Part shown: piece by piece, positions 1 to 64,000 of the stretch | Layout of the letters: the number at the start of each line of letters is the position of its first letter | Numbering within the stretch: position 1 is the stretch's first letter | Assembly: GCA_900540955.1 (NCBI GenBank) | Contig: UQIF01000001.1 | Coordinates: 105,439 to 169,438 of the forward strand | Origin: an uncultured Olsenella sp. | GTDB lineage: Bacteria; Actinomycetota; Coriobacteriia; Coriobacteriales; Atopobiaceae | DNA: 64,000 nucleotides | Reading direction: 5' to 3' | Notes under the pieces: model-generated | Told to the model about the DNA's origin: nothing | What the model saw: only the letters and a program-made list of their open reading frames with translations | The model's database searches: none | Position numbers and translations under genes: made by a program

Positions 1-444
1 GACACGGTGGCGGCGCTCACCGGGTGGGACGTTCGCTGCGCCCTTCTTTCCCACTCGACGGACGGCTCGATGGACAACGCGCTCGTCGACAAGGTCCGAG
101 CCGCCCGAGACATCGCCAACGAGCGACGCCCCGACCTGAAGATCGACGGCGAGTTCCAGTTCGACGCCGCCGTCCGGGCGGACGTCGCGGCAAAGAAGGT
201 CCACCGAGAGTCCGACGTCGCCGGGCGCGCGAACCTGCTTATCTGGCCCGATATCAACGTTGGCAACATCGGCGTGAAGATCATCCAGAACCTCACCGGC
301 GCCGATGCCTACGGGCCTATGCTCCAGGGCTTCAAGAAGATCGTCTGCGACTGCAGCCGCAGCGCCCCGGTCTCCGAGATCGTGGGCAACGTGGTCATGA
401 GCTGCGTGCGTGCGCAGGCGCTGGCGGGAGAGGGGCAGGCATGA
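1..444 (+). CDS. ptb: phosphate butyryltransferase/phosphotransacetylase family, C-terminal part (5' end outside window)
   Basis: Translation ends ...GPMLQGFKKIVCDCSRSAPVSEIVGNVVMSCVRAQALAG, typical of the Pta/Ptb C-terminal domain. The stop overlaps the buk start (ATGA). No start codon lies within the window. Confidence 0.7.
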   Translation, partial: DTVAALTGWDVRCALLSHSTDGSMDNALVDKVRAARDIANERRPDLKIDGEFQFDAAVRADVAAKKVHRESDVAGRANLLIWPDINVGNIGVKIIQNLTGADAYGPMLQGFKKIVCDCSRSAPVSEIVGNVVMSCVRAQALAGEGQA

Positions 445-1571
445 CGGCCCCAGGCTGTGCGCGCGGCTGGCGCGTGCTCGTGATCAACCCCGGCTCGACC
501 TCCACCAAGGTCGGCCTCTTTGACGGCGAGCGGGCCGTCTTCACCGTGAACGTCGCCCATGAGGCCTCCGAGCTCGCGAAGTTCGCGGGCGTGTCGGACC
601 AGCTCCCGTACCGCGTTGGGCTCATCGAGCAGGCGCTCGCCGAAAACGGCGTGGAGCTCGCGTCGATCGACGCTTTCGTCGGCCGCGGCGGCGGGCTCCT
701 CCCGCTTCCCGGCGGCACCTACGAGGTCGACGACGTGCTTCTTGACCACGCCACGCGCGGGGCCAACGGCGTCCAGCACCCGGCGCAGCTCGGCCCTCAG
801 ATCGCCCACGCCTTCGCGGGGCGCGTCGGGAAGCCCGCGTTCGTCGTGAACCCGCCCGACACCGACGAGCTTTGCGACGAGGCCAGGATGACCGGCGTCC
901 GCGGGGTGTATCGCCACGTGCACCTGCACGCCCTCAACCTCAAGGAGACCGCCATTCGCCACGCCGCCTCCGCCGGGCGCGCCTACGAGGAGTGCCGCTT
1001 CGTGGTCTGCCACATCGGCGGCGGAATCAGCGTGAGCGCCCATGACCGCGGGCGCATGGTCGACGGCGCCGATATCGTGGGCGGCGAGGGCCCGATGGCG
1101 CCCACCCGCTGCGGCGCCCTTCCCGTCGCAGAGGTCCTCGACTACCTCGATGCCGGCCACGCGACTGCCGACGTGCGCAGGATGTGCATGAAGACTGGCG
1201 GCTTCGTCGACCTTCTTGGCACGTCCGACGCGCTCGAGGTGAGCCGTCGCGCCGAGGCGGGGGATGAGGCGTGCAGCCGCGCCTGGGATGCCATGGTTTA
1301 TCAGATCTGCAAGGAGATAGGCGCCATGGCGGCGGCTTTGGGCGGCAAAGTTGACGGCATCCTGCTCGGCGGCGGCATGGTCCACAACAAGGGCCTCGTC
1401 CGCGCGATCGAGGAGCGCTGCGGCTGGATCGCGCCGGTCTTTGCGTACCCCGGCGAGTTCGAGCTCGAGGCCATGGCCGCCGGCGCCCGGCGCGTGCTCG
1501 ACGGCGTGGAGAAGCCCCTGCGCTACAGCGGAAAACCCGTCTTCGAGGGGTTTGCCTGCTTCGAGGATTAG
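441..1571 (+). CDS. buk: butyrate kinase
   Basis: 377 aa starting MTAPGCARGWRVLVINPGSTSTKVGLFDG (acetate/butyrate kinase N-terminal ASKHA motif). Ends ...AYPGEFELEAMAAGARRVL. The start overlaps the ptb stop. Confidence 0.85.
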   Translation: MTAPGCARGWRVLVINPGSTSTKVGLFDGERAVFTVNVAHEASELAKFAGVSDQLPYRVGLIEQALAENGVELASIDAFVGRGGGLLPLPGGTYEVDDVLLDHATRGANGVQHPAQLGPQIAHAFAGRVGKPAFVVNPPDTDELCDEARMTGVRGVYRHVHLHALNLKETAIRHAASAGRAYEECRFVVCHIGGGISVSAHDRGRMVDGADIVGGEGPMAPTRCGALPVAEVLDYLDAGHATADVRRMCMKTGGFVDLLGTSDALEVSRRAEAGDEACSRAWDAMVYQICKEIGAMAAALGGKVDGILLGGGMVHNKGLVRAIEERCGWIAPVFAYPGEFELEAMAAGARRVLDGVEKPLRYSGKPVFEGFACFED

Positions 1572-1621
1572 CCAGACGCACCGCATCGCGGGCAGGCCCA
1601 ATCGGGCCTGCCCGCGATGCC

Positions 1622-2515
1622 TTAATCCTCCACTCGGAGGAACTCGTCCAGGAATATGTCGAGAATCTCGTTTTTCCTCGAGGGGAGCCACGCGGCGCAG
1701 ACCCTCATCTCGCGTTCCTTTCCTCGGATGGGGACCGCGACGACGCGCTCCGAACCGGACATCGCGTCCGTGAAGTAACCGGGTAGCAGCGCATATCCCA
1801 TCCCGGCCGCGACGGCAAGGATGCTTGTCGCCACATCGTTCGAGACGTAGGCGACGGGCGTGCGTCCGGCTTCCGCGAGGTTGGCTTGGATCGCGGCGCC
1901 CTCGCCGTAGGACTGAGCGCCCTTCTTGATGTCTACGAGGGGCTCCCCATCGAGGTCCGACATCTCGATGGAGGTGCGCAGCGCCAGTGGGTGCGACACC
2001 GGCAGTACCGCCTTCAGGGGATAGTGCCTCAATAGCTGGAACTCGATGCCGTCCATGGAGTCGGGGTCGTAAAGGAGGTTGATTGCCAGATCTATTCGCT
2101 CGTCTCGCAGTGCCTCGTACAGCTCGCTCACGTTCTCGCGCATGAGGGAGAGGCGGACGCTCGGGTAGCTCCCGTGGAACTCCGAGAGCATGTCGGGAAG
2201 GTCGGTGCGCTCGTAGCCCTTCACGTAGCCGATCCCGAGCTCGCCCTCAGGGCCGCTTCCCGCCAGCGTAGCGCGCTTCTTCGCGTCGTCGAGGCGCGTG
2301 AGGACGTCGCGGGAGTCCTCGAGGAACGTCCGTCCCGCCGAGGTGAGCGAGACGCTGTGGTTGTCCCTGTTCAACAGTCGGCACCCCAGCTCGTGCTCCA
2401 AGGACTTGAGCTGCTGCGAGATTGCTGACTGCGACACATAGAGGCGGGCTGCGGCGCGCCTGAAGCTCTGGAGCTCAGCGATGGCGATGAAGTACTCGAG
2501 TTGCCTCGTGTTCAT
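1622..2515 (-). CDS. LysR-family transcriptional regulator
   Basis: N-terminal MNTRQLEYFIAIAELQSFRRAAARLYVSQSAISQQLKSLE wHTH plus a LysR substrate-binding domain. It is divergent from the membrane/reductase genes. Confidence 0.85.
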   Translation of the reverse strand: MNTRQLEYFIAIAELQSFRRAAARLYVSQSAISQQLKSLEHELGCRLLNRDNHSVSLTSAGRTFLEDSRDVLTRLDDAKKRATLAGSGPEGELGIGYVKGYERTDLPDMLSEFHGSYPSVRLSLMRENVSELYEALRDERIDLAINLLYDPDSMDGIEFQLLRHYPLKAVLPVSHPLALRTSIEMSDLDGEPLVDIKKGAQSYGEGAAIQANLAEAGRTPVAYVSNDVATSILAVAAGMGYALLPGYFTDAMSGSERVVAVPIRGKEREMRVCAAWLPSRKNEILDIFLDEFLRVED

Positions 2516-2658
2516 TTCCTATGCTCCTCATTGTGATAAGTAAAACTAATTGGATGCGCAATTTTACCTCAGAATTACTGCTATTGCGGCTATATACGAT
2601 TAGCTCATCAGATCGTCGCGCACTTTTTTGCGTGACAGATGACTAACAGGAGGCCACA

Positions 2659-3219
2659 ATGTCAGATCGGAACAAGATCAAGCTCGTCCAGGCGCTTTCC
2701 GGCGCCGTCGTCCTCACGATCCTTATGCAGGGGATGACCCTGCTCGGGATGCCCCAGTACATCTGGATGCTCTTCTTGCCGCTGCTCATGTTCTTTGCCC
2801 TGGGCGCCGACTTCAAGAAGATTCCCTCCATGCTCATCGGCTACGCCGTGGGCGAACTGTGGTGCGTCGTGAACTCGCTCGTCTCGGGTGCGTTCGCCGC
2901 GGCGTTCGGCGACAACCCGGTGCTCTCTCAGCTCATCCCCACGATTCTCGTCATTTTTTGCATCCTCACCGTTCACGAGAATATCTTCGAGGGCGCGGTC
3001 TTCTCGAACATTCCATGCATCTTCATGGGCATGGCGACCTCGTTCATGATGATCTTCTTCCAGCTTCCCATCACCTACCTGCACCTTTTTGGGTTCTGGT
3101 GCTACGGAACCGTCCTTGCCGCGTGCCTCGTCCTCGGCGGCATGGGCATGTGCTCGGCCATCTTCGGCAAGGAGCGAGCCGCGAAGGCGCTCATGCCCAA
3201 GGACGCTCAGAGCGATTAG
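2659..3219 (+). CDS. small polytopic membrane protein (5-6 TM), unknown function; possible substrate-uptake component for the downstream reductase
   Basis: 186 aa, highly hydrophobic with multiple predicted TM helices. RBS AGGAGG upstream. Divergent from the LysR gene in an AT-rich promoter region. Confidence 0.55.
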   Translation: MSDRNKIKLVQALSGAVVLTILMQGMTLLGMPQYIWMLFLPLLMFFALGADFKKIPSMLIGYAVGELWCVVNSLVSGAFAAAFGDNPVLSQLIPTILVIFCILTVHENIFEGAVFSNIPCIFMGMATSFMMIFFQLPITYLHLFGFWCYGTVLAACLVLGGMGMCSAIFGKERAAKALMPKDAQSD

Positions 3220-3241
3220 CGCCAGGCCAGGAGGAGTAATC

Positions 3242-5365
3242 ATGGAAAATGAAAAAAAGAAGTTCCAGAACAAAGTCTGCGCCACCGTCGAGGAAGCGCG
3301 CGCCGCTTACGAGGGCCTGCCGGGCGCGGCGAAGTACCCTCATGTGTTCGACCCCCTAGAGGTCCGCGGCAACGTCTTCCGCAACCGACTCATCGCGGCG
3401 CCCACGATGTTCTTCCATGCACCCTACTTCATCGAGCCCATTCGCGAGAACATCTACCGCATGGTCCAGGAGCGAGCCGAGGGTGGCTTTGGCTGCGTCG
3501 CGACCGGCGAGTTGCCGCTTAACTTCGAGGAGGGAAGAGGCGCGTTCATGGATCGCGCCATCGACTTCCGCCACTTCTACGGCTCGGATTTCGACGCGGC
3601 GAAGGAGTACGCCGACCGCATCCACGCAGGCGGGGCGCTCGCGTACATGGAGATCTCCCATGAGGGGCTCGAGGCGGACGACGCGGCGGAGCCCTGGGGC
3701 CCGTGCGACTTCGTCCGGCAGGAGGACGGGCGTCACGTGTTCGGCATGGACCGTCAGATGATGGAGAAGGTCTGCCGCGATTTTCTCGACATGGGTCGCT
3801 TTGCCACGGCCTGCGGATTCGACGGCGTGTTGCTTCACGGTGGACACGGGTTCCTGCTCCAGCAGTTCGTGTCGCCGCTGTTCAACAAACGCACGGACGA
3901 GTTCGGGGGCAGCGTCGAGAACCGCTCGCGTTTCCCCAAGATGTGCCTGCGCGCGCTGCGTGCCGGCATGGGGGAGGACAAGGTCCTCGAGCTCCGCATG
4001 AGCGCTGAGGACGGCGAGGAAGGGGGCATGACCCTCGAGGACTCCTGCGGCTTCGCCGAGCAGATCGACGGCATCGTGGACATCTTCCACGTGTCGAACG
4101 GCATCAAGAAGTACGGCAACGGCGGCGATACGTTCAGCGACATCTTCGACGTGCACGGCGTGAACCTCGAGCGCGCCGCGGCCATCAAGTCACATCTCAA
4201 GAAGAGTCTTGTCGCCGTGGTGGGCGGGTTCAACAGCGTCACTCAGGCAGAGGACGCCATCGCCGCGGGGAAGTGCGACTTCGTCGAGTATGCCCGCCAG
4301 TGCTTCGCCGACCCGCACTTCATCGAGAAGACCCTCCAGGGCCGCGAGGACATATGTCACCGTTGCCTGCGCTGCTTCCACTGCTACCCCGGCTTCTGCG
4401 AGCACCCCACCGACATCCCCCTGTGGTATCAGCTGCCACCCGAGGAGTTCATGAAGATCTACAGCCCCGCCGCCATGGGCGACTGCTCCGTGAACCCGAA
4501 CTCCGGCTTCGGCTACTATCCCGATAAGCTGCCCGCCCCGCAGGCGAGCCGCCGCGTGCTCGTCGTGGGAGGTGGCGTTGGCGGCATGCAGGCGGCCATC
4601 ACGGCCGCGCGTCGAGGCCACAAGGTAACCCTCGCGGAGGCGTCCGATCGGCTGGGCGGCGTGCTTCTCTTTGCGGAGCACGACCACGACAAGCGCGAGT
4701 GGATCGACTTCGTTGAGGTGCTCAAGCGAGAGCTCGCCGAGTCCGGTGCCGAGGTCGAGCTTGGCCGGCGCGTCGACGCCGCCTACATCGAGCGGATGCG
4801 GCCCGAGCACGTGATTATCGCGACCGGGGCAAAGAACGCACCCTGCCCGCTGCCCGGTTCCGACCTCGCCATGAACGCCGCCGACTCTTATTACCACCTC
4901 GACGAGCTCGGCCATTCCATCGTCATCGCTGGCGGCGGGCTCACGGCCTGCGAGACCGCGCTCAACCTCGCCGCGCTCGGCCATGAGGTCACCGTTGTGG
5001 CGCGCAAGGCGCGCATCACGCCGTCGACGTTCGGCTACTATCGCAATGCCCTTCTCTCCGAGATGGACAAGCGTGGCGTCAAGCAGGCGCTTCTCACCTG
5101 CCCCATCGAGTTCACCGAAGACGGCCTCGTGTGCGAGAAGAGCATCGACGAAAAGGGAACGCCCGGCGGAGAGCGCGTCGTGATTTCCGGCGATTCGTAC
5201 CTGTATTCCTTTGGCATGGTGCCTGCCGAGGAGGTCTCTGAGCCGCTTAAGGCTGCGGCCGAGAAGGTCGGCGCTCAGGTGGCCGTTATCGGCAACGCCC
5301 GGAGCGCTGGCATCGTGCGCGACGCCGTTCACGGCGGAAACGACGCTGCGATGGCCATACTCTAG
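3242..5365 (+). CDS. multidomain flavoprotein: OYE-like FMN oxidoreductase + 4Fe-4S Cys cluster + FAD/NAD(P)-binding domain (2-enoate reductase / 2,4-dienoyl-CoA reductase family)
   Basis: Start MENEKKKF with RBS AGGAGGAG. N-terminal Old-Yellow-Enzyme-like fold. Cys cluster CHRCLRCFHCYPGFCEHP. C-terminal Rossmann motif VLVVGGGVGGMQAAITAARRGHKVTLAE and a second GG-rich dinucleotide site (IVIAGGGLTACE). Confidence 0.8.
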   Translation: MENEKKKFQNKVCATVEEARAAYEGLPGAAKYPHVFDPLEVRGNVFRNRLIAAPTMFFHAPYFIEPIRENIYRMVQERAEGGFGCVATGELPLNFEEGRGAFMDRAIDFRHFYGSDFDAAKEYADRIHAGGALAYMEISHEGLEADDAAEPWGPCDFVRQEDGRHVFGMDRQMMEKVCRDFLDMGRFATACGFDGVLLHGGHGFLLQQFVSPLFNKRTDEFGGSVENRSRFPKMCLRALRAGMGEDKVLELRMSAEDGEEGGMTLEDSCGFAEQIDGIVDIFHVSNGIKKYGNGGDTFSDIFDVHGVNLERAAAIKSHLKKSLVAVVGGFNSVTQAEDAIAAGKCDFVEYARQCFADPHFIEKTLQGREDICHRCLRCFHCYPGFCEHPTDIPLWYQLPPEEFMKIYSPAAMGDCSVNPNSGFGYYPDKLPAPQASRRVLVVGGGVGGMQAAITAARRGHKVTLAEASDRLGGVLLFAEHDHDKREWIDFVEVLKRELAESGAEVELGRRVDAAYIERMRPEHVIIATGAKNAPCPLPGSDLAMNAADSYYHLDELGHSIVIAGGGLTACETALNLAALGHEVTVVARKARITPSTFGYYRNALLSEMDKRGVKQALLTCPIEFTEDGLVCEKSIDEKGTPGGERVVISGDSYLYSFGMVPAEEVSEPLKAAAEKVGAQVAVIGNARSAGIVRDAVHGGNDAAMAIL

Positions 5366-5397
5366 CGTTTCCCTCGGCGCGATTGGGCGACGAGGCG

Positions 5398-5453
5398 GGA
5401 CCCGGCCCCCGTGGCTATGTCCGATGCGGGGAGCCGGGCCCTTCTTCCTTCTC
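5398..5453 (+). terminator. GC-rich hairpin followed by T-rich tract downstream of the reductase gene
   Basis: gggacccggccccc...ggggagccgggccc inverted repeat followed by ttcttccttctc. Confidence 0.35.
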
Positions 5454-5461
5454 AAGGTTCC

Positions 5462-5483
5462 GTTTGTGTGCAATCACACAAAC
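5462..5483. promoter_or_regulatory. perfect palindrome GTTTGTGTG-caat-CACACAAAC (candidate regulator binding site)
   Basis: 9-bp perfect inverted repeat with a 4-nt spacer. A second palindrome GGGACCttGGTCCC lies at ~5517-5530. Both sit upstream of the hypothetical ORF at 5587. Confidence 0.35.
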
Positions 5484-5586
5484 GCGCTTCCGCTCAGAGG
5501 GCGTTTATTGAGGTCTGGGACCTTGGTCCCGCGCGTGCGGGGCTCTACGATTTTATTAGTAAATACTCGCCGAGAAAGGCCGTCGC

Positions 5587-5985
5587 ATGTGCGAATGGAA
5601 CCGAAACCTTATCATCCAGGACATTGTCTTGGCCATCGTCATAAACACGTCGGCGACGCTTCTGGGCGGCGACCCGTTCGACCACACGTGGTACATCTTT
5701 ACCTGCGTGGCGCTCGCGACGAACGTGCTCGGGCAGCTCCTCTTGCCGACCGGCTCCTGGGCATGCGCCCTCACCGACTGGGCGGGGGATGCGAAATGGC
5801 GCGTCTACGTCCAGATCTTCATCGAGAACCTCATCTTCGTTACTATAATCAGCTTCACGGAGGCTTGGGTGCACACTGGGGGCATCGCCGTCGTCGCGGC
5901 CTGGCTTTCCACGTACGTGCAGCTCGTCCTCGTGGGCTACGTGACGTCGGTCGTGCTCTACCACGCGTTGCGCCCCTGCGCCTAG
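5587..5985 (+). CDS. hypothetical small membrane protein
   Basis: 132 aa ORF with about 4 hydrophobic segments. No recognisable family; coding status uncertain. Confidence 0.35.
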   Translation: MCEWNRNLIIQDIVLAIVINTSATLLGGDPFDHTWYIFTCVALATNVLGQLLLPTGSWACALTDWAGDAKWRVYVQIFIENLIFVTIISFTEAWVHTGGIAVVAAWLSTYVQLVLVGYVTSVVLYHALRPCA

Positions 5986-6063
5986 CCGTGTCGCTTAGGT
6001 GCGCGCCTGGTCGCGTCGCCTTAGCAACAAGAAACATGCCGAGGGCGCGCACCTCTCAACATA

Positions 6064-6250
6064 TTGCAGCTAAGAAAACGCTGGTTCCAGCCGGTGGCGG
6101 CTTACTCTTGCTCAGAAAGCTCAAGTTCCAGCTGTAAAAAAGCGCCAAATGCTAAGAATCCCGGGGTTCCAGCCTGTTAAACCGACTGGAACCCCGGGAT
6201 TCTTAGCGGCTTGCAAGCTGGCCGGGGCTGGAACTTGAGGTTTCTGAGCA
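6064..6250. repeat. nested inverted/direct repeat cluster (GCTAAGAA-N5-GGTTCCAGCC motif; 22-bp perfect IR inside a ~22-bp outer IR)
   Basis: Inner IR gctaagaatcccggggttccag (6151-6172) / ctggaaccccgggattcttagc (6186-6207). Outer IR ctcagaaagctcaagttccagc (6111-6132) / gctggaacttgaggtttctgag (6228-6249). A degenerate direct copy gctaagaaaacgctggttccagcc lies at 6069-6092. The GTTCCAG/CTGGAAC motif occurs 5 times. Palindrome GCTTGCAAGC at 6210-6219. Confidence 0.6.
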
Positions 6251-6305
6251 TGCCGCGGACGCCGGCTTGTGTCCGCACGGCGGCCGCGTTGATGCATCCC
6301 GCCCG

Positions 6306-7013
6306 CTACAGCTCGTCGCAGAAGCTCACGAAGTCGAGCATGTCGATCGAGTCGATGAAGGCCTGCTTGCGGCCCATGTGCTCGAGCTTGACCGTCACGG
6401 TGACCGCGCAGCCGCGGCTGCCGGCGCTGTCTTTGGTGATGGCGAAGTCCGAGCACTCGCAGTCCCACGAGTGGAGCTTCTTTAGGAGCTCCTTGATGCC
6501 CGAGCGGTCCTCGAGCTCGATGTAGAGGTCGAAGATTCGCGAGTTCTTGCGCAGCCAGTCGTCGAGCTTGCTCAAGGCCACGAACGTGACCACGACGAAG
6601 ACCATGGCCACGAGCGCCGCCTCGACAAATCCGATTCCCACGGCAAGCCCGATGCAGGCGCAGGCCCACAGGCCGGCGGCGGTCGTGAGGCCGCGCACCT
6701 CGTTGCGGCGGGTCACGATGATCGTGCCCACCCCGAGAAAACCGACGCCCGAGACTACCTGCGAGCCGATGCGGTTGACGTCTGCGTTGAACTCGGGGTA
6801 GGTCACGGCCACGTACTGCGAGACGATCATGGTCATGGCGGAGCCGAGGCACACGAGGACGTGCGTCTTTATGCCGGCGCCTTTGTTGCGGTACTCGCGG
6901 TCGAGCCCGATGACGGTGCCGACCATCGTCGCGAGCAGAAGGCGCAGCAGAATCGCCTCGCCGCTCCAGGCGGCCGCGGCGGAAAACACCCCGTGGAGCC
7001 ATTCCGTTATCAT
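6306..7013 (-). CDS. mgtC: MgtC/SapB family membrane protein
   Basis: 235 aa from MITEWLHGVFSAAAAW... with MgtC-type TM region (LDREYRNKGAGIKTHVLVCLGSA) and a C-terminal ACT-like domain. The long Arg-rich N-terminal extension in the ORF track was rejected. Confidence 0.8.
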   Translation of the reverse strand: MITEWLHGVFSAAAAWSGEAILLRLLLATMVGTVIGLDREYRNKGAGIKTHVLVCLGSAMTMIVSQYVAVTYPEFNADVNRIGSQVVSGVGFLGVGTIIVTRRNEVRGLTTAAGLWACACIGLAVGIGFVEAALVAMVFVVVTFVALSKLDDWLRKNSRIFDLYIELEDRSGIKELLKKLHSWDCECSDFAITKDSAGSRGCAVTVTVKLEHMGRKQAFIDSIDMLDFVSFCDEL

Positions 7014-7057
7014 GCGCCGGCCTCCGCTCGACCCTTGATGCCTTCTGTATCCCGCCG

Positions 7058-8137
7058 CTACTCGTCGCCGAAGCTGATGCCGAGCAGCTTGGCCTCGCGG
7101 ACGAGGTCGCACTCGGGGTCGACGTACTTGAGCTTGCCCGCCACCTCCTCGAGCGGGACGCGGCGCATCTGGTCGTCGACCTTGGCGATCATGACGCCGT
7201 ATGCGCCCTCCAGGCAGGCGCGCGCCGCCTCGACGCCGCACTGCGTGGCGAAGATTCGGTCCTGGGCGTCGGGCTGCCCGCCGCGCTGGGTATGGCCGGG
7301 CACCGCCACGCGGATCTCGCGGCCGGTGCGGGAGGCGATCTCCTCGGCGATGTCGTAGGCGACCGATGGCTTCACGCGGGCGGCGACCTTTGCCTTGTAG
7401 TCCTTCTTCTTCATCGCCGCCTCCTCGCGGGAGATGGCGCCCTCTGCCACGACCACGATCGCAAAGCGGCCGCCGTCCTTCTCTCGCTTCTCGATGGCGT
7501 TCACGACGTTGTCCATGTCGTAGGGGATCTCGGGGATGAGGATGACGTCCGCGCCGCCGGCGACGCCCGCGTACAGCGGGATCCAACCGACCTTGTGGCC
7601 CATGATCTCGATGACGAAGACGCGGCCGTGCGAGCTCGCCGTCGTGTGGATGTCGTCGATGCAGCGGGTGGCGACGTCGATGGCCGAGGTGAAGCCGAAG
7701 GTCATGTCGGTGCCGTAGGTGTCGTTGTCGATGGTCTTGGGCAGGGCGATGACGTTCAGCCCCTCCTCGCGCAGGCGGTTTGCGGTCTTGGTCGAGCCGT
7801 TGCCGCCGAGCATAAAGAGGCAGTCGAGCTTGAGCTTCTTGTACGTGGCGACCATCGCCGGGACCTTCTTGACGCCGTCGGCCTCGGGCGTGTCGAGCAG
7901 CTTGAACGGCGTGCGCGAGGTGCCCAGGATGGTGCCGCCCTTGGTGAGGATGCCCGAGAAGTCGCCCCAGCTCATCTTGCGGTAGCGGCCGTAGATCATG
8001 CCCTGGTAGCCGTCCTCGAAGCCGTAGATCTCGACCTTCTCCTTGGAGTTATTGAGCACGGTCTTGACGATGCCGCGCATGGTCGCGTTGAGCGCCTGGC
8101 AGTCGCCGCCGGAGGTGAGCAGGCCGATTCGAAGCAT
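7058..8137 (-). CDS. pfkA: ATP-dependent 6-phosphofructokinase
   Basis: Start MLRIGLLTSGGDCQALNA with RBS GAGAGGAG. Motifs GGNGS, IPKTIDND, MGHKVG and PGHTQRGG. The longer ORF (to 8221) reads through the element's inverted repeat and was rejected. Confidence 0.9.
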   Translation of the reverse strand: MLRIGLLTSGGDCQALNATMRGIVKTVLNNSKEKVEIYGFEDGYQGMIYGRYRKMSWGDFSGILTKGGTILGTSRTPFKLLDTPEADGVKKVPAMVATYKKLKLDCLFMLGGNGSTKTANRLREEGLNVIALPKTIDNDTYGTDMTFGFTSAIDVATRCIDDIHTTASSHGRVFVIEIMGHKVGWIPLYAGVAGGADVILIPEIPYDMDNVVNAIEKREKDGGRFAIVVVAEGAISREEAAMKKKDYKAKVAARVKPSVAYDIAEEIASRTGREIRVAVPGHTQRGGQPDAQDRIFATQCGVEAARACLEGAYGVMIAKVDDQMRRVPLEEVAGKLKYVDPECDLVREAKLLGISFGDE

Positions 8138-8152
8138 GGTGGCTCCTCTCGT

Positions 8153-8185
8153 TTTGGGACAAAAGGGACGGGGGATTTTGTCCCA
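8153..8185. repeat. left terminal hairpin/inverted repeat of RAYT element
   Basis: 33-nt palindromic repeat that is the reverse complement of the 9038-9070 copy. Confidence 0.75.
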
Positions 8186-8288
8186 TTTTTTGGTTTTAAT
8201 CCGCAGTTTAGAGTAATCCAAAACAGGCCGTATAGAGGCGTCGCGCGACGGGTAAAGTGCCGCCTACAATCGGCGAGAGGGGGAGGGC

Positions 8289-9032
8289 ATGGTCAGGATC
8301 GCGAGGAAGGTCTCGGGCTCGGGGATTTACCACGTTGTCATGCGCGGGGCGGGGCGGCAGCTGCTGTTCGAGGACGACCGCGACAGGAGGCGGTTCCTTG
8401 AGCTTATGCACGAGTCGTTTACAGACCACGGGGTTAAGCTGCTGTGCTTCTGCCTCATGCCGAACCATGTTCACCTGATCGCCCGGGGCGAGCTTGCGGC
8501 ACTCAGCGCGGCCATGCATCTTCTGGGGACCAGGTACGCGCTCAGGTTCAACAAGAAGTCCGACCATTGCGGGCCCGTCTTCGAGGACCGCTTCTACAGC
8601 GACCCGATCGAGACCGACGCGCACTTCCTCGCCGCGCTCCGCTACGTTCTCATGAACCCCGAGCACGCGGGGATCTGCCCGGCGAGCGAGTATGCCTGGA
8701 GCTCGTACTCGGAATACGATGGCGAGGCTGCGTACTGCGACGCCTCGCTCGTGTCCGAACTTTTGGGGGACGGCTCGTCTGTTCAGGCGCTCGTTGCTGG
8801 CGGCGCCGACGCTTGCTACCGGTTCGAGGGCAAGAAGGGCATGGACGACCTCGAGGCGATCGGCTTCGCCCGCGAGGTCATCGGGCGCATGGGCATCGGC
8901 CTCGGGGAAATCAAGACGCTGCCCAGGCTCAGAAGGTCCGAGGCGCTTCGCGAGCTGAAGTCAGCGGGGCTGTCCACGCGCCAGATAGAGAGGCTGACGG
9001 GCATCGGGAGGAGTACCATTGCGAGGGCATGA
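8289..9032 (+). CDS. HuH Y1 tyrosine transposase (IS200-like / REP-associated tyrosine transposase family) with C-terminal HTH
   Basis: 247 aa. HuH motif CLMPNHVHLIA. Y-motif LRYVLMNPEHAGIC, resembling the RAYT Y..NPVRAGLV motif. C-terminal LSTRQIERLTGIGRSTIARA helix-turn-helix. Confidence 0.75.
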   Translation: MVRIARKVSGSGIYHVVMRGAGRQLLFEDDRDRRRFLELMHESFTDHGVKLLCFCLMPNHVHLIARGELAALSAAMHLLGTRYALRFNKKSDHCGPVFEDRFYSDPIETDAHFLAALRYVLMNPEHAGICPASEYAWSSYSEYDGEAAYCDASLVSELLGDGSSVQALVAGGADACYRFEGKKGMDDLEAIGFAREVIGRMGIGLGEIKTLPRLRRSEALRELKSAGLSTRQIERLTGIGRSTIARA

Positions 9033-9035
9033 CGG

Positions 9036-9070
9036 TTTGGGACAAAATCCCCCGTCCCTTTTGTCCCAAA
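9036..9070. repeat. right terminal hairpin/inverted repeat of RAYT element
   Basis: Reverse complement of 8153-8185. Confidence 0.75.
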
Positions 9071-9086
9071 TTGAGGAGGAGAAGTG

Positions 9087-9509
9087 ATGTACGACCGGCT
9101 ACGCGAGATCGACGAGGCCATCGCCGCCGGCAGGGAGGCGCTCGAGGCGCTCGAGGACGCCGCCGACTCGCTCGACTCGGCGAAGCGCTGGGGAATCGTG
9201 GACATTCTCGGCGGCGGGCTCATCACAAGCGTGATCAAGCACTCGCGCCTGGGCGACGCCAACCACGCACTTGCCGACGCCCGCGTGGCCCTCGCGCGCT
9301 TCTCGGCGGAGCTCGACGACGTGCGCGGCGTGGCAGGGCTCACGGCCGAGGTCAACCGCTGGAACGCCTTCTTCGACATCGCCTGCGACAACTGGCTCGC
9401 CGACATCTTCGTGCAAAAGGAGATGAGCGACGCGGCCGACAGGGTTGACGAAGCCATTGAGACCGTCAAGCGTGCCGTGCGTCGACTCGAGTACGCCCGC
9501 TGCGCATGA
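9087..9509 (+). CDS. hypothetical protein (coiled-coil-rich, acidic)
   Basis: 141 aa with RBS GAGGAGGAG immediately after the right IR. No recognisable domain. Confidence 0.5.
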   Translation: MYDRLREIDEAIAAGREALEALEDAADSLDSAKRWGIVDILGGGLITSVIKHSRLGDANHALADARVALARFSAELDDVRGVAGLTAEVNRWNAFFDIACDNWLADIFVQKEMSDAADRVDEAIETVKRAVRRLEYARCA

Positions 9510-9565
9510 GCGCCCTGGTTGCGCTATCTTCTTCACATCGTGTTACCGAGCGGAGGGGGCGCCCA

Positions 9566-10873
9566 ATGGGCAACGACAACGACATTCTTCACGCGTCGCG
9601 CGAGCAGATCGACCAGATCCAGCTCGCCGGGATACAGAAGACCGTCATCGACGTGTACGAGCACATCCCGTTCTACAAGAAGAGCTTCGACGAGGCCGGG
9701 TTCGACCCGTACTCGGTCAAGTCGCTCGACGACGTCGCTCGCATCCCCTTCGTGCAGAAGCAGGACCTGCGCGACGCCTATCCGTACGGCATGCTCGCCG
9801 TGCCGCTCAAGGACGTCCGCGAGATCCACATGTCTTCGGGCACGACCGGTATCGCGACCATGGGCGCCTACACCGAGCACGACATAAAGATCTGGGGCGA
9901 GTGCTTCTCGCGCGCCGTCGACTACGCCCACGGCGACGAGAACGACGTCATGCAGATCTGCTACGGCTACGGCCTCTTTACCGGCGGCCTCGGCGCTCAC
10001 TACGGCAGCATCTCCGCCGGCTGCGCCACCATCCCCATCAGCGCCGGCAACACCGAGCGCCAAATCCGCATCCTGCGCGAGATGGGCCCCACCATCCTGG
10101 CCTGCACCCCCTCCTACGCGATGCACATCGCCGACACCGCGATCGAGATGGGCCTCGACCCGGCACGCGACTTCAACCTGCGCGCCGGCATCCACGGCGC
10201 CGAGCCCTTCTCGGACAATTTTCGCCGCGACCTCGAGCGCAAGCTCGGCTACCGCGTGCTCGACATTTACGGCCTCACCGAGACCATGGGCCCGGGCGTG
10301 GCCATCGAGTGCTGGGAGCAGCAGGGCCTCCACATCGCCGAGGACCACTTCTACCCCGAGATCATCAACCCCGAGACGGGCGAGGTCCTTCCCGACGGCG
10401 AGTGGGGCGAGCTCGTCATCACCACGCTCGACCGCGAGGCGTCTCCCGTCGTGCGCTACCGCACGCGCGACATCACCCGCATCATTCCCGGCGAGTGCCC
10501 CTGCGGCCGCACGCACCGCCGCATCGACCGCATCCACGGCCGCACCGACGACATGCTCATCATCCGCGGCGTCAACGTCTTCCCGAGCCAGATCGAGGAC
10601 GTTATGAAGACGTTCCCCGAGATGTCCTCCTGGTACCAGATCGAGGTCGACACCGACCACCGCTCCCTCGACATCGTCACCCTCAAGGCCGAGCCGAACC
10701 CCGACGTGGACCTCGACTCCATCGCCGACATCGATCGCCTGCAGAAGCGGATCAGCGCCGCGCTCAAGGCCGCGCTCTCGGTCGGCGTCAAGGTCAAGCT
10801 CGTGGAGCCCAAGAGCATCCCGCGCAGCGAGGGCAAGGCCAAGCGCATCGTCGACCTCAGGAAGGAGCTCTAA
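9566..10873 (+). CDS. paaK: phenylacetate-CoA ligase family (PaaK-like adenylate-forming enzyme)
   Basis: Start MGNDNDILHASREQIDQIQLAGIQKT with RBS GGAGGGGG. Motifs SSGTTG, YGLTE and a PaaK-type C-terminal domain. Confidence 0.85.
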   Translation: MGNDNDILHASREQIDQIQLAGIQKTVIDVYEHIPFYKKSFDEAGFDPYSVKSLDDVARIPFVQKQDLRDAYPYGMLAVPLKDVREIHMSSGTTGIATMGAYTEHDIKIWGECFSRAVDYAHGDENDVMQICYGYGLFTGGLGAHYGSISAGCATIPISAGNTERQIRILREMGPTILACTPSYAMHIADTAIEMGLDPARDFNLRAGIHGAEPFSDNFRRDLERKLGYRVLDIYGLTETMGPGVAIECWEQQGLHIAEDHFYPEIINPETGEVLPDGEWGELVITTLDREASPVVRYRTRDITRIIPGECPCGRTHRRIDRIHGRTDDMLIIRGVNVFPSQIEDVMKTFPEMSSWYQIEVDTDHRSLDIVTLKAEPNPDVDLDSIADIDRLQKRISAALKAALSVGVKVKLVEPKSIPRSEGKAKRIVDLRKEL

Positions 10874-10876
10874 GAC

Positions 10877-11302
10877 ATGATCGACCAGATCACCGTTTTC
10901 CTCGAGAACAAGAAGGGCCGCGTCGCATCCGTCGCGCGCACGATTGCCGACGCCGGCGTGAACATGACGGCGCTGTCGCTCGCCGACAGCGAGGAGTATG
11001 GCCTCGCGCGCATCGTGTGCGGCGAGCCAGAGCGCGCCCTGAAGGCGCTCGGCGAGGCGGGCTACCGCGCCAAGGTCGTCAAGGTCGCGGCCGTCGCCGT
11101 GCCCGACCGCCCGGGCGGCCTGGCGGAGCTTTTCGAGGCCCTTGACGAGCTCGACGTGAACATCGAGTACTGCTACTGCTTCAGCCACCGTGACGGGGCA
11201 GCCGTCTTTGCGCTCAAGGTCGCCGACGCCGCGGCGGCGGCGCGCGCCGTCTGGACGCTCGAGGGCGCTGGCTTCAAGGCGCTCACGCAGGCCGACCTCT
11301 AG
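10877..11302 (+). CDS. ACT-domain protein (amino-acid-binding regulatory domain partner of PaaK-like ligases)
   Basis: 141 aa MIDQITVFLENKKGRVASVARTIADAGVNMTALSLAD, a tandem ACT fold. Sits 3 nt after paaK. Confidence 0.75.
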   Translation: MIDQITVFLENKKGRVASVARTIADAGVNMTALSLADSEEYGLARIVCGEPERALKALGEAGYRAKVVKVAAVAVPDRPGGLAELFEALDELDVNIEYCYCFSHRDGAAVFALKVADAAAAARAVWTLEGAGFKALTQADL

Positions 11303-11364
11303 GCAGGCCTCGGGCGCGCGCCGAGCAATCGGCCTCGCTCGACGAATAACGGGACCTCTTTCCT

Positions 11365-11408
11365 TGTGAGCTGGCCTCCCTTCCCCTAATCTCAAGGGGA
11401 GGGGAGGC
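11365..11408 (+). promoter_or_regulatory. SD-sequestering stem-loop upstream of the sensor-membrane gene
   Basis: GGCCTCCCTTCCCCT-aatctca-AGGGGAGGGGAGGCC followed by AAAAAAA. The 3' arm contains the GGAGG-type RBS for the ATG at 11416, and the 5' arm is its anti-SD. No U-tract follows, so it is not a canonical terminator. Confidence 0.4.
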
Positions 11409-11415
11409 CAAAAAA

Positions 11416-13182
11416 ATGCCGTCGAGCTTCGCGTCCACAGTGTTCACGCGCAAGAACAAGTCCCGCGCGATCGCGGCCTGCGCGCTCGCCGCCGGGTCTT
11501 TCTTTCTTCTTGCGGTGGGTTTCGCCTGTTTCGGAGGACCCGCGGCCCACGAGCCCGCCGCGTCCTTGGTCAGGCCCGCCCACGAGCCCATCGACCGTGC
11601 CGTCTGGGTCTGCCTCTCCGCCATCGCGTTCTCGTTCTGGGGCGACATTGCCTACCTGCGTTGCCTCGACCCGAGGACCAGGCGGCGTATCGCGGCGATC
11701 TCCGTGATTCTCGCCCTCTGGCTTCTGGTGGTCGTAATCAAGTGGAAGACGGCCGACGACGAGCTGGCCCGCTATCTGTGGTACTGCTACTACATCCCCA
11801 TGGCCGCCGTGCCGCCGCTGTGCCTTTCCTGCGCGCTCCGCTCGGCGGGTCTCGGCCTCGGCGAGAAGGGCAAAAGGCACCGCGCGGCCATGGCGTCGGT
11901 CTCGGCGCTCTTCATCGTCCTCGCGCTCACAAACGACCTCCACCAGCTCTTCTTTACCTTCGACTCCCCGAACCCCGGTACCGTAGGCAAGTATTTCTAC
12001 GGCCCTGCGTACTGGGCCTTCTTGGTCTACACGGCCGCGTGCTTCATCGGCTTCTTCGCGGTGCTGTGGCGCTCGTGCACAAGAGTACTCAGGAGCCTTT
12101 TGGTGCCCTCCGCCACGGTGGCCGTCGGAGGCTTCCTCCTGAGCTTTGCCTATATCTTCCGGCTTGAGTGGGCAAGGACGCTCAATTTCTCGCTCATCTA
12201 CGGGATACTCGTCATCGTCGCGCTCGAGCTCTGCCTCGATTTGGGGATCATCCCCTCCACGAGGTCGTTCGCCAAGGTGTTCGCCAAGCTTCCCTTCGAC
12301 CTGAAGATCGTCTCGCGCGACGGCTCGCTCTTTCGCAAGACCGAGGCCTCGGCCGCTCTCGACCCTTCGGTGGCCCGTGCCCTCGCGGCCCGCCCGCTGC
12401 CCGGCGTGTTCACGCTGCCGGCTTACCCCGACGACGTTTTCTTTGCCTGGCCGCTTTCCGGCGGAAGCGCGCTTCTTACGCGCGACATGAGGAACATGCG
12501 CTCGCTTGGCCGTCAGCTCATGGCAAGAAGGGCCGACCTCGAGCAGGACCGCCGCACGCTCGAGCACGATCGCGACCTGGCGGAGCTCCTGGCCGGCCTC
12601 GAGGCGGAGTCTCGGCTGGTGGGCGACGTCGAGCGCGCTCTTTCCGATTCCATGCGGGAGGTGTCCGACGTCCTGCGCGGCCTTCCCCAGGAGTCCGCCG
12701 CGAGGCTGCGCGAGCTCGAGCGGGCTCGCATGATCGTCGCCTACTGCAAGCGGAAGGGCTCGCTTGTGCTCGCGGAGGCGGTAGACCCCGAGCTGGACCG
12801 CGACCGAATTCGCCTTATCGCCAACGAGCTCGCGAGCGACCTGCGCGCCGTCGGCATCGACTGCGCCGCCATCGCCAGCCTGAGCCGGCCGCTCGCCGCC
12901 CAGCAGATGAGCGTCCTGTACGACTGCATCTACGACATGGCGTTCACGGCGCTCGAGTGCGAGGGGCCCGTGCTCATGTACCACCTCGGCGAGAGGGACG
13001 ACGGCACGGTTGAGCTGCGCGCCCACTTGGAGTCGGAGGACGAGGAGGACCTGGCCTCGCTTCCCAGGACCGAGGCGCTGAGGGCGCGCCTGGACGCATG
13101 CGACGTCATCTACTCGCTCACAGGCGAGGAGGGAAGGCTTTTGCTCGTTGCCAGGGTGAGGGCAGGGGGTGGGCGCCGATGA
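11416..13182 (+). CDS. polytopic membrane protein with C-terminal coiled-coil domain (accessory sensor-like; no H-box/HATPase)
   Basis: 588 aa. N-terminal ~8 TM helices. C-terminal coiled coil (LEQDRRTLEHDRDLAELLAGLEAESRLV...) lacking the conserved His and the ATPase domain. Its stop overlaps the kinase start (ATGA). Confidence 0.6.
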   Translation: MPSSFASTVFTRKNKSRAIAACALAAGSFFLLAVGFACFGGPAAHEPAASLVRPAHEPIDRAVWVCLSAIAFSFWGDIAYLRCLDPRTRRRIAAISVILALWLLVVVIKWKTADDELARYLWYCYYIPMAAVPPLCLSCALRSAGLGLGEKGKRHRAAMASVSALFIVLALTNDLHQLFFTFDSPNPGTVGKYFYGPAYWAFLVYTAACFIGFFAVLWRSCTRVLRSLLVPSATVAVGGFLLSFAYIFRLEWARTLNFSLIYGILVIVALELCLDLGIIPSTRSFAKVFAKLPFDLKIVSRDGSLFRKTEASAALDPSVARALAARPLPGVFTLPAYPDDVFFAWPLSGGSALLTRDMRNMRSLGRQLMARRADLEQDRRTLEHDRDLAELLAGLEAESRLVGDVERALSDSMREVSDVLRGLPQESAARLRELERARMIVAYCKRKGSLVLAEAVDPELDRDRIRLIANELASDLRAVGIDCAAIASLSRPLAAQQMSVLYDCIYDMAFTALECEGPVLMYHLGERDDGTVELRAHLESEDEEDLASLPRTEALRARLDACDVIYSLTGEEGRLLLVARVRAGGGRR

Positions 13183-14651
13183 CGCCGCTTCTGCTCAACG
13201 AGCCCTGTATGATGTTGATCGTGGTCGGGGAGTTCCTTTCCGCGTGCCTGCAGGTCGTGCACCTCTTTATGGTCGTCTTCCGGGCCTCTTCGAGGCTCGG
13301 GTGGCTCTCGTGCGCCTACGAGGCTGCGGTTCAGCTTCACCTGGGCATCGCGCTGTGCATCACCGTGGGCACGGGGGTCATCCGCGCACCTCTGCTCGCC
13401 GAGGTCTTGGGGTTCTCGCGCTTCTTCTGGCTCCTGTGGGCCAACGCCGCCTTCTCGTTTATCGCGCTCGCCTTCGCGCTCTACTTCTCTCGCCCTGCGC
13501 TATTTATGGATGCGCTGCTCATGGGGCTGTGCACCCCGGGGGCCATCGGCGCGCTCGGGGCGCACTGGAACATCGTTGCCCTTCTTGACGTCTCGTGGTT
13601 CATGTTCCGGGGACTCTCGTCCATCGTCACGGACGTCGTTTGGAGGTCGGAGGAGCTCACGGGGCTCTCCGTCGCCGAGGCGCTCATGGGCATGCCGGCG
13701 GGCATCCTCGTCACGGGCCCCTCCGGCGGCTCGACGTTCATGAACGCCTCGATGCGCTCCAGCCTTGAGGCCTTAGGACTGCCCACAGACCTCGGCGACC
13801 TGAGCGGCATCTGGGGGGAGCTCTCCTGCCGCGGCCGTGGCATCTGTGCCGAGGCAGGCGCGCTCGGCGTCCCCGCCGTCTCCGAGAGGGGGGAGGAGAA
13901 TCTGCTGGTTGACGTCGCGGATGGAAGGACGCTGCTGTTCCAGCGCGACGCCGACGGCTCCAAGTCGCGCGGCGAGAGGATCTTGTGCCTCGACGTCACC
14001 GAGTCGGTCGCCGCGAACAATGCCCTCGTGCAGACCAACCGCGAGCTCGAGGCGGCGGCCACCGAGCTGCGTGCGTGCCTTGCCGACGTCGACCGCGCGG
14101 CCGAGGCCTCGGCGTATCTGCGTATGCGCTCCCGTGTCCATGACGTCGTGGGGCAGCGCCTGTCGATCCTCCACCGCTATCTCGAGATGGGAAAGACGGA
14201 CCCGGCGTCGGTCGACGAGCTCGAACGCCTTCTCTCGTCGGTCATGACCGACCTTCGCCAGGACTCCGGACGCGATGCCGCGGCCGAGCTCGATGCCATC
14301 GTCTCCGCGTTCTCGCTCGTCGGTGTGCACGTGGAGGTAGAAGGCGAGCTCCCGCGCAGGCCGGAGGTTGCCGCCGCCTTTGTGCGCGTGGTCCGGGAAG
14401 CGTGCACCAACTCGTGCCGGCACGCCCACGCCAAACGGGTCTTTGTTAACCTTAAAGACCCCGATGGCCCCTTTGCTCGCCTCTCCATCACTGACGACGG
14501 GAGCGGTCGGCCCGCGCCGGTGCGCGAGGGCGCGGGCATCCCGGGGATGAGGCGCGAGATCGAGTCCGTCGGGGGCAGGCTCGCCGTCAAGCGGGACCAT
14601 CCGTTCACCGTTTTGGCCGAGGTCGATGTAAGGGGGAAGGCCGATGATTGA
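13179..14651 (+). CDS. sensor histidine kinase, NarL/HisKA_3 type
   Basis: 490 aa. N-terminal TM region. H-box RMRSRVHDVVGQRLSILHRY. HATPase_c motifs (ITDDGSG, GAGIPGMRREIESVGG). Confidence 0.8.
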   Translation: MTPLLLNEPCMMLIVVGEFLSACLQVVHLFMVVFRASSRLGWLSCAYEAAVQLHLGIALCITVGTGVIRAPLLAEVLGFSRFFWLLWANAAFSFIALAFALYFSRPALFMDALLMGLCTPGAIGALGAHWNIVALLDVSWFMFRGLSSIVTDVVWRSEELTGLSVAEALMGMPAGILVTGPSGGSTFMNASMRSSLEALGLPTDLGDLSGIWGELSCRGRGICAEAGALGVPAVSERGEENLLVDVADGRTLLFQRDADGSKSRGERILCLDVTESVAANNALVQTNRELEAAATELRACLADVDRAAEASAYLRMRSRVHDVVGQRLSILHRYLEMGKTDPASVDELERLLSSVMTDLRQDSGRDAAAELDAIVSAFSLVGVHVEVEGELPRRPEVAAAFVRVVREACTNSCRHAHAKRVFVNLKDPDGPFARLSITDDGSGRPAPVREGAGIPGMRREIESVGGRLAVKRDHPFTVLAEVDVRGKADD

Positions 14652-15267
14652 GGTCATGATCGTTGAGGACCAGGCCATGCTGCGCGAGAGCCTGGCGCAG
14701 ACCATCGAGTCCCAGGAGGACATGCACGTGGCGGCCTGCCTCGCCGATGCCGCCGACGCGCCCGGCAGGGCGGCCGAGACCGACTGTGGCCTGGTGCTCA
14801 TGGACGTCTGCACGGAGCACGACTCCAACGGCATCGTCGCGGCCCGCCGCATCAAGGAGGCCAACCCCGCGGTCCGCGTGGTCATCATGACGGGCATGCC
14901 TGAGGTCACCTTCGTCGAGCAGGCCAAGGACGCGGGCGTCGACAGCTTCGTCTACAAGAACGTCGGCATCGAGGAGCTTTTGGCGGTCATGCGCTCCACT
15001 GCCGCCGGTTACTCGACGTTTCCCCATACTCCGGACTCGATCTTTTCCGGCGCGGCGGCGCTTACCGACGTCGAGATCTCGATTCTGCGCCTTGTCTGCG
15101 AGGCGAAGACCCGCAAGGAGATCGCCGCAGAGCTCTACATGAGCGAGGGGACCGTCAAGCGCCGCATCGGCGAGATCCTGGCAAAGACGGGCTACGACAA
15201 CATCCTGCGCCTCGCCGTCCATGCCGTCGCCGAGGGAAACATCGTTCCCGGCATGGGCAACAAGTAA
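14644..15267 (+). CDS. response regulator, LuxR/NarL family
   Basis: 207 aa. Receiver domain (MIEVMIVEDQ...LVLMDV) plus a C-terminal LuxR HTH (EISILRLVCEAKTRKEIAAELYMSEGTVKRRI). Start overlaps the kinase stop. Confidence 0.85.
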   Translation: MIEVMIVEDQAMLRESLAQTIESQEDMHVAACLADAADAPGRAAETDCGLVLMDVCTEHDSNGIVAARRIKEANPAVRVVIMTGMPEVTFVEQAKDAGVDSFVYKNVGIEELLAVMRSTAAGYSTFPHTPDSIFSGAAALTDVEISILRLVCEAKTRKEIAAELYMSEGTVKRRIGEILAKTGYDNILRLAVHAVAEGNIVPGMGNK

Positions 15268-15320
15268 GCCGGGGTGGGTCGCCCGCCCCGGCTTGTTCCG
15301 GTCCTTCTTGCCGGTAATCT

Positions 15321-15947
15321 TTACGGAATGTGGATCAGGCGCCGGAAGTAGACGTTGCCCGTCTCCTCCTCGAACATCCAGATGTTGAGATAGATGTCGT
15401 TCAGGTCGTTGTTCACGTCGAAGTCGGGGTCGTCGAAGGTCCCCAAGAACGTGAGGTAGGCCCGCGTTTCGCCACCCGCCTCGACGCTCTGGCGCATGTA
15501 CACGTCGCGCGGGCGCCCGTTGACGTAGGCGTAGCCGTCAGTGTCGCCGATCATCATGTCGGTCTCGGTGTTGTTCCACACGGTGAAGAGCACGACGGCG
15601 TCGCCGTAGCCGTCGGTGTCTTTGCGCTCGGCTCGGACGTGGATGTTCTCGTCGGCCTCGAGGTCGATGGGGAACTCGTCGTCGGCCTCGAACCAGGCGC
15701 TGGTGTCGTCGTCTCCCTTCGCATCCTCGCCGGCGTCCTCGATTTGCTGTTGCATGCTCGACGAGGGGCCCTCCCCGCCGTTGGTGGGGTGCTCCTCGGC
15801 GCCTCTCTCGTCCTCGGCGTCCTTGCCTGCCTCGATGGGCGGCTGCGTGTTGATCATGCCGTCCTTGTCGCGGATGTCGAGGCAGCCTGCGAGGGGAAGC
15901 GCGCAGGCCGCTGCCACCGCCAAGGCGAGGATTCCCGGGCGTCTCAT
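15321..15947 (-). CDS. lipoprotein, unknown function
   Basis: Signal peptide with lipobox LAGC. Acidic low-complexity linker and a C-terminal beta-rich domain. Confidence 0.6.
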   Translation of the reverse strand: MRRPGILALAVAAACALPLAGCLDIRDKDGMINTQPPIEAGKDAEDERGAEEHPTNGGEGPSSSMQQQIEDAGEDAKGDDDTSAWFEADDEFPIDLEADENIHVRAERKDTDGYGDAVVLFTVWNNTETDMMIGDTDGYAYVNGRPRDVYMRQSVEAGGETRAYLTFLGTFDDPDFDVNNDLNDIYLNIWMFEEETGNVYFRRLIHIP

Positions 15948-16036
15948 GGTGTCCCTCCTTAATCGGCACCGGGGCCAAGGGGCTGCTCGAGCGCCCTTGG
16001 CCCCGTTGTTGGTCGACTCAGTTCACGCCGCGGGCG

Positions 16037-16885
16037 TTACTGGATGTTGATGGGGTAAGAAGCGATGTCCTCGTAGGTCTCGTCGTCGTAGACGTCCAGC
16101 TGGCACTGGATGTTGACGAGCTCGTCGACGGAGTCGATGCCCTCGAAGGCGCAGAGCTTCGTGGCGGAGGTGCCGGGCAGCACCGCCGTGTAGAACCAGT
16201 TGTCGCTCATCACGCCGTTGACCGCGCAGGAGTCGTTCGGGATGGACATGGCGATCTTCTTGTCGCTGTTGTTGGTGATGGTGAGCATGATGCCGACCTG
16301 GCCCCACTCGTCGGCCGCGCGGTCGGTGGCCACGATGGTCACGATTTCGTCGTCGGCGATGGTGACGGGCGGGTCGATGGGCACGGTCGCGGCCTCGGTC
16401 GAGCTGGTCGTGCCGTCGTCGCCGTCATCGGGGTCGCCCATGTCGGTGATCTTCTCGGACTCGCGGTCGGTCTTGATCTGGTCGGCCAGGCTGTCGTCGC
16501 CCTTCTTGAAGACGAGGGACGTTTCTTCGGCTGCGAAGGTCAGCTTGTCGTCGGCGAGCTCGAGCGTGCCGGTCTCTCCGTCGTAGCCGAGCGTGCACTT
16601 CTCGATGTCCCAGGTGGAGTCCTGGACCTCGCCGAAGAGGTCGAGCGTGGCCTTGCCGTCCTCACCGAGGTAGAGGACTACCTTCATGCCCCAGTCGTTC
16701 ATCATCTGGATGTCGTCCTCGGTGAGCTCGATGCCGTCGGCCTTTCCGCTTGCGAGCTCCCAGTAGCCGACCATCTTGGCGCCCTTGGCCGCCTTGCCGC
16801 CGCCACAGGCAACGAGCGCGACGCACGTCGCTATCGCGCAGATGGCGCAGCAGACGAGGGATAGATATTTCTTCGTGGTTTTCAT
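16037..16885 (-). CDS. lipoprotein, unknown function (paralog-like of the 15321-15947 protein)
   Basis: Signal peptide with lipobox LVACG and an acidic linker. The C-terminal domain has the same architecture as the neighbouring gene. Confidence 0.6.
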   Translation of the reverse strand: MKTTKKYLSLVCCAICAIATCVALVACGGGKAAKGAKMVGYWELASGKADGIELTEDDIQMMNDWGMKVVLYLGEDGKATLDLFGEVQDSTWDIEKCTLGYDGETGTLELADDKLTFAAEETSLVFKKGDDSLADQIKTDRESEKITDMGDPDDGDDGTTSSTEAATVPIDPPVTIADDEIVTIVATDRAADEWGQVGIMLTITNNSDKKIAMSIPNDSCAVNGVMSDNWFYTAVLPGTSATKLCAFEGIDSVDELVNIQCQLDVYDDETYEDIASYPINIQ

Positions 16886-16967
16886 GGCGTGCTCCTTCCT
16901 ACGTTGTCTTGACGATATCTACGGGGGCGCAGGGCCCCCTGGCGCCGAGCGCCTTACTCGCTAGGGC

Positions 16968-18200
16968 TTAGGGGCGCTTGGTCCCGCAGCCGGAGCAGAA
17001 GTTGCCGGTGTTCTGGGTCCCGCAGTTGGGGCAGAACCAGGGGCCGGCGGCTTCAGGCTTGGGGTTTCCGCAGTTGCTGCAGAACTTGCCGGTGTTCTGG
17101 GCGCCGCACGAGCAGGTCCAGCCGCCTTCCGCCGCGGGGGCCGCGGCCACGCCGCCGACCGCCGCCGCGGGCGCCGCTTGGGCGGGAGCCTGCTGGGCAG
17201 CCTGGTTGAACAGCTGCGACGCGTTCATGCCGCCGACGCCGTTCGCCATGCCCATACCCATGAAGCCCATGGCTGCGCCGGAGGGGTTGGCCGCGGCGGT
17301 GCGCATGGCGTCGCTCTGGGCCGCGGCGATGTTTGCCGCCGCCATCGCGGGGTTGGCCATGACGGCCGCCTTCTGGAGGTCGCGGATCATCTGCTCCTGG
17401 TCCTCGGGCGCGGAGATGGTGTTGACACCGAAGGCCGCGATCTCGAGGCCACGCAGGTCCCTCCACTGGTGCGAGAGTTCCTCGTTCAGGGCGTCGGCGA
17501 GCTCCTTGGTGTGGGCGGGTACGGCGCTGTAGCGGATGCCCATCTCGGAGATGCGCGCGAACGCGGGCTGCAGCGCGGTCAGAAGCTCGCTCTTGAGCTG
17601 GGAGTCGATGAGGTCGCGGGTGTAGACGGAATCGACGTTGCCGCACACGTTCTTGTAGAACATCAGGGGGTCGACAAGCTTGTAGGAGTACTCGCCGTTG
17701 CAGCGGACGGTGATGTCGACGTCGAGGCCGATCTTGTTGTCGACCACGCGGAACGGCACGGGGCTCGCGGTGCCGTACTTGTTGCCGACGATCTCCTTGG
17801 TGTTGAAGTAGTAGACCCTCTGGTCCTTGCCGGCGTCCCCGCCGAAGGTGAAGCGGCGTCCGACCTGCTCGAACGACTTCTTAACCATGTCGCCGAGGTT
17901 GCCCGAAAAGACGGAGGGCTCGGTGCCGGTGTCGTAGACGAACTCGCCGGGCTCGGCGCAGACCTCGACGACCTCGCCGTTCTCGACGATCATCATGCAC
18001 TGGCCGTCGGCGACGGCCACGATGGAGCCGTCGGAGATGACGTTGTTCTCGCCCTTGGTGTTGGAGCTGCGGCCGCCGGTGCGCTTCTCGCCCTTGGCGA
18101 CCAGGGCGTCTGCGTCGAGAGACTCGCAATAGAAGTATTCGCGCCACTGATCGGCCAAAACGCCGCCAGCTGCCCCTACGCCTGCCTTAAGAAGTCCCAT
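16968..18200 (-). CDS. SPFH/band-7 domain protein with C-terminal tandem zinc ribbons
   Basis: 410 aa. SPFH-like core. C-terminal CSCGAQNTGKFCSNCG and CPNCGTQNTGNFCSGCG zinc-ribbon motifs. Confidence 0.7.
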   Translation of the reverse strand: MGLLKAGVGAAGGVLADQWREYFYCESLDADALVAKGEKRTGGRSSNTKGENNVISDGSIVAVADGQCMMIVENGEVVEVCAEPGEFVYDTGTEPSVFSGNLGDMVKKSFEQVGRRFTFGGDAGKDQRVYYFNTKEIVGNKYGTASPVPFRVVDNKIGLDVDITVRCNGEYSYKLVDPLMFYKNVCGNVDSVYTRDLIDSQLKSELLTALQPAFARISEMGIRYSAVPAHTKELADALNEELSHQWRDLRGLEIAAFGVNTISAPEDQEQMIRDLQKAAVMANPAMAAANIAAAQSDAMRTAAANPSGAAMGFMGMGMANGVGGMNASQLFNQAAQQAPAQAAPAAAVGGVAAAPAAEGGWTCSCGAQNTGKFCSNCGNPKPEAAGPWFCPNCGTQNTGNFCSGCGTKRP

Positions 18201-18236
18201 GATCTACCCCTTTCGTCGGTGGTGCTTGTCCGTTAG

Positions 18237-19535
18237 CTAGTCTTTCTTGCTCTCGTGGTGGATGCGCTCGGTCGTGGTGTAGTCGAAGCTGTCGTGGCTG
18301 TGCGTGATCTCGATGGAGTCGTTGTCGAGGTAGCGGTTGGCCTCGGAAGCCTCGACCGCGCTTCTCATCTGGGCCGTGAGCACCGCGCACACGAGGAGCA
18401 TGACGAGCAGCGGGACGAGGATGATGAAGCCCCACTGGATGAACTCCTCGTTCTCGGCGAGGAAGCCGCCGTAGTTGACGGCCGCGAAGCAGGCGGCAAA
18501 GAAGGCGGCGAAGACGCCCAGGCCGATGAGCGCGCGCTTCTTTTTGTCGATGGGCAGGTCGCCCACGAGGCGGCCCGTCTGCCCGTTCATGGCAAAGAGG
18601 AATTGCTGGCCTTCCCAGGTGGTGCCGAGCATCCAGACGGGCATGAGCGCGTAGACCGGGTCTGCCCATTTCTTCTCGACGTCGCAGCTCTCGCAGGACA
18701 CGGTGTCGTAGCCCTCGACGCTTTCGCGCAGGGCCTGCTCGACGCTCGAGTCGATTCGCTTCTGGGCGCGGTCGCGGCAGGTTTCGGCGTCCTCGTCGTA
18801 GCGGTTGGCGACGAAGCCGGGCATGTAGGCGACCGAGAAGGGCACGAGCGCCTCGTAGTCGTAGGGCTCGATGGCGTCCATGTGCGCGTCGGGCATCTTT
18901 GTGGAGCCGTCGACGGGGACGCGGGCGAAGGACATGGTGCCGTCGCGCTCGACCGTGAAGTGATCGGTCTCGATGACCTCGTCGTCGCCCTCGTAGTGGG
19001 TGCGCGAGCGCGTCGCCTCGAAGACGGCGCTGCCGGAGGCCTCGGTGTCGTAGAGCCAGAAGGGCACGTAGACGCCCTGCACCTCGTTGATGCGGTTGCC
19101 GCCGGCGAAGCTCTTCGGCAGCAGGATCTTGCCTTCATAGTGCTTGGCCAGGGCCTGCTTGGCGGCCTTGTGGTCGAGTTTGAAGGGAATCACGAGCTGG
19201 GGCCGGAAATCGCCGGCAAGGCGATCGGCCGCGACCACGGGGTTGCCGCAGTAGGGGCACTCGGAGACGGCGGTGCTCGCGTCGCAGACGAGCTCGGCGC
19301 CACAGGACGAGCACACGTAAGCGCCGTCGAGGCCGGACGCGTCGCTGGACGCGGAGACGGACACTTTCTGGGCCTTCTCCTCAGCCGCCTGCTGCTTGGA
19401 TGCGTAGCGGGTTTCGATGTCCGTTACGGCGAACTCGGAGTCGCAGTGGTCGCAGACGAGCAGGGCCTTCGCGCCGTCGTAACGCAGCGGGCCGCCGCAT
19501 GCCGGGCACTGATAGTTGACGCTCTCGATGCCCAT
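18237..19535 (-). CDS. zinc-ribbon-containing membrane-anchored protein, unknown function
   Basis: 432 aa. N-terminal CPACGG...CDHC and CSSCGA...CPYCGN ribbons. Central globular region. C-terminal 2 TM helices. Confidence 0.6.
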   Translation of the reverse strand: MGIESVNYQCPACGGPLRYDGAKALLVCDHCDSEFAVTDIETRYASKQQAAEEKAQKVSVSASSDASGLDGAYVCSSCGAELVCDASTAVSECPYCGNPVVAADRLAGDFRPQLVIPFKLDHKAAKQALAKHYEGKILLPKSFAGGNRINEVQGVYVPFWLYDTEASGSAVFEATRSRTHYEGDDEVIETDHFTVERDGTMSFARVPVDGSTKMPDAHMDAIEPYDYEALVPFSVAYMPGFVANRYDEDAETCRDRAQKRIDSSVEQALRESVEGYDTVSCESCDVEKKWADPVYALMPVWMLGTTWEGQQFLFAMNGQTGRLVGDLPIDKKKRALIGLGVFAAFFAACFAAVNYGGFLAENEEFIQWGFIILVPLLVMLLVCAVLTAQMRSAVEASEANRYLDNDSIEITHSHDSFDYTTTERIHHESKKD

Positions 19536-19767
19536 GGTCCTCTCCCTTCTCTTTTTCCGGGTTGGAAATTGTTAGCCCAAGTTTGGGGGAGGGGCGGCTC
19601 ATTTGTAATAACCCGGCGGCCCGAACGGGGTCGCCGGCTGGGACGTTTGGCCCATTTTCAGCTATACAAATCCTATATGGGAAAGAAGAAATAATGTATT
19701 TTTCATATCTGAGCCAGGCCCATATCATGTGAGTCCGAGAAACAAACTGATTCTTTGGAGGCACGTC

Positions 19768-19986
19768 ATGATACTTGGTATGGGCGCATCCGAGCTCGTA
19801 GTGATTCTTCTGGTCGCGCTGGTGATCTTCGGGCCCAAGAACCTCCCGAAGCTCGGTGCCTCCATGGGCAAGACGGTCAAGAACTTCCGCGAGGGCTTGG
19901 AGAGCGACGACGACCCCAAGCCAAAAGCCGCCGAGGCGCACGTGTCCGAGGCCGCGGCGGAGGACGCCGAAGACGCCGACGCGTAA
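19768..19986 (+). CDS. tatA: twin-arginine translocase subunit TatA/E
   Basis: MILGMGASELVVILLVALVIFGPKNLPKLGASMGKTVKNFREG is the classic TatA TM helix plus amphipathic helix. RBS GGAGG. Confidence 0.8.
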   Translation: MILGMGASELVVILLVALVIFGPKNLPKLGASMGKTVKNFREGLESDDDPKPKAAEAHVSEAAAEDAEDADA

Positions 19987-20019
19987 GCCCTGTCCTTATC
20001 AATAGATTTCCTCTTCCCA

Positions 20020-20062
20020 CAGCGACGCCCCCCCGGGACTCCTTCCCCTGGGGGCGTCGCTG
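20020..20062. terminator. 13-bp perfect-stem hairpin between convergent tatA and LysR genes
   Basis: CAGCGACGCCCCC-(16 nt loop)-GGGGGCGTCGCTG. No clear U-tract. Confidence 0.4.
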
Positions 20063-20098
20063 TGCGCTTATCAGCGCGGCGTATGAGGATCGGTTTGC

Positions 20099-20968
20099 CT
20101 ACGAAAGGTCGCCAAGAAGGGCGATGACGGTGCGGTAAAGGTCTGAGGGGGTGTGCTGGGCCTTCCAGATGACGGCGGCACGGCTCTCGAGCTCGCGGCA
20201 TTCGAGCGTCTTTATGAACTGGTCGCCGGTGTCGGTCACGCGGATCAGCGAGCGGGGCACGAGCGCGCACCCCATCGACTCGCGCGCCCACAGCGCCGCG
20301 GTGCGCGGGTCGTCGACGACGGTGGTCATGCGCAGGTCCCCTCCCATGACCTCGAATGCCTTCCCGAGCTCGGCGACGAGCCTCCTGCTCACGATGAGGG
20401 GCAGGCCGGACAGATCCTCCAAGGTGCAGGAGGCCTCCTCGCCGACCTCGAGCGCGGGCGGCATGACGGCGACCAGGGGCTCGGTCTCGGCAAAGCGGCA
20501 ACGCAGCCCGTCGCTTTTGAAGGGCGTCCTCACGACGCCGATGTCCACAATGCCGCCGTCGAGGAGGTCGAGTATCGATGGGGTCGGCCCTTCACGCACC
20601 TCGAACTCCACGTTGGGAAAGCGCCGGTGAAGGTCGACAAGGCGATCCGCGGGCATGAGGCCCGAGCAGCTCGGGTCGACGCCGAGCGAGATGGAGCCGC
20701 CGGCGCCGGTGGCGACGCTGGCCACCTCGCGCTCGGTCGCCTGCGTGAGGGCCACGATCCTCAAGGCGCGCTCGTAGAGCACCTTGCCGGCCTCGGTAAG
20801 CGACACGCTTCGCGGGCCGCGCACGGCGAGCTGACAGCCGAGCTCCTTCTCGAGCTTGGCGAGCTCGTAGGACAGCGGCGGCTGCGATATGTGCAGGCGT
20901 TTGGCGGCCGCAGTGATCTGATGCTCCTCTGCGATGGCGATGAAGTACTCGAGCTGTTTGATATTCAT
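20099..20968 (-). CDS. LysR-family transcriptional regulator
   Basis: Start MNIKQLEYFIAIAEEHQITAAAKRLHISQPPLS plus a LysR substrate-binding domain. The longer ORF start at 21040 was rejected. Confidence 0.8.
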   Translation of the reverse strand: MNIKQLEYFIAIAEEHQITAAAKRLHISQPPLSYELAKLEKELGCQLAVRGPRSVSLTEAGKVLYERALRIVALTQATEREVASVATGAGGSISLGVDPSCSGLMPADRLVDLHRRFPNVEFEVREGPTPSILDLLDGGIVDIGVVRTPFKSDGLRCRFAETEPLVAVMPPALEVGEEASCTLEDLSGLPLIVSRRLVAELGKAFEVMGGDLRMTTVVDDPRTAALWARESMGCALVPRSLIRVTDTGDQFIKTLECRELESRAAVIWKAQHTPSDLYRTVIALLGDLS

Positions 20969-21113
20969 ATGAAATATCTTTCTGAGAGACGCATGATATA
21001 TATTCAGTATATACATCATCACATGACTATCACAAGACAAGGTTCTTACAGGCGCTCAGCGCTGCCCGGGGTATCCTACAGATGACAACAAAGGACAAAG
21101 AGAGGAGAACACA

Positions 21114-21332
21114 ATGTCCATTAAGAATCTGAACGATAAGCAGCGTAAGGTCTACGAGGCGTGCCGCAACGGCTGGTTGGTCGGCGGTGAATACCGTGCG
21201 AAGTTTGATAACCACGAGAAGGACTTCTTCGCGGATTCCCCAAGTTGGCTATTCCGTGAGGTCGACGATTGGTTCGCGAGCCACGCCAAGAATCACAGCG
21301 ACTCGAGCATTCTGGTCAATTACCGCGCATAG
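21114..21332 (+). CDS. small hypothetical protein in a low-GC islet
   Basis: 72 aa with RBS AGAGGAGAA. Local GC ~48% versus ~65% elsewhere. Divergent from the LysR gene and followed by an intrinsic terminator. Confidence 0.35.
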   Translation: MSIKNLNDKQRKVYEACRNGWLVGGEYRAKFDNHEKDFFADSPSWLFREVDDWFASHAKNHSDSSILVNYRA

Positions 21333-21343
21333 TTCCAAAGAGG

Positions 21344-21374
21344 TTGGGGAGCCGAGAAAGGCTCCTTTTTCTTT
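21344..21374. terminator. intrinsic terminator (bidirectional position)
   Basis: GGGGAGCC-gagaaa-GGCTCC followed by TTTTTCTTT. Overlaps the stop of the convergent M20 peptidase gene. Confidence 0.5.
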
Positions 21375-22542
21375 AGCCCTTCATCTGTACGGTCTCGGCG
21401 CAGGTGGACAGCATGAGTCCCAGGACAAGCGCGAGGCCAGGCTCTAAGCTCTGCTTGTCGATCCATTCCTCGCGCGTGTGGAGCAAGGCTCCCGATACGG
21501 CCCCCACGGTATGGGCCGGGACTCCGAGCGATAGCGGGATATTCGCGTCGGTGGACGACTCTTGGTGGGCGGGCTCAACGCCCCCGAGCGTCCGGATCGC
21601 CTCGTCTCCCAGGTCGACGAGGCCAGACTGGCCCTCGGGCTGCGAGGCCAGGCTTGCGGGGCGGTCGCCGATGAGCTTGACCTCGACGTCGGCGTCCCCG
21701 GTGCGGGCCGACCTCACTATCTCCTTGAATTTTTCGTCCATGTAATCCAGGTTCTCTTGCCTGGCGGAGCGGTACTCGAGCAGCGCGGACGCCCTCGAGG
21801 CAATGGCGTTCACCGCACCGCCCCCTTCTATCGCGCCGACGTTGACGGTGGTCTTTCCCTCATCGGGCAAGGGAATCGCGTAGAGCCCCTCGACGACGCG
21901 GCAGACGGACTCGACGGCGCTTTGGCGCCCCGCGTCCTCCCATGAGTGGCCGCCCTGCGTCTCGACCTCGACGCGCCAGCGGTGGGAACCCACCGCGCGA
22001 GTTATGTGCTGGCCGAGGTACAGGTCGAACGCCGTGAAGTCGGCGACCTCAAGGCCGGCCTCCTTCAGGTCAACGATGAGCCTGCGCGTCCCCGCGAGAT
22101 TGCCCAGGCCCTCCTCGCAGGTGTTCGCCACCACCCACACGTCATGCTTGAGGCGCGGCTTATGGGCGAGTATCCATTTGGTAGCCATCAAAAGTCCCGT
22201 GAGGTTGGCGGTGTCGTCGCCGACGCCGGGCGCGTAGATTCGGGCCTTGTCCTCTCGCAAGGGGAGGGTCTCCTCGTCTTGCGCCACGACGTCCATGTGC
22301 GCCGAGAAGACCGACGCCGTGTGGCGGTCCGCGCCCTCGAGTCGGCAGATGACGTTGCCGCTGGGATCGATGAAGACCTTGTCCGCGCCCGCTTCCTGGA
22401 GCCATGTCTTCACGAACGCGGCGCGCCTTCCCTCCTTGCCGGACGGCGCGGGGATCTTCGCGAGCTGCCGTAGGAGCTCGAGCTCCTCCCCGTGAGCCTC
22501 ACGCGCATATGCTTTTGCTGTATTTGAAATCCCCTGGTCCAC
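21373..22542 (-). CDS. M20-family metallopeptidase/deacylase (candidate N-acetyl-diaminopimelate deacetylase or similar)
   Basis: 389 aa, ArgE/DapE/peptidase-T-like, with metal-binding motifs (HMDVV, GVGDD, NTCEEG). Divergent from the lysA-dap cluster that contains dapH. Confidence 0.75.
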   Translation of the reverse strand: MDQGISNTAKAYAREAHGEELELLRQLAKIPAPSGKEGRRAAFVKTWLQEAGADKVFIDPSGNVICRLEGADRHTASVFSAHMDVVAQDEETLPLREDKARIYAPGVGDDTANLTGLLMATKWILAHKPRLKHDVWVVANTCEEGLGNLAGTRRLIVDLKEAGLEVADFTAFDLYLGQHITRAVGSHRWRVEVETQGGHSWEDAGRQSAVESVCRVVEGLYAIPLPDEGKTTVNVGAIEGGGAVNAIASRASALLEYRSARQENLDYMDEKFKEIVRSARTGDADVEVKLIGDRPASLASQPEGQSGLVDLGDEAIRTLGGVEPAHQESSTDANIPLSLGVPAHTVGAVSGALLHTREEWIDKQSLEPGLALVLGLMLSTCAETVQMKG

Positions 22543-22674
22543 GACGCCTCCCGATTTGTCAGCAGCTGTGCCTGAGTCTACGCCTTATCCGCGCTTCGCC
22601 CGTCTAAGGTGGCCACAGTGTTTCATCTCCGTGTTCTGGGTTGAGCCACGCTGCTGGCGGTGTTAGGGTTTTTC

Positions 22675-22850
22675 TCATCGATAGAGGAGCGGGCACGAAG
22701 AAGCCCGGGGGAGCCGGCAGGCGCAAGAACCCCGAGCGGAGGCGAGGCTCGCCGAACTGTACTCGTCGGGCACGGCGATGCGGTGGGCCTGCGGGAAATA
22801 CCCCCAGGACTGTCTGCGACAATACGTCGCGGGAGCGCTATCACATGGGA
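22675..22850 (+). ncRNA. candidate lysine riboswitch (L-box) in lysA leader
   Basis: ~360-nt 5' UTR. Segments AGAGGAGCGGGC..., GCCGAAC, GGGAAAUACCCCCAGGACUGUC and GGGAGCGCUAUC resemble L-box conserved blocks (AGAGGNGC, GCCGAAG, CUGUCA, GGAGAGCGCUAUC-like). Read by eye only. Confidence 0.4.
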
Positions 22851-22921
22851 CCGGCTTCTTGGCCGGCAGCCCGCCTGATCGCGCGCCCGCCCGAGGAATT
22901 CGAGAGCAAGGAGACGCGCGC

Positions 22922-24199
22922 ATGGACAAGTGCCCGTTCATAAGCAAAGAGAAGCTCGAGGCCATCTGCACCGAGTACCCCACTCCGTTCTATCTCTACG
23001 ACGAGGCGGAGATTCGCCGTCGCGCGCGTGCGCTCAACCAGGCGTTCTCGTGGAACCCCGGGTTCAAGGAGTACTTCGCCGTGAAGGCCACCCCCAACCC
23101 TTGGATCGTGAGCATCCTCGCCGAGGAAGGCTGTGGCTGCGACTGCGCGACCGGCACCGAGCTTGCGCTTGCCGAGGCCTGCGGGGTCACGGGGGCCGAC
23201 ATCATGCTCTCGAGCAACGACACCCCCGACGAGGACTATCGCCAGGCGCGCGACCTCGGCGCCATCATCAATCTCGACAGCCTCGACATGGTCGGCTGTC
23301 TCGAGCGCGCCCTTGACGGCGAGCTCCCGAAGATGGTGTGCTGCCGCGTGAACCCCGGCGGCGACTTCGAGGCGGCCAACGGCATCATCGGCAACCCCCA
23401 GGACGCGAAGTTCGGCATGACCGTGGCGCAGCTCGAGGAGGCCTTCTCGCGCCTGGCGGCCCTCGGCGTCGAGGACTTCGGCATCCACGCGTTTCTTGCC
23501 AGCAACACGCAGGTCGACGACTACTACCCGCGCCTTGCCCGCCTGCTGTTCGAGGAGGCGGTCCGTCTTCGCGATAAGCTCGGCGTCCACGTGGTGCTCA
23601 TCGACCTGTCCGGCGGCATCGGCGTCGACTACCGCCCGGAGGACCCGGCGGCCGACATCACTGCCATCGGCGAGGGCGTGCGCCGCGCGTACGAGGACGT
23701 GCTTTTGCCCGCCGGCATGGGGGACGTGAGGATCTGCTCCGAGCTTGGCCGCTGGATGCTCGCGCCCGCCGGCGCCCTCGTGACCCGCGTCATCCACGAG
23801 AAGGTCACCTACAAGGACTATCTCGGCGTCGACGCGTGCGCCGCCAACCTCATGCGCCCGGCGATCTACGACGCCTACCACCACATTAGCGTGATGGGCA
23901 AGGAAGACGAGCCCGCGACGCGCCCCTACAACGTCGTCGGCCGCCTCTGCGAGAACAACGACCAGTTCGCCCACGACCGGATGCTCCCCGAGACCTCCAT
24001 CGGCGACCTGCTCTTCATCCACGACGCCGGCGCCCACGGCTTTAGCATGGGCTACAACTACAACGGAAGCCTCCGCTCGGCCGAGCTGCTTCTCAAGGAA
24101 AACGGCGAGGTCCAGAAGATCCGCCGCGCCGAGACCCGCGCGGACTACTTCGCCACCTTCGATGACGACCCGCGTTTCTCCGCATTGGCACAGAAGTGA
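22922..24199 (+). CDS. lysA: diaminopimelate decarboxylase
   Basis: 426 aa MDKCPFISKEKLEAICTEYPTPFYLYDEAEIRRRA. PLP fold-III decarboxylase motifs (YAVKA, EPGR-like). Confidence 0.9.
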   Translation: MDKCPFISKEKLEAICTEYPTPFYLYDEAEIRRRARALNQAFSWNPGFKEYFAVKATPNPWIVSILAEEGCGCDCATGTELALAEACGVTGADIMLSSNDTPDEDYRQARDLGAIINLDSLDMVGCLERALDGELPKMVCCRVNPGGDFEAANGIIGNPQDAKFGMTVAQLEEAFSRLAALGVEDFGIHAFLASNTQVDDYYPRLARLLFEEAVRLRDKLGVHVVLIDLSGGIGVDYRPEDPAADITAIGEGVRRAYEDVLLPAGMGDVRICSELGRWMLAPAGALVTRVIHEKVTYKDYLGVDACAANLMRPAIYDAYHHISVMGKEDEPATRPYNVVGRLCENNDQFAHDRMLPETSIGDLLFIHDAGAHGFSMGYNYNGSLRSAELLLKENGEVQKIRRAETRADYFATFDDDPRFSALAQK

Positions 24200-24253
24200 C
24201 AAGAAGGGCAATTTCTTCTTGGCATCAAAAAGATCTATGAAGGGAACTTCACC

Positions 24254-25144
24254 ATGGACATGAAAAACCTCACGGGATCCGTCGTCGCCCTCGTCACCCC
24301 GTTCAAGAAGGACGGCAGTGTCGACTTCGAGCGCCTCGAGGGCCTCGTCGACTTTCACCTGGCCAACGGCACCGACGGCATTCTCGTGCTCGGGACGACG
24401 GGCGAGTCCGCCACGATGACGGATTCCGAGGACCTGTCCGTCGCCGAGTGCGTCGTGCAGCGCGTCGCCGGCCGTGTCCCCGTGATCGGCGGCTCGGGCT
24501 CCAACTGCACCGGCGAGTCGCTGCGCAAGTCGCTCGAGCTGCAGAAGCTCGGCGTCGACGGCCTGCTCATCATCTCGCCTTATTACAACAAGACCAACGA
24601 GGAGGGCATGTACCACCACCTCGCAGATGTCATGGACGTCGTCAATGTTCCGTGCATCCTCTACAACATCCCCGGCCGCACCGGGTGCAAGATCAGCCCC
24701 GCTGTGGTCGAGCGCCTCTCCGCGCACCCCAACGCCTGGGGCATCAAGGAGGCCTCCGGGGACATCTCCTACGCGGCGAGCATCGCGCACTGCCTCTCGG
24801 ACGATTTCCACATGATGAGCGGCAACGACGACATGATCGTGCCCCTGATGTCGCTCGGCGCCGTGGGCGTCATCTCGGTGTGGGCCGACGTCGCCCCGCG
24901 CACCGTCCACGACCTGTGCGCCAAGTTCCTCGCCGGCGACCTGGCGGGTGCCCGCAAGCTCCAGATCGACAACCTCGAGCTCATCCACTCGCTTTTCTGC
25001 GAGGTCAACCCGATCCCGGTCAAGGCAGCCTTGGCAAAGATGGGCCTTCTCGACGAGAATTACCGTAAGCCGCTTTGGCCCATGAATGATTCCGACCGCG
25101 AGCGCCTCTACGCCGCGATGAAGGGGGCTGGTTTGATTGACTAA
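24254..25144 (+). CDS. dapA: 4-hydroxy-tetrahydrodipicolinate synthase
   Basis: MDMKNLTGSVVALVTPFKKDGSVDFERL... and GTTGES, the DapA signature. Confidence 0.9.
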   Translation: MDMKNLTGSVVALVTPFKKDGSVDFERLEGLVDFHLANGTDGILVLGTTGESATMTDSEDLSVAECVVQRVAGRVPVIGGSGSNCTGESLRKSLELQKLGVDGLLIISPYYNKTNEEGMYHHLADVMDVVNVPCILYNIPGRTGCKISPAVVERLSAHPNAWGIKEASGDISYAASIAHCLSDDFHMMSGNDDMIVPLMSLGAVGVISVWADVAPRTVHDLCAKFLAGDLAGARKLQIDNLELIHSLFCEVNPIPVKAALAKMGLLDENYRKPLWPMNDSDRERLYAAMKGAGLID

Positions 25145-25883
25145 CGCAGGGGACGTGCAGCTCACGAGCGTGATTCTCGTCGGCGGAGGCCGCATGGGCA
25201 AGCTCATCGCGCAGAAGCTCGACGCCGACGGCGGCTTTGCCGTGGAGGGCATCTACGACGTGGACAACGCCGACGAGCTCGACGGCCGCGCGCCTGTGGT
25301 CGACCTCGTCATCGACTTCTCGAACAAGGCCGGGCTTCCTCACGTGCTCGCCTACGTCGAGCGCACCGGAGCGGCCCTCGTCTCGGGCACCACGGGCTTC
25401 GACGACGAGGAGCTCGGCCGCCTGCGCGCCCTCGGCCAGAAGACGCGCGTGATCCACTCCTTCAACTACTCGCTCGGCGTGGCCGCCTTGAAGCGCGCCT
25501 GCACCCAGGCGGCGCTGGCCCTCGGCGAGTGGGACTGCGAGATCGTGGAGACCCACCACAACAAGAAGGTTGACGCGCCTTCCGGCACCGCGGTGCTGCT
25601 GCTCGACGCCGTCGACCCCAACCACGAGTGCGCCGTGGCTTACGGCCGCGAGGGGATGGTGGGGGAGCGCCCCGCCAAGGAGATCGGTATGCACTCGCTT
25701 CGCGGCGGCACCGTCGCGGGCACGCATGAGGTGCACTTCTTCGGCACCGACGAGGAGGTCTGCCTCACGCACCGCGCGACGAGCCGCCAGATCTTCGTCA
25801 ACGGCGCCGTCGCCGCGGCGAAGCGTCTGCTCGCTCGCAAGGAGAACGGCTTCTACTCCTTCGACCAGCTCATGTTCGAGTAG
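25137..25883 (+). CDS. dapB: 4-hydroxy-tetrahydrodipicolinate reductase
   Basis: [13 protein letters not shown] Rossmann motif and E(I/V)VE(T/A)HH motif ([19 protein letters not shown]). TTG start with RBS AAGGGGG; start position uncertain (alternative GTG starts at ~25155/25170). Confidence 0.8.
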
Positions 25884-25926
25884 GGCGGGAACCCCGCCTC
25901 ATCCCCAGAAAGGACTCGCCTGCCCA

Positions 25927-26631
25927 ATGGACGCACAGGAGATCATCAACTACATCGCGACCGCCCCGAAGAAGACCCCGGTCAAGGTCTACCTCAAGCT
26001 CAAGGAGGGGGCGTCGATCGACCTCTCTTGCGCAGACCACGTCTTCGGCAGCGACGCCTGCAAGGTCGTGTTCGGCGACTGGGAGAAGCTCGGCCCCGTC
26101 CTCGAGGCGGCGTCGGACTCCATCGCCGACAAGGTCGTGGAGAACGACGGCCGCAACACTGGCGTGCCCATGCTGAGCAAGCTCGACATCCGCGCCCGCA
26201 TCGAGCCGGGCGCTATCATCCGTGAGAAGGTCGAGATCGGCGACAACGCCGTCATCATGATGGGCGCCGTCATCAACATCGGCTCCGTGATCGGTGAGGG
26301 CACGATGATCGACATGGGCGCCGTCCTGGGCGGACGGGCGACCGTGGGCAAGAGGTGCCACATCGGCGCCGGCACTGTGCTCGCCGGAGTCGTCGAGCCC
26401 GCCAGCGCAACGCCCGTCATCGTCGAGGACGACGTTCTCATCGGCGCGAACGCCGTGGTGCTCGAGGGCGTCCGCGTGGGGCGCGGCGCGGTCGTCGCGG
26501 CGGGCGCGGTGTGCGTGGAGGACGTCCCGGCCGGCGCCGTCGTGGCCGGCGTGCCCGCCCGCGTGATCAAGCAGGCCGACGAGGTCGCGGCCGGCAAGGT
26601 GTCCCTCGTCGACGCGCTGAGGAACCTCTAG
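25927..26631 (+). CDS. dapH: tetrahydrodipicolinate N-acyltransferase, hexapeptide-repeat (DapH-type by size)
   Basis: 234 aa with left-handed beta-helix hexapeptide repeats ([26 protein letters not shown]...). Size fits the DapH/N-acetyltransferase branch rather than DapD. Confidence 0.7.
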
Positions 26632-26735
26632 GTGCATTCGGATTCCCGTACCGTGAACTGACGGCCTCCGGCGCAATGCACCGGGGGCCGTCGCTTTTGG
26701 TCTCGGCCGAGCGGGCAGGATTTCCCCTTGAGCGG

Positions 26736-26769
26736 TATAAACGTTATATAAACGTAATATAAACGTTTT
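26736..26769. repeat. triple direct repeat TATAAACGT (candidate operator)
   Basis: tataaacgt-ta-tataaacgt-aa-tataaacgt-ttt, an AT-rich island in GC-rich DNA ~70 nt upstream of the Fe-ADH start. Each unit contains the palindrome AACGTT. Confidence 0.55.
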
Positions 26770-26793
26770 GCGCTGGGTAAAATATCCTCCGTG

Positions 26794-26818
26794 GGCCGAC
26801 AGCGGGTCGGCCTTTTTT
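26794..26818 (+). terminator. hairpin + T-tract (terminator/attenuator) immediately upstream of ADH RBS
   Basis: GGCCGAC-agcgg-GTCGGCC followed by TTTTTT. Confidence 0.45.
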
Positions 26819-26839
26819 CCGAGCAACGGAGGAATCGGC

Positions 26840-28006
26840 ATGGCTAATCGTTTTGTCCTCAACACCGTCAGCTATCACGGTAAGGGCGCCATCAAGGAGA
26901 TCCCGGGCGAGATTACCCGTCGCGGCTACAAGAAGGTCTTCGTCTGTTCCGACCCCGACCTCGTCAAGTTCGGCGTGACCTCCAAGGTCACCGACGAGCT
27001 CGACGCCGCCGGCATCGCCTGGTCCCTCTACTCCGAGATCAAGCCCAACCCCACCATCAAGAACGTTCAGGACGGCGTCGAGGCGTTCAAGGCGGCCGAG
27101 GCCGACTGCATCGTGACCATCGGCGGCGGCTCCTCCATGGACACCGCCAAGGCCATCGGCATCATCATCGAGAACCCCGAGTTCGCCGACGTGCGTTCCC
27201 TCGAGGGCGTCGCCCCCACCAAGAACCACGCGGTCTTCACCATCGCCGTGCCCACCACCGCCGGCACCGCTGCCGAGGTCACTATTAACTACGTGATCAC
27301 CGACCCCGAGAAGGTCCGCAAGTTCGTCTGCGTCGACACCAACGACATCCCCGAGGTCGCCGTCGTCGACCCTGACATGATGGCCTCCATGCCCGCCGGC
27401 CTCACCGCCGCCACCGGCATGGACGCGCTCACCCACGCCATCGAGGGCTACACCACCAAGGGCGCCTGGGAGCTCTCCGACATGTTCCACTTCAAGGCCA
27501 TCGAGCTCATCTCCAAGAACCTCCGCGACTCCGTCGCCGAGGCGAAGAGCGGCGTTCCGGCCTCCGGCCGCGAGGGCATGGCGCTCGGCCAGTACATCGC
27601 CGGCATGGGCTTCTCCAACGTCGGCCTCGGCATCGACCACGCCATGGCCCACACGCTTTCCGCCCACTACGACACCCCGCACGGCGTCGCTTGCGCCATG
27701 CTGCTCCCGATTGCGATGGAGTTCAACAAGCCCGTCGTGACCAAGCGTCTGGCTGAGGTCGCCGTCGCCATGGGCGTCGACACCACCGGCATGAGCGAGG
27801 ACGAGGCTGCCGACGCCGCCATCGCCGCCGTCAAGCAGCTCTCCGAAGACGTGCAGATCCCGCACGTCTGCGAGGCCATGAAGGCCGACGAGATCGAGGT
27901 CCTGGCCAAGGACGCCATGGCCGACGCCTGCTTCCCGGGCAACCCGCGCGAGGCCACGCTCGACGACGTCATCGAGCTCTTCAAGAAGATCTGCCCCTCC
28001 GCGTAG
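26840..28006 (+). CDS. iron-containing alcohol dehydrogenase (FucO/lactaldehyde reductase-like)
   Basis: MANRFVLNTVSYHGKGAIKEIPG. Motifs GGGSSMDTAKA and the His cluster GLGIDHAMAHTLSAHYDTPHGVACAML. Confidence 0.85.
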   Translation: MANRFVLNTVSYHGKGAIKEIPGEITRRGYKKVFVCSDPDLVKFGVTSKVTDELDAAGIAWSLYSEIKPNPTIKNVQDGVEAFKAAEADCIVTIGGGSSMDTAKAIGIIIENPEFADVRSLEGVAPTKNHAVFTIAVPTTAGTAAEVTINYVITDPEKVRKFVCVDTNDIPEVAVVDPDMMASMPAGLTAATGMDALTHAIEGYTTKGAWELSDMFHFKAIELISKNLRDSVAEAKSGVPASGREGMALGQYIAGMGFSNVGLGIDHAMAHTLSAHYDTPHGVACAMLLPIAMEFNKPVVTKRLAEVAVAMGVDTTGMSEDEAADAAIAAVKQLSEDVQIPHVCEAMKADEIEVLAKDAMADACFPGNPREATLDDVIELFKKICPSA

Positions 28007-28116
28007 CCTGGCGTGAACAGCGTGAACAGGGGACGTACCCTGTTCACGCGTCCCCTGTTCACGTTCACGCGAAGAGGTGGCATCTTGCTCGCCGACTTGG
28101 CACAATAGACTGGCGT

Positions 28117-28158
28117 GCCCGGCTCCGCCTATGTGCGCGGGCCGGGCATTTCTTTTTT
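28117..28158 (+). terminator. intrinsic terminator downstream of ADH
   Basis: GCCCGGC-(17 nt)-GCCGGGC followed by atttcTTTTTT. It is preceded (28020-28075) by a complex palindrome GTGAACAGGGGACG / CGTCCCCTGTTCAC. Confidence 0.45.
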
Positions 28159-28188
28159 CCTCAGCTCAAATCACAGAAGGGCGTGTCC

Positions 28189-29208
28189 ATGGATTCCGTG
28201 GTCGACTACATAACCGAACAGCTCAGTGAGCTCACCTCCATTCCCAGCCCCACCGGCTTCACCTCTAGGGTGACCGCGTACGTCTCGAGGACGCTCGAGG
28301 GCATGGGCTTTGCGCCCGAGCTCTCCAACAAGGGCAACGTGCTCGTGGAACTCGGCGGCGAGGGCAGGCCGCTCGTGCTCGCCAGCCACGTCGACACGCT
28401 CGGCGCCATGGTCCGCTCCGTCAAGGACAACGGCCGCCTGCGTCCCACCACGCTCGGCGGCCACCAGTGGTCGACCGCCGACGGGGAGAACTGCACGGTG
28501 CACACGCGCGACGGCCGCGTCTACACGGGCGTCGTCTTGAACACCGAGCCCTCGATCCACGTCGCCGACGAGAAGGTCGAGCAGGTCGAGAAGAACATGG
28601 AGATCCTGCTCGACGAGAACGTCGACACAAAGAAGGGCGTGGCAGAGCTCGGCGTCCAGACGGGCGACATCATCGCCATGGACCCGCGCACAACCGTTAC
28701 CCCGAGCGGCTACATCAAGAGTCGCTTTCTGGACGACAAGCTTTCCGCCGCCATTCTTCTGGGCCTTGCGCGTGAGGTATCTGAGGGCAGGGTCTCGCTC
28801 GCCCGCAAGGTCTATCTTCTCTTCACCGTCTATGAGGAGGTCGGGCACGGCGGCGCCTTCGTGCCCGCGGACACGCTCGATATGCTGAGCGTGGACATGG
28901 GCTGCGTCGGCGACGACCTCGGCTGCACCGAGCGCATGGTCTCCATCTGCGCCAAGGACTCGGGCGGCCCGTACAACTACGACCTGGTGAGCGAGCTCGC
29001 CTCCATCGCCCGCGAGCTTGAGCTCGGCTACGCCATCGACGTGTACCCGCACTACAGCTCCGACGTCGAGGCGACACTGTGCGCCGGCTACGATATCCGC
29101 CACGGCCTCATCGGCCCGGGCGTTTATGCGAGCCACAACTACGAGCGCTCCCACGTGGATGGCGTTCGCAATACTTTCGAGCTTGTCCGCGCTTTCGTGG
29201 GCCGATAA
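28189..29208 (+). CDS. M42-family aminopeptidase (FrvX/glutamyl aminopeptidase-like)
   Basis: MDSVVDYITEQLSELTSIPSPTGF... with the M42 motif LASHVDTLGAMV. RBS GAAGGG. Confidence 0.8.
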   Translation: MDSVVDYITEQLSELTSIPSPTGFTSRVTAYVSRTLEGMGFAPELSNKGNVLVELGGEGRPLVLASHVDTLGAMVRSVKDNGRLRPTTLGGHQWSTADGENCTVHTRDGRVYTGVVLNTEPSIHVADEKVEQVEKNMEILLDENVDTKKGVAELGVQTGDIIAMDPRTTVTPSGYIKSRFLDDKLSAAILLGLAREVSEGRVSLARKVYLLFTVYEEVGHGGAFVPADTLDMLSVDMGCVGDDLGCTERMVSICAKDSGGPYNYDLVSELASIARELELGYAIDVYPHYSSDVEATLCAGYDIRHGLIGPGVYASHNYERSHVDGVRNTFELVRAFVGR

Positions 29209-29265
29209 GGGACTTGATGCTTTGCGGCCCGCGGTGACGACCCCGGGCCGGGGAGGAGGGGCGCC

Positions 29266-30444
29266 ATGGCCGACGTGAGGGACTATCTCGAGATGCGCGC
29301 AGACGTCTTGCTGGGCGAGCGCTCCTTCAACGACGTCGACAACGTCATACTGGCGAGCCTGTCATACCTCGATCTGCACGGGATCGCGGACGTAAGCGGC
29401 GTCGCGAGGCTGAGCGTGCGCAAGGCCTGCGAGGCGTTCCTTAGGCGCGCGGCGGGGGAGGGCGTCGCGCCGTGGGTCCGCTCGCTCGCCTCCATCGACG
29501 ACCGCTTCGTTCGCGCGCTTGGCGACTCTGCGCGCTTCGGCTGCGCCATGGTGCGCGACTACGTCGACGTCACTGATGACGAGCGGACGCTCCAGTTCGC
29601 CGCCTTGACCGTCGACTTGCCCGACGGGTGCTCATACGTGTCGTTTCGCGGGACCGACAACAGCCTCGTCGGCTGGAAAGAGGACTTCATGCTGAGCTTC
29701 CGGGTGACGGGGGCCCAGCGCTCTGCCGCGGCCTATCTTGAGCGGGAGGCCGCGCGCGCCGTCGCGGAGGGTCGCCGGCTCTACGTCGGCGGCCATTCGA
29801 AGGGCGGCATTCTCGCGGCGTATGCGGCTACAGTGCTGCCGGAACGGCTTCGCCCCTGCTTGGTGCGCGTGTGGAGCAACGACGGCCCCGGTATGTGGGC
29901 AGGCGCCGCGCCCGCCCGCGCCGTCGAGGTGCTCGGGGGCGCGTTCACCCACATCATTCCCGCCTACGACATCGTCGGCATGCTCTTCGACGACGGGTCG
30001 AGGAAGCTCGTCGTGAGGAGCTCTGCCGACGGGGCGCTTCAGCACGACCCGATGACCTGGCAGGTCGGGCCTGGCGGGCTTGTGAAGGCGGAAGGGCTCG
30101 ACCCGGATTGCGTGCGCATGAACGCCGCGCTCGCCGGCTGGCTCGACAGCATGGACCCCGACGCGCGCGAGCGGTTCACGGAAGAGCTCTTCGATGTGCT
30201 CCAGGCGGGCGGCGCCTCGCGCCTGGACGAGATCTTGGCGAGTCCCCAGTCCATCCAGAAGGTGCTTTCGGCGCTCACTGCCGCCGACCAGCGCACGAAG
30301 GACCTGGTGCGCGAGCTTTTGGGCGCGACCATCACCGCCAACGTGGAGTCTGCCAAGGACGCCGTGGCCAACGCCCTTGCGAGGCCCGCCGGCTGGGGAC
30401 TTGGGGGCAACCGGCTTTGGCCTGGCCAGCAGACCGGTCAGTAA
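29266..30444 (+). CDS. DUF2974 / Mbeg1-like alpha/beta-hydrolase (lipase-like)
   Basis: 392 aa with lipase-type nucleophile elbow GGHSKGG and preceding FRGTDNSLVGWKEDF. Confidence 0.7.
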   Translation: MADVRDYLEMRADVLLGERSFNDVDNVILASLSYLDLHGIADVSGVARLSVRKACEAFLRRAAGEGVAPWVRSLASIDDRFVRALGDSARFGCAMVRDYVDVTDDERTLQFAALTVDLPDGCSYVSFRGTDNSLVGWKEDFMLSFRVTGAQRSAAAYLEREAARAVAEGRRLYVGGHSKGGILAAYAATVLPERLRPCLVRVWSNDGPGMWAGAAPARAVEVLGGAFTHIIPAYDIVGMLFDDGSRKLVVRSSADGALQHDPMTWQVGPGGLVKAEGLDPDCVRMNAALAGWLDSMDPDARERFTEELFDVLQAGGASRLDEILASPQSIQKVLSALTAADQRTKDLVRELLGATITANVESAKDAVANALARPAGWGLGGNRLWPGQQTGQ

Positions 30445-30557
30445 CCGCTCGGGCGGGGCGTTTGCGGGGCTCGTGTATTTTCCCCGTCGCGGTAGACGAG
30501 GCCGGCTTCGGGGTAGGCTGGAAAACAGTACACGTGAACCCAGATTAAGGAGTGGTC

Positions 30558-30914
30558 ATGGGATTTATCGGAAGCTGGCTCTCCACGGCGATCGCGACGG
30601 CCGTCGCGATTTGGGTCGTCCCGGGCATCGAGGCCGTCGGGGGCTCGTGGGCTGCGCCCATCTTCACGGCGCTCGTGCTCGGTATCCTGAACGCCACCGT
30701 CAAGCCCGTGCTCAAGGTGCTTTCTTTCCCGGTCACGGTGCTCACGCTTGGGATTTTCAGCCTCGTCGTCAACGCCGTCGTGCTGGAGCTCGCGAGCTTC
30801 TTCTCCCGCAACATATTCCATGCGGGCGTCTACGTAAGCGGCTTCGGGGCCGCCGTCCTCGGCGCCGTCGTCATCAGCGTCGTGGGTACGCTCGTCAGCG
30901 GGGCGATCAACTAG
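30558..30914 (+). CDS. phage-holin-4_2 / YvlD-like small membrane protein
   Basis: 118 aa, 4 TM: MGFIGSWLSTAIATAVAIWVVPGIEAVGG... RBS AAGGAG. Confidence 0.65.
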   Translation: MGFIGSWLSTAIATAVAIWVVPGIEAVGGSWAAPIFTALVLGILNATVKPVLKVLSFPVTVLTLGIFSLVVNAVVLELASFFSRNIFHAGVYVSGFGAAVLGAVVISVVGTLVSGAIN

Positions 30915-31029
30915 ATTTTTCATGCAGCTCCTCGGCGCGGGGCGCTCCTGGAAAAACGGGGGCGCCCCGCTTCGCTTTATTGCGCTAAAGTGTCTGTGTG
31001 GCAACGACGCGTAAATAGAGGGGACGCAT

Positions 31030-31320
31030 ATGACGAAGACCGAGGAACACAGGCTCTACGCGGCCCTTCGCTCGCTCAAGACCGATGAAGAGGCCGCGGC
31101 GTTTCTCGGCGACCTCTGCACCCCGCGCGAGATAGACGACCTCTCGCAGCGCCTTGAGGTCGCCCTGATGCTCGACGAGGGCAGCTCCTATGCCGATGTC
31201 TCTCGGACAACGGGGGCTTCTTCCACGACGGTGAGCCGCGTCTCCAAGTGCCTGAACGGACAAAGGGGCGGCTATCGCCTTGTGCTCGAGAGGCTGAGGG
31301 GCGCCGCGGGCACGGACTAA
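31030..31320 (+). CDS. YerC/YecD-family TrpR-like DNA-binding protein
   Basis: 96 aa MTKTEEHRLYAALRSLKTDEEAAAFLGDLCTPREIDDLSQRLEVALMLDEGSSYADVSRTTGASSTTVSRV, a TrpR-like HTH. Confidence 0.7.
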   Translation: MTKTEEHRLYAALRSLKTDEEAAAFLGDLCTPREIDDLSQRLEVALMLDEGSSYADVSRTTGASSTTVSRVSKCLNGQRGGYRLVLERLRGAAGTD

Positions 31321-31399
31321 GGTTTGTTGTCCCGACCCTGTCGTACTATCTAACAAGAAGAAACAACATCGTCGCCGCCTGTGCGGCTAAGGGGAATCC

Positions 31400-34300
31400 A
31401 TGGCCCTCCATATCGTGAAGACCGGTCGGGAAGACGTCGTCTCTCCCGCCGCCGTCGGCGCTCTGCGCCAAGCCTTGCGGCACGGTGGCCGCTCTGTGCT
31501 CCTGGCACCGTCGTTCGAGCGCGCCCTGGACGCCCAACGCGTGCTTGCCGGCATCGAGGGGCTCGGGCTTGGGGTCCAGACCACGACGCCGCTCGCCTGG
31601 GCCGGGGAGCGCTGGGGCGTCTGGGGCGACGGCCGGCGCATCGTGGACGGGCTTGCCCGTGAGGCGCTCTGCCTGCGCGTCGTCGCCCGCGCCGCGGCTC
31701 GGGAGGGCTCTCTTGTAAAGAACAACCCCGGTACGAGGTCTTTGCTGTCCGGGCTCGTCTCGCGCGGGCTGTCCTCGCTGCGCGGCGACGGCCGACCCGA
31801 GGGGCTGACGGACGCCGAGGTCGCGGTGGCCTTGCTTGCCCGAGACTACGACGCCGAGCTCGCGGGTCTTGGCCTCGTGGAGGCGTGCGACGTCATGGAG
31901 CTTCTTCCCGGGGTGCTCCCTCAGGGCGGCGGAGCCCAGATGGTGGCCGTCGGGCTTGAGGACGCTCCCGCCTGTCAGCTCCGGCTCCTTGCCCGCCTCT
32001 CGCTCGACCGAGAGGTCACGGTTGTCCTGCGCGCGCTCGACGCGCCGGCGTCGGAGCCGGGGCGCGAGGCCGTCCGCGAGCTGATCGACCTTGCCAAGAG
32101 CGAGGGGGCGCCCCTCGATGTGGCAGAGGAGCGGGGCTGCGAGAAGCCTGGCCGCCCTGCCGAGCTCTCCGCCCTCGCGTCGTCGCTCTTTGTCCGCACG
32201 GATAGCCCGCTCCCCGCGTCCGGCGCCGTGCGCGTCGTCCTGCCCGCGGGGCCCTCGGCGGAGCTCGCCGCGATCGCCGAGGAGGTCAGTGCCCTCGCGC
32301 AGGCCGGCTCGCGCTCCGTCACCGTGGCAGCGCCCGACGTCGCCTCCGTTTGGCGCGGGCTCGCGGGAAGGCTCGCGGCGCGGGGAATCTCGTCCCGCGC
32401 TCGCCTGCGCGTCCCCGTGCGATCGACCGAGTCGGGACGCGCCCTGCTCGAGCTTGTGGACGGCGTCTCGTCGCTGGCGGAGCTCGCCGCCGAGTGGCCC
32501 GCGCCTCGCCGGCTGCCCAACCGCGATGTTCGAGTCGAACTCCGCGACATGTCCTGGTGGCCCCCGATGGGGCTCTCCGATTTCCTCGCGTCGAGGATCT
32601 CGGGCGTCGACGCCGCCCGGGCCCGGGCCCTCGATGCCCAGTGGAGATCCAACCGACTGCTCACGCCCGCCGCGGTTCTGGAGCAGCTCCAGAACGAGCG
32701 CTCCACCTCCGCGGCGTGCGCCGCCGCCGTGCGCGAGCTTTTGCGCGGGCGGGTGGGCTCGTGCGCCTCGAAGCTCCTCGCCCCCATCGTGGAGGGCGGA
32801 AAGAAGGACGATTCCTCGCTCGAGGCCGTGGCCGTCCTCGGGCAGGCGCTCTCGGTCGGCATGTCGCTCAAGGAATGCGGCTACTCCGCCGAGGACGCCT
32901 GCGGAGACATCTCGGCCCTGCGTGAGCTTTGGTCCGCCGCGTCCGCCCTTCTTTCCAGCTCCAGCGTCTCTCTTCGCCCCGAGCGGGTCGTCGAGGGGTC
33001 CGCGTGCGTGGCCACGGTGCTTCCCGCCGCGTCTTTCGAGGCGGCCCCGCTCTCCTGCGACGCCATCGTGCTGTGCGGCCAGACTTCCGTGGAGTCCCCC
33101 GTGTCCGCCTCCGACGACGTGCTCCACGCGATGCTTTGCGCTTACGGCGTCGAGCGTCCGAGGTCCGCCATGGCGGCCGCCCGCGCGCGTCTCGACGCAG
33201 CCGTCCGCGCCGCCCGCCGGTCGGTGTCGTTCGAGCGTTGTCTCTTTTCCGCCGACTCGAAGGAGTGCTTCTGCGGCGTGATGATGTCCGAGGCGCTTGC
33301 CTGCTACGGCCTTTCGGCCTCCGCCCCCGCCGACAAGGTGTCGCGGGTGCTCGGCGAGAGATCCGTTCCTTTGCGCGGTGAGCTCCAGATCTCCGAGAAC
33401 GCCGCCGACGCGGGAGCCTCCCCGCGGACCGAGGGCGGGTGCCGGCCGTCGCCCGCGGGACGCATCGACACCGCCCTCGCCTCCTGCGTCATGCCCCCGC
33501 AGGAGGGGACGGCCTCCGGCCTGCCGCTTCTCTCGGCATCCCAGATCGAGACCTACCTGGAATGCCCCTACAAATGGTTCAGCCTCCGTCGCCTTCGCCT
33601 CCATGACGCGGACGCGGGCTTCGGGGGCGCGGAGGCGGGCACCTTCGCGCACCGCGTCCTCGAGGTGACCCACCGCAATCTCCTCGCATCGGCTCTGGCC
33701 AGGGCGGAGGGCTCCGACGCGCTCTTTCGCATCGAGGCGGAGGACCCCGAGGGAATGCAGTCCGAGGCCTACGTCGCCGAGGCCGAGCGGCTCGTCGCTC
33801 TGGCGCAGGCGGACCCGAGCACAAGGGTCGAGGGCTCGAGGGTCGACGCCTCCACCCTGGACGCCGCCCGCGCGCTCCTTTCCAAGGAGTTCGACGGGCA
33901 TCTATCCCATCAATACCAGCTCAAGCGCGGCAAACGGCCGATGCCGCAGGCGCTTGTCCCGCACACGTCTGCCGAGGAAGGCAGCCTCGTGTCCTTGAGG
34001 CGCGACCTCGAGAGCCTTCTGGGCTACGAGTCCGAGATCCTCGCTGGATTCGAGCCGCGCTGCTTCGAGTGGAGCTTCGGCAAGCGGGGCGCCTACGTCG
34101 AGTACGCCGGCGTGCAGCTCACGGGCACGGTTGACCGCATCGACGTCGACGCCCACGGGCAGGCGGCCGTCATCGACTACAAGCATAAGGGCGCCCGCGG
34201 GTTCGCGTCGGAGTACGACGCCTTCGGCGAGGGCGGGGCGGCAGCGGCCATGGGCGAGGGCGGGCTCATCCTCCCCAGGCGCGTGCAGTCGCTCATCTAC

Positions 34301-34654
34301 GGCCAGGTGGTCAGGCGCGCCTTCCCGCAGCTCAAGGTGGTCTCGGCGGTTTATCTGTGCACAAAGGCGCCCCATGAGCTCGCAGGCGCCGTGGACGCCG
34401 AGGCTGCGGACAACGTCTTCGGCATGCGACCGCTCTCTTCGAGGAGGCTGCCGAAGGTCGAGGTCCCGCGCTCGGTGCGCTTCGGCGACTCCGCCGGCTC
34501 GCTCGGCATCGAGTCTTTACTCGATGCCTGCGAGGAGGCTATCGCCGCCAAGCTCGAGCGCATGATGTCCGGCGACATCGAGGCCGACCCCGTCGACGCC
34601 CACGCCTGCGACTACTGCCCGGTGCTCAACTGCGACAAGAGGTGCTCCAAGTGA
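31400..34654 (+). CDS. addB: AddB/RexB-type helicase-nuclease subunit (degenerate helicase N-terminus, C-terminal PD-(D/E)xK nuclease with Fe-S Cys cluster)
   Basis: 1084 aa. Nuclease motif VIDYKHKG. Terminal CDYCPVLNCDKRC cluster with an upstream Cys. Translationally coupled (GTGA) to the UvrD-like addA. Confidence 0.7.
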   Translation: MALHIVKTGREDVVSPAAVGALRQALRHGGRSVLLAPSFERALDAQRVLAGIEGLGLGVQTTTPLAWAGERWGVWGDGRRIVDGLAREALCLRVVARAAAREGSLVKNNPGTRSLLSGLVSRGLSSLRGDGRPEGLTDAEVAVALLARDYDAELAGLGLVEACDVMELLPGVLPQGGGAQMVAVGLEDAPACQLRLLARLSLDREVTVVLRALDAPASEPGREAVRELIDLAKSEGAPLDVAEERGCEKPGRPAELSALASSLFVRTDSPLPASGAVRVVLPAGPSAELAAIAEEVSALAQAGSRSVTVAAPDVASVWRGLAGRLAARGISSRARLRVPVRSTESGRALLELVDGVSSLAELAAEWPAPRRLPNRDVRVELRDMSWWPPMGLSDFLASRISGVDAARARALDAQWRSNRLLTPAAVLEQLQNERSTSAACAAAVRELLRGRVGSCASKLLAPIVEGGKKDDSSLEAVAVLGQALSVGMSLKECGYSAEDACGDISALRELWSAASALLSSSSVSLRPERVVEGSACVATVLPAASFEAAPLSCDAIVLCGQTSVESPVSASDDVLHAMLCAYGVERPRSAMAAARARLDAAVRAARRSVSFERCLFSADSKECFCGVMMSEALACYGLSASAPADKVSRVLGERSVPLRGELQISENAADAGASPRTEGGCRPSPAGRIDTALASCVMPPQEGTASGLPLLSASQIETYLECPYKWFSLRRLRLHDADAGFGGAEAGTFAHRVLEVTHRNLLASALARAEGSDALFRIEAEDPEGMQSEAYVAEAERLVALAQADPSTRVEGSRVDASTLDAARALLSKEFDGHLSHQYQLKRGKRPMPQALVPHTSAEEGSLVSLRRDLESLLGYESEILAGFEPRCFEWSFGKRGAYVEYAGVQLTGTVDRIDVDAHGQAAVIDYKHKGARGFASEYDAFGEGGAAAAMGEGGLILPRRVQSLIYGQVVRRAFPQLKVVSAVYLCTKAPHELAGAVDAEAADNVFGMRPLSSRRLPKVEVPRSVRFGDSAGSLGIESLLDACEEAIAAKLERMMSGDIEADPVDAHACDYCPVLNCDKRCSK

Positions 34655-37600
34655 CGAATTCCGGCAATGCCCCGCTGGTCGACCTCTCCGGCTTGAACGC
34701 TGGCCAGAGAAAGATCGCCGAGACCCTCGACGCGCCCCTCTTCGTTGAGGCGGGCGCGGGTTCCGGCAAGACCTTTACCCTTACCCAACGCGTCGCGTGG
34801 GCGCTGTGCCCCGGGTCGGGGGAGGGCGGAAAGCCCTTCCTCGACGACCTCGGCCAGGTCCTCGTCATCACCTTCACCGAGGCGGCCGCGCGAGAGATCC
34901 GCGAGCGCGTGCGCTCTACGCTGCGACGCGTCGGGCTCCAGGAGGCGTCGCTTGCCGTCGACGACGCGTGGATCTCGACGATTCACGGCATGTGCTCGAA
35001 GATCCTGCATCGACACGCGCTCGACCTGGGGCTCGATCCCGAGTTCAGGGTGGTGTCAGGCTCAGAGCAGAACCGGATGTACCTTCAGGCGATGGACGCC
35101 GTCATGCGGGCGGCCGCCGGAGACGCGGGCCTCACCGCCGCGATCGCCGCCGCCGGCGTGGGCTCCTGGTCTGCTGAGAGCGGTTTTTCCGGCGCCATGG
35201 GCATCGTTGACGGGGTCATCGCCGCCGCGCGCGCGGTTCCCGGCGGCCTCGCCGCGATCGCCGCCGCCCGCCCGGCGGCGGGAGCCGACGTCGATCACTT
35301 GATGCGCGAGCTTCTTATGCGCTGCGAGGAGCTGGGCGCCGAGAGACTCACCGCCGCCGCGGCGGCGAAGGTCGGCCCTTCGCTCGAGGCCCTCCGGGCA
35401 TTCGACGCGCTCGCGCCCGGCGCAAAGACCCCTGATGCCGCGGCCGAGGCGCTCAAGGCCGTGTCGATGCCTCGGTCGAGCAAGGCCATTGCCGACAAGC
35501 TCGCCGACGCCAAGTCGGCGCTCGCCGCAGCACGGGCCGAGGTGCTCTTCCTTTCCGGCGCCGAGCACGCGGGCGCCTACCTCGAGCTCGCCCGCCGCGT
35601 CGACGCGGAATACACGCGCGTGAAGCGCGAGGCCTCTGCCTGCGACAACGATGACCTCGTCGCCCTCGCCTACGCCGCGGTACGCGATGTCGACGCCGTG
35701 AGGGCGGACTACGCGGGCAGATTCCGCCTCGTCATGGTCGACGAGTTCCAGGACACCGACGAGACCCAGCTTGCCTTGATCGGGCTTCTTGCCGGCGAGG
35801 GCGCGAGGCATCTGTGCACCGTCGGCGATGCCCAGCAGTCCATCTACCGCTTCCGCGGGGCAGACGTCGGGGTCTTCTACCGCCGCGGGGAGGATGTCCT
35901 CGACGAGGGCAGGGTCCGGCTCGACACGAACTACCGCAGCCATGGCGATATCCTCAAGTTCGTCGAGCGCGTGAGCCGCGGCAACGCCGGGCCCGGGCTG
36001 GGCCTCGGCGGCGGGTGCTCGGGGACCATGGAGGCGGGCGCGTTCATGCACCTCGACGATTGCCCCACGCGTAAGGACGCCTACCGGGCGCGCAGCCTGC
36101 CCCGCGTCGACGTCGAGGTGGTCTGCGGCAAGGGGGCCTCCGGCTACGCGACAAAGCAGCAGGTTGCCACCATGGCCTCGCAGATAGCCGACGCGCTCGC
36201 CCGATACCGCGACGCCGGGGAGCGCCCCGGGGACATGGCGCTTCTGCTCGGCGTCACCTCGAACGCCGGGCTCTACATAGACGCCCTGCGCGCCCGAGGC
36301 CTCGAGTGCGTGGTCACGGGCGGCTCGACCTTCACGAAGGCTCCCGAGGTCAAGGTCATGTGCGCGCTGCTGCACACGCTCGCTAACCCCGCCGACACCC
36401 AGTCCGGGCTCTTCCCACTGCTCGCGAGCGAGATGTTCGCGCTCGACGCCGACGACTTCTGCGAGCTCGGCACGCGCCTGCAGGAGAAGCTCCCCGCGCC
36501 CACAAAGAGGCCCATCGACCAGGGCCTGGCCGCGTTCGAGTTCCTTCCCGGGCACGTTCCCTCCGCCAGGCTCTCCCGTGCCCGCGAGGTCGTCGCCCGC
36601 GCGCTCGTGGACGTGGCGCGCGAGCCCGTGGCAGACGTCTGCTACCGGGTCGCGCGCGACTCCGGCTGGCTCGCGCGCCTCGAGGCCGGCGGGACCCAGG
36701 GGCAGGCCAAGGCCGCCAACGTGCTCGCCTCTATACGCTATATCCGGGACCTCACGCGGTCGCTCGGCCTCGGGCCGGCGCGCGCCGCCGCGGAGTTCGA
36801 CCTGTGGCTCGCCGCCTCGAAGATCGCCCCGGCGTCGCTTGCCGGCGGCGAGTCCGGCGCCGGCACGGTCCGCATCATGACCATCCACGCGTCCAAGGGC
36901 CTCGAGTTTCCCGTCACGGCCGTCGCGGAGTGCTGGAACGACCCGAGGGACTCCCGCGCGCTGGCCGTCGCCCCGGGCAACCCCGCCGCCCTCGTCGTCA
37001 AGCCTGCCGGCCTCGACGACGCCGACGCGAGGGCCCTCGCGTCGGCGCTCAAGGGCATCGACGCCGACGACGCCCTCGATGACCTCGAGTCCGGCCGTGC
37101 GCAGCCGCTCTCGTCACTTTTCGTCGCGCTCGGCGAGAAGGACGCCCGAGAGGCGGCGCAGGAGAAGGCGCGCCTGCTCTACGTCGCGATGACGCGCGCC
37201 CGCGAGGCCCTCATCCTCGGCGTGAGCGCCGCGGAGGGTTCTTCCGGCGTCTCCTCGACGATGGCCGCCAACGCGCTCTTCGCGCTCTTCGGCTCGGCCG
37301 CGGCCCCCTCCTGCGGGCTCTCCTGCATCGACTACGGCGGCGAGGCGCCGGCGCGCGTCCGCTGCGTCCGCGTCCAGATCGAGGGGAAGGGGGAGGAGAG
37401 GGCCTGCCTCGCCGACTCCGCCGGCTCCCTCGAGGGGTTCGACGGGCCGATCCCGCTCGACCCCTCCGCCATCGTCGGCGCCGCCGATTCCGGCGGGAAG
37501 GGCGAGGCCGCGGGCGGTGAGTTCGAGCTCTTCGAGGTCGAGCCCGACGCGGACGCGACCTTCGGGTTGTGGCGCGCCCGGGAGGGCGTCTACAGCTACA

Positions 37601-38217
37601 GCTCCGTCCACGCCTCCATGGCTCAAGACGCCGGCGAGCCCGCGTGCGCGCCCACTCGCGCCGAGCGCGACGCCGCCGACGAGGGGGCGCCTACGGGCGG
37701 CGACGCCGACCGGGCGACGAACCTCGGCTCGGCCTTCCATGAGCTCGCTCAGGCCATGGCCGAGTCGGGTAGGGAGCCGAGCGAGGGGCAGGTCGCGGCC
37801 ATGGCCCGCCGCTGGAACCTCTCCGCGAGGGCGCGGACGCGGCTTGCGGCGGCGATCGGCCGCTGGGCGCGCTCGTCCATCCGCGCGGAGGCCCTGTCGC
37901 ACGGCCAGGTGCGCCCCGAGGTGTCCTTCTTCGTCGCGCGGCCAAGCGAGCACGGCGATCACCTCGAGGGCGCCATAGACCTTCTGTGCACCGACGAGGG
38001 GAGCCGCGAGGCGCTCGTCGTCGACTACAAGACCGGAGACGCCGGCCTCACCGCCGACGAGGTCCGCGCCCGCCACGCGATGCAGGCCGAATTCTACGCC
38101 GGAGTCCTCTTAGACCAGGGCTGGGAGCAGGTGGAGTGCGCCTTCGTCTGCGTCGAGCGGGAAGACGACCAGTGCCCCGGCGAGCCCCTCGTCGCCCGCT
38201 ACTCCTTTTCCCGGTAA
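34651..38217 (+). CDS. addA: AddA/RexA-type UvrD-family helicase-nuclease
   Basis: Walker A GAGSGKTFTL. UvrD motifs TFTEAAAREI, TIHGMC, VMVDEFQDTD, VGDAQQSIYRFRGAD and IMTIHASKGLEF. C-terminal RecB nuclease LVVDYKTGD. Start GTG 34651 (alternative 34642). Confidence 0.85.
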   Translation: MTNSGNAPLVDLSGLNAGQRKIAETLDAPLFVEAGAGSGKTFTLTQRVAWALCPGSGEGGKPFLDDLGQVLVITFTEAAAREIRERVRSTLRRVGLQEASLAVDDAWISTIHGMCSKILHRHALDLGLDPEFRVVSGSEQNRMYLQAMDAVMRAAAGDAGLTAAIAAAGVGSWSAESGFSGAMGIVDGVIAAARAVPGGLAAIAAARPAAGADVDHLMRELLMRCEELGAERLTAAAAAKVGPSLEALRAFDALAPGAKTPDAAAEALKAVSMPRSSKAIADKLADAKSALAAARAEVLFLSGAEHAGAYLELARRVDAEYTRVKREASACDNDDLVALAYAAVRDVDAVRADYAGRFRLVMVDEFQDTDETQLALIGLLAGEGARHLCTVGDAQQSIYRFRGADVGVFYRRGEDVLDEGRVRLDTNYRSHGDILKFVERVSRGNAGPGLGLGGGCSGTMEAGAFMHLDDCPTRKDAYRARSLPRVDVEVVCGKGASGYATKQQVATMASQIADALARYRDAGERPGDMALLLGVTSNAGLYIDALRARGLECVVTGGSTFTKAPEVKVMCALLHTLANPADTQSGLFPLLASEMFALDADDFCELGTRLQEKLPAPTKRPIDQGLAAFEFLPGHVPSARLSRAREVVARALVDVAREPVADVCYRVARDSGWLARLEAGGTQGQAKAANVLASIRYIRDLTRSLGLGPARAAAEFDLWLAASKIAPASLAGGESGAGTVRIMTIHASKGLEFPVTAVAECWNDPRDSRALAVAPGNPAALVVKPAGLDDADARALASALKGIDADDALDDLESGRAQPLSSLFVALGEKDAREAAQEKARLLYVAMTRAREALILGVSAAEGSSGVSSTMAANALFALFGSAAAPSCGLSCIDYGGEAPARVRCVRVQIEGKGEERACLADSAGSLEGFDGPIPLDPSAIVGAADSGGKGEAAGGEFELFEVEPDADATFGLWRAREGVYSYSSVHASMAQDAGEPACAPTRAERDAADEGAPTGGDADRATNLGSAFHELAQAMAESGREPSEGQVAAMARRWNLSARARTRLAAAIGRWARSSIRAEALSHGQVRPEVSFFVARPSEHGDHLEGAIDLLCTDEGSREALVVDYKTGDAGLTADEVRARHAMQAEFYAGVLLDQGWEQVECAFVCVEREDDQCPGEPLVARYSFSR

Positions 38218-38362
38218 TCTCCCCTGACCCCCCCCGGGGTCCCGGAGCCGCGTTTCGCGGCCCCGGCGGGGCGGGGCGGTTTGGGCATCGGGAGAACAGC
38301 TGAAGAGGGCCCGGCCGCGGTTACACTAGAGAAGTCAAACCTCTACCCAAGGATTCCATTAC

Positions 38363-41300
38363 ATGGCTTTCGTTCACCTGCACAACCACTCGGACTTCTC
38401 GATCCTCGACGCCGCCACGCGCATCCCCGACATGGTCAAGCGCGCCGTCGACCTGCAGATGCCGGCCCTTGCGCTCACCGACCACGGCTACATGTTCGGC
38501 GTGCCGGACTTCGACCTTGAGTGCCGCAAGTACAACGACGCGCAACAGGATATGAAGCAGTGGAAGCACGATGTGGAGTGCTTCAAGAAGGGCTGGGAGC
38601 TCGAGGAGCCCGAGGCCGACGCCGCCGACGCCGCCTTGCACGACCGCGTCCACGCCCAGTGGGCCTCCGACGTCGAGGCCTGGGAGTCGTCGGGACACGA
38701 CCTCTCGGCCGTCGAGGCCAATCGGCCGGAGCTCCTCATCAAGCCGATCTTCGGCTGCGAGGCGTACTTCATCACCGACGACTGCATCGAGAAGGGCACC
38801 AAGCAGCACCGCTATCACCTGCTCCTGCTTGCCAAGAACGAGACCGGCTACGTCAACCTCATGAAGATGATGAGCGAGGCGGGCTCCGGCGACATGTTCT
38901 ACTACTACCCGCGCACCACGCTCGACATGCTGCGGCGCTACCACGAGGGCATCATCTGCTGCTCCGCCTGCGTCTCGGGCATCATCCCGCGCATGTACTT
39001 CTCGGGCCAGCCCGACAAGGCCAAGGAGTGGGCGCTTACCTACAAGGAGATCTTCGGCGAGGATTTCTACCTCGAGGTTCAGGACCACGGCCTGGAGGAC
39101 CCCTCCTGGGGCGGCTTCAACGACCGCACGCTGTCCGAGCAGATCGTCCGCCTCGGCCGCGAGCTCGGCATCAAGGTCATCGCCACGAACGACAACCACT
39201 ACCTCACGCGCGAGGACGCCCCCACGCAGGACATCCTCTCGTGCATCGGCACGGCCTCCAAGGTTGACGACGTGAACCGCAAGCGCATGACGGGCACCGA
39301 GTTCTACATCAAGACCGAGCAGGAGATGCGCGAGCTCTTCTCGTGGGCTCCCGAGGTCGTCGACAACACGCTCGAGGTCGCTGCAAAGTGCGACTACGAG
39401 CTCGACTGGACGCACATGTACCTGCCCAAGTTCCCTGGCCTGCGCGAGGGCGAGACCTCCGAGCAGCGTTTTCGCGAGGAGTGCGAGAAGGGCCTGGCCA
39501 TCCGCTACGGCGAGGACTGGAGAAACGTCGAGATCGGCGGTTGGAACGTCCTCGACCGCCTTAACCACGAGTACAACATCATCTGCACCAAGGGCTTCGC
39601 CGACTACTTCCTCATCGTCCAGGAGTACGTCCAGTGGGCCAAGCATAACGGCATCGGCGTGGGCCCCGGCCGCGGCTCGGCCGCCGGCGCCCTTGTGGCC
39701 TACGCCATGGACATCACCACGTTCGACCCGCTCTCCAACGGCCTGATGTTCGAGAGGTTCCTTTCGCCCCAGCGCTCCGAGATGCCCGATATCGATATGG
39801 ACTTCGACGACGAGCGGCGCCTGGAGGTCGTGCAGCACGTGCGCGAGCTCTACGGCCCCGAGCGCGTCTGCCACGTCATCACCTACTCGACCATCAAGGC
39901 CAAGCAGGCCATCAACGACGCCTGCCGCGTCCTCGGCTACCCCGTCTGGCAGGGCCAGAAGCTCTCGAAGATGATCTCGGGCGACCCCAAGGCCAAGCTC
40001 AAGTTCGTCTTGAGCAAGACCGAGGGCAAGGAGGACATGTACTCCCCGGACTTCGAGGAGGCCTACAAGAAGGATGAGGACGCCCGCCGCATCATCGACT
40101 CGGCGCTCTCCATCGAGGGCCTGCACCGAGGCGAGGGCGTCCACGCCTGCGCCGTCCTCATCGCGCCTACGCCCGTCAACGACCACGTTCCGACCAAGGT
40201 CGACACCAAGGGCGGCGTCGAGATCACGCAGTACGAGGGACACTCGGTCGCCGACATGGGCCTGCTCAAGATGGACTTCCTGGGCCTGCGCACCTTGACC
40301 GTCATCTCCAAGGCGCTCGCCAACATACGGGCGACCTACCCCAACCCGGAAGACATCGAGAAGATGCCCGACGTCGTCAAGGCGACGATCAAGCCGGGCG
40401 CGACCTGCGTGGACATCAACGTCGACAAGATTCCCTTCGACGACCCCAAGATCTACGAGCTCATGGGCCGCGGCCACACCGCGGGCGTCTTCCAGATCGA
40501 GTCCGCCGGCATGACGGCCACCATCAAGGGCATGCAGCCCAAGGAGTACCGCCAGGTCGTCGCACTTATCGCCCTGTATCGACCGGGCCCGCTGGGCGCC
40601 GGCATGGTCACGAGCTACATCAACCGCATGAACGGCAAGGAGCCCGTCGCCTTCTACGACGACCGCCTCTCCGACATCCTGGACGAGACCTACGGCACCA
40701 TGGTCTACCAGGAGCAGGTCATGCAGATCAGCATGAAGATGTCGAACTTCTCGCCGGGCGAGTCCGACTCGCGCATCAGAAAACCGGTGGCAAAAAAGAA
40801 GATCAAGATGCTGACCGACCAGATCTTCCACTGGGAGGGCAACGGCGCCGACGAGACCATCTACGACCACTGGATCAACGGCGCCGTCGAGAACGGCTAC
40901 AAAAAAGAGGTCGCTCAGCGCATCTGGGACGACGTTCTCGAGTTCGCGTCCTACGCCTTCAACAAGTCGCACTCCGCCGGCTACGCCATCCTCGTCATGC
41001 AGACCGCGTGGCTCAAGGCCTACTTCCCCAAGGAGTACATGGCCTCGGTCCTCACGTCCTATATGGGAAAGACCGAGAAGATCGTCCACTACGTAACCGC
41101 GTACCGCCGCGAGGGCGTCGCCATCCTGCCCCCGGACATCAACGAGAGCGGCCGCGACTTCACGGCCACCCCCGACGGCGTCCGCTTCGGCTTCGCCGGC
41201 ATCCGCGGCGTGGGCGAGGCCGTGGGCGAGGCCATCATGGCCGAGCGCGACCGGGCCGGAGCCTTCTCGGACATCTTCGACTTCGTGAACCGCATGGACT

Positions 41301-42265
41301 CCGGCTCCGCCAACCGCCGCGTGGTCGAGGCCCTGATCTGCTCCGGCGCCTTCGACTCCACCGGCTACACCCGCATGCAGCTCATGCGCCTCGTCGACAA
41401 GAACAACCCGGACAACATCATCGACGCCGCCACCCGAAAGCAGAAGATCCGCGCCACGGGTCAGGTCTCGATGTTCGACATGTTCGCCGGCGTCGAGGGC
41501 GCCGGGTTCGAGGAGAGCAACCCCGAGCCCGACGGCGTCGAGTGGGACCGCTCGGTCAAGCTCGGGCGTGAGCACGAGGTCCTTGGCCTCTACGTCTCGG
41601 ACCACCCGCTGCGCCCCTACGCCTACGCGCTCGCGAAGGCCCGCGACTACAGCCTGTCCGACATCGAGGTCTCGCAGGAGGTCACCGACTCGGCCGGCGG
41701 CGTCCATGAGCAGTTCAAGGTTCCCGAGGGCAAGGTCCTGCGCTTTGCCGGCATGGTCAGCTCGCTTCAGAAGAAGACCACCAAGAACGGCGACCCCATG
41801 GCCATCGTCACCCTCGAGGACATGGAAGGCGAGGTCACGCTCGTCATCTTCCCGAAGCTCTTCAAGAAGTGCGCCGCGACGCTCGCGGGCGAGGTTGACC
41901 CCGATACCGGCGAGGCCTCAGGCGACGTCTTTGTCAAGGTGTCGGGCAAGCTCGAGCGCAGCGACCGCGGAAACCAGGTCATCTGCATGGAGGTCGAGCC
42001 GCTTGTCTTGAACGACCGCACGAATCGTCCCAAGGTGCTCGAGATCAACATGCCCGCGAGCAGCCTCACCCGCTCTCGCATGGACGACCTCAGCCGTATC
42101 CTGGGGGCCTATCCTGGGCTCGACCACGTCGAGGTCCGCGTCGAGTCCGTCTCGGGCGACATTATGCGCATGGAGCTGCCCTGCACGGTCGACGCCCGCA
42201 ACATGGTCCTTCTCGCCGAGGTGACCGATGCCATAGGCAGGTCGGGCAAGGTCCTCGTCGCATAA
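38363..42265 (+). CDS. dnaE: DNA polymerase III alpha subunit
   Basis: MAFVHLHNHSDFSILDAA PHP domain, polymerase core (GRGSAAGALVAYAMDIT), OB fold. Contains a ~75-aa insertion between the first PHP motifs. Confidence 0.95.
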   Translation: MAFVHLHNHSDFSILDAATRIPDMVKRAVDLQMPALALTDHGYMFGVPDFDLECRKYNDAQQDMKQWKHDVECFKKGWELEEPEADAADAALHDRVHAQWASDVEAWESSGHDLSAVEANRPELLIKPIFGCEAYFITDDCIEKGTKQHRYHLLLLAKNETGYVNLMKMMSEAGSGDMFYYYPRTTLDMLRRYHEGIICCSACVSGIIPRMYFSGQPDKAKEWALTYKEIFGEDFYLEVQDHGLEDPSWGGFNDRTLSEQIVRLGRELGIKVIATNDNHYLTREDAPTQDILSCIGTASKVDDVNRKRMTGTEFYIKTEQEMRELFSWAPEVVDNTLEVAAKCDYELDWTHMYLPKFPGLREGETSEQRFREECEKGLAIRYGEDWRNVEIGGWNVLDRLNHEYNIICTKGFADYFLIVQEYVQWAKHNGIGVGPGRGSAAGALVAYAMDITTFDPLSNGLMFERFLSPQRSEMPDIDMDFDDERRLEVVQHVRELYGPERVCHVITYSTIKAKQAINDACRVLGYPVWQGQKLSKMISGDPKAKLKFVLSKTEGKEDMYSPDFEEAYKKDEDARRIIDSALSIEGLHRGEGVHACAVLIAPTPVNDHVPTKVDTKGGVEITQYEGHSVADMGLLKMDFLGLRTLTVISKALANIRATYPNPEDIEKMPDVVKATIKPGATCVDINVDKIPFDDPKIYELMGRGHTAGVFQIESAGMTATIKGMQPKEYRQVVALIALYRPGPLGAGMVTSYINRMNGKEPVAFYDDRLSDILDETYGTMVYQEQVMQISMKMSNFSPGESDSRIRKPVAKKKIKMLTDQIFHWEGNGADETIYDHWINGAVENGYKKEVAQRIWDDVLEFASYAFNKSHSAGYAILVMQTAWLKAYFPKEYMASVLTSYMGKTEKIVHYVTAYRREGVAILPPDINESGRDFTATPDGVRFGFAGIRGVGEAVGEAIMAERDRAGAFSDIFDFVNRMDSGSANRRVVEALICSGAFDSTGYTRMQLMRLVDKNNPDNIIDAATRKQKIRATGQVSMFDMFAGVEGAGFEESNPEPDGVEWDRSVKLGREHEVLGLYVSDHPLRPYAYALAKARDYSLSDIEVSQEVTDSAGGVHEQFKVPEGKVLRFAGMVSSLQKKTTKNGDPMAIVTLEDMEGEVTLVIFPKLFKKCAATLAGEVDPDTGEASGDVFVKVSGKLERSDRGNQVICMEVEPLVLNDRTNRPKVLEINMPASSLTRSRMDDLSRILGAYPGLDHVEVRVESVSGDIMRMELPCTVDARNMVLLAEVTDAIGRSGKVLVA

Positions 42266-42288
42266 CCGTTTTTCTGGAGGTAACTACT

Positions 42289-44076
42289 TTGAAGATCGCC
42301 ATCGCACAGGTCCCTTCCGCCAACGGCGACCTCGGCTGTGCGGCCGAGCGCATCAAGGCGTATTGCTCTCGCGCGGCCGAGGGCGGGGCTGAGCTGTGCG
42401 TGTTCCCCGCGACCGTCATCGCGCCGGCGGTCCCCGTGGCGATGCCGGACCGCGAGGGGCTTCTATTTGACATGGCCCGGCTCTGCTCGGCACTCGCCGG
42501 CGAGCTCGCGTGCCCGGCGATCGTCCCGGTCTCGCTGCCGGGCTCCGACGACCCGGTGCTCGAGGCGGTTCAGGTGGGTCCTGACGGCGTTGTGCCGCTG
42601 CGCCTTCTCGGCGCGCTTTCACAGGCGTCGGCGGACGACCCGGGCGACGAGGCCTGCGGGCTGTCCCTGCCGCAGGTCGAGGTGGGCGACCTCACGCTCG
42701 GCATCGCGTTCACCTACGAGGAGCTCGAGGAGTACGTCGACTACGACTACCGTGTGGACGCCGTGCTGTTCCTCTCGACCTACGGCTTTGCCACCGACGA
42801 CGCCGCCAGCGCGCTCGGCGCCTCGATTCTGGAGTCGCGTTTCCGCGCCGACGCCGACGCCATGGGGGCGTGGATTGTGGGCGTCGGCTCCGTTGGCTGC
42901 TCTGACCTCGAGGTCTTCTGTGGCGCGAGCTTCGCCGTGGCCCCTTGGGGCGAGCTTGCCTGCCAGGCGCCGTCGTTCGAGGAGGCGCTCGTCTTCGCCG
43001 ACCTCCGCAAAGGTGAGGAGGGCCCCCTCAAGGAGGCGGTCACCCCCCAGGTGTTCGACCCCTCGATCATGGCCTGGGAGGCAGTCGCGGAGGGCACCCG
43101 CGGCATCATCGCGTCGCTTGGGAAGACCTCAGCGCGCCTGGTCGTCGACGGGGGCATGCCCTCTATGCTTGCCTGCGCCGTCGCGACCGACGCCCTCGGC
43201 CCGGTGAACGTCAGTCCCACGGTCCTTCTTTGGGGCGACGGGCGCGATGAGCTTTCCCGCGCGCTTGTCCGCAACCTCAGGCTCGAGGCGCGCGAGCTTG
43301 CCGCCGCAGGTCTCTTTGAGGATGGCGACGAGGAGCTCGCGCGCGACGTGGCCTGGGCGCGCGTTTGCGCCGAGGCCAGGCGCGAGGGGTCGGTCATTGT
43401 GGGCAGCTCCGACAAGACCTCGCTGGCCCTCGGCTCGGCGCCCGCCCGCGACCTCGGCTGCGTGCTGCCTTTCGGCGACCTGTACCGCTCCGACGTCCTT
43501 GCGCTCGCGCGGCTGCGCAACACCGTCTCTCCCGTCATCCCCGCGGCGGCACGCTCCTCCTGGCAGCTCGAGGAAGTCGCCTCCCTTGCGGGCACGGGGT
43601 CTGCCGACAGGAGGCTCGAGCAGGTCGACTTCGTCATCTCGAGCTTCGTCGAGTGGGAGCTCCCGCTTTCGGACATCGCCTCGGACTGCGAGAACGAGGG
43701 GCTTGCCCGCGCCGTCGTCGCGCTCGTGCGCTCTTCGCTGTCCTCGCTGCCGGGACGGCTTTTGGCCCCCACGCTCTCGTCAAAGACGCTCGACGAGGCC
43801 CGCGGCCCCTTCGGGTTTTCATGGCGAGACCGCGTTCGGGCCAAGGGCGAAAGAATCGACCGCGACGCGATGGCCGCCGAGATAGCGCAGGCGCTCGGCG
43901 GCTCGGGCGAGAAGGACTCGGAGGCCAGCTCGCCGCAGGAGGCGCTCGACCTCCTGGGCATGCTCAGCGGCTCCGACGAGCTGGGGGAGGCTCCCTCTTC
44001 CGGAGAGCGTCACGACCATGGCGGGCATTCCGGCCCTCAGGGCTTTTTCTGGGGAGGCCCGTTCTCCGAGAACTAA
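42289..44076 (+). CDS. NadE-like protein (CN-hydrolase + NAD-synthetase fold) with degenerate catalytic motifs
   Basis: 595 aa, TTG start with RBS GGAGG. Synthetase-domain block GSSDKTSLALGS...PFGDLYRSDVLALARL matches the NadE 'GTGNKSELALGY...PIADLYKTQVRELA' region. The PP-loop reads DGGMPS, not SGGxDS. CN-hydrolase Glu reads FPA (not FPE) and the Cys position reads AFTYEE. Confidence 0.65.
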   Translation: MKIAIAQVPSANGDLGCAAERIKAYCSRAAEGGAELCVFPATVIAPAVPVAMPDREGLLFDMARLCSALAGELACPAIVPVSLPGSDDPVLEAVQVGPDGVVPLRLLGALSQASADDPGDEACGLSLPQVEVGDLTLGIAFTYEELEEYVDYDYRVDAVLFLSTYGFATDDAASALGASILESRFRADADAMGAWIVGVGSVGCSDLEVFCGASFAVAPWGELACQAPSFEEALVFADLRKGEEGPLKEAVTPQVFDPSIMAWEAVAEGTRGIIASLGKTSARLVVDGGMPSMLACAVATDALGPVNVSPTVLLWGDGRDELSRALVRNLRLEARELAAAGLFEDGDEELARDVAWARVCAEARREGSVIVGSSDKTSLALGSAPARDLGCVLPFGDLYRSDVLALARLRNTVSPVIPAAARSSWQLEEVASLAGTGSADRRLEQVDFVISSFVEWELPLSDIASDCENEGLARAVVALVRSSLSSLPGRLLAPTLSSKTLDEARGPFGFSWRDRVRAKGERIDRDAMAAEIAQALGGSGEKDSEASSPQEALDLLGMLSGSDELGEAPSSGERHDHGGHSGPQGFFWGGPFSEN

Positions 44077-44151
44077 TGCTCTCGTCTCCGTGTGCCTATG
44101 CTAGGATAGAACGAGCGTTCTTATGGCATACGTCGCGGAAGGGGGCACACC

Positions 44152-44658
44152 ATGGTCATCCTGGGCATCGACCCGGGCCTCGCCCACACGGGCTGGGGCG
44201 TTGTCGAGACGCGCGGGCCCGTGTGCCGTGCCCGCGCCTACGGCAGCGTGGAGACTCGTTCACACGAGTCGATCGATTCCCGCCTGGGAAGGATCTACGA
44301 CGAGGTCAAGGCCGTGATCGAACGTTACGGGCCGACCGAGCTCGCCATCGAGAACGTGTATTTCGGCGAGAACGTCAAGTCCGCCGTGGCCACCGCCCAG
44401 GCGCGCGGGGCGGCCATAGTCGCGTGCGCGAAGGCGGGGCTTTCGGTGGGGGAGTACACCCCCATGCAGATCAAGCAGGCGGTGGTCGGCACGGGGGCCG
44501 CCGATAAGCACCAGGTCATGTACATGGTGCGCAACGTGCTCGCGCTCGACCACGAGCCCCGGCCCGACCACGCGGCCGACGCCCTGGCCGCCGCGGTCTG
44601 CCACGCAAACCTCACCCGCACAAAGAACCTCGGCAAGGCAAGGAGTTTCCAGCAATGA
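44152..44658 (+). CDS. ruvC: crossover junction endodeoxyribonuclease RuvC
   Basis: MVILGIDPGLAHTGWGVVE... RNase-H-like resolvase. Confidence 0.9.
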   Translation: MVILGIDPGLAHTGWGVVETRGPVCRARAYGSVETRSHESIDSRLGRIYDEVKAVIERYGPTELAIENVYFGENVKSAVATAQARGAAIVACAKAGLSVGEYTPMQIKQAVVGTGAADKHQVMYMVRNVLALDHEPRPDHAADALAAAVCHANLTRTKNLGKARSFQQ

Positions 44659-45299
44659 TCGTCCAGCTCACAGGCACGCTCGTTGAGGTCCTGCCCTCGC
44701 GCGTCGTCCTAGACGTCGGCGGCGTGGGCTACGAGCTCGGCGTCTCCTCCACCACTGCCGCCTCGCTTCCCCATGCGGGCGAGGCGGGCGTCACGGTGCT
44801 CACGCGCATGATTGTCCGCGAGGACGCGATGGAGCTCTACGGCTTCGCCACGCGCGAGGAGCGTGCGCTGTTCGACCAGCTTCGCGCCATCTCCGGGGTG
44901 GGTCCCAAGCTCGCCCTCGCCGTTCTCTCCACCTTCACCGCGTCGCAGCTCGCGACGGTCGTCGCCACCGAGGACGCGGCCCGGATGGCCCAGGTCCCCG
45001 GCGTCGGAAAGAAGAAAGCCTCGCGCCTGCTCGTCGAGCTCTCCGACGTGTTCTCAAAGAACGCGGAGCTGAGGGGGCTTGTGGGGCTTGGCGCCACAGG
45101 CCCTGGCCAGATCCCGCTCGAAGGCGCGGCCCAGGCGGCGTCCTCCGGCGTGGACGCCGAGGCGACCGAGGCCCTTCTGTCCATGGGGTTCACTCCCCAA
45201 GAGGCGCAGCTCGCCCTGGAGGGGCGCGAGGAGTCCGGCGCGCTCACCATCGAGGCCGCGCTCTCCTATGCGCTTAGGCGCCTGGGGAGTGGTCGATGA
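44655..45299 (+). CDS. ruvA: Holliday junction DNA helicase RuvA
   Basis: [12 protein letters not shown]... OB fold + HhH ([13 protein letters not shown]) + C-terminal domain III. Confidence 0.9.
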
Positions 45300-46354
45300 T
45301 GTGGGAGGCTTCCGACAAGGACCTCTTCGCCACGAACGCTCCCGGCGTCTCGGGTGCGCCGCGGGCGGTCACGGGAGAACTCACCGGCGACGACCTCGAC
45401 CAGGACCGGAGCCTGAGGCCAAAGACCCTCGAGGAGTACGTCGGGCAGGCGCGCGTCTGCTCGAACCTCAAGGTGCTCATCGAGGCCGCGAAGTCCCGCA
45501 ACGAGCCGCTCGACCACGTGATATTCTCGGGCCCCCCAGGCCTGGGAAAGACGACGCTGGCAGGCATCGTCGCCAACGAGATGGGGGCCAAGCTGCACAC
45601 GACCTCCGGCCCCGCCATCGAGCGCGCGGGCGACCTCGCGGCCATCCTCACCAACCTCGAGGAGGGCGATGTCCTCTTCGTCGACGAGATCCACCGTCTC
45701 AACCATCAGATCGAGGAAATTCTCTATCCGGCGATGGAGGACTTCTTCCTCGATATCGTCATCGGCAAGGGCCCGGCGGCCCGCTCCATTAGAATCGACG
45801 TGCCTCGTTTCACGCTGGTGGGCGCGACTACCCGTACCGGGCTTCTTACCGGTCCTTTGCGCGATCGCTTCGGCATCAGCTATCGCCTCGATTACTACAC
45901 GCCCCCCGAGCTCGCCGACATCGTCACGCGCTCCGCGAGTATCCTCGGCGTCCTGATCGATGCCCAGGGAGCGCTCGAGATCGCCTCCCGGTCGCGAGGA
46001 ACGCCTCGTCTGGCCAACCGCCTGCTCAAGCGCGTTCGTGACTATGCGTGCGTGAAGGCCTCCGGGGACATCACCTGGGAGGTTGCCGACGAGGCCCTCG
46101 AGTTCTTCCAGATCGATGCTATGGGACTCGACTGGATGGACGTGAAGATCCTCACGGCCCTGTGCAAGACGTTCCGAGGGCGTCCCGTCGGGCTGACCAC
46201 GGTGGCCTCCGCCGTGGGGGAGGACCCGAGCACGCTCGAGGACGTCTACGAGCCGTACCTTCTTCAGTGTGGGCTCATCGTGCGGACGCCTCAGGGCAGG
46301 CAGGCGACCCCCGCCGCCTTCGACCACCTCGGCGTCGAGGTCCCGACGCGGTAG
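45296..46354 (+). CDS. ruvB: Holliday junction DNA helicase RuvB
   Basis: Walker [12 protein letters not shown], Walker [11 protein letters not shown], winged helix. ATGA overlap with ruvA. Confidence 0.95.
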
Positions 46355-46411
46355 GCTTTGGGGCCCCTGGTATACAATCGTCTCGCATAGACGTCATCGA
46401 AAGGTTAACCA

Positions 46412-46780
46412 ATGCTTCAGCGTGACTACGTTCTTGAGCTCATCGGCCAGTTCACGGAGGTCGTCAAGCGTGCTCTCAAGCGCGCACTGACGGGGGATCT
46501 TGAGGGGTGCGAGGAGGTTGAGCGGCAGATCGGCGAGATTCTCGACCTCGACTACGGCACCGCGTTGTCGCTGGCTCCCGACTCGCTCGTCACGATGATG
46601 GTCATCTCCGGCATGGGCGATTCCGTCGCCTCCTACGTCTGCTTCGCGCTTGCGCGTCTGGCGGAGGTCTACGAGAAGATGGGCAACGAGGACCTCTCGA
46701 TGCTTCGCGCGGCGCAGGCCAAGGCGGTCGCGGAGTCGTTCGGCTGCGACCCCGACGACGTTCCCGAGGAGCTCAAGTAG
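46412..46780 (+). CDS. hypothetical protein
   Basis: 122 aa following ruvB. No recognisable motif. Followed by an intrinsic terminator. Confidence 0.5.
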   Translation: MLQRDYVLELIGQFTEVVKRALKRALTGDLEGCEEVERQIGEILDLDYGTALSLAPDSLVTMMVISGMGDSVASYVCFALARLAEVYEKMGNEDLSMLRAAQAKAVAESFGCDPDDVPEELK

Positions 46781-46847
46781 TCTTTTGGCATGACTTCATG
46801 TTGGCCTATCATGGCCTAGCCGATAGTATATACAGCACGACCGTAAC

Positions 46848-46878
46848 CGCCCGGGCGCTAAATCGCCCGGGCTTTTTG
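46848..46878 (+). terminator. intrinsic terminator
   Basis: CGCCCGGGCG-ctaaat-CGCCCGGGC followed by TTTTTG. Confidence 0.55.
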
Positions 46879-46891
46879 AAAAGGCGGGAAT

Positions 46892-48466
46892 ATGAACCAG
46901 GGTCAGGATCGCGGCGGCTCGTACGAGGGTCCCTATGGCGATCGGTACAGCGGAAACCACCCAGCCCCTCGCCGCAGCGGGCGCGGCCATCGCAGAACGG
47001 CCTCTTCCGCACCCGGCTCGGGGGCGGCGCACAAGCAGACGGGTGAAGCCCGGGCTTCGCGCCAGGGTGGGCGCCGCGTCCGCGAGGGCTCGTCGACTCC
47101 GCGCTTCGCCGAGCCCGGCTCTCAGCCCGACCGGGGGCAGCAGCGACATCGCCAGGATGCTCGCCGTGAGCAGCTCGGGCGAGCCGCGCAGGGCTACGCC
47201 CCGATGCCGAGGTCGCATGGTCGGCAGAAGGGGAGCTCTTCTCGCCGGAGGGGCCCTGCCGTGCCGGGGATGACGACCATCGTCGGGGCGATCGTGGTTG
47301 TTGTCATTGTTGCTGCCGCTGTCTTCGCCTGGAACACGCGGCCCGTCGACATCAAACTCAACGGGAGCACTACGAGCGTGAAGGTCGGCTCCTCGCTTGA
47401 GGCCATTATCTCGTCAAAGAGGCTCTCCCCGAAGACCGGCGACCTCATCAGCGTCGGCGGCAATGTGCTTCAGCAGGGGCAGGGCTATAAGTTCTCCGCC
47501 TCCGTGAACGGCCAGGACATAGACCCCGACGATGCGGCCTCATACCGCGCCGCCGACGGCGACGACATCACCATCGGCGACGGCGAGAACAGGTACGAGG
47601 AATACGACGTCGACATCGTCGAGGAGCAGCCGAAGCTCGAGATGGGCGGCGACGCCTGGGGAAACATCACCTATATCAGCCAATGGCCTAAGGTGGGCAA
47701 GCATGAGGTCCGCCACGGCAAGACCTCGGGAGAGACTGCCGACGGCGATGTTCTTCAGCAGACCCAGAACTGCGTCGTTACGGTTCACCAGATCAAACCC
47801 GACGACCAGAGCAAAAAGCTCATCGCGCTCACGTTTGACGACGGCCCTGCCGATCCCTACACCGAGAAGTACCTCAGTATCCTCGAGCAGTACGGCTGCA
47901 AGGCGACCTTCTTCAACCTCGGCCAGAACATCGAGGAGTACCCCGACCTCTGCAAGAAGATTGTCGACTCCGGCAACGAGCTCATGAGCCACACCTACCA
48001 GCACCAGCAGCTCACCAAGCTCGACGCCACGTCCCTGCAGGCCGAGTTCAAAAACGCGTTTGACTCCATCAGCCAGGTCGCGGGGGTCGAGACCACGGGC
48101 TTCCGCCCGCCCTACGGCGATTTCAAGGAGTCGTCGTGGCTTAACTCCGGCGGCCTCGCCAGCGTATCGGTCTTGTGGAACCTGGACTCCGAGGACTGGA
48201 GGCGCGCGGGCGTGGACTCCATCGTGAGCAAGTCTACCGGCGGTGCGTTTTCCGGGGCAATCATCCTCATGCACGACGGAGGCGGCCCGCGCGAGCAGGA
48301 CGTCGAGGCGCTTCCCCAGATCATCCAGAAGCTGCAGTCCGAGGGCTACGAATTCGTGACGGTGAGCGAGCTCATGAAGAGCGACTCCTCGATTCCTGCC
48401 GATATCGCGAACGGCGACGCAAAGATGCCCGAGGGCTGCACCTGGCCTACCGAGCTCGCGAGCTAA
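46892..48466 (+). CDS. polysaccharide deacetylase (NodB domain) with Arg/Gly-rich disordered N-terminus and single TM anchor
   Basis: NodB motifs TFDDGP, H(T/S)xxH (MSHTYQHQ), RPPYG and ILMHDGGG. TM segment IVGAIVVVVIVAAAVFAW. Confidence 0.8.
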   Translation: MNQGQDRGGSYEGPYGDRYSGNHPAPRRSGRGHRRTASSAPGSGAAHKQTGEARASRQGGRRVREGSSTPRFAEPGSQPDRGQQRHRQDARREQLGRAAQGYAPMPRSHGRQKGSSSRRRGPAVPGMTTIVGAIVVVVIVAAAVFAWNTRPVDIKLNGSTTSVKVGSSLEAIISSKRLSPKTGDLISVGGNVLQQGQGYKFSASVNGQDIDPDDAASYRAADGDDITIGDGENRYEEYDVDIVEEQPKLEMGGDAWGNITYISQWPKVGKHEVRHGKTSGETADGDVLQQTQNCVVTVHQIKPDDQSKKLIALTFDDGPADPYTEKYLSILEQYGCKATFFNLGQNIEEYPDLCKKIVDSGNELMSHTYQHQQLTKLDATSLQAEFKNAFDSISQVAGVETTGFRPPYGDFKESSWLNSGGLASVSVLWNLDSEDWRRAGVDSIVSKSTGGAFSGAIILMHDGGGPREQDVEALPQIIQKLQSEGYEFVTVSELMKSDSSIPADIANGDAKMPEGCTWPTELAS

Positions 48467-48475
48467 GGCACCCGT

Positions 48476-49159
48476 CTATAACGGAATATCTTCCCAGCTC
48501 TCGAGCCAAACGTCAGCCACCTGCCTCAACGCCGCCTTCGGCTGGCCTGCGCCTGCCACGTCGACGGCGCAGGTGATGAAACCGGCGGATTTGGCCGACC
48601 TCGTGCCGGCGAGGATGTCCTCGAACACGATTGTGCGCGGCGGCTGCGCGCCAATGCGCCGCGCCGCCTCGAGGTAGATGTCCGGGTGTTTCTTGGACTT
48701 GCCGACCTCCTTGCCGCAGACCACGGAGTCGAAGAGCTCGTCCACCTTAATGCGCGGAGCCATAGAGGCCAATACCTGCGGGTCGTTCGTCGTCGCCAAG
48801 GCGAGCGGTACTCCCTGGCCGCGAAGGGCCCGCAGGTAACGCTCGGCCCCTGGCCTTAAGGATGCCTTCGTCTCGTAGAGCGCGGCGCCCATGCGGTTCC
48901 ACTCGTCGCAGATATCCTCGACCGAGTCCCTCACCCCGAATGCCTCGCGTACCCAGACGGCTCCGCCCGTGAAGCCGAGCGTGGCGAGGGTTTGGTGCAC
49001 ATCGGCCGTGTAGGCGATTCCCCGCTGCGAAAAGAAAGCGCGGTCCACCTCTTCCCAGAGCTCCTCGGTTGCCGAGAGGGTTCCGTCGAAATCAAAAATG
49101 GCGAAATCGAAGCCCGCGGGCCAAAGCGTGGGCTTGATGTTCGCGGTGGCTTTGGCCAC
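48476..49159 (-). CDS. HAD-superfamily hydrolase (subfamily IA phosphatase-like)
   Basis: DFAIFDFDGTL motif I, ATTND-type motif II and a C-terminal DD motif. Confidence 0.75.
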   Translation of the reverse strand: MAKATANIKPTLWPAGFDFAIFDFDGTLSATEELWEEVDRAFFSQRGIAYTADVHQTLATLGFTGGAVWVREAFGVRDSVEDICDEWNRMGAALYETKASLRPGAERYLRALRGQGVPLALATTNDPQVLASMAPRIKVDELFDSVVCGKEVGKSKKHPDIYLEAARRIGAQPPRTIVFEDILAGTRSAKSAGFITCAVDVAGAGQPKAALRQVADVWLESWEDIPL

Positions 49160-49167
49160 GTCGCCTC

Positions 49168-51321
49168 CTAGAAGTCGGGCTCATCCTCGAGCGAGCGCAG
49201 AATTCCATGATCGATGTCGTCGCGGGTAAGGGCCACGACGAGGAAGAGAAGCTCTTTGCCGGGTATGAAGAGGTTCTCATCGATCGAGGCGGCGGCCCCT
49301 TCGCGAAGCACCTCGACCACTTCGTCGGTCGGAGCCAGGGGAATCCCGCGATCGGCGAGCGCCTGCAGCGCCCGCTCATCGGAAAGGGACTCCTCAGGCG
49401 TCGCCCCGAGCAGGCTCGAGATCTGGCGGGCGGCCTCCACGATTCCTGCGGGCAGGACTTTCATGGCCATCTGATAGCATGCCTGCGAAGCCACCATGTT
49501 CCCGAGTTTCCATTGGAGCTGCGCCATGGTGATGTAGCCGAAGCCTATACTCTGGGTGTCGCTCGCGCACTCGAGCATGCGCGAGCATTCGGCGACGGAT
49601 TCCTCCACGCGGCCGAGCTCGAGCAGGCAATGGCTGAAGTTGAGCGAGGCCTGGGTCGAGAGGGGGGCCAAGCGAGCCGCCTGGCGGGCGAGGTCGCATG
49701 CGGCCTCTGGCCTTCCGAGCAAAAGATCGGAGGCCGAGAGCAGCTGAAGCGCGTCGAAGTACGGCCGAGGCGCGAGGTTAATCTCCGTGCCCTCCGGTGA
49801 GAAGAGCCTATTGTAGAGAACTCGGTTCGCGTAGCCGTCGAAAACGCGCCAGCAGGCCTCGGCTGAGTCGCGGAACCGGCCTTCCGCCTCAATGGGCGCG
49901 AGCGCCTCCGCGACGGCGGAGGCGCAGGCGGCGGCGTCGCCTTTGAGGAGGCATTCCTGGGCCCTGCGGGTAACTTCGGCAAGCTCGCCGGCGTTTTGAA
50001 ACGCCTCGTATATGGCCTCGGGATCGGATTCGTCCAGGTCACCGGCGATAAGCCCGCCTGCGACCTTGCGCGCGGCGGCCATGACGCGGGGGTCTGCCGT
50101 CTCGTCTGCCAGGGCCATGATCGCGCGGACATTGGCCTGGGTCGAGTCGGTGAGCAGCGAGGCAGCCTTGCGCCCCACCTCCGCCACAAGCGCGCCCTCG
50201 TCCACAGAGATGCCGGAGACCTCTCGGCAACCGAGCGCCGCTCCCGCGGGCGGCGAGAGCTTGCGGTCTGTAAGCTCCGGGCGCTCATGGCGCCCCCTCG
50301 GGCAGAACCGCTCGTCGTCGAGCGAGAAGCCCTGCGCCACGGGCGAGAGCGTCCCTCCCGACTCGTCGATGGCGGCACAGAGGAAGCGCATGAGCGTGAT
50401 CGGCTCCAAGTGCGCGAGGTCGAGGCCCTCGAGGTCCTCCCGCTCGAGGACCGCCGAGCAGTAGCAGGCATGGCTCGTTGCCGTGTCGACGACGCCTGCA
50501 ACCCAAATGCGCCGCAGGTCGCAGGTATTGGCAAAGGTGTATGCAGCGATCATTGCGAGTACTCTGAGGTTGTAGTCGGTCGCGGCGGCGCGTCGCATGG
50601 CCTCGCTGGCGGCAACGATGCCGATGCCGTCGACAAGGACGGTGCGCGGCATAATCCGGGGCGGCGTGAGGTCCACCTCGATCGCGGCCTCACCTGTGGC
50701 GGAGTTGACCCGAAACCTCGCCTGGAGGCGGTAGGGAAGCCTTAGACACTCGATGCCCGCGGCTATCGCGCGCCGGTCCCTCCATTCGCCGCTTGCCTTC
50801 TCCTCGTCGAGGCCGACGACGGGGCTCGTCGCCTGCTGGGCGACCGACCGCGCTATGCGCCGCTCTGTTCTCACGACCTCCTCCATGCCTGCGGAGAGAG
50901 GCTCATCGAGAAGGGCAGAGCTCATAAGGCAGGCGTTCAGCGCCGCCTCGGCGCCGAGCACCCTGAGCTTCGCGAGGTAGGGGAGCTCGGGATCGTCTAT
51001 CCGCAGGTAAAATAAACCGCTCGTCTTTGGGCGGACAACGCGAAAAGCCGGCGTTATCCCGTCGTCTCCCAGAAGCCCGGATTCGTCCAGCCTATCCGCG
51101 AGCCTCGCCTCGAGCGCGCAGGCGTGCCTGTCGGCGCGCACGCGCGAGGCGAATCCCTTGAGGAGGGCGACGGGGTCGTCCGCCGCCATGAGCTTCCTGC
51201 CGAGGCGGTCGATGTCGAAGGCGTCCTCAGCCGTCGCCCCTGCATCGGCGGCGCATCCCGCCATGGCGGCAAACAGCTCCCCAATGTTCTTCTTGCTCGT
51301 GTTCTCGGGTCCTTGGCTCAT
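49168..51321 (-). CDS. large hypothetical protein with TPR-like C-terminal region
   Basis: 717 aa with no catalytic motif recognised. C-terminal helical repeats. 8-10 nt gaps to the flanking genes (operon). Confidence 0.6.
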   Translation of the reverse strand: MSQGPENTSKKNIGELFAAMAGCAADAGATAEDAFDIDRLGRKLMAADDPVALLKGFASRVRADRHACALEARLADRLDESGLLGDDGITPAFRVVRPKTSGLFYLRIDDPELPYLAKLRVLGAEAALNACLMSSALLDEPLSAGMEEVVRTERRIARSVAQQATSPVVGLDEEKASGEWRDRRAIAAGIECLRLPYRLQARFRVNSATGEAAIEVDLTPPRIMPRTVLVDGIGIVAASEAMRRAAATDYNLRVLAMIAAYTFANTCDLRRIWVAGVVDTATSHACYCSAVLEREDLEGLDLAHLEPITLMRFLCAAIDESGGTLSPVAQGFSLDDERFCPRGRHERPELTDRKLSPPAGAALGCREVSGISVDEGALVAEVGRKAASLLTDSTQANVRAIMALADETADPRVMAAARKVAGGLIAGDLDESDPEAIYEAFQNAGELAEVTRRAQECLLKGDAAACASAVAEALAPIEAEGRFRDSAEACWRVFDGYANRVLYNRLFSPEGTEINLAPRPYFDALQLLSASDLLLGRPEAACDLARQAARLAPLSTQASLNFSHCLLELGRVEESVAECSRMLECASDTQSIGFGYITMAQLQWKLGNMVASQACYQMAMKVLPAGIVEAARQISSLLGATPEESLSDERALQALADRGIPLAPTDEVVEVLREGAAASIDENLFIPGKELLFLVVALTRDDIDHGILRSLEDEPDF

Positions 51322-51330
51322 GGTGCTCAG

Positions 51331-52581
51331 CTACTTCTTGTCAGCGATCTTCCGGATAAAGAGCCCGCTTCTGAGCTTCGGCTCGAACCAGGTTGATTTC
51401 GGGGGCATAAGTAGGTCGGCGTCGGCCACGCCCATGAGGTCCGCGACCGAGGTGGCGCAGAGGCTGAAGGCGACGCCGGCGTCACCGGCTCGGCGCTCGA
51501 GCTCGTCGGGGCCGGCGTTGCCGCCTACGAAGCTGATCCGCGGATCGCACCTTGGGTCTCCGATGCCGAGCACGGGGCCCAGAACGCGGTCTTGCAGGCG
51601 CGAGGCGTCGAGCGAGGCCACGGGGTCGGCGTCGGCCTTCTCGTCGCCGAGCCAGGTAAGGCGCCTCCAGGAGCCGCCGGCGTACATGCCGAAGACGCCC
51701 TTCTTGCCGGGCCACACGGGCTCGTCGAGAGGCTCCGACACCTCGAAGTTGGCCTTTTCGACGGCGCGGCACAGCTCCTCGGCGTCGAGGCCGCCCATGT
51801 CGGCGACGACGCGGTTGTAGGGGAGCACCGTGAGCTCGCTTGCGGGGAAGAGAACGCACAGCAGGTAGTTGAAGGGCTCGTCGCCGGTGAGGCCCCCTCC
51901 CGCCTCCTCGCGCATCTGGGCGCAGACACGGGCGGCGGAGGCGGCGCGGTGGTGCCCGTCGGCGATGTAGGCGCGCGGCATGCGGGCGAGCATGAGCTTG
52001 AACGCCTCGACGGCCTCGGGGCGCCCTATGCGCCAGACGGTCTGCCGCACTCCCTCGGCGTCCTCGAAGTCGTAGAGCGGCTCAGCCTCCTTCGCGGCGG
52101 CCACGAGGAAGGAGAGCGTCGGGTCGTCTCGGTATGCGAGGAAAATCGGGCCCGTTTGGCAACCGGTCGCCTGGATATGGCGGACGCGGTCGTCCTCCTT
52201 GTCGCGCCGCGTGAGCTCGTGGCGTTTGATGGTGCCGTCCATGTAGTCGTCGAGGGCGCAGGCGGCGACGATGCCGGTCTGCGAGCGGCCGTTTTGGGCG
52301 AGGCGATAGAGGTAGTAGCACTTGTTGGGGTCCCGCATCAGGGTGCCGTCGGCGGCGCGCTCCTCGAGGATTTGCCTCGCGGCGGCGTAGACGTCGTCTG
52401 CGTACATGTCGTGGTCCGGGGTAAATGCGGTCTCCGGGCGGTCGATGGCAAGAAACGAGCCGGGATGGGCGGCGACGTAGGCAGCGGCCTCGGCTCGGTC
52501 GAACACGTCGTAGGGAAGCGAGGCGAAGCCTGCGGCCTTGTCGGGGTTCGGTCGCAGGCAGGCGAAAGGCAGCGCGCGCAT
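51331..52581 (-). CDS. DUF1015-family protein
   Basis: 416 aa MRALPFACLRPNPDKAAGFASLPYDVFDR... with YIADGHHRAASA motif, matching the conserved uncharacterised DUF1015 architecture. Confidence 0.65.
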   Translation of the reverse strand: MRALPFACLRPNPDKAAGFASLPYDVFDRAEAAAYVAAHPGSFLAIDRPETAFTPDHDMYADDVYAAARQILEERAADGTLMRDPNKCYYLYRLAQNGRSQTGIVAACALDDYMDGTIKRHELTRRDKEDDRVRHIQATGCQTGPIFLAYRDDPTLSFLVAAAKEAEPLYDFEDAEGVRQTVWRIGRPEAVEAFKLMLARMPRAYIADGHHRAASAARVCAQMREEAGGGLTGDEPFNYLLCVLFPASELTVLPYNRVVADMGGLDAEELCRAVEKANFEVSEPLDEPVWPGKKGVFGMYAGGSWRRLTWLGDEKADADPVASLDASRLQDRVLGPVLGIGDPRCDPRISFVGGNAGPDELERRAGDAGVAFSLCATSVADLMGVADADLLMPPKSTWFEPKLRSGLFIRKIADKK

Positions 52582-52694
52582 ATGATCTCCTCAAAGTGAG
52601 GTCGTAACGGTTCGGGCACCTGTTTATCTTACCCTGCTCAACGTCGATGTCGCTCTGCTATGCTCACACTCGTTACCTACGAAAGGAAAGCCGC

Positions 52695-53360
52695 ATGCCG
52701 TCCGACCTCACGCACAAGAAGCTCATCGTGTTCGATTTCGACGGGACCCTCGTCGACTCCATGCCGGGCATCGTGGCCGTCGCGCGCTCCGTCATGCACG
52801 ACCACGGCTGGAGCGACGAGGAGCTCGGCGACATGACCAGGCTCGTCGGCCCGCCGTTTCCCCAGGCGTTCACCGCGGTTTACGGCATTTCGGAGGCCGA
52901 GGCCGAGCGGATCACCGCCGAGTACCGCAGCGTCTACGCGAGCCTCGGCCGCGATGGTTGGCCGCTGTTCGACGGCATGGGCGATCTTCTGCGCGACCTC
53001 AAGTCAGCGGGCAAGCTCCTCGGGACCGCATCCTCCAAGCGTGAGTTCCTCCTTGAGCGCGGCCTTTCGACCAACGGGATCCTCGATTTGTTCGACTACC
53101 CCATGGCAAAGAAGTCCGATCACGGCGACTCAAAGGAAGCGGCCCTCGGGCGTGTGCTCGAGTCGTCGGGCGTGGACGCTGCGGACGCCGTCATGGTCGG
53201 CGACCGCAGGTTCGACGCGGAGGCGGCCTCCTCATGCGGCGTCGAGTGCGTCGGCGTCCTCTACGGCCACACCGCCCCGCGCTCCGAGCTCGAGGGGGCC
53301 GGCTGCGTCGCCGTGGCAGAGACCGTCGATGAGCTGCGCTCCGTTCTTCTTGGCAACTAA
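52695..53360 (+). CDS. HAD-superfamily hydrolase (phosphoglycolate phosphatase-like)
   Basis: LIVFDFDGTLVDS motif I, GTASSK, and a C-terminal GDRRFD motif. Confidence 0.75.
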   Translation: MPSDLTHKKLIVFDFDGTLVDSMPGIVAVARSVMHDHGWSDEELGDMTRLVGPPFPQAFTAVYGISEAEAERITAEYRSVYASLGRDGWPLFDGMGDLLRDLKSAGKLLGTASSKREFLLERGLSTNGILDLFDYPMAKKSDHGDSKEAALGRVLESSGVDAADAVMVGDRRFDAEAASSCGVECVGVLYGHTAPRSELEGAGCVAVAETVDELRSVLLGN

Positions 53361-53469
53361 ATCCCGCCGTAGGCGGACCGGGGTGAAAATGCCCGCGTCC
53401 TATGGGGTAGAGTAGCCGTATCCGCAGGCCTGGGCCTGCGAGCCGATTGTTCGGAGAAAGGAGCCTTAA

Positions 53470-53859
53470 ATGGCTGGGTTCGATATTAGCGATGGCATCT
53501 ACAAGGCGTTCCTTGCGGGCGTGGGCGCCGTCGCGTCCGGTGCCGAGAAGGGTCAGCAGGTCATCGACGAGTTCGTGAAGAAGGGCCAGATCACGGTTGA
53601 GCAGGGCAAGAACCTCAACTCCGAGCTCACCCGCAAGGTCAAGGAGACCTTCGATGCCACGGTAAGCGGCGCCTCCGACTCTGCCCTGCGCTCGAGGCTC
53701 GAGTCCATGACGCCCGAGCAGCGCGCCGAGTACGCAAAGAAGGTCGCCGACATGAGCGCCGCGATCGATGCCGAGCGCGCCGGTGCGGCGGCGGACGCCG
53801 TTGCCGAGGACGCTCCGGTGGCCGCCGAGGACGTCGTCGAGCCCGACGCCACTGAGTAG
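53470..53859 (+). CDS. phasin-like / small acidic helical protein
   Basis: 129 aa MAGFDISDGIYKAFLAGVGAVASGAEKGQQVIDEFVKKGQITVEQGKNL... Resembles the PHA-granule phasin N-terminus, but the assignment is weak. Confidence 0.45.
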   Translation: MAGFDISDGIYKAFLAGVGAVASGAEKGQQVIDEFVKKGQITVEQGKNLNSELTRKVKETFDATVSGASDSALRSRLESMTPEQRAEYAKKVADMSAAIDAERAGAAADAVAEDAPVAAEDVVEPDATE

Positions 53860-53866
53860 CCCTGGC

Positions 53867-55642
<1,776 letters not shown>

Positions 55643-55664
55643 CGTCCTTGTTATCGATAGATGG

Positions 55665-55719
55665 TAAATAAATCCCAGGTCACAGCCATGCAATTTGGCT
55701 GGGGCCTGGGATTTATTTA
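55665..55719. terminator. 15-bp perfect-stem hairpin between convergent ubiB and tex
   Basis: TAAATAAATCCCAGG-(25 nt)-CCTGGGATTTATTTA. It is followed by a (GGAT)4-5 microsatellite at ~55727-55745. Confidence 0.5.
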
Positions 55720-55749
55720 CGGCAGGAAGGATGGATGGATGGATGGGCG

Positions 55750-57897
55750 CTATTTTCCCTGGACCATGGTCAGCGAGATTTTCTTGCGGTCTAGATCGAC
55801 CTTCTCGACCCAGACCGTCACGTTGTCTCCCACGCGCACGACGTCGCTCGGGTGCTTGACGAAGCGGTTCGCGAGCTTCGAGATGTGCACGAGGCCGTCC
55901 TGATGGACGCCCACGTCGACGAAGGCTCCGAAGTCGACGACGTTGCGCACCGTGCCCTTGAGCTCCATGCCAGGCCGAAGGTCCTCGATCGAGAGCGCTG
56001 CCCGGCTGAAGATCACCTCGGGGGCGTCGTCTCGCGGGTCGCGCCCTGGCTTCTTGAGCTCGCCGACGATGTCGATGAGGGTGGGGGCACCGCAGCCAAG
56101 GTCGCCCGCGAGGTCGGCGACGCTGCCCAGGCGGCGCTCGATGTCGGGCACGCCGCCGCGCTTGAGCTCGTCGGCGGAGACGCCCGCGCGCTTGAGCACC
56201 TCGGTGGCCACGGGGTAGCTCTCGGGGTGGACGCTCGTGGCGTCCAGGGGGTTGTCGCCCCCGGTGATGCGCAAAAAGCCGGCGGAGTTGAGGAATGCCT
56301 TGGGCCCGAGCTTGGGAACCTTCTTGAGCTGGCGCCTGTCGGTGAAGGCGCCGTTCTCCTCGCGGTATGCGACGATGTTGTCGGCCACCGCGGAGGTGAT
56401 GCCCGAGACGTAGCCCAGAAGGCTCGCGCTTGCGGTGTTCACATCCACGCCGACGCGGTTGACCACGTCCTCGACGACGTTTCCGAGCGTGCGGGAGAGC
56501 TCCGCCTGGTCAAGGTCGTGCTGGTACTGGCCTACGCCTATTGACTGGGGCGGGATCTTTACCAGCTCGGCGAGCGGGTCTTGCAGGCGTCGTCCCAGGC
56601 TCATGGCGCCGCGCACGGTGACGTCGAGGTCGGGGTATTCGCGGCTCGCGAGCTCGGATGCCGAGTAGACTGAGGCGCCCGCCTCGTTGACGATGGTGTA
56701 ACGGAGCTCCGGCGCCTGCTCGGAGATGAACTCCGAGACGACCTCCTCGGTCTCGCGGCTCGCGGTGCCGTTTCCGATGACGATGGTGTTGACGCGGTCT
56801 TTGCTCACCAGGCGGGCAAGCTCGCGCTTGGTTCCCGCGACGTCGTGGCGGGGCTTGGTGGGATAGACCACGCCGTGGTCGAGGAGCTTGCCGAACTCAT
56901 CGATGACGGCGACCTTGCAGCCGGTCCGGTATCCCGGGTCGAGCGCGAGGACCCTCGCGCCCCTCACAGGCCTTGCGGAAAGCAGGCCCTCGAGGTTCTT
57001 CGCAAAGACGTCGATGGCGTCGGCCTGCGCGCGTGCGGTGAGGTCGGAGCGGGCCTCGCGCTCGAGCGAGGGGGCCATGAGGCGTCTGTAGCCGTCTGCG
57101 ACGGCGGCGTCGAATACCGGGGCAAAGACGCCCTGTCGGCGCGGCCATCGGCGTCCGAGCCGCTCCACCGCCGCGGCGCCGTCGACGTTCACGCGCACGC
57201 GGAGCTTGCCCTCGCGCTCGCCGCGGTCGATAGCGAGGATGCGGTGGTTGGGGATCTTGCGCAGGGGCTCCGAGAAGCCGTAATACGGCTCGTAGGGGGT
57301 CTTCTCGGCGGCATCGGTCGCCTCTACGACGATGTCGGCGGTGTTTCTGGTGAACGCGCGCAGCTCGGCGACGTTCTCTGGGTCCTCCGCCACGGTCTCG
57401 GCCACGATATCCGAAGCGCCGGCGAGGGCCTTCTCGGGCGTGTCGAATCCGGCCTCCTCGTTGACGTAGGCGGCCGCCGCGTCGAGCGCCGACCCTCTGG
57501 CGGACGCCTGCATGATGATCATGTTCGCCAAGGGCTCGAGTCCGGCTTCGCGCGCCTTCTGGGCGCGGGTGAGTCGCTTCTTTCGGAAGGGCTTGTACAG
57601 GTCGAGCACGCGCTGCAGGGTCGCGGCCTCTGCGATCTGGGACCTGAGCTCATCGGTGAGCTTGCCCTGCGCGTCGATGAGGGCGATGACGTCTTGCTTG
57701 CGCTCCTCGAGGTTTCGCAGGTAGGAAAGGCGCTCCTCGAGGGCGCGGAGCGCCACGTCGTCCATGCCGCCCGTCGCCTCCTTGCGGTAGCGCGCGATGA
57801 AGGGGATGGTGTTCCCCTCGTCGATGAGCTTGACCGCCGCCTCGACGTCGGTCTTCTTTAGCTTGAGTTCCTCGGCCAGCTTGGCAATAAGGTCCAT
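55750..57897 (-). CDS. tex: transcription accessory protein Tex (YqgF/RNase-H-like, HhH, S1 domains)
   Basis: 715 aa MDLIAKLAEELKLKKTDVEAAVKLIDEGNTIPFIARYRKE. The C-terminal S1 domain ends ...GDNVTVWVEKVDLDRKKISLTM. Confidence 0.9.
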   Translation of the reverse strand: MDLIAKLAEELKLKKTDVEAAVKLIDEGNTIPFIARYRKEATGGMDDVALRALEERLSYLRNLEERKQDVIALIDAQGKLTDELRSQIAEAATLQRVLDLYKPFRKKRLTRAQKAREAGLEPLANMIIMQASARGSALDAAAAYVNEEAGFDTPEKALAGASDIVAETVAEDPENVAELRAFTRNTADIVVEATDAAEKTPYEPYYGFSEPLRKIPNHRILAIDRGEREGKLRVRVNVDGAAAVERLGRRWPRRQGVFAPVFDAAVADGYRRLMAPSLEREARSDLTARAQADAIDVFAKNLEGLLSARPVRGARVLALDPGYRTGCKVAVIDEFGKLLDHGVVYPTKPRHDVAGTKRELARLVSKDRVNTIVIGNGTASRETEEVVSEFISEQAPELRYTIVNEAGASVYSASELASREYPDLDVTVRGAMSLGRRLQDPLAELVKIPPQSIGVGQYQHDLDQAELSRTLGNVVEDVVNRVGVDVNTASASLLGYVSGITSAVADNIVAYREENGAFTDRRQLKKVPKLGPKAFLNSAGFLRITGGDNPLDATSVHPESYPVATEVLKRAGVSADELKRGGVPDIERRLGSVADLAGDLGCGAPTLIDIVGELKKPGRDPRDDAPEVIFSRAALSIEDLRPGMELKGTVRNVVDFGAFVDVGVHQDGLVHISKLANRFVKHPSDVVRVGDNVTVWVEKVDLDRKKISLTMVQGK

Positions 57898-57972
57898 TCG
57901 ACTCCTTGTCCGTTCCGATTGCTAAAGGCCCTCTAGGATAGCATCGCCCAGGCGCGGCGACCCGACGCCAAA

Positions 57973-58029
57973 GGGCCCCCGGGCCTCTTGTGGCCGCGGT
58001 CCTTCTCGCCACAAGAGGCCCGGGGGCCC
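57973..58029. terminator. 22-bp perfect inverted repeat downstream of ABC operon / upstream of tex
   Basis: GGGCCCCCGGGCCTCTTGTGGC-(13 nt)-GCCACAAGAGGCCCGGGGGCCC. Confidence 0.45.
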
Positions 58030-58046
58030 TCCTTTGTCGCAGCGCG

Positions 58047-59963
58047 CTACTCGAGCTCGAATGCTCCCGTGTAGAGCTGGTAGTAGTAGCCCTTCTTTGC
58101 GATGAGCTCGTCGTGGCTTCCGCGCTCGATCACGCGGCCGTGGTCGAGGCAGATGATCACGTCGGAGTTGCGGACGGTCGACAGGCGGTGCGCGATGACG
58201 AAGGTCGTGCGCCCGGTCATGAGGGCGTCCATGCCGCGCTGGACGATGGCCTCGGTGCGCGTGTCGATGGAGCTCGTGGCCTCGTCGAGGATCATCGCGG
58301 GCGGGTCGGCGACGGCCGCGCGGGCGATGGAGATGAGCTGGCGCTGGCCCTGCGAGAGCTGGGCGCCGTTGCCCGTGAGCATCGTCTCGTAACCGTCGGG
58401 CAGGCGGCGGATGAAGTCGTCGGCGCCCGCGAGCTTGGCCGCGGCGATGCACTCGTCGTCGGTGGCGTCGAGCTTGCCGTAGCGGATGTTGTCCATGACG
58501 GTCCCCGTGAACAGGTTCACGTCCTGCAGGACCACGCCGAGCGAGCGGCGCAGGTCGGCCTTCTTGATCTTGTTGACGTTGATGCCGTCGTAGCGGATCT
58601 TGCCGTCGGCGATGTCGTAGAAGCGGTTGATCAGGTTCGTGATGGTCGTCTTGCCCGCTCCGGTCGCGCCGACGAAGGCGACCTTCTGACCCGGCTTCGC
58701 GTACACCGACACGCCCTTGAGGACCTGGTGGTCGGGGGTGTAGCCGAAGTCGACGTCGACCATGCGGACATCGCCGGCGAGCGGGGTGAAGGTCACACTG
58801 CCGTCCTTGTGGGGGTGCTTCCAGGCCCAGTCGGTGGTGCGCTCGTCGCACTCGACGAGCTTGCCCGTAGCGTTGTACTTGGTGTTCACGAGTGTGACGT
58901 AGCCCTCGTCGACTTCCGGCTCCTGGTCGATGAGCTCAAAGATGCGCTCGGCGCCGGCAAGGCCCATGACCACGGCGTTGATCTGCATGGAGATCTGGCC
59001 GATCTGGCCGCAGAACTGCTTGGTCATGTTGAGAAAGGGGACTACCACGGCGATGGTCAGCGGCATGCCCGAGACCGAGAGGTTCGGGACTCCGAGAGCA
59101 AGTAGGACGCCGCCCGCGAGGGCAACCAGCACGTAGAGGAGGTTGCCCAGGTTCATGATGATGGGCATGAGGATGTTGGCGTACATGTTGGCCTTCTGGG
59201 AGACCTCGAAGAGCCGCTCGTTGCGCTCGTCGAAGTCGGCCTCGGCGGCGCGCTCGTGGCAGAATGCCTTGACGACCTTCTGGCCGCCCATGACCTCCTC
59301 GATGTGGCCCTCGACGACACCGAGCTCCTTCTGCTGCGCGATGAAGTTGCGGGCAGAGCGTCCGCCGAGCAGCTTGGTCATGAGCATCATGCAGGCCACG
59401 CCCGCGATGATTACGAGGCACATCCACACCGAGTAGTAGAGCATGATGCAGAAGACCGAGACGATGACGATGACGGTCATGAGCAGGTTGGGCAGCGACT
59501 GGCTGATCATCTGGCGCAGCGTGTCGATGTCGTTGGTGTAGTGGCTCATGATGTCGCCGTGCTGGTGCGTGTCGAAGTAGCGGATCGGCAGGTCCTGCAT
59601 GCGGTTGAACATCTTCTCGCGGAGCTTCTCGAGCGAGCCCTGCGTGATGGTCGCCATGTTGCGGTTCCAGAAGAGCGACGAGGCGACGCCCACGGCGTCG
59701 ATGACGCCGAGCGTCACGGCGAGCCGCAGGATCTGCGGACGCGCCGCCGCCCAGTCGCCCGTCTGCCAAGAAGCGCTGATGACCTCAAGGGCGCCCTGAA
59801 GGAACACGGCTCCGATGGAGTTGATGATCGCGCACAAGACGATGCCCGCCACGACGGCGGGAAGAAGCACGGGGTAGAACGAGAAGAGCGTCTTGATGAG
59901 GCGCAGCGCGATTCCCTTGCGGGCGCCGCCCGCGCGCTTGGTCTGGGCTTCCTGTTTACTCAT
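58047..59963 (-). CDS. ABC exporter fused permease/ATPase (type I exporter, half-transporter B)
   Basis: Start MSKQEAQTKRAGG with RBS GGAGG. 6-TM MSD. Walker A GATGAGKTT, signature LSQGQRQL, Walker B ILDEATSSID. Confidence 0.85.
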   Translation of the reverse strand: MSKQEAQTKRAGGARKGIALRLIKTLFSFYPVLLPAVVAGIVLCAIINSIGAVFLQGALEVISASWQTGDWAAARPQILRLAVTLGVIDAVGVASSLFWNRNMATITQGSLEKLREKMFNRMQDLPIRYFDTHQHGDIMSHYTNDIDTLRQMISQSLPNLLMTVIVIVSVFCIMLYYSVWMCLVIIAGVACMMLMTKLLGGRSARNFIAQQKELGVVEGHIEEVMGGQKVVKAFCHERAAEADFDERNERLFEVSQKANMYANILMPIIMNLGNLLYVLVALAGGVLLALGVPNLSVSGMPLTIAVVVPFLNMTKQFCGQIGQISMQINAVVMGLAGAERIFELIDQEPEVDEGYVTLVNTKYNATGKLVECDERTTDWAWKHPHKDGSVTFTPLAGDVRMVDVDFGYTPDHQVLKGVSVYAKPGQKVAFVGATGAGKTTITNLINRFYDIADGKIRYDGINVNKIKKADLRRSLGVVLQDVNLFTGTVMDNIRYGKLDATDDECIAAAKLAGADDFIRRLPDGYETMLTGNGAQLSQGQRQLISIARAAVADPPAMILDEATSSIDTRTEAIVQRGMDALMTGRTTFVIAHRLSTVRNSDVIICLDHGRVIERGSHDELIAKKGYYYQLYTGAFELE

Positions 59964-61794
59964 CGGCCTCGCCTCCTTCCTTGGCCTGGGCATCCGAGGA
60001 ATCCTCGCTGCCCTCCTTGGTCATCTTGTTCTGGGAGTTGAACGTCTCTCGGTAGATCTCCGACGTCTTCAGCAGCTCCTCGTGGGTGCCGATCTGGGCG
60101 ATACGGCCGCCTTCCAGGATGATGATGCGGTCGGCGTCCTGGACGGAGCTGATTCGCTGGGCGATGATGAGCTTTGTCGTGTCGGGGAGGTAGCTCGCGA
60201 GCCCCTCGCGGATCTTTGCGTCGGTCTTTGTGTCGACGGCAGAGGTCGAGTCGTCGAGGATGAGGACCTTCGGTCGGCGCAGGAGCGCTCGCGCGATGCA
60301 CAGGCGCTGCTTCTGACCGCCGGAGACGTTGGAGCCACCCTGCTCGATCCAAGTGTCGTGGCCCTTGGGGAAGGTGTCCACGAACTCGTCGGCGCAGGCG
60401 AGGTGCGCGGCCTCGCGGACCTCCTCGTCGGTTGCGTCGGGATCTCCCCAGCGAAGGTTCTCTGCGATGGTGCCTGAGAACAGGACGTTCTTCTGAAGAA
60501 CCATGGCGACCTGCTTGCGCAGGGTGTCGAGGTCGTAGTCGCGCACATCGACGCCGCCGACGCGCACGCGTCCCTCGGTCGCGTCGTAGAGCCGGGCAAT
60601 GAGATTGACGAGCGTTGACTTCGCCGAGCCGGTGCCGCCCATGATGCCGATCGTCTCGCCGCTCTTTATGTGAAGGTCGATGCCCGAGAGCGCCTGACGC
60701 TCGGCGCGGGCCGAGTATTTGAAGCTCACGCCGTCGAAGTCGATCGAGCCGTCTGCAACCTCGCGTATGGGCTCGGCAGGGGCCTTGATGGTGGGGGTCG
60801 CCTCGAGCACCTCGTTGATGCGCCGCGCGGACTCGTCGGCCATCGTGACCATGACGAAGATCATGGAGAGCTGCATAAGGCTCATGAGAATCTGGAAGCC
60901 GTACGTGAAAATCGAGGACATCTGGCCGATGTCGAAAGCCTGTCCCTGCGTGGTGATGATGATTTTCGAGCCCAGGTAGATGATGACCACGAAGGCGCCG
61001 TTGACGCAGATGTTCATCATCGGGTTGTTGAAGGCGAGGAGCTTCTCGGCGCGGGTGAAGTCGGCGCAGACGTCCTGGGCGGCGCGCGCGAACTTGGACT
61101 TCTCGTAGTCCTCGCGCACGAAGCTCTTGACCACGCGCATGCCGCTCACGTTCTCCTCGACGGACTCGTTAAGGGCATCGTACTTGTGGAACACGCGGGA
61201 GAAAATCGGGCGCACGAGATGAATGATGTAGAAGAGGCCGAAACCGAGGATGGGGATGATGACGAGGTAGACCATGGCGACGCTTCCGCCCATGGCGAAC
61301 GCCATCACGAAGGCGAAGACAAGCACGAGCGGGGAGCGTACCGCGATTCGGATCATCATCATGAACGCCTGCTGGACGTTTGTGATGTCGGTCGTGAGGC
61401 GCGTGACCAGCGAGGAGCTGGAGAAGTCGTCGATGTTCGCGAAGCTGAACGTCTGGATCTTATAGAAGAGGTCGTGGCGAAGGTTCTTCGCGAAGCCGCA
61501 GCTCGCGTGGCTGCAGGTGATACCGGCGGCGGCGCCGAAGACCAGGGATACAATCGCGAGGAGCACAAGCAGGCCCGAGGTGGGGAGCAGCTCATCTACG
61601 GTGGCGCCGACCTTGATGGTGTCGATGAGGTTCGCTGTGACGAAGGGGATGGACATTTCGCAGGCGACCTCGCCGAGCACCAGCAGGGGGGTGGCGACGG
61701 TGTAGGGCTTGTAGTCCCGAATGCTCTTCATGAGCTGGCGCATGATCGCGCCGTAGCTGACCTTCTCGGCCTTGGCGCCTAGTTCTTCTTGCAC
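59956..61794 (-). CDS. ABC exporter fused permease/ATPase (half-transporter A; heterodimer partner)
   Basis: Walker A GGTGSAKST, signature VSGGQKQRL, Walker B ILDDSTSAVD. Overlaps the partner gene by ~8 nt. Confidence 0.85.
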   Translation of the reverse strand: MQEELGAKAEKVSYGAIMRQLMKSIRDYKPYTVATPLLVLGEVACEMSIPFVTANLIDTIKVGATVDELLPTSGLLVLLAIVSLVFGAAAGITCSHASCGFAKNLRHDLFYKIQTFSFANIDDFSSSSLVTRLTTDITNVQQAFMMMIRIAVRSPLVLVFAFVMAFAMGGSVAMVYLVIIPILGFGLFYIIHLVRPIFSRVFHKYDALNESVEENVSGMRVVKSFVREDYEKSKFARAAQDVCADFTRAEKLLAFNNPMMNICVNGAFVVIIYLGSKIIITTQGQAFDIGQMSSIFTYGFQILMSLMQLSMIFVMVTMADESARRINEVLEATPTIKAPAEPIREVADGSIDFDGVSFKYSARAERQALSGIDLHIKSGETIGIMGGTGSAKSTLVNLIARLYDATEGRVRVGGVDVRDYDLDTLRKQVAMVLQKNVLFSGTIAENLRWGDPDATDEEVREAAHLACADEFVDTFPKGHDTWIEQGGSNVSGGQKQRLCIARALLRRPKVLILDDSTSAVDTKTDAKIREGLASYLPDTTKLIIAQRISSVQDADRIIILEGGRIAQIGTHEELLKTSEIYRETFNSQNKMTKEGSEDSSDAQAKEGGEADE

Positions 61795-62264
61795 AGGGAT
61801 TCCTCCTTATTCTGCTTCTCTAGTTCTCTCCAGTGGTCAAAGATGACGTCGAGCCGGCTGAGGAGATCTGCCTTCTCCTCCTTGGTAAGAACGTCGAGCG
61901 AGTTCTTCTCGAATTCTTTCTCCTCGCGGACCATCCCGGCAGCCGCGTCCCTACCGGCATCGGTGAGGCTGACCTCTAGCTGGCGCTTGTCGGCCATCGA
62001 CCTGCCTCGTTCGACGAGGCCTTCGCGCTCGAGCTTGCCGAGCACCTCGGATAAGGAGGCCGAGCTCGTGTGAAGCTGCTCCAGCAACTCCCTCTGCGTC
62101 ATCTCCCCTTGGAGCAGGAGCGTCTTGAGAACGTGCTGCTTGCCGCCGAGGCCTCCGCGCATCACATACATGTAGTGACCGAGGTATCCGAGCAGATGAA
62201 GAATTTGTTGCTCGGTTGTCTCGTTCGCGCGGCATTTGGCGAGTTGTTTATCGGATATTCGCAT
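61779..62264 (-). CDS. MarR-family transcriptional regulator
   Basis: 161 aa with wHTH (LLLQGEMTQRELLEQLHTSSASLSEVLGKLEREGLVER). Overlaps the start of the ABC gene (operon). Confidence 0.8.
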   Translation of the reverse strand: MRISDKQLAKCRANETTEQQILHLLGYLGHYMYVMRGGLGGKQHVLKTLLLQGEMTQRELLEQLHTSSASLSEVLGKLEREGLVERGRSMADKRQLEVSLTDAGRDAAAGMVREEKEFEKNSLDVLTKEEKADLLSRLDVIFDHWRELEKQNKEESLCKKN

Positions 62265-62333
62265 CTTTGGACCTCCTCTCTAACACGACAGTAATTGTTT
62301 TGCTTGAATAGGCTACGACTGAGGTGCCGAGAC

Positions 62334-62371
62334 TGCAAGGTACCGAATTATAATTTACGAGGTACCTTGCA
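62334..62371. promoter_or_regulatory. perfect 11-bp inverted repeat TGCAAGGTACC-N16-GGTACCTTGCA (candidate MarR operator)
   Basis: Lies ~70 nt upstream of the marR start. The AT-rich 16-nt spacer gaattataatttacga has a -10-like TATAAT. Confidence 0.5.
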
Positions 62372-62659
62372 ATCTCCACATGATGAGGACCGGGTTCAGC
62401 TCACTGCGCCTATATCACCCCCCCATAGACCAGCCTTGGATTAGGCGTCTGAGCCCACATCGCCCTGCCTTACAGTTCTTACGAGCGTGTTTGGGCCCGC
62501 ATCACCCCCGACCGCAGTGCCCGTTGCGGCTGCAAGCGGGGGTATGCGGGATTGCCGTTGCCGTAAGGCGCCTAACAAACGAGCTATTACACTCGCTTCT
62601 TTGTAAGGTTGCAGGTAGCTGTGCATATATCAAGCATTCGTAACGGAAAAACGACTCAA

Positions 62660-62676
62660 TGTCAGCTGAATGTAAG
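62660..62676 (+). promoter_or_regulatory. candidate Pho-box-like direct repeat upstream of pstS
   Basis: TGTCAG-ctgaa-TGTAAG at 11-bp periodicity, ~130 nt upstream of the pstS ATG. Additional TGTAAGG/TGTAAAG copies at ~62603 and ~62716. Confidence 0.3.
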
Positions 62677-62804
62677 GCCCAATCAGACGCTCGTAAGCGA
62701 CGCGAGATGCCGAATTGTAAAGCGTGGCGGCCACCTAGGATGCTCCTTGACACGGCCGGGTTGCGCCCTGCGGGGCAGCCCGGCAATCCATTGGAAGGAG
62801 ATTC

Positions 62805-63752
62805 ATGTCCAAGCCCGATAGCCTCTCTCGTCGTCAGTTCATCGCCGGCTTCGGCGGCATCGCCGCTGTGGCCGGACTCGGCCTCGTTGGCTGCGGCGGC
62901 TCCTCCGCCCCCGACGCCGCCGCTGATGGCGCTGCTGCAGGCTCTGAGTCCGTCTCTGGCACCGTCAACTGCTCTGGCGCCACCTCGTTCCAGAAGCTCG
63001 TTGAGTCCGCTGCGGCCGAGTTTGAGGAGAAGTACCCTGACGTCACCGTCGCGATCACCGGCGGCGGCTCCGGCCAGGGCCTTTCCGACGTCAAGGACGG
63101 CAAGGCACAGATCGGCCGCTCCGACGTCTTCGCCGAGGAGAAGCTGGGCGCCGACGCGGCAGCCAAGCTTGAGGACCACACCGTCGCCGTAGTCGGCATG
63201 GGCCCGATCGTGAACTCCAACGTCGACGTGGACGACCTCACCACCGAGCAGCTTAAGGGCATCTTCACCGGTGCCATCACCGACTGGTCCGAGGTCGGCG
63301 GCACCGCCGGTAAAATCCAGGTCATCGAGCGAAAGGCCGGCTCCGGCACCCGCGCGACCTTCGAGGCGGCCGTCCTCGCGGGCGAGAAGGCCCCCGACTC
63401 CTTCGCCCCCGTCGCCGAGGAGGACTCCTCGGGCACCGTCGTCGAGAAGATCCAGGCCACCGAGGGCGCCATTTCCTACCTCGCCTTCTCCTACTTCGAC
63501 GACACCAAGTTCAAGGCCCTGAAGGTCGACGGCGTCGAGCCTACCGCCGAGAACGTCTGCTCAGGCAAGTTCAACATCTGGGCCTACGAGCACATGTACA
63601 CCGCCGCCGACGCCGATGCCGCCGCCAAGGCCTTCGTCGACTTCATGATGTCCGACGATGTCCAGGGCTCCCTTGTCGAGGAGGAGGGCTTCATCCCCGC
63701 CTCCGACATGAAGGTCGCCAAGGACGCCAAGGGCAACGTGACCACCAAGTAG
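62805..63752 (+). CDS. pstS: phosphate ABC transporter substrate-binding lipoprotein PstS
   Basis: Tat-like signal SRRQFIAGFGGIAAVAGLGLVGCGG with lipobox. Motifs GATSFQKL, ITGGGSGQG and RKAGSGTRATFE. Confidence 0.9.
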   Translation: MSKPDSLSRRQFIAGFGGIAAVAGLGLVGCGGSSAPDAAADGAAAGSESVSGTVNCSGATSFQKLVESAAAEFEEKYPDVTVAITGGGSGQGLSDVKDGKAQIGRSDVFAEEKLGADAAAKLEDHTVAVVGMGPIVNSNVDVDDLTTEQLKGIFTGAITDWSEVGGTAGKIQVIERKAGSGTRATFEAAVLAGEKAPDSFAPVAEEDSSGTVVEKIQATEGAISYLAFSYFDDTKFKALKVDGVEPTAENVCSGKFNIWAYEHMYTAADADAAAKAFVDFMMSDDVQGSLVEEEGFIPASDMKVAKDAKGNVTTK

Positions 63753-63838
63753 CCCTTCTCTTCCCGTGGGGTGCTTGCCGGGAGCTTACGTTTCCGGCAG
63801 CACCTCGTTTTGTGTTCCTCCTCGCGAAAGGTCGCTTA

Positions 63839-64000
63839 ATGGCTAAGCAGATGCTGCCGAAGCGCCGTCTCGAGAACGTGGGCCTGGGCCTCACGGGGGC
63901 GTGCGTCGCCCTCGTCGCCCTCATCGTCGTGACCTTGATCTTCATGGTCGCCGGGCAGGGTCTCTCTGCGTTCTTCGTTGACGGGATCGACTTCGGGGCG
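63839..64000 (+). CDS. pstC: phosphate ABC transporter permease PstC, N-terminal part (3' end outside window)
   Basis: MAKQMLPKRRLENVGLGLTGACVALVALIVVTLIFMVAGQGL..., the typical PstC N-terminus, immediately downstream of pstS. Confidence 0.7.
   Translation, partial: MAKQMLPKRRLENVGLGLTGACVALVALIVVTLIFMVAGQGLSAFFVDGIDFGA

Follow-up and report, generated by a model that had tools for sequence, protein, structure and literature searches.

What role does a dense cluster of nested palindromes and direct repeats play when it sits between two convergent genes, at the 3' ends of both? Such a cluster occupies positions 6069-6249 of the window (the whole 64-kb stretch of DNA analysed here, from an uncultured Olsenella sp.). 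A sequence-only reading had proposed that it could be a REP array unrelated to the local RAYT element, a MITE-like element, an sRNA acting on mgtC or a multi-site operator, and had remarked that there is more structure here than a terminator needs. The remark was correct and every repeat or palindrome that it listed lies where it had been placed, apart from the spacer within the motif, which was off by one: the true value is N6, and the N5 pattern gives 0 matches.

A nested cluster of five units between convergent genes

The 23-nt unit GCTMAGAA-N6-RGTTCCAGC is present five times in the cluster, three times on the forward and twice on the reverse strand; same-strand units are 41-42 nt apart, and the whole forms two nested hairpins. 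Its parts and the flanking genes are as follows.

5587-5985, + strand: flanking ORF of 132 aa, no Pfam match
6069..6091, + strand: unit F3, the outermost forward unit, unpartnered; GCTAAGAA-AACGCT-GGTTCCAGC
6092..6109: spacer F3-F2, 18 nt; the family conserves its length, not its sequence
6110..6132, + strand: unit F2, left arm of the outer hairpin; GCTCAGAA-AGCTCA-AGTTCCAGC
6133..6150: spacer F2-F1, 18 nt, TGTAAAAAAGCGCCAAAT; the mgtC strand reads AUUUGGCGCUUUUUU directly after the inner hairpin
6151..6173, + strand: unit F1, the innermost forward unit and left arm of the central palindrome; GCTAAGAA-TCCCGG-GGTTCCAGC
6174..6184: central loop of the inner hairpin, 11 nt; loops in the family are 11-13 nt and unconserved
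6185..6207, - strand: unit R1, the innermost reverse unit; GCTAAGAA-TCCCGG-GGTTCCAGT, with an N6 identical to that of F1
6208..6226: spacer R1-R2, 19 nt, not complementary to the spacer at 6133-6150
6209-6218: 10-bp palindrome GCTTGCAAGC, inside spacer R1-R2
6227..6249, - strand: unit R2, right arm of the outer hairpin; GCTCAGAA-ACCTCA-AGTTCCAGC, matching F2 at 22 of 23 positions
6151-6178 / 6180-6207: inner inverted repeat, 28 nt, 93% complementary, with a perfect 22-nt core
6109-6132 / 6227-6250: outer inverted repeat, 24 nt, 96% complementary
6069 / 6110 / 6151: direct repeat family, spaced by 41 and 41 nt
6306-7013, - strand: mgtC (PF02308, E 1e-39)

With up to three mismatches allowed, the unit pattern has five matches in the 64-kb window, all of them inside 6069-6249, whereas shuffled sequences yield a mean of 0.45 and none of 100 reaches five. 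The motif GTTCCAGC occurs nine times in the window against 2.4 expected, four of the nine falling in the cluster. When 6060-6255 is folded, the predicted stability is -107.5 kcal/mol on the + strand (z -9.3) and -103.4 kcal/mol on the - strand (z -10.3), and 0 of 200 shuffles are as stable on either strand.

One copy of a dispersed repeat family

Is this arrangement peculiar to one locus? Pattern scans recovered a total of 61 clusters at at least 18 flank-defined loci, all in high-GC Coriobacteriales DNA, although many of the 61 come as orthologous copies from a small number of Olsenella-like species and the counts are accordingly not independent. The window cluster is one copy of a dispersed, non-coding, intergenic repeat family of Coriobacteriales. 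The genome scan contributed 15 Coriobacteriia loci (13 in a single Olsenella MAG and one each in O. uli and a Collinsella MAG); its other 12 matches are lone and lie in unrelated taxa, where by our own arithmetic about 17 are expected by chance. The metagenome scan added 41 further cluster-bearing loci, all of 61-69% GC. One Olsenella MAG holds 14 clusters with about 55 units, the copy number being tens of units per genome, and wherever genes could be called the clusters are all intergenic. The window itself carries a second, degenerate member, a single doublet at 55664..55722 between the convergent ORFs 53768-55642 (+) and 55750-57897 (-), in which GTAAATAA-ATCCCA-GGTCACAGC faces an inverted copy at a 34-nt offset; it was detected at E 3e-7 by nhmmer with a profile of 42 central palindromes.

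The family, which spans Olsenella and Collinsella relatives among the gut Coriobacteriales, is apparently undescribed: full-text searches of the literature for the motif itself and for repeats from Olsenella, Collinsella or Coriobacteriia returned no description of it. BLAST of the cluster against plasmid and phage collections gave no match, and scans of viral contigs for the unit, and for the unit-IS junction described below, gave only lone chance matches in low-GC DNA. In Rfam 15, searched at permissive thresholds with the region and five related loci, there was no credible family match; 11 of the region's 12 matches, the best included, are to eukaryotic miRNA or other hairpin models, with 14-24 bits against gathering scores of 39-95, and the related loci behave alike.

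Conserved units, free spacers and a covarying centre

The family unit is 23-26 bp long, directional and non-palindromic, of the form (gc)GCTAAGAA-ACCCCR-GGTTCCAGC(c), and its consensus, gcGCTAAGAAACCCCRGGTTCCAGCc, contains neither GTAG nor CGTC on either strand. Clusters comprise 2-7 units separated by spacers of 8-29 nt and follow one plan, n forward and then m reverse units with their GGTTCCAGC ends toward the centre. Forward units precede reverse units, with a single reversal, in all 59 clusters counted, the exceptions amounting to one stray extra unit at the far end of one cluster; clusters cut by contig ends show a single block only. Of the same-strand spacings in these 59 clusters, 124 are 41 nt, 15 are 40 or 42 nt, 18 are 31 nt and seven are 50-52 nt, with no values between the 31, 40-42 and 50-52 nt classes; the centre offset is 34-35 nt in 46 cases. 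Spacings of 41 nt are represented at 17 of the 18 loci and those of 31 nt at five of them.

What is conserved, then, is the two halves of the unit and the spacing, while spacers and loops vary freely. Seventeen unit positions are near-invariant among 75 units, and the spacers have no consensus; no spacer or loop is common to any two clusters of one genome, and the 11 central loops of the Olsenella MAG are all different, as are the N6 cores. The innermost units are the best conserved, with 0.76 mismatches versus about 1.5 in the outermost. Within the innermost pair, F1 and R1 agree at 5.06 of the 6 N6 positions, with perfect agreement in 22 of 48 pairs, compared with a background of 3.44 of 6 and 3.8% perfect; the N6 agreement of F2 and R2 (3.33) is at background level. 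Family-wide complementarity is thereby a property of the innermost pair only, which forms a 23-26-bp palindrome with an 11-13-nt loop, and the nested outer hairpin of the window cluster is unusual even inside the family. Across 42 central palindromes 94% of cells pair and 12 of 25 pairs change on both sides, values attained in 0 of 500 shuffles, although this complementarity could reflect birth by inverted duplication instead of selection. Folded singly, five units reach only -1.4 to -2.3 kcal/mol (z -0.2 to +1.1) and form no hairpin alone.

This architecture also sets the family apart from several described kinds of repeat. CRISPR arrays are long same-strand runs of identical 23-47-nt repeats with unique spacers of similar or greater length, an identity ruled out here by the 2-7 units, the mid-cluster reversal and the 8-29-nt spacers. 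A group II intron, an integron attC site, a retron, a type III toxin-antitoxin repeat and a dif-like site were set aside by description, whether for misfitting ends, for want of partner genes or for the many loci per genome.

Variation between strains and insertion of an IS3-family element

The cluster is present in strain L119, whose MgtC is 96% identical, and absent from the mgtC loci of three other relatives. Between L119 and the window there are differences at 5 of 84 positions in the unit halves and at 28 of 67 in the spacers plus loop (Fisher p 1e-7); four-fold sites of mgtC differ at 12 of 129, and synteny between the two breaks no more than 3 nt from the 5' edge of the outermost unit, F3. 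Unit number varies at other loci, one locus being represented by L019, L052 and L070 with 3, 3 and 4 units and another by L009, L015, L048 and L094 with 6-7 units. Arrays probably grow and shrink by duplicating unit-plus-spacer modules.

In one genome an IS3-family IS, identified as such from a Collinsella aerofaciens record, adjoins cluster centres, and at three junctions it meets the innermost unit at the same nucleotide. Because the arrays around its two identical copies differ, the IS inserted into pre-existing clusters. Three loci that are homologous through a DUF1622 neighbour gene carry no insertion, only an intact terminator hairpin, and a metagenome scan for the unit-IS junction returned 0 matches.

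Regulatory RNA, terminator or operator?

Could the cluster act as a structured RNA, either an sRNA or 3'-UTR element regulating mgtC or an oversized bidirectional terminator? Points in favour are the very high stability of the fold on either strand, the position between convergent genes, the U-run after the inner hairpin on the mgtC strand and, in a relative that lacks the cluster, a GC-rich hairpin with TTTCTTT after it in the corresponding position. This reading is nevertheless improbable, and the proposal of an sRNA acting on mgtC finds no support: like arrays stand at at least 18 unrelated loci, in convergent and apparently non-convergent contexts, the three relatives' mgtC loci lack the array, and no Rfam family reaches its gathering score. 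Moreover, conserved positions are equal whichever strand is transcribed, and complementarity across the family is confined to the central pair. A U-tail is possible at only 4 of 84 central-hairpin flanks, which means that canonical intrinsic termination is not a family property; a terminator consensus scan made no call at the window cluster. As to context, gene calls show that the window cluster and the cluster at L113 5082-5344 fill gaps between convergent genes, and at least one well-resolved locus (L009 7379-7641 / L015) looks divergent, not convergent. Orientation deduced from GC3/GC2 frame statistics is unreliable and miscalls the window itself, so these statements rely on gene-called or very clear-frame loci.

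The presence of five phased copies of one motif with weak dyad symmetry speaks for an operator at which a local regulator would act on mgtC or the membrane ORF. The array is, however, downstream of both genes, the sole promoter-like match in 5500-7200 (5822-5849) is inside the membrane ORF and outside the array, identical arrays stand beside unrelated genes, and three orthologous mgtC loci have none. The earlier suggestion of a multi-site operator can on these grounds be regarded as very nearly dismissed.

A remnant of a DDE transposon?

The ends of Tn7 or Mu carry directional sites in the same orientation within each end and inverted between ends. The clusters might accordingly be seen as MITE-like deletion derivatives of a DDE transposon, the forward and reverse blocks being collapsed ends with phased transposase sites in the style of Tn7, Mu or IS21. 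The units, of about 22 bp, are indeed directional, with one orientation per half and inversion between halves, presence and absence differ among close strains, and synteny between the window and L119 breaks close to the outermost unit. We still consider this origin rather doubtful, as conservation is best in the innermost and not in the outermost units, the spacers and loops are unrelated among copies of one genome, and no full-length parent was found, the sole element between half-clusters being the IS3-family IS. In the 60-nt outer flanks there was neither a target-site duplication nor a terminal consensus; at the mgtC locus the relatives are rearranged. The earlier MITE-like proposal comes close as far as dispersal goes, but the marks of a classical MITE, a target-site duplication and a common internal sequence, were not seen. 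A CTTCTTG/CAAGAAG motif of the outer flanks was left unused; its enrichment is about 2-fold and confounded by orthologous loci.

The RAYT gene and the REP/REPIN comparison

The window also contains a RAYT gene with its own flanking repeats.

8148-8185 and 9038-9075: RAYT-flanking palindrome TGGGACAAAATCCCCCGTCCCTTTTGTCCCA, also named the GGGACAAAA palindrome, unlike the cluster unit
8289-9032: RAYT (Y1_Tnp) gene, PF01797, 2 kb from the cluster

Are the units then classical REPs or REPINs, that is, single-stranded DNA hairpin substrates of a RAYT (a Y1 HUH enzyme) such as the one encoded at 8289-9032, which would copy doublets genome-wide? Several features speak for this: the family is dispersed, intergenic and multi-copy, its central inverted doublet shows strong arm covariation and is REPIN-like, a Y1_Tnp gene is present in the window, unit number is strain-variable as in BIMEs (PMC3333891), and the clusters are targeted by an IS, like REPs (PMC1525189). 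The REP, however, is by definition an imperfect palindrome, 20-40 nt in length, whereas single units here fail to fold, and they lack the GTAG (or CGTC) that marks the hairpin foot of REPs (PMC3333891, PMC3733652). The gene at 8289-9032 is flanked by the other palindrome, TGGGACAAAATCCCCCGTCCCTTTTGTCCCA, which folds alone (-8.1 kcal/mol, z -5.5), is dispersed and unchanged across genomes, and is therefore the obvious cognate REP. In addition, strain L109 has a RAYT and no cluster, a tblastn search of all fetched loci with the window RAYT as query revealed no homologue near the other fetched clusters, and same-genome copies have no common loop or spacer. Mobilisation of the units by a RAYT thus appears unlikely. 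Among the identities proposed beforehand, a REP array unrelated to the RAYT is the closest, in that the family is dispersed, intergenic, multi-copy and unlike the RAYT-flanking palindrome; it falls short in that the units are not hairpins, carry no GTAG and flank no RAYT.

The family and the REP/BIMEs of E. coli and other Proteobacteria have several traits in common. Both consist of short extragenic units, dispersed and regularly spaced in intergenic gaps, often at gene 3' ends; in both, inverted pairs form hairpins and unit number varies between strains; and just as REP/BIMEs are targets of IS3-family IS (IS1397, ISKpn1), the clusters here are abutted by one. The proposed roles of REP/BIMEs include those of terminator, mRNA stabiliser and topological insulator, binding gyrase, IHF and Pol I (PMC3333891, PMC2817692, PMC1525189). 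REPs in BIMEs alternate in orientation and typically exceed 100 per genome (PMC2817692), whereas the Coriobacteriales clusters are two opposed blocks with one reversal and their units number tens per genome; BIME linkers are conserved motif types, whereas the spacers here conserve length only; the REP is an imperfect palindrome with a 5' GTAG, the units unfolded and untagged; and REPs flank their own RAYT gene, a place taken here by another repeat. The REPINs of Pseudomonas share the inverted doublet core, the short loop and arms that are complementary while differing between copies (PMC3116915). In contrast to REPINs, which replicate as one unit and whose copies in a genome accordingly have arms and spacer in common, the clusters have arms that are not hairpins, no loop sequence common to the doublets of a genome and additional phased satellite units beside the doublet, and no cognate RAYT was found.

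Two other systems invite comparison. Neisserial intergenic mosaic elements are arrays of the 20-bp dRS3 (ATTCCC-N8-GGGAAT) with variable segments between; they resemble the present family in their short unit with a variable core, unconserved separators, restriction to a lineage and role as insertion hot spots for mobile DNA, but dRS3 is a true palindrome, its spacing is irregular (50-150 bp) and there is no convergent two-block polarity. Phased arrays of binding sites are found in plasmid iterons, in centromeres (F sopC, 12 x 43 bp) and at the ends of Tn7 or Mu, and like the clusters they have directional sites of about 20 bp at whole helical turns, with sites conserved and spacers not, and with one orientation within a block and the opposite between blocks. 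Those arrays, however, occur once per replicon or element, beside the gene of their binder, whereas the clusters are found at a dozen chromosomal loci or more, where no gene is associated with them.

Probable phased docking sites around a hairpin-forming centre

We favour, with modest confidence, a BIME-like repeat cluster of new architecture, in which the units probably serve as phased protein-docking sites around a hairpin-forming centre; the function is the part that we infer. The units would be docking sites for a putative sequence-specific protein that binds duplex DNA cooperatively, and because 31, 41 and 52 bp are whole turns, the GTTCC cores would share one helix face on both sides of the dyad. 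Phasing is the sole argument for recognition of the units as duplex DNA, and simple tandem duplication would also give 41 bp. The central palindrome could adopt a cruciform or, as RNA or single-stranded DNA, a hairpin form. The cluster would then resemble a BIME of E. coli in its action and punctuate the ends of genes structurally or topologically. At the window cluster, the inner hairpin and the AUUUGGCGCUUUUUU that comes after it on the mgtC strand probably double as the 3' end of the mgtC transcript.

Might the docking protein be one dedicated to these sites? A tentative proposal, which we put forward as a possibility somewhat against our expectation, is that a putative Coriobacteriales protein of this kind assembles on the phased units as a multi-subunit complex covering 150-300 bp of the intergenic gap around the cruciform-prone centre; a domesticated transposase or recombinase would be one candidate, a nucleoid-associated factor another. 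Such a protein would account for the whole-turn spacing and the strict convergent polarity, as well as for the conservation of the unit (not the spacer) across genera and the synteny break at the cluster edge. If true, the clusters would be part of a system other than REP/RAYT, one that structures the chromosome, acts as a barrier or serves recombination.

Implications

Interspersed repeats of the REP/BIME type have a hand in where transcription ends, in supercoiling domains, in IS insertion and in the rearrangement of genomes, and knowledge of them comes almost entirely from Proteobacteria. With this family the gut Actinomycetota (Olsenella, Collinsella and relatives) gain their own, differently built counterpart of REP/BIME, in genomes that also carry a classical RAYT/REP pair. 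The family accounts for breaks between contigs, and for loci that vary among strains, in metagenome assemblies of these bacteria, and its clusters offer VNTR-like strain markers. For annotators there is a caution, in that the hairpins of the clusters are not to be called sRNAs or operators. Finally, if the phasing reflects a dedicated binder, the family would provide a handle for a new DNA-organising or recombination factor.

The cluster between the 132-aa ORF and mgtC

The gap between a 132-aa ORF and mgtC is filled by five copies of a 23-nt directional unit, GCTMAGAA-N6-RGTTCCAGC, arranged as a forward block (F3 to F1, F1 innermost) followed by a reverse block (R1 and R2, R1 innermost):

5587-5985, + strand: 132-aa ORF, flanking the cluster
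6069, 6110 and 6151, + strand: starts of the three forward units
6185-6207 and 6227-6249, - strand: the two reverse units
6306-7013, - strand: mgtC (PF02308), flanking the cluster

Same-strand units start 41-42 nt apart and the central turn-round is an offset of 34 nt, giving an inner inverted repeat of 28 nt with 93% complementarity (22 nt of it perfect) and an outer one of 24 nt with 96%. The nest of inverted and direct repeats described in the sequence-only reading is thereby confirmed, with five units and both nested inverted repeats present, although the core between the unit halves is N6 and not N5. The 64-kb window holds five matches to the unit motif, all inside the cluster, against 0.45 expected, and the comparison with shuffled controls proposed earlier shows the RNA fold of each strand to be ~9-10 standard deviations more stable than the shuffles; together these statistics exclude a chance origin. 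G+C is ~50% in the cluster versus ~65% in the surrounding DNA. On either side of the cluster lies a further hairpin, one at 5997-6054 (perfect 11-bp stem, 36-nt loop) directly past the stop of the 132-aa ORF, the other, read from the sequence, at 6255-6277 (GCGGAC-N10-GTCCGC) directly past the mgtC stop. The pair may be older structures at the 3' ends of these genes. The organism behind the window is an uncultured relative from the human gut: gut metagenome contigs encode an identical MgtC, and among named homologues the nearest, from an Atopobiaceae bacterium, shares 58% identity.

A dispersed family with fixed polarity and spacing

Is the cluster private to mgtC? When one genome per species was scanned with the pattern GCTAAGAA-N6-GGTTCCAGCC, 27 loci were returned, 12 of them lone matches in unrelated taxa (~17 lone matches being expected by chance, by our own arithmetic) and 15 in Coriobacteriia, each of the latter a cluster of 2-7 units (a single uncultured Olsenella MAG accounts for 13; O. 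uli DSM 7084 and a Collinsella MAG have one each). The same pattern found 62 loci on metagenome contigs, 21 of them lone matches and 41 with clusters, every one of these 61-69% G+C. The overall count is 61 clusters at 18 or more flank-defined loci, many of them orthologues from a few species, and the window cluster belongs to a dispersed family. No family unit was found in viral contigs, nor the family in plasmid and phage collections, among Rfam families or, as a description, in full-text literature searches. Locus L065 separately carries a TPP-riboswitch-like match unrelated to the family (7238-7324, - strand; 49.6 bits, slightly below Rfam's gathering score of 54.3). At window 55664-55722, between convergent ORFs at 53768-55642 (+) and 55750-57897 (-), lies a single, degenerate doublet of the family: GTAAATAA-ATCCCA-GGTCACAGC plus an inverted copy around a 9-nt loop (nhmmer E 3e-7 against the family profile).

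Forward units precede reverse ones in 59/59 clusters counted, with the GGTTCCAGC ends pointing to the centre; clusters cut by contig ends show a single block only, and in one cluster a stray extra unit sits at the far end. Same-strand spacing is 41 nt (n=124), 40 or 42 nt (n=15), 31 nt (n=18) or 50-52 nt (n=7), with no intermediates, and 46 centre offsets measure 34-35 nt; by locus, 41 nt occurs in 17/18 and 31 nt in 5/18. The consensus from 75 units, gcGCTAAGAA-ACCCCR-GGTTCCAGCc, has 17 nearly invariant positions; the 18-nt spacers and the 11-13-nt central loops have no consensus of their own. Innermost units carry 0.76 mismatches to the unit consensus versus ~1.5 in the others. F1 and R1 share 5.06/6 core positions, 22/48 pairs being perfect, against a background of 3.44 with 3.8% perfect; when 42 central palindromes are aligned, 94% of cells pair and 12/25 pairs change on both sides, values that no shuffle reaches. 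This complementarity of the central arms could be a relic of birth by inverted duplication. F2 and R2, by contrast, share 3.33 core positions, which equals background, so that the nested outer hairpin (F2 and R2 match at 22/23 positions in the window) is a peculiarity of the window copy, whereas the central hairpin is a family feature. Because adjoining outer units are alike (4.4/6 core positions) and spacers are related in some arrays, such as that of L003, a MAG contig, arrays would appear to grow via duplication of unit-plus-spacer modules. A separate motif, CTTCTTG(CC)/(GG)CAAGAAG, like the unit's left half, recurs 10-60 nt outside the outermost units of many clusters (e.g. at L010, L014, L046, L055, L056, L086 and L113, and at window 6025-6036), with an enrichment of only ~2-fold that is confounded by orthologous loci.

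Strain variation

Whether orthologous mgtC loci lack the unit, a check suggested by the sequence-only reading, has a divided answer. No units lie downstream of mgtC in three relatives: a strain with a 98%-identical MgtC (L109-L111) and two species at 81% (L106-L108, GCA_002440065.1) and 74% (L112). In place of the cluster, L106 reads as a GC-rich hairpin followed by TTTCTTT, at which the consensus scan called no terminator. The 96% strain L119, on the other hand, has an orthologous cluster with identical unit number and order. Divergence between the window and L119 climbs from 1.3% in pfk through 4% in mgtC (where 12/129 four-fold sites differ) towards the cluster, where unit halves differ at 5/84 positions, N6 cores at 6/30, and spacers plus loop at 28/67 (Fisher p ~1e-7 versus the halves); relative to the intervening DNA, the halves are thus constrained or homogenised. 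Homology to L119 ends <=3 nt from the outermost unit (window 6069), beyond which the genes differ, those of L119 being unrelated ABC-transporter genes; in L109 the membrane ORF (the 132-aa ORF) is inverted and a 4-kb block, from an oxidoreductase gene to a LysR-family regulator gene, is missing. The cluster thus borders a strain-variable segment, window ~1570-6306 by comparison with L109, L119, L106 and L112. Unit number itself differs between samples at two other loci (L019/L052/L070 and L009/L015/L048/L094).

An IS3-family element at cluster centres

Three contigs of the Olsenella MAG end 68-77 nt past an innermost unit, and all three junctions read GGTTCCAGC-C|TGAACTGC..., abutting the same nucleotide, with no loop remnant seen at any of them; k=77 overlaps at the contig ends indicate a multi-copy element. 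The loci concerned are:

L002 918-985
L012 1-68
L003 1-77
L081 11810-11856
L065 11599-11652
L118 4001-5457

At its ends the element matches an annotated Collinsella aerofaciens IS of the IS3 family (orfA and orfB, inverted repeats TGAACTGC...CTTGGAC, 3-bp duplication CAG). Because the arrays beside its two identical copies differ, the element inserted into clusters already there. Another IS copy sits in a terminator-hairpin loop at L081; a relative has this hairpin intact. The IS3-family elements IS1397 and ISKpn1 insert specifically into REP palindromes (PMC1525189), a behavioural parallel that likens the clusters to REP/BIME.

Relationship to known repeat systems

We class the family as interspersed intergenic repeat clusters. 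Their core resembles a REPIN, and REP/BIME is the system most like them in its working; yet, unlike REPs as defined in the literature (PMC3333891; PMC2817692), the single units fail to fold (z -0.2 to +1.1), carry no GTAG tag, do not alternate in orientation and do not flank a RAYT gene, and no RAYT was found near any other cluster of the family. The window does hold a RAYT, with a palindrome of its own:

8289-9032: RAYT-like Y1_Tnp gene, flanked by inverted copies of TGGGACAAAATCCCCCGTCCCTTTTGTCCCA
8148-8185 and 9038-9075: the TGGGACAAAATCCCCCGTCCCTTTTGTCCCA copies, inverted relative to each other

The 29-mer TGGGACAAAATCCCCCGTCCCTTTTGTCCCA folds alone (-8.1 kcal/mol, z -5.5) and recurs without change both in the Olsenella MAG and at metagenome loci (L003, L012, L019, L052, L057, L070, L084, L104), where it occurs as singles, inverted doublets and tandem arrays of 40-nt period (L070 510/550/590), sometimes directly adjoining clusters of the studied family. 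It is the natural REP of the window RAYT, the two forming a classical REP/RAYT pair, a second repeat family beside the studied one. The sequence-only reading was in part right, in its option of an array that has nothing to do with the RAYT element; its sRNA and multi-site operator readings are unsupported. The family does not fit a MITE either: its termini are not the best conserved part, and neither a target duplication nor a common interior sequence was seen. Neisseria dRS3 repeat arrays, and the phased arrays of iterons, centromeres or Tn7 ends, offer partial analogies.

Proposed function

What might such clusters do? Most likely, they are BIME-like structural elements at gene ends, the units serving as phased docking sites for a putative protein around a centre that can fold as a 23-28-bp hairpin and might form a cruciform. 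The spacings of 31, 41 and 52 bp differ by one helical turn and, given a centre offset of 34-35 bp, GTTCC cores would lie ~11 and ~52 bp to either side of the dyad, ~1 and ~5 turns away, and share one helix face. It is because of this whole-turn, one-face layout that docking sites are proposed: the layout would resemble an array of sites bound cooperatively on duplex DNA, and recognition of a single-strand hairpin would not require it. A 41-bp spacing also follows from tandem duplication alone. As to gene ends, the window cluster and that at L113 5082-5344 fill gaps between convergent genes (by gene calls). On the mgtC strand the inner hairpin is directly followed by AUUUGGCGCUUUUUU, and for this reason it probably also serves to terminate or stabilise the mgtC transcript, a role that would be local to the window and not family-wide, since a U-tail would arise from only 4/84 family flanks.

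That a gut lineage so little studied should yield a new repeat family is in itself no surprise. What is unusual, and amenable to experiment, is an architecture of strict convergence and helical phasing that is conserved across genera and has no known partner.

Follow-up and report, generated by a model that had tools for sequence, protein, structure and literature searches.

A probable TIRtron beside pfkA in an uncultured Olsenella: a RAYT-like tyrosine transposase gene between inverted hairpins

In a 64,000-nt stretch of DNA from an uncultured Olsenella sp. (the window), a gene for a Y1 HuH tyrosine transposase, bracketed by two inverted copies of one hairpin, occupies the region that controls pfkA, which has a key role in glycolysis (Table 1). 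The unit is probably a TIRtron, that is, a single-copy, vertically inherited, domesticated Y1 HuH gene lying between two inverted copies of its likely cognate hairpin. Judged by its features and not by clustering with published sequences, the protein is a candidate member of RAYT Group 1, the clade equated with TnpA-Y1 subclass 2.1 and with TIRYT. An initial annotation of this DNA, made from the letters alone, had proposed a REPtron-like layout rather than a classic insertion sequence, and the layout holds up: the protein has a TnpA-REP-like fold, the gene occupies one locus, and the hairpin forms doublets in another genome. The remark in that annotation that such systems are rarely annotated overstated the novelty, as TIRYT and TIRtron are names already in use and the family comprises 7,505 clusters at 50% identity (E<=1e-30).

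Table 1. Features of the unit and its neighbours, in positions of the 64,000-nt window
Feature	Position	Strand	Details
pfkA (6-phosphofructokinase), neighbour	7058..8137	-	Pfam PFK, E=4.6e-101
Left hairpin repeat	8153..8185		stem TGGGACAAAA/TTTTGTCCCA; + strand loop GGGACGGGGGA; inverted-repeat arm to 8148
Spacer, left hairpin to transposase ATG	8186..8288		blocks TAGAGTAATCCAA (about 8210-8222) and CGGGTAAA..CTACAA
RAYT-like Y1 HuH tyrosine transposase gene (candidate TIRYT / RAYT Group 1 type)	8289..9032, stop codon included	+	247 aa
HuH motif codons H60-V61-H62	8466..8474	+	within LMPNHVHL; invariant histidines
Y119 codon, presumed catalytic tyrosine	8643..8645	+	within RYVLMNP; invariant residue
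C-terminal HTH-like region, residues ~213-247	8925..9029	+	GLSTRQIERLTGIGRSTIARA; conserved residues, model helices
Right hairpin repeat	9038..9070		+ strand loop TCCCCCGTCCC; stem 9036-9070; inverted-repeat arm to 9075
Hypothetical protein, neighbour	9087..9509	+	140 aa; ribosome-binding site GAGGAGG

A RAYT-like protein with a helical C-terminal tail

The initial annotation read the open reading frame as an IS200/RAYT-type HuH protein with a Y-motif and proposed profile searches, which bear this reading out. The protein matches Pfam Y1_Tnp (PF01797) with E=1.4e-11 and 45 bits (cutoff 23). Its best NCBIfam match is NF047646 (REP_Tyr_transpos), yet the score of 57.7 bits lies below the equivalog cutoff of 80; NF033573 (transpos_IS200) reaches 16.6 bits against a cutoff of 55. 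In family alignment A1 (n=36), H60 and H62 are invariant, as are Y119, N123, and P124 of the RYxxxNP motif and the WSS motif, and the catalytic HuH and Tyr residues do not vary among proteins that are 39-94% identical. H60 and H62 line up with the HMH motif of Escherichia coli TnpA-REP, and Y119/N123/P124 with YIYINP of its structure (PDB 4er8). When the family profile was compared with the PDB, 4er8 came first (E=0.0016), ahead of ISDra2 TnpA (E=0.04). The same order was obtained from structure: with an AF2 model of the transposase (pLDDT 88), Foldseek returned 4er8 as the best match (E=3.7e-7, target-normalised TM-score 0.80), compared with about 3e-4 for IS608 and IS200 TnpA. The open reading frame is intact and constrained, with dN/dS values of 0.18-0.21 against sister lineages, indicative of purifying selection.

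The protein ends in a conserved tail (GLSxRQIERLTGIGRxxIxRA) in which R216, L223, Q232, R235, T237, and G238 are invariant in alignment A1 (n=36). Helices are modelled at residues 213-225, 230-237, and 241-246 with a pLDDT of about 90. The extra C-terminal helix-turn-helix (HTH) of the initial annotation is thus matched by a confidently predicted helical domain, while the Pfam HTH matches (HTH_7, HTH_23, HTH_28, and HTH_3) all fall below their gathering cutoffs. With the AF2 model of the C-terminal domain alone, Foldseek found nothing below E=2, the non-significant top matches being the HTH domains of ParB/Spo0J, KorB, and TrpR; a PDB profile search with the same domain gave only spurious or weak matches (protein A repeats, GcrA, Spo0J). 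On the strength of the model, the tail looks like an HTH, for which a DnaA-C/TrpR-like or a resolvase-like fold would be candidates.

Hairpins at the locus and across the protein family

Over 33 nt, the left repeat (8153-8185, TTTGGGACAAAAGGGACGGGGGATTTTGTCCCA) and the right repeat (9038-9070) are perfect reverse complements of each other, and a repeat search lengthens the arms to 38 nt at 95% identity (8148-8185 and 9038-9075). The initial annotation had placed the left repeat exactly; its right repeat, 9036-9070, reaches 2 nt beyond the exact match. Its description of each repeat as a hairpin was correct: both copies fold, with a stem of 10-13 bp and a loop of 11 nt. The predicted DNA folding energies are -8.8 to -11 kcal/mol (z = -1.8 to -2.8), the left hairpin being at -8.8, and family covariance model R1 scores the left copy at 30.8 bits and the right copy, on the minus strand, at 29.9 bits. 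The peptide WDKIPRPFCPK, which had been noted in two open reading frames, does appear in both translations, trivially so because the inverted repeat is translated. A GTAG tag is absent beside either hairpin; the conserved bases GGGAC(G/A)G sit in the loop instead. No Rfam family matched the unit (E<=1) or a Collinsella hairpin. A resemblance of AAATTGAGGAG, which follows the right hairpin, to the AAWTGTGGAG tail of hairpin doublets in a metagenome-assembled genome (MAG) is probably due to chance or to the ribosome-binding site, since the orientation of the loop relative to the tail is opposite, and a kinship of the two was rejected.

Could these be chance palindromes, or ordinary intrinsic terminators, beside a degenerate transposase relic? 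The stems are AT-rich although the genome has 66% GC, and a T-run after the left hairpin gives a terminator-like score on the + strand. However, the 31-nt hairpin core occurs exactly twice in the window, where 100 shuffles gave an expectation of 0, as for a 33-nt exact inverted match, and between sister lineages the hairpin sequences do not differ, in contrast to the adjoining spacer. The intact and constrained reading frame also speaks against a relic.

The layout recurs across the family. In homologs of 30-49% identity, the gene is preceded by a hairpin whose loop reads GGGAC(G/A)G on the coding strand, and the inverse hairpin follows shortly after the stop codon. At 42 loci, GGGAC-type motifs favoured the '+' orientation upstream (46 vs 7) and the '-' orientation downstream (37 vs 14). 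The stems around them average 6.9 Watson-Crick pairs, compared with 4.1 when the flanks were swapped between loci (0/300 permutations as high). They also covary: over 17 loci, 75% of cells pair vs 50% in shuffles, double-change cells number 52 vs 17 (0/500 shuffles as high), and slid controls reach 36-49% pairing. About one quarter of the homolog loci have no clean hairpin flanks, among them L129/L130 and the Collinsella aerofaciens copy L214. The co-location of protein and hairpin across the family suggests that the two are functionally linked. Chance or a terminator origin is already refuted by the repeat expectation, the family-wide layout, and the stem covariation, and we give it practically no weight against a hairpin that belongs to the gene.

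A fixed locus, its neighbours, and hairpins elsewhere

An identical protein is found in 143 indexed blocks, and in 23 of the 23 contigs read it lies at the one locus between pfkA and the hypothetical gene, as a single-copy gene in each. Homologs of 89-95% identity occupy the unchanged locus. Plasmids and phages carry the gene hardly at all: among 72,556 records of the former there are only 2 full-length matches, and among 50,697 of the latter only 1. A comparison of pfkA upstream regions, suggested by the initial annotation, finds the unit present in some close relatives and absent from others. One relative, L202, has lost the gene, and inheritance is otherwise vertical. L202 has a PfkA 93% identical to that of the window and shares the right-hand neighbours, the call of the 140-aa gene being kept there as well as in L117 and L118. 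L202 still has homology to 8205-8280 and, in the place of the left hairpin, a degenerate one; as this is sequence from inside the unit, the boundaries of the gap do not coincide with the hairpins. Wherever a relative retains the gene it retains the repeats too, so that the domesticated-regulator scenario of the initial annotation, in which relatives carry the gene without repeats, is not what is seen; the downstream copy number varies, with two tandem hairpin copies at the right-hand position in sister lineages.

These observations bear on whether the 0.9-kb segment from hairpin to hairpin is an autonomous insertion sequence of the IS200/IS605 type that inserted itself whole into the promoter region of pfkA by the single-strand "peel and paste" route. 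The Y1_Tnp domain, a hairpin at both ends, and the presence or absence of the unit among close relatives would fit such an element, and many homologs lie on contigs of about 900 bp that look at first sight like a collapsed repeat. Those contigs are explicable by 31-nt inverted k-mers, which break assemblies built with k=31 (contig L120 ends in or near hairpins), and we therefore rejected a multicopy element as their source. The hairpins are inverted and on opposite strands, whereas IS200/IS605 ends are on the same strand; the transpos_IS200 score is far below its cutoff and the fold is nearer to TnpA-REP. The gene is at one locus in every contig read, and L202, by keeping unit-internal sequence, offers no precise empty site. 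The single locus, the purifying selection, and the boundaries of the gap in L202 thus argue against mobility of the whole unit as an insertion sequence. We consider this reading largely refuted and very unlikely.

Both neighbours lie close to the hairpins. The ribosome-binding site of pfkA is found 3-4 nt past the left hairpin and that of the 140-aa gene begins 3 nt past the right one, in keeping with the proximity reported in the initial annotation. The 140-aa protein has no Pfam or NCBIfam match. A strict sigma-70 scan of 7900-9600 found no promoter. The initial annotation had expected both neighbours to take their promoters from the inside or the edges of the unit, and divergent promoters of the transposase gene and pfkA are indeed predicted in the spacer with its two conserved blocks. 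L202, which lacks the transposase gene, keeps both blocks ahead of its pfkA. This retention of unit-internal sequence gives some support to a predicted pfkA promoter inside the unit, in which case the left hairpin would probably lie in the pfkA 5' UTR. The 140-aa gene probably shares a transcript with the transposase gene or has one that starts inside it.

Given such an arrangement, the unit might instead be a domesticated regulator, either a protein that acts mainly as a transcription factor through its HTH, or hairpins that control pfkA and its counterpart on the right as terminators or RNA stem-loops; neither DNA cleavage nor hairpin mobility would then be involved. Consistent with this are the distance of 3-4 nt between each hairpin and a ribosome-binding site, the terminator-like left hairpin with its T-run, the HTH-like tail, and the lack of dispersed copies within the window; the stem covariation would fit RNA structure equally well. 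On the other hand, the HuH and Tyr residues have stayed invariant across 39-94% identity under purifying selection. The hairpins flank the gene regardless of its neighbours, which differ between loci: L201 lies between the genes for PTS EI and diacylglycerol kinase, L214 between nifU and sufU. That the same hairpin orientation faces both neighbours is trivial because the inverted repeat is symmetric, and the identical hairpin also stands downstream of unrelated genes in another genus. A purely regulatory unit is therefore unlikely in our view.

That other genus is represented by a MAG labelled 'Olsenella' (CAKUIF01), in which the identical 31-mer is present at least 13 times in six 8-kb blocks. 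All copies are intergenic, several directly after the stop codons of unrelated genes, and most are paired as inverted doublets, whose spacers measure 34 nt in three cases and 55 nt in one. Extra hairpin copies more than 500 nt from the gene were also found in L121, L124, L132, L141, L157, and L168. Among the matches listed in a contig scan for the stem alone, one orthologous locus of Collinsella, whose loop differs, predominated. No further copy was detected in the 64-kb window by exact 31-mer or covariance-model search, the sole other covariance-model match there, at 28019-28050, belonging to a different palindrome family and being rejected; nor were there further copies within 6-9 kb of the gene in seven related contigs. 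A tblastn search with the transposase against 116 hairpin-bearing blocks, including the sampled CAKUIF01 blocks, found no RAYT homolog.

Relation to known systems, possible mechanism, and meaning

The closest described system is that of TIRYTs and TIRtrons, whose repeats carry the motif GGGGWSAS (Di Nocera et al. 2013, PMC3733652). Common to both are a RAYT-like Y1 gene that exceeds classical RAYTs in length, flanking inverted repeats that stand at characteristic distances and have a G-rich motif near GGGGWSAS, a mostly single-copy and chromosomal gene, and repeats that are sometimes moderately abundant as dimers or clusters. The C-terminal HTH of TIRYTs, of the HTH_23/HTH_28 type, has a candidate counterpart in the helical tail described above. 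The motif here, (A/G)GGGACGG, departs from the TIRYT consensus in matching 6-7 of its 8 positions: the window has AGGGACGG (6/8), most homologs have GGGGACGG (7/8), and some have GGGGACAG (8/8). The host in the present case is a gut member of the Atopobiaceae (Actinomycetota). TnpA-Y1 subclass 2.1 proteins have C-termini like HTH_23, HTH_28, or DnaA_C (Quentin et al. 2018, PMC6006769). RAYT Group 1 is the same as this subclass, and its flanking 16-mers are moderately repeated (PMC6006769; Bertels et al. 2017, PMC5581495). No REP-like secondary structures were reported near subclass 2.1 genes (Quentin et al. 2018, PMC6006769), whereas the repeat described here is a true stem-loop with the motif in its loop and covarying stems.

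The E. coli REPtron (TnpA-REP, RAYT, yafM; PDB 4er8; REP/BIME) provides the best structural and profile match and shares the HuH and Y---NP chemistry. There, too, inverted hairpins bracket an immobile single-copy gene and inverted hairpin doublets follow stop codons, as they do here in CAKUIF01. Identity to E. coli TnpA-REP is, however, only about 13%, and the present protein is extended by about 100 aa of linker and HTH-like domain. Unlike the E. coli hairpins, those described here have no GTAG at the foot of the stem and carry their conserved bases in the 11-nt loop; and E. coli REPs number hundreds of copies per genome, compared with the flanking pair alone within the 64-kb window. The sub-cutoff score with the NCBIfam RAYT profile likewise sets the protein apart from classical Group 2/3 RAYTs. 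The CAKUIF01 inverted doublets with their short, partly palindromic spacer (A-34 nt-B) resemble Pseudomonas REPINs (Bertels & Rainey 2011, PMC3116915), whose single-copy transposase is also vertically inherited and occasionally lost, but the present protein is Group 1-like rather than of Groups 2/3. With IS200/IS605 elements (IS608, ISDra2 TnpA) it has in common the Y1 HuH fold and, as predicted here, the recognition of a DNA hairpin. Those elements have same-strand, dissimilar ends, are multicopy, and are mobile as a unit, often with tnpB; the unit beside pfkA has inverted and identical hairpins, a single locus, and no tnpB.

From these comparisons a mechanism can be proposed for the TIRtron. 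The protein would bind the hairpin as extruded by single-stranded DNA such as the lagging-strand template, probably reading the conserved GGGAC(G/A)G loop, while the C-terminal HTH-like tail may supply additional DNA contacts. DNA would be cut and rejoined via Y119, with the HuH histidines holding a metal ion. Because the flanking hairpins are on opposite strands, excision as an IS200-type single-strand circle would not be expected and the gene would stay put. The spreading units may then be free hairpins or hairpin doublets such as those of the 'Olsenella' MAG, whereas at the pfkA locus only the copy number of the downstream hairpin varies.

A broader proposal is that the terminal inverted repeats of the HTH-bearing RAYT Group 1 / TIRYT clade are conserved for their structure, a freely covarying stem closed by a GGGAC(G/A)G loop that serves as the cognate single-stranded DNA (or RNA) ligand clade-wide, and that the Atopobiaceae hairpin forms a true REP/REPIN population. 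We regard this as plausible, if slightly short of probable. If true, it would contradict the published absence of REP-like secondary structures in subclass 2.1 and would give Gram-positive Actinomycetota from the human gut a RAYT-REPIN system.

Group 1 is the largest of the RAYT clades and the least understood; to our knowledge, neither a substrate nor a function has been established for it. The biological interest of the present unit is modest: a large class has already been described, and the modestly new point is that its inverted repeats are structured, REP-like hairpins. For annotation, the gene is better recorded as a RAYT-like (Group 1 / TIRYT) domesticated tyrosine transposase than as the "transposase" of an active insertion sequence, and both hairpins as repeats. 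The hairpin, with its conserved loop and covarying stem, supplies a defined oligonucleotide for the biochemistry of Group 1 RAYTs, and the covariance model could be used to count such elements in gut Firmicutes and Coriobacteriia. The unit sits within the sequence that controls pfkA, and comparing close relatives that have it with those that lack it would be a natural experiment on whether such units affect the expression of neighbouring genes.

A RAYT-like protein between two hairpins

The 247-aa protein encoded beside pfkA matches Pfam Y1_Tnp (E=1.4e-11), and its top NCBIfam match is the RAYT equivalog, at a sub-cutoff 57.7 bits (80 required); for the IS200 equivalog the score is only 16.6 bits versus a cutoff of 55. 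In an alignment of 36 family members (39-94% identity), H60 and H62 of the HuH motif, Y119-x3-N123-P124, W137, and S139 are invariant, the W-S-S motif around the last two is nearly so, and the C-terminal motif GLSxRQIERLTGIGRxxIxRA is conserved. Compared with solved structures, a profile derived from this alignment ranks E. coli TnpA-REP (4er8) first, with ISDra2 TnpA behind. The same structure is the best Foldseek match of the AlphaFold model (pLDDT 88; E=3.7e-7, target-normalised TM-score of 0.80), followed by the IS608 and IS200 TnpAs (E about 3e-4). The C-terminal ~60 residues are confidently predicted to form a small helical bundle, to which Pfam offers generic HTH matches, all sub-threshold; a fold search with this domain alone returned nothing significant. 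At E<=1e-30 this very large family comprises 7,505 clusters (50% identity).

Features of the pfkA locus and of two further sites in the window
Feature	Position	Strand	Description
Left hairpin repeat	8153-8185		TTTGGGACAAAAGGGACGGGGGATTTTGTCCCA
Right hairpin repeat	9038-9070		Exact reverse complement of 8153-8185
Transposase-like ORF	8289..9032	+	247 aa, between the two hairpins
pfkA	7058..8137	minus	Neighbor; Pfam PFK, E=4.6e-101
140-aa gene			Other neighbor of the unit; no family match (Pfam, NCBIfam)
Lysine riboswitch aptamer	22674-22848	+	Rfam RF00168, 66.8 bits, E=3e-15
Strongly folding palindrome	28010-28070		Unique; -26 kcal/mol as DNA; directly after the stop of ORF 26768..28006

The initial annotation had read this region as a REPtron-like unit, a HuH Y1 transposase with a C-terminal HTH between inverted hairpin repeats; the interpretation as a whole is correct and the feature is real. 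The 33-nt repeats fold into hairpins with a 10-13 bp stem and an 11-nt loop, and a repeat search of the window (66% GC) extends the arms to 38 nt at 95%. Their 31-nt core has two exact copies in the 64 kb, where shuffles expect none, and searches for the bare stem word and for a relaxed stem-loop pattern gave no match in the window beyond the two hairpins. The close spacing claimed for the neighbors' ribosome-binding sites was likewise confirmed (3-4 nt from the hairpin ends, on both sides). The peptide WDKIPRPFCPK is indeed common to two ORFs, as had been pointed out, but it occurs twice merely because the inverted repeat gets translated.

Beyond the ORF at 8289..9032, the window has no RAYT-like gene. 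The palindrome at 28010-28070 consists of two inverted GTGAACAGGGGACG units, scores 20.2 bits with the hairpin covariance model described below, and has a stem family different from that of the pfkA-locus hairpins; possible identities are a bidirectional terminator or an orphan repeat belonging to some other RAYT-like system.

The hairpin across the family

Most of the full-length homologs among 80 loci from a metagenome scan are flanked by inverted repeats of 12-33 nt that share GGGAC(G/A)G. In upstream copies, typically 60-125 nt 5' of the ATG, the coding strand carries the G-rich motif (46 to 7), and in downstream copies, typically 13-45 nt past the stop codon, the opposite strand does (37 to 14). 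The motif sits in the loop, and the stem sequence is lineage specific (TGGGACAAAA, GAAGTCAGCG, AAGACGAG, GAGACAG, ATTGTGCAATTT). Stems average 6.9 Watson-Crick pairs; exchanging the 3' flanks among loci lowers the average to 4.1, and the observed figure was attained in 0 of 300 permutations. An anchored alignment covering 17 loci has 75% of its cells paired, versus 50% in shuffles, with slid-register controls at 36-49%; double changes occur at all 10 of 10 pairs and in 52 cells versus 17 in shuffles, none of 500 being as high. The covariance model built from this alignment detects both window hairpins (about 30 bits) and, in several homolog lineages, extra copies at distances above 500 nt from the gene; no copy was found in relatives without the gene (L202, L204, L208). 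Clean hairpins are missing at roughly a quarter of loci, e.g., at the Collinsella aerofaciens copy. At some homolog loci, GGGGACGG units form tandem arrays instead of singlets or doublets, as in a run of at least four with a 28-nt period (L124:6858-7010), and at L150:149-336 five hairpins stand directly 5' of the gene.

Inheritance at pfkA and dispersed copies

The exact protein is present in 143 indexed collection blocks, and in all 23 contigs read it occupies one locus, in the order MgtC-pfkA, gene, 140-aa gene, AMP-binding, ACT; homologs of 89-95% identity have an unchanged locus. The dN/dS ratio is 0.18-0.21 against two sister lineages, and the family is nearly absent from plasmid and phage collections. 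PfkA comparisons assign the host to the Atopobiaceae: the protein is 87% identical to that of Thermophilibacter immobilis and 86% identical to that of Tractidigestivibacter. Many homologs lie on ~900-bp contigs, which we attribute to k=31 assemblies broken by the 31-nt inverted k-mers because contig L120, carrying the same locus, ends in or near hairpins. L213 is a 2.06-Mb contig from the same species group; two compensating frameshifts break its RAYT-like ORF (4001-4760), which points to indel error in long reads or to a pseudogene. A truncated form of the protein, 200 aa long (P0134), was also seen.

The number of downstream hairpins varies by lineage while the locus stays constant: a single copy in the window and in L117, versus a tandem pair in L118 (3752-3826), L120, L211, L212, and L213. 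The second of the pair has the loop TACCCCGTCCC, and the order of the two is reversed in L213.

In the relative L202 (PfkA 93% identical, right-hand neighbors shared), no gene lies between pfkA and the hypothetical gene. Its 247-nt spacer can be aligned to window positions 8205-8280; the aligned part takes in TAGAGTAATCCAA and CGGGTAAA..CTTACAA as blocks, and a degenerate palindrome, GGCAAACGAGACGGGGTTTCGCC, stands at the left-hairpin position. Because this homology and palindrome are kept, the difference between L202 and the window is not bounded by the hairpins, which speaks against an insertion sequence mobile as one unit. The comparison argues for loss by deletion, or for gain other than by cut-and-paste. 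It also suggests that the spacer inside the unit partly serves pfkA, probably as a promoter; a strict promoter scan found none. At L204:3260-3480 (PfkA 90%, other neighboring genes), the region upstream of pfkA lacks the RAYT-like gene and holds other GGGAC-bearing palindromes, e.g., AAAGGGACACCCCTGCC...GGCAGGGGTGTCCCTCTT.

A stem-only scan of representative genomes returned, among the matches listed, mostly one orthologous Collinsella locus (L030:1923-1953 and about 90 further loci within L002-L116), an intergenic hairpin with convergent genes on either side. It has an identical 10-bp stem (TGGGACAAAA/TTTTGTCCCA) and a different loop (TAGACTGAAAT). RAYT-like genes are absent from its 8-kb blocks, and an Rfam search of the hairpin came back empty; a fossil repeat or a terminator are candidate explanations. 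The exact loop variant has at least 13 copies in CAKUIF01, a MAG labeled "uncultured Olsenella sp."; these are spread over five contigs and six 8-kb blocks. CAKUIF01 is a different organism from the window source; apart from the hairpins, its matches to the window are limited to one coding stretch at 67% identity. All its copies are intergenic, several directly 3' of stop codons, and most form inverted doublets with spacers of 34 nt (three) or 55 nt (one); the 34-nt spacers enclose a second small palindrome, TGTGGAG..CTCCACA, imperfect in one doublet. This is the classic REP/BIME/REPIN pattern, and no RAYT homolog was found in the hairpin-bearing blocks. Four contigs of a Raoultibacter MAG (JAVBQH01, Eggerthellaceae) carry the same stem (L044:6883, L060:3877, L073:5773, L100:1738) with variant loops (GGGACAGACCT, GAGACTGTCCC, GGGACAGACCC, GGGTTTGCCCC), which suggests that a second Coriobacteriia family harbors a dispersed set of related hairpins.

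Relation to TIRtrons and a possible mechanism

RAYT-like genes with flanking terminal inverted repeats have been named TIRtrons and their products TIRYTs; GGGGWSAS is common to many of the repeats, some are self-complementary, and some are moderately abundant families found in dimers or clusters (Di Nocera et al. 2013, PMC3733652). Quentin et al. (2018, PMC6006769) placed 20 of 26 TIRYTs in TnpA-Y1 subclass 2.1, the second largest, with C-terminal Bac_DnaA_C, HTH_23, or HTH_28-like domains and REP-like secondary structures reported absent from its neighborhoods, and mapped RAYT Group 1 onto it. Of all RAYT groups, Group 1 is the largest and has the widest distribution; the 16-mers flanking its genes recur only moderately, about 12 times per replicon (Bertels et al. 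2017, PMC5581495). By its features alone, the window unit fits this TIRYT/subclass 2.1/Group 1 class.

Hairpin binding, cutting, and rejoining are established biochemistry for TnpA-REP and IS608 TnpA. By analogy, the protein would bind the hairpin extruded in single-stranded DNA and would cut and rejoin DNA via Y119 and a metal bound by the HuH histidines. The conserved loop would be the obvious specificity determinant, and the HTH may additionally touch the stem or double-stranded DNA. With the two flanking hairpins on opposite strands, the gene would itself stay unmobilized, and free hairpins or doublets would be the spreadable units.

The unit belongs to a known, very common class. What is modestly new is that in this HTH-bearing clade the inverted repeats form structured REP-like hairpins whose loop is conserved, and that at least one Atopobiaceae genome has them as dispersed REPIN-like doublets.

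Follow-up and report, generated by a model that had tools for sequence, protein, structure and literature searches.

A Conserved NadE-like Protein of Coriobacteriales Appears to Be a Pseudoenzyme with a Near-Invariant C-terminal Peptide

Our analysis suggests that nadEL, a gene in the 64,000-nucleotide stretch of DNA from an uncultured Olsenella sp. analysed here (the window), encodes a repurposed dead NAD+ synthetase (NadE), and that the protein probably serves as a non-catalytic scaffold or adaptor presenting a docking peptide. The gene descends from the short fused (type F) glutamine-dependent NAD+ synthetases and, to judge from the alignments, both of its active sites are eroded, with losses in the triad of the nitrilase domain, in the PP-loop and in the motifs that bind ATP and NaAD. 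The protein also carries a C-terminal tether with a near-invariant peptide at its end, a new observation that goes beyond the sequence-only reading from which this work started.

Results

An intact gene with the NadE fold

The open reading frame of nadEL (42289..44076, + strand) encodes 595 amino acids plus the stop, runs without a frameshift and begins with a TTG codon, which is the correct start given that the homologs start with MKIAIAQ. A Shine-Dalgarno sequence, GGAGG, can be read directly at 42276..42280 (+ strand), 8 nt 5' of the TTG, and the gap between the stop codon of dnaE (42263-42265) and this GGAGG-preceded start is 23 nt. The sequence-only reading had described the gene as full length, free of frameshifts and equipped with a strong ribosome-binding site, as the ORF check and the GGAGG bear out. 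All the strings it quoted were located in the protein: VFPATVIAP at residues 38-46, GIAFTYEE at 138-145, DGGMPS at 287-292 and the synthetase-domain block GSSDKTSLALGS...PFGDLYRSDVLALARL at 371-408.

The same reading had assigned to the protein the two-domain architecture of glutamine-dependent NAD+ synthetase, and profiles, AlphaFold and Foldseek agree on a CN-hydrolase domain fused N-terminally to an N-type ATP-pyrophosphatase domain. The nadEL family profile matches PDB 5KHA, 4F4H and 3N05 over the full length with E values from 6e-62 (5KHA) to 8e-51. The AlphaFold model (pLDDT 87.9, pTM 0.86) has the NadE fold, with pLDDT >90 over most residues of the synthetase-like domain, and its top Foldseek match is 3N05 (E 8e-30, TM 0.66-0.69). 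The apparently dead CN-hydrolase (glutaminase-like) domain covers residues 1-250 (42289..43038, + strand) and matches Pfam PF00795 at 3e-10, passing the threshold of 23.2 bits with 40.3 bits and best over residues 186-242; we read this match as homology only, the triad being absent. The synthetase-like domain, likewise apparently dead, is delimited by the alignments and AlphaFold to residues 251-520 (43039..43848, + strand). The protein scores below threshold for Pfam NAD_synthase (11.3 vs. 21 bits), the NCBIfam NAD+ synthase equivalog NF010588 (65.9 vs. 479 bits) and NF010587 (22.3 vs. 255 bits).

Loss of the catalytic and binding motifs

In characterised enzymes of the nitrilase and PP-loop families the catalytic Glu, Lys and Cys and the PP-loop are all essential. 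The corresponding columns of the glutaminase-like domain hold A41 in place of Glu (42409-42411), L107 in place of Lys (42607-42609) and T142 in place of Cys (42712-42714), and the PP-loop SGGxDS of the synthetase-like domain reads D287-G-G-M-P291-S292 (43147-43164), all on the + strand. This register does not depend on the method of alignment. A phmmer comparison with 3N05 pairs FPE with FPA and SGGIDS with DGGMPS, and identical pairings were obtained from MAFFT on nadEL and three canonical enzymes and from an alignment of 182 sequences. The family profile run against 5KHA aligned 'LvfPaavLtg' to 'LIIFPELSVIGY' and put 'dgslasal' opposite 'SGGIDSAL' and 'adKTalAL' opposite 'GNKSELSV'. The four methods agree that the motifs are not at intact positions, so that the substitutions of the catalytic Glu (FPE), the nucleophile Cys and SGGxDS, which the sequence-only reading had placed by eye, stand.

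The erosion extends to other invariants of the canonical enzymes and throughout the family. GNKSE is replaced by SDKTS at residues 374-378, and PNY/VFDE, ENxQxRxRG, YGD..GG, PSAEL and LPPY are also lost. Among 179 family representatives the Glu and the SGGxDS are kept in none, and the Lys and the Cys in one each; the PP-loop consensus has become D-G-[ST]-L-x-S. The motifs with which NadE contacts ATP, Mg2+ and NaAD, namely ENxQxRxRG, GNKSE, YGD..GG and PSAEL, are kept in <5% of the members, and of the 207 columns in which three canonical enzymes are identical, 30% are retained on average. The family has the mark of a pseudoenzyme, clear homology to an enzyme family with the catalytic residues replaced throughout.

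Conservation and selection

Related loci were gathered by a scan with a 9-sequence nadEL alignment. The gene has relatives in no fewer than 184 species-level genomes, of which the named ones are Atopobiaceae or Coriobacteriaceae, and over 150 clusters at 50% identity reach E < 1e-89 to the family. In all 80 fetched loci it runs full length from the common start. Its dN/dS is 0.18 against a 90% identical ortholog and 0.27 against O. uli, and the two pseudo-domains are alike in this respect (0.15-0.25 for the CN-hydrolase-like and 0.17-0.28 for the synthetase-like domain). Purifying selection on a widely conserved intact reading frame is again what one expects of a pseudoenzyme, and it fits the earlier proposal that the protein is non-catalytic but maintained by selection and the gene not in decay, as do the substitutions common to the 179 representatives. 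The median identity over the clade is 42%, compared with ~80% for the neighboring enzymes; a Collinsella member has 24% identity.

At fifteen columns at least 85% of the family share a residue that the canonical enzymes do not have; these residues include D157, D171, W195, W263, T377, P394, G396, S497 and W512. Family members of at least 690 aa, checked for fusions, have no extra domains, just low-complexity insertions. One candidate for a canonical NadE relative, P0103, was rejected as a frameshifted fragment of the nadEL family.

A C-terminal extension with a conserved peptide

Residues 521-585 (43849..44043, + strand) form a family-specific extension that is absent from canonical NadE and that, together with the terminal peptide, measures ~75-100 aa across the family. 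It has short helices at 525-537 and 549-560, the second being a 'DLLGxL' motif, followed by a disordered tether rich in G/P/R/H; AlphaFold gives pLDDT <50 at 541-547 and 556-595. The extension has no Pfam match, and its dN/dS is 0.19-1.0.

The protein ends in GFFWGGPFSEN-COOH (44044..44073, + strand), which is recognized by family conservation, with the consensus W(-8)-x-G-[PLFM]-F(-4)-S(-3)-x-N(-1). The F-S-x-N ending is found in 220 of the 229 full-length members, with W at -8. No amino acid of the peptide differs from those of two related loci, L001 and L047, at dS of 0.2 and 2.1 over the 10 codons. None of the other ORFs of at least 100 aa in 1.46 Mb (window plus loci) has this ending. In the AlphaFold monomer model the tail docks nowhere, and no known motif resembling it was matched.

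Genomic neighborhood

Directly upstream of nadEL lies dnaE, the gene for DNA polymerase III alpha (38363..42265), and downstream are ruvC (44152-44658), ruvA (44655-45299) and ruvB (45296-46354), all on the + strand and assigned by Pfam. The order nadEL-ruvC-ruvA-ruvB recurs in 75 of the 80 loci and in Collinsella; in four loci an unrelated 2.1-kb insert splits nadEL from ruvCAB. The spacer before ruvC contains a Cheo-type LexA (SOS) box, GAACGAGCGTTC (44109..44120, + strand), the single GAAC-N4-GTTC of the window, which is kept in 78 of 79 loci and in the Collinsella-type locus L081. We take it to be the sign of a damage-inducible promoter that serves ruvCAB on its own. The search for a terminator between nadEL and ruvC gave just a weak 5-bp stem inside the 3' end of nadEL, and the number of candidates was no higher than in shuffled controls.

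The sequence-only reading had stressed an operon position after dnaE. This holds in the present lineage but not elsewhere: the gap between the two genes ranges from 19 to 7882 nt across the loci, most relatives have 0.5-8 kb there, often with a desulfoferrodoxin gene in between, and in Collinsella a desulfoferrodoxin gene rather than dnaE is upstream of the homolog. The tight coupling to dnaE is lineage-specific, and ruvCAB is the conserved neighbor of nadEL, which is often near dnaE and addAB as well. No NAD genes adjoin nadEL in the 80 loci, and in the window there is no NAPRT gene near it, the upstream genes there being lysA, dapA and dapB. A role in anti-phage defense was considered and rejected, as PADLOC gave no match and the context is housekeeping.

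Which gene makes NAD

A tblastn search with three canonical NadE proteins over the window and the 80 loci (1.46 Mb) returned nadEL itself as the sole match. A canonical NadE profile was run against a database of 5.8 billion proteins, and among the best 120 matches listed only Acidimicrobiia appear, a listing that is uninformative for Atopobiaceae. Published tables give indirect evidence. They list two fused NADS pegs for Atopobium parvulum (PMC3376133, supplementary file 4) and, for Collinsella, nadABC and nadD along with a single SEED NADS+GAT peg (PMC4403557, Table S6). Since the Collinsella member of the nadEL family is annotated as 'hypothetical protein' and barely matches Pfam, the SEED peg is probably another gene. 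For O. uli, B3 prototrophy has been predicted, which implies a working NadE. NAD itself is probably made by a canonical NadE encoded elsewhere, to which the A. parvulum and Collinsella tables point indirectly.

Discussion

Proposed role and alternatives

On the evidence of its sequence, the nadEL protein would no longer make NAD. Its folded NadE-like core, probably oligomeric if it resembles canonical NadE, could act as a scaffold or adaptor, and the flexible tail would dock onto a partner protein in the style of the C-terminal tip of SSB. Our favored guess, made from synteny, would be that this partner belongs to DNA replication or recombination, because nadEL nearly always stands directly before the LexA-controlled ruvCAB and often near dnaE and addAB. 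We tentatively suggest that nadEL might be a dedicated, lineage-specific accessory factor of the recombination/replication machinery of Coriobacteriales, its tail serving as a novel motif that docks onto RuvABC, DnaE, the sliding clamp or some comparable hub; this is a speculation well short of our confidence in the scaffold reading itself. The link between nadEL and ruvCAB may be merely inherited gene order within one bacterial order, since ruvCAB has its own LexA-box promoter and four loci carry the 2.1-kb insert.

The protein might instead be a non-catalytic regulatory subunit or sensor of NAD metabolism, either in a hetero-oligomer with a canonical fused NadE or as a binder of NaAD, NAD or glutamine that tunes NAD synthesis. 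Pseudoenzymes often partner active paralogs, the protein retains the NadE fold together with the elements of contact between the domains, and A. parvulum has two fused NADS genes. We nevertheless consider this unlikely: with all the ATP-, Mg2+- and NaAD-contacting motifs replaced, binding of the canonical ligands is improbable, the lack of adjoining NAD genes in the 80 loci gives it no support, and nothing in NadE biology corresponds to the invariant docking peptide at the C-terminus. The ~15 family-specific residues could also make up a ligand-binding or catalytic site of a new kind, several of them being polar or aromatic (D157, D171, W195, W263, T377, S497 and W512), and purifying selection acts on both domains. 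A neofunctionalised enzyme that runs a different reaction on the old scaffold is nonetheless quite unlikely, for no recognizable constellation of nucleophile, base and oxyanion hole replaces the triad, the glycine-rich phosphate-binding turn of the PP-loop has degraded to its present consensus, and the low median identity relative to the neighbors is typical of a relaxed, non-catalytic constraint.

It is very improbable that nadEL is still the NAD+ synthetase of the organism, the losses being tolerated or artefacts of alignment. Some members are indeed named NAD+ synthase by JGI, and the predicted prototrophy of O. uli calls for a working NadE; yet four independent methods gave one register, the missing residues are those that characterised enzymes cannot do without, and the score is far under the NCBIfam cut-off. 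High-GC DNA often holds spurious long ORFs, but a start, a full length and a C-terminal peptide kept in 80 of 80 loci, the dN/dS of 0.18-0.27, the confident AlphaFold model and the strong ribosome-binding site make a decaying pseudogene or an annotation artefact almost inconceivable.

Implications

As far as our literature searches (NAD synthetase or NadE with pseudoenzyme) could tell, no inactive NadE homolog has been described, and a survey of the NADS family does not mention inactive or paralogous forms (PMC3376133). The JGI label given to some nadEL members is 'NAD+ synthase (glutamine-hydrolysing)', and nadEL can show up as a second NADS gene in SEED-based tables, as in A. parvulum. Coriobacteriales such as Olsenella and Collinsella are abundant in the gut, the mouth and the rumen, and seeing nadEL as inactive would avoid over-calling their capacity for NAD biosynthesis. 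Complete loss of both active sites goes together in this family with the acquisition of a very strongly conserved C-terminal peptide, and this peptide is a concrete handle on the new function. If the partner does belong to the RuvABC/replisome machinery, nadEL would be a case of a metabolic enzyme fold co-opted into genome maintenance.

Comparison with known systems

The closest relatives of nadEL are the short type-F NadE enzymes (EC 6.3.5.1; NF010588/PRK13981; 5KHA, 4F4H and 3N05), with which it has full-length homology, the two-domain fold and the motifs GGxD..VFxGxS, APxFEE, DALGP..V and R.RN..SPVIP in common. Unlike them, it is without the Glu-Lys-Cys triad, SGGxDS, GNKSE, YGD, PSAEL and ENxQxRxRG, and it adds the C-terminal extension of ~75-100 aa with its conserved terminal peptide. 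The long fused NadE of M. tuberculosis and eukaryotes (PDB 3DLA and 6OFB) has the same superfamily and domain order (Foldseek E ~1e-17 to 1e-18) but is much more distant: the nadEL profile matches its N-terminal 143 residues only (E 3e-9), which places the origin of the family in the short type-F branch.

A parallel outside NAD metabolism is Ctu2/Ncs2 of the tRNA-thiolation pair Ctu1-Ctu2, an ATP-pyrophosphatase fold that no longer has the PP-loop signature and persists as a non-catalytic protein, as nadEL appears to do. Ctu2/Ncs2 differs in being a eukaryotic, single-domain protein with a known active partner and function, and it has no nitrilase domain or docking peptide. For the tail, the nearest analogy is SSB, in which a folded oligomeric core is followed by a disordered G/P-rich linker and a near-invariant, acidic C-terminal tip, DDDIPF, that ends in Phe-COOH. 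The nadEL protein ends in F-S-x-N-COOH with an upstream Trp, and has neither an OB fold nor evidence of DNA binding; what it shares with SSB is the layout of a tip on a disordered linker and the P-F within the peptide, an analogy of mechanism only.

Loss of the catalytic signatures

The NadE-like gene at 42289-44076 (+), here nadEL, encodes a pseudoenzyme offshoot of the glutamine-dependent NAD+ synthetase NadE with a new C-terminal module. As the sequence-only reading had stated, its 595-aa ORF is full length and without frameshift. The TTG start, with GGAGG 8 nt 5' of it, corresponds to the Met that opens MKIAIAQ in every homolog.

Both catalytic centres and the substrate motifs have been lost. 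The motif strings quoted in the sequence-only reading are all present where it placed them, and its by-eye register was right, the same columns being returned by four independent methods. In phmmer comparisons with solved structures, FPE and SGGIDS of the S. avermitilis NadE (3N05) fall opposite FPA and DGGMPS; when 40 family members were aligned in MAFFT to three fused NadE proteins of the canonical kind (P0105-P0107), the same columns resulted, and they stayed put when 139 further representatives were added. The family profile gives a full-length match to 5KHA, the A. baumannii NadE (E 6e-62), in which 'LvfPaavLtg' faces 'LIIFPELSVIGY', 'dgslasal' faces 'SGGIDSAL' and 'adKTalAL' faces 'GNKSELSV'. 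The three claimed losses thus hold, namely the catalytic Glu (A41), the catalytic Cys (T142) and the PP-loop S-G-G-x-D-S (D287-G-G-M-P-S292), and the column of the triad Lys holds L107. Further motifs contacting ATP, Mg2+ or NaAD are missing as well (PNY/VFDE, ENxQxRxRG, GNKSE, YGD..GG, PSAEL and LPPY).

The losses extend to the whole family. Among 179 representatives the catalytic Glu occurs in none, Lys in one and Cys in one, and SGGxDS is found in 0; the family has its own consensus at the PP-loop position, [VL][VL]-D-G-[ST]-L-x-S. Of the 207 columns in which the three canonical proteins do not vary, the family keeps 30% on average. The protein scores above the Pfam threshold for CN_hydrolase (40.3 vs 23.2 bits), under that for NAD_synthase (11.3 vs 21 bits), and reaches 65.9 bits with the NCBIfam NAD+ synthase equivalog, whose cut-off is 479. 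nadEL is clearly derived from NadE, yet it should not be filed as an NAD+ synthetase, since it fails four defining features: triad, PP-loop, substrate motifs and curated score.

Structure, descent and the C-terminal module

The NadE fold is retained. Our AlphaFold2 model, built on a 98-sequence family alignment, has a mean pLDDT of 87.9 and a pTM of 0.86; it is confident from residue 1 to about 540 and falls below 50 at 541-547 and 556-595. A Foldseek search of the PDB placed fused NadE enzymes on top, led by 3N05 (E 8e-30, TM 0.66-0.69) and followed by 5KHA, 4F4H and 3ILV, then by the M. tuberculosis and human NadE, and last by nitrilase-superfamily amidases matching the N-terminal half. The family stems from the short type-F branch of NadE, because its profile fits short fused enzymes (E 6e-62) much more closely than the long form of M. 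tuberculosis (E 3e-9). Compared with canonical NadE, nadEL keeps the non-active-site positions GG.D..VF.G.S, AP.FEE, DALGP..V and R.RN..SPVIP, and also the regions aligned to helix alpha18 and the C-terminal loop, the glutaminase-synthetase contact elements of fused enzymes (NADS survey, PMC3376133). These retained positions probably reflect preserved architecture rather than chemistry.

Unlike canonical NadE, which ends in ...PITNRY, nadEL proteins run on into a new disordered tail with a nearly invariant tip. The extension past the W-x-D motif aligned to the canonical C-terminus has a median of about 100 residues (about 75 in the window protein). First come one or two short helices with a motif like 'DLLGxLRDF', then a disordered stretch rich in G/P/R/H. 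Of 229 full-length members, 220 have F at -4, S at -3 and N at -1 in the terminal peptide; it further has G at -6 and P/L/F/M at -5, and 123 of the 220 have W at -8. In the window protein it reads GFFWGGPFSEN. The other nine either end in a near-variant (ISDN, YSEN, FFRN) or are entries with a truncation or frameshift. Over only 10 codons, the peptide shows zero amino-acid changes against orthologs at dS 0.2 and 2.1. Longer family members contain only low-complexity insertions and no added domains. The module has no Pfam match, and no other ORF carries the same tail among 6588 ORFs (>=100 aa) of the window and related loci.

Family spread and selection

nadEL is conserved clade-wide in Atopobiaceae and Coriobacteriaceae. 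A database search gave 104 relatives, close to distant, down to 24% identity, an exhaustive profile search gave more than 150 clusters (50% identity) at E < 1e-89, and relatives turned up in 184 genomes when one genome per species was scanned. We retrieved 80 of these loci for comparison, which come from Olsenella, Thermophilibacter, Paratractidigestivibacter, Olegusella, Kribbibacterium, Collinsella and other Atopobiaceae or Coriobacteriaceae. Seven metagenome-assembled records titled Paludibacteraceae, Alloprevotella, Oscillibacter, Oscillospiraceae or Bacteroidaceae (L006, L007, L035, L041, L044, L049 and L055) hold Olsenella-like addAB-dnaE-nadEL-ruvCAB and are probably mis-binned contigs.

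The gene is under purifying selection. Its dN/dS is 0.18 against the ortholog of 90% identity and 0.27 against O. uli, similar to addA and a polysaccharide deacetylase gene and above dnaE and ruvB; each pseudo-domain is under constraint (0.15-0.28), the linker less strongly. The view that this is a pseudoenzyme kept by selection rather than a decaying pseudogene is thereby borne out. Family-wide conservation and dN/dS likewise exclude a spurious high-GC ORF. Median identity to the window protein across the 80 loci is 42% for nadEL versus 80% for DnaE, 81% for RuvC and 84% for RuvB, so that its fast evolution fits a relaxed, non-catalytic constraint.

Gene neighborhood

nadEL holds a conserved place before ruvCAB. 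In the window it is preceded on the same strand by a PD-(D/E)XK nuclease protein (31400-34654, +) and a UvrD-type helicase-nuclease (34642-38217, +), which form an AddAB/AdnAB-like pair, and directly by dnaE (38363-42265, +), whose stop codon lies 23 nt from the nadEL start; ruvC, ruvA and ruvB follow (44152-46354, +). In 75 of the 80 loci nadEL lies 53-215 nt upstream of ruvC-ruvA-ruvB. Four others (L056, L046, L060 and L077) carry between nadEL and ruvC an unrelated, N-terminally membrane-anchored protein of 659 aa (L056 12033-14012, within a 2.1-kb insertion), and ruv genes were not found in the remaining one. We also observed an ORF of 122 aa directly 3' of ruvB (46412-46780), with the same position in about 35 of the 80 loci and no Pfam match, in the place that yajC usually takes in Actinobacteria. 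Upstream of the addAB-like genes, three consecutive minus-strand ORFs of 331, 453 and 327 aa (25870-29154) without Pfam matches adjoin an Mbeg1-like protein (29266-30444; PF11187, 1e-58).

The ruvC spacer contains a Cheo-type LexA SOS box, GAACGAGCGTTC, at 44109-44120, 31 nt before the start of ruvC. No other GAAC-N4-GTTC occurs in the 64-kb window, and 78 of 79 related loci keep the form TAGAAC-N4-GTTCTA in this spacer, as does Collinsella; where the 2.1-kb insertion occurs the box remains beside ruvC. The box predicts that ruvCAB has its own SOS promoter, and SOS regulation of ruvCAB appears to extend throughout Coriobacteriales. nadEL itself has no LexA box. Read-through from nadEL into ruvCAB would be possible, since we saw no convincing terminator between them.

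The proposed operon position after dnaE holds for the window lineage only, because the dnaE side is variable. dnaE and nadEL can be as close as 19 nt or as far apart as 7.9 kb. In many genomes of Olsenella and Thermophilibacter this interval holds a superoxide reductase-like desulfoferrodoxin gene (~128-151 aa; L010 9443-9898), the gap measuring 560-870 nt in about 25 loci; no such gene separates the two in the window lineage. In Collinsella ruvCAB follows nadEL, though a desulfoferrodoxin-type gene (L081 194-556) rather than dnaE lies upstream. The nadEL-ruvCAB linkage, persistent across the order, could reflect function or inherited gene order.

In the closest related locus, from an uncultured Olsenella MAG, the nadEL protein is 90% and DnaE 99% identical to those of the window; the O. 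uli DSM 7084 nadEL protein is 72% identical. The dS of dnaE is 2-3 times below that of its neighbors (0.12 vs 0.14-0.34 to related locus L001; 0.31 vs 0.67-0.79 to O. uli), which suggests strong codon-usage constraint or recent exchange of dnaE.

Canonical NadE and annotation

A canonical NadE paralog likely exists elsewhere in the genome. Neither the window nor the 1.4 Mb of related loci contains another NadE homolog, and when the database was searched with a profile of canonical NadE, the best 120 matches listed were only Acidimicrobiia. O. uli and O. profusa have been predicted to be niacin prototrophs (PMC6593275), a trait for which an active NadE is needed. For Atopobium parvulum the NADS survey lists pegs 63 and 717 as two fused NADS genes, and for Eggerthella, Slackia and Cryptobacterium one single-domain NADS (PMC3376133, supplementary file 4). 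Three Collinsella species have one fused NADS with nadA, nadB, nadC and nadD by SEED-based annotation (PMC4403557, Table S6). This NADS is most likely a different, canonical gene, because the nadEL member there (P0104 cluster, 24% identical) scores at or under the cut-offs of Pfam and carries the name 'hypothetical protein [Collinsella sp. AK_207A]'.

Database names for the family are inconsistent: 'NAD+ synthase', 'nitrilase-related carbon-nitrogen hydrolase' and 'hypothetical protein', with the JGI label 'NAD+ synthase (glutamine-hydrolysing)' on some members (P0046, P0069 and P0100). Such labels, and the two NADS counted by SEED in Atopobium parvulum, may inflate the predicted NAD biosynthetic capacity. 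The family has no dedicated Pfam or NCBIfam model, and a description of an inactive NadE paralog was not found in the searchable literature.

Possible function

We infer that nadEL has no NAD synthetase activity; even residual activity is effectively excluded, as is a pseudogene. A new enzymatic activity that would use the family-specific residues D171, W195, W263, T377, S497 and W512 is a less likely alternative. A role in NAD metabolism as regulatory partner or sensor is disfavored, as all ligand motifs are lost and NAD genes are absent from the neighborhood. PADLOC found no link to known defence systems.

We favor a role through protein-protein contacts, in which nadEL would be a scaffold, probably oligomeric, offering its tail to a partner; this partner might conceivably act in recombination or replication. 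The tail peptide offers a testable handle on function. A near-invariant short peptide on a flexible tether is a hallmark of protein-docking motifs such as the C-termini of SSB, which the nadEL tail resembles in this respect by analogy only.
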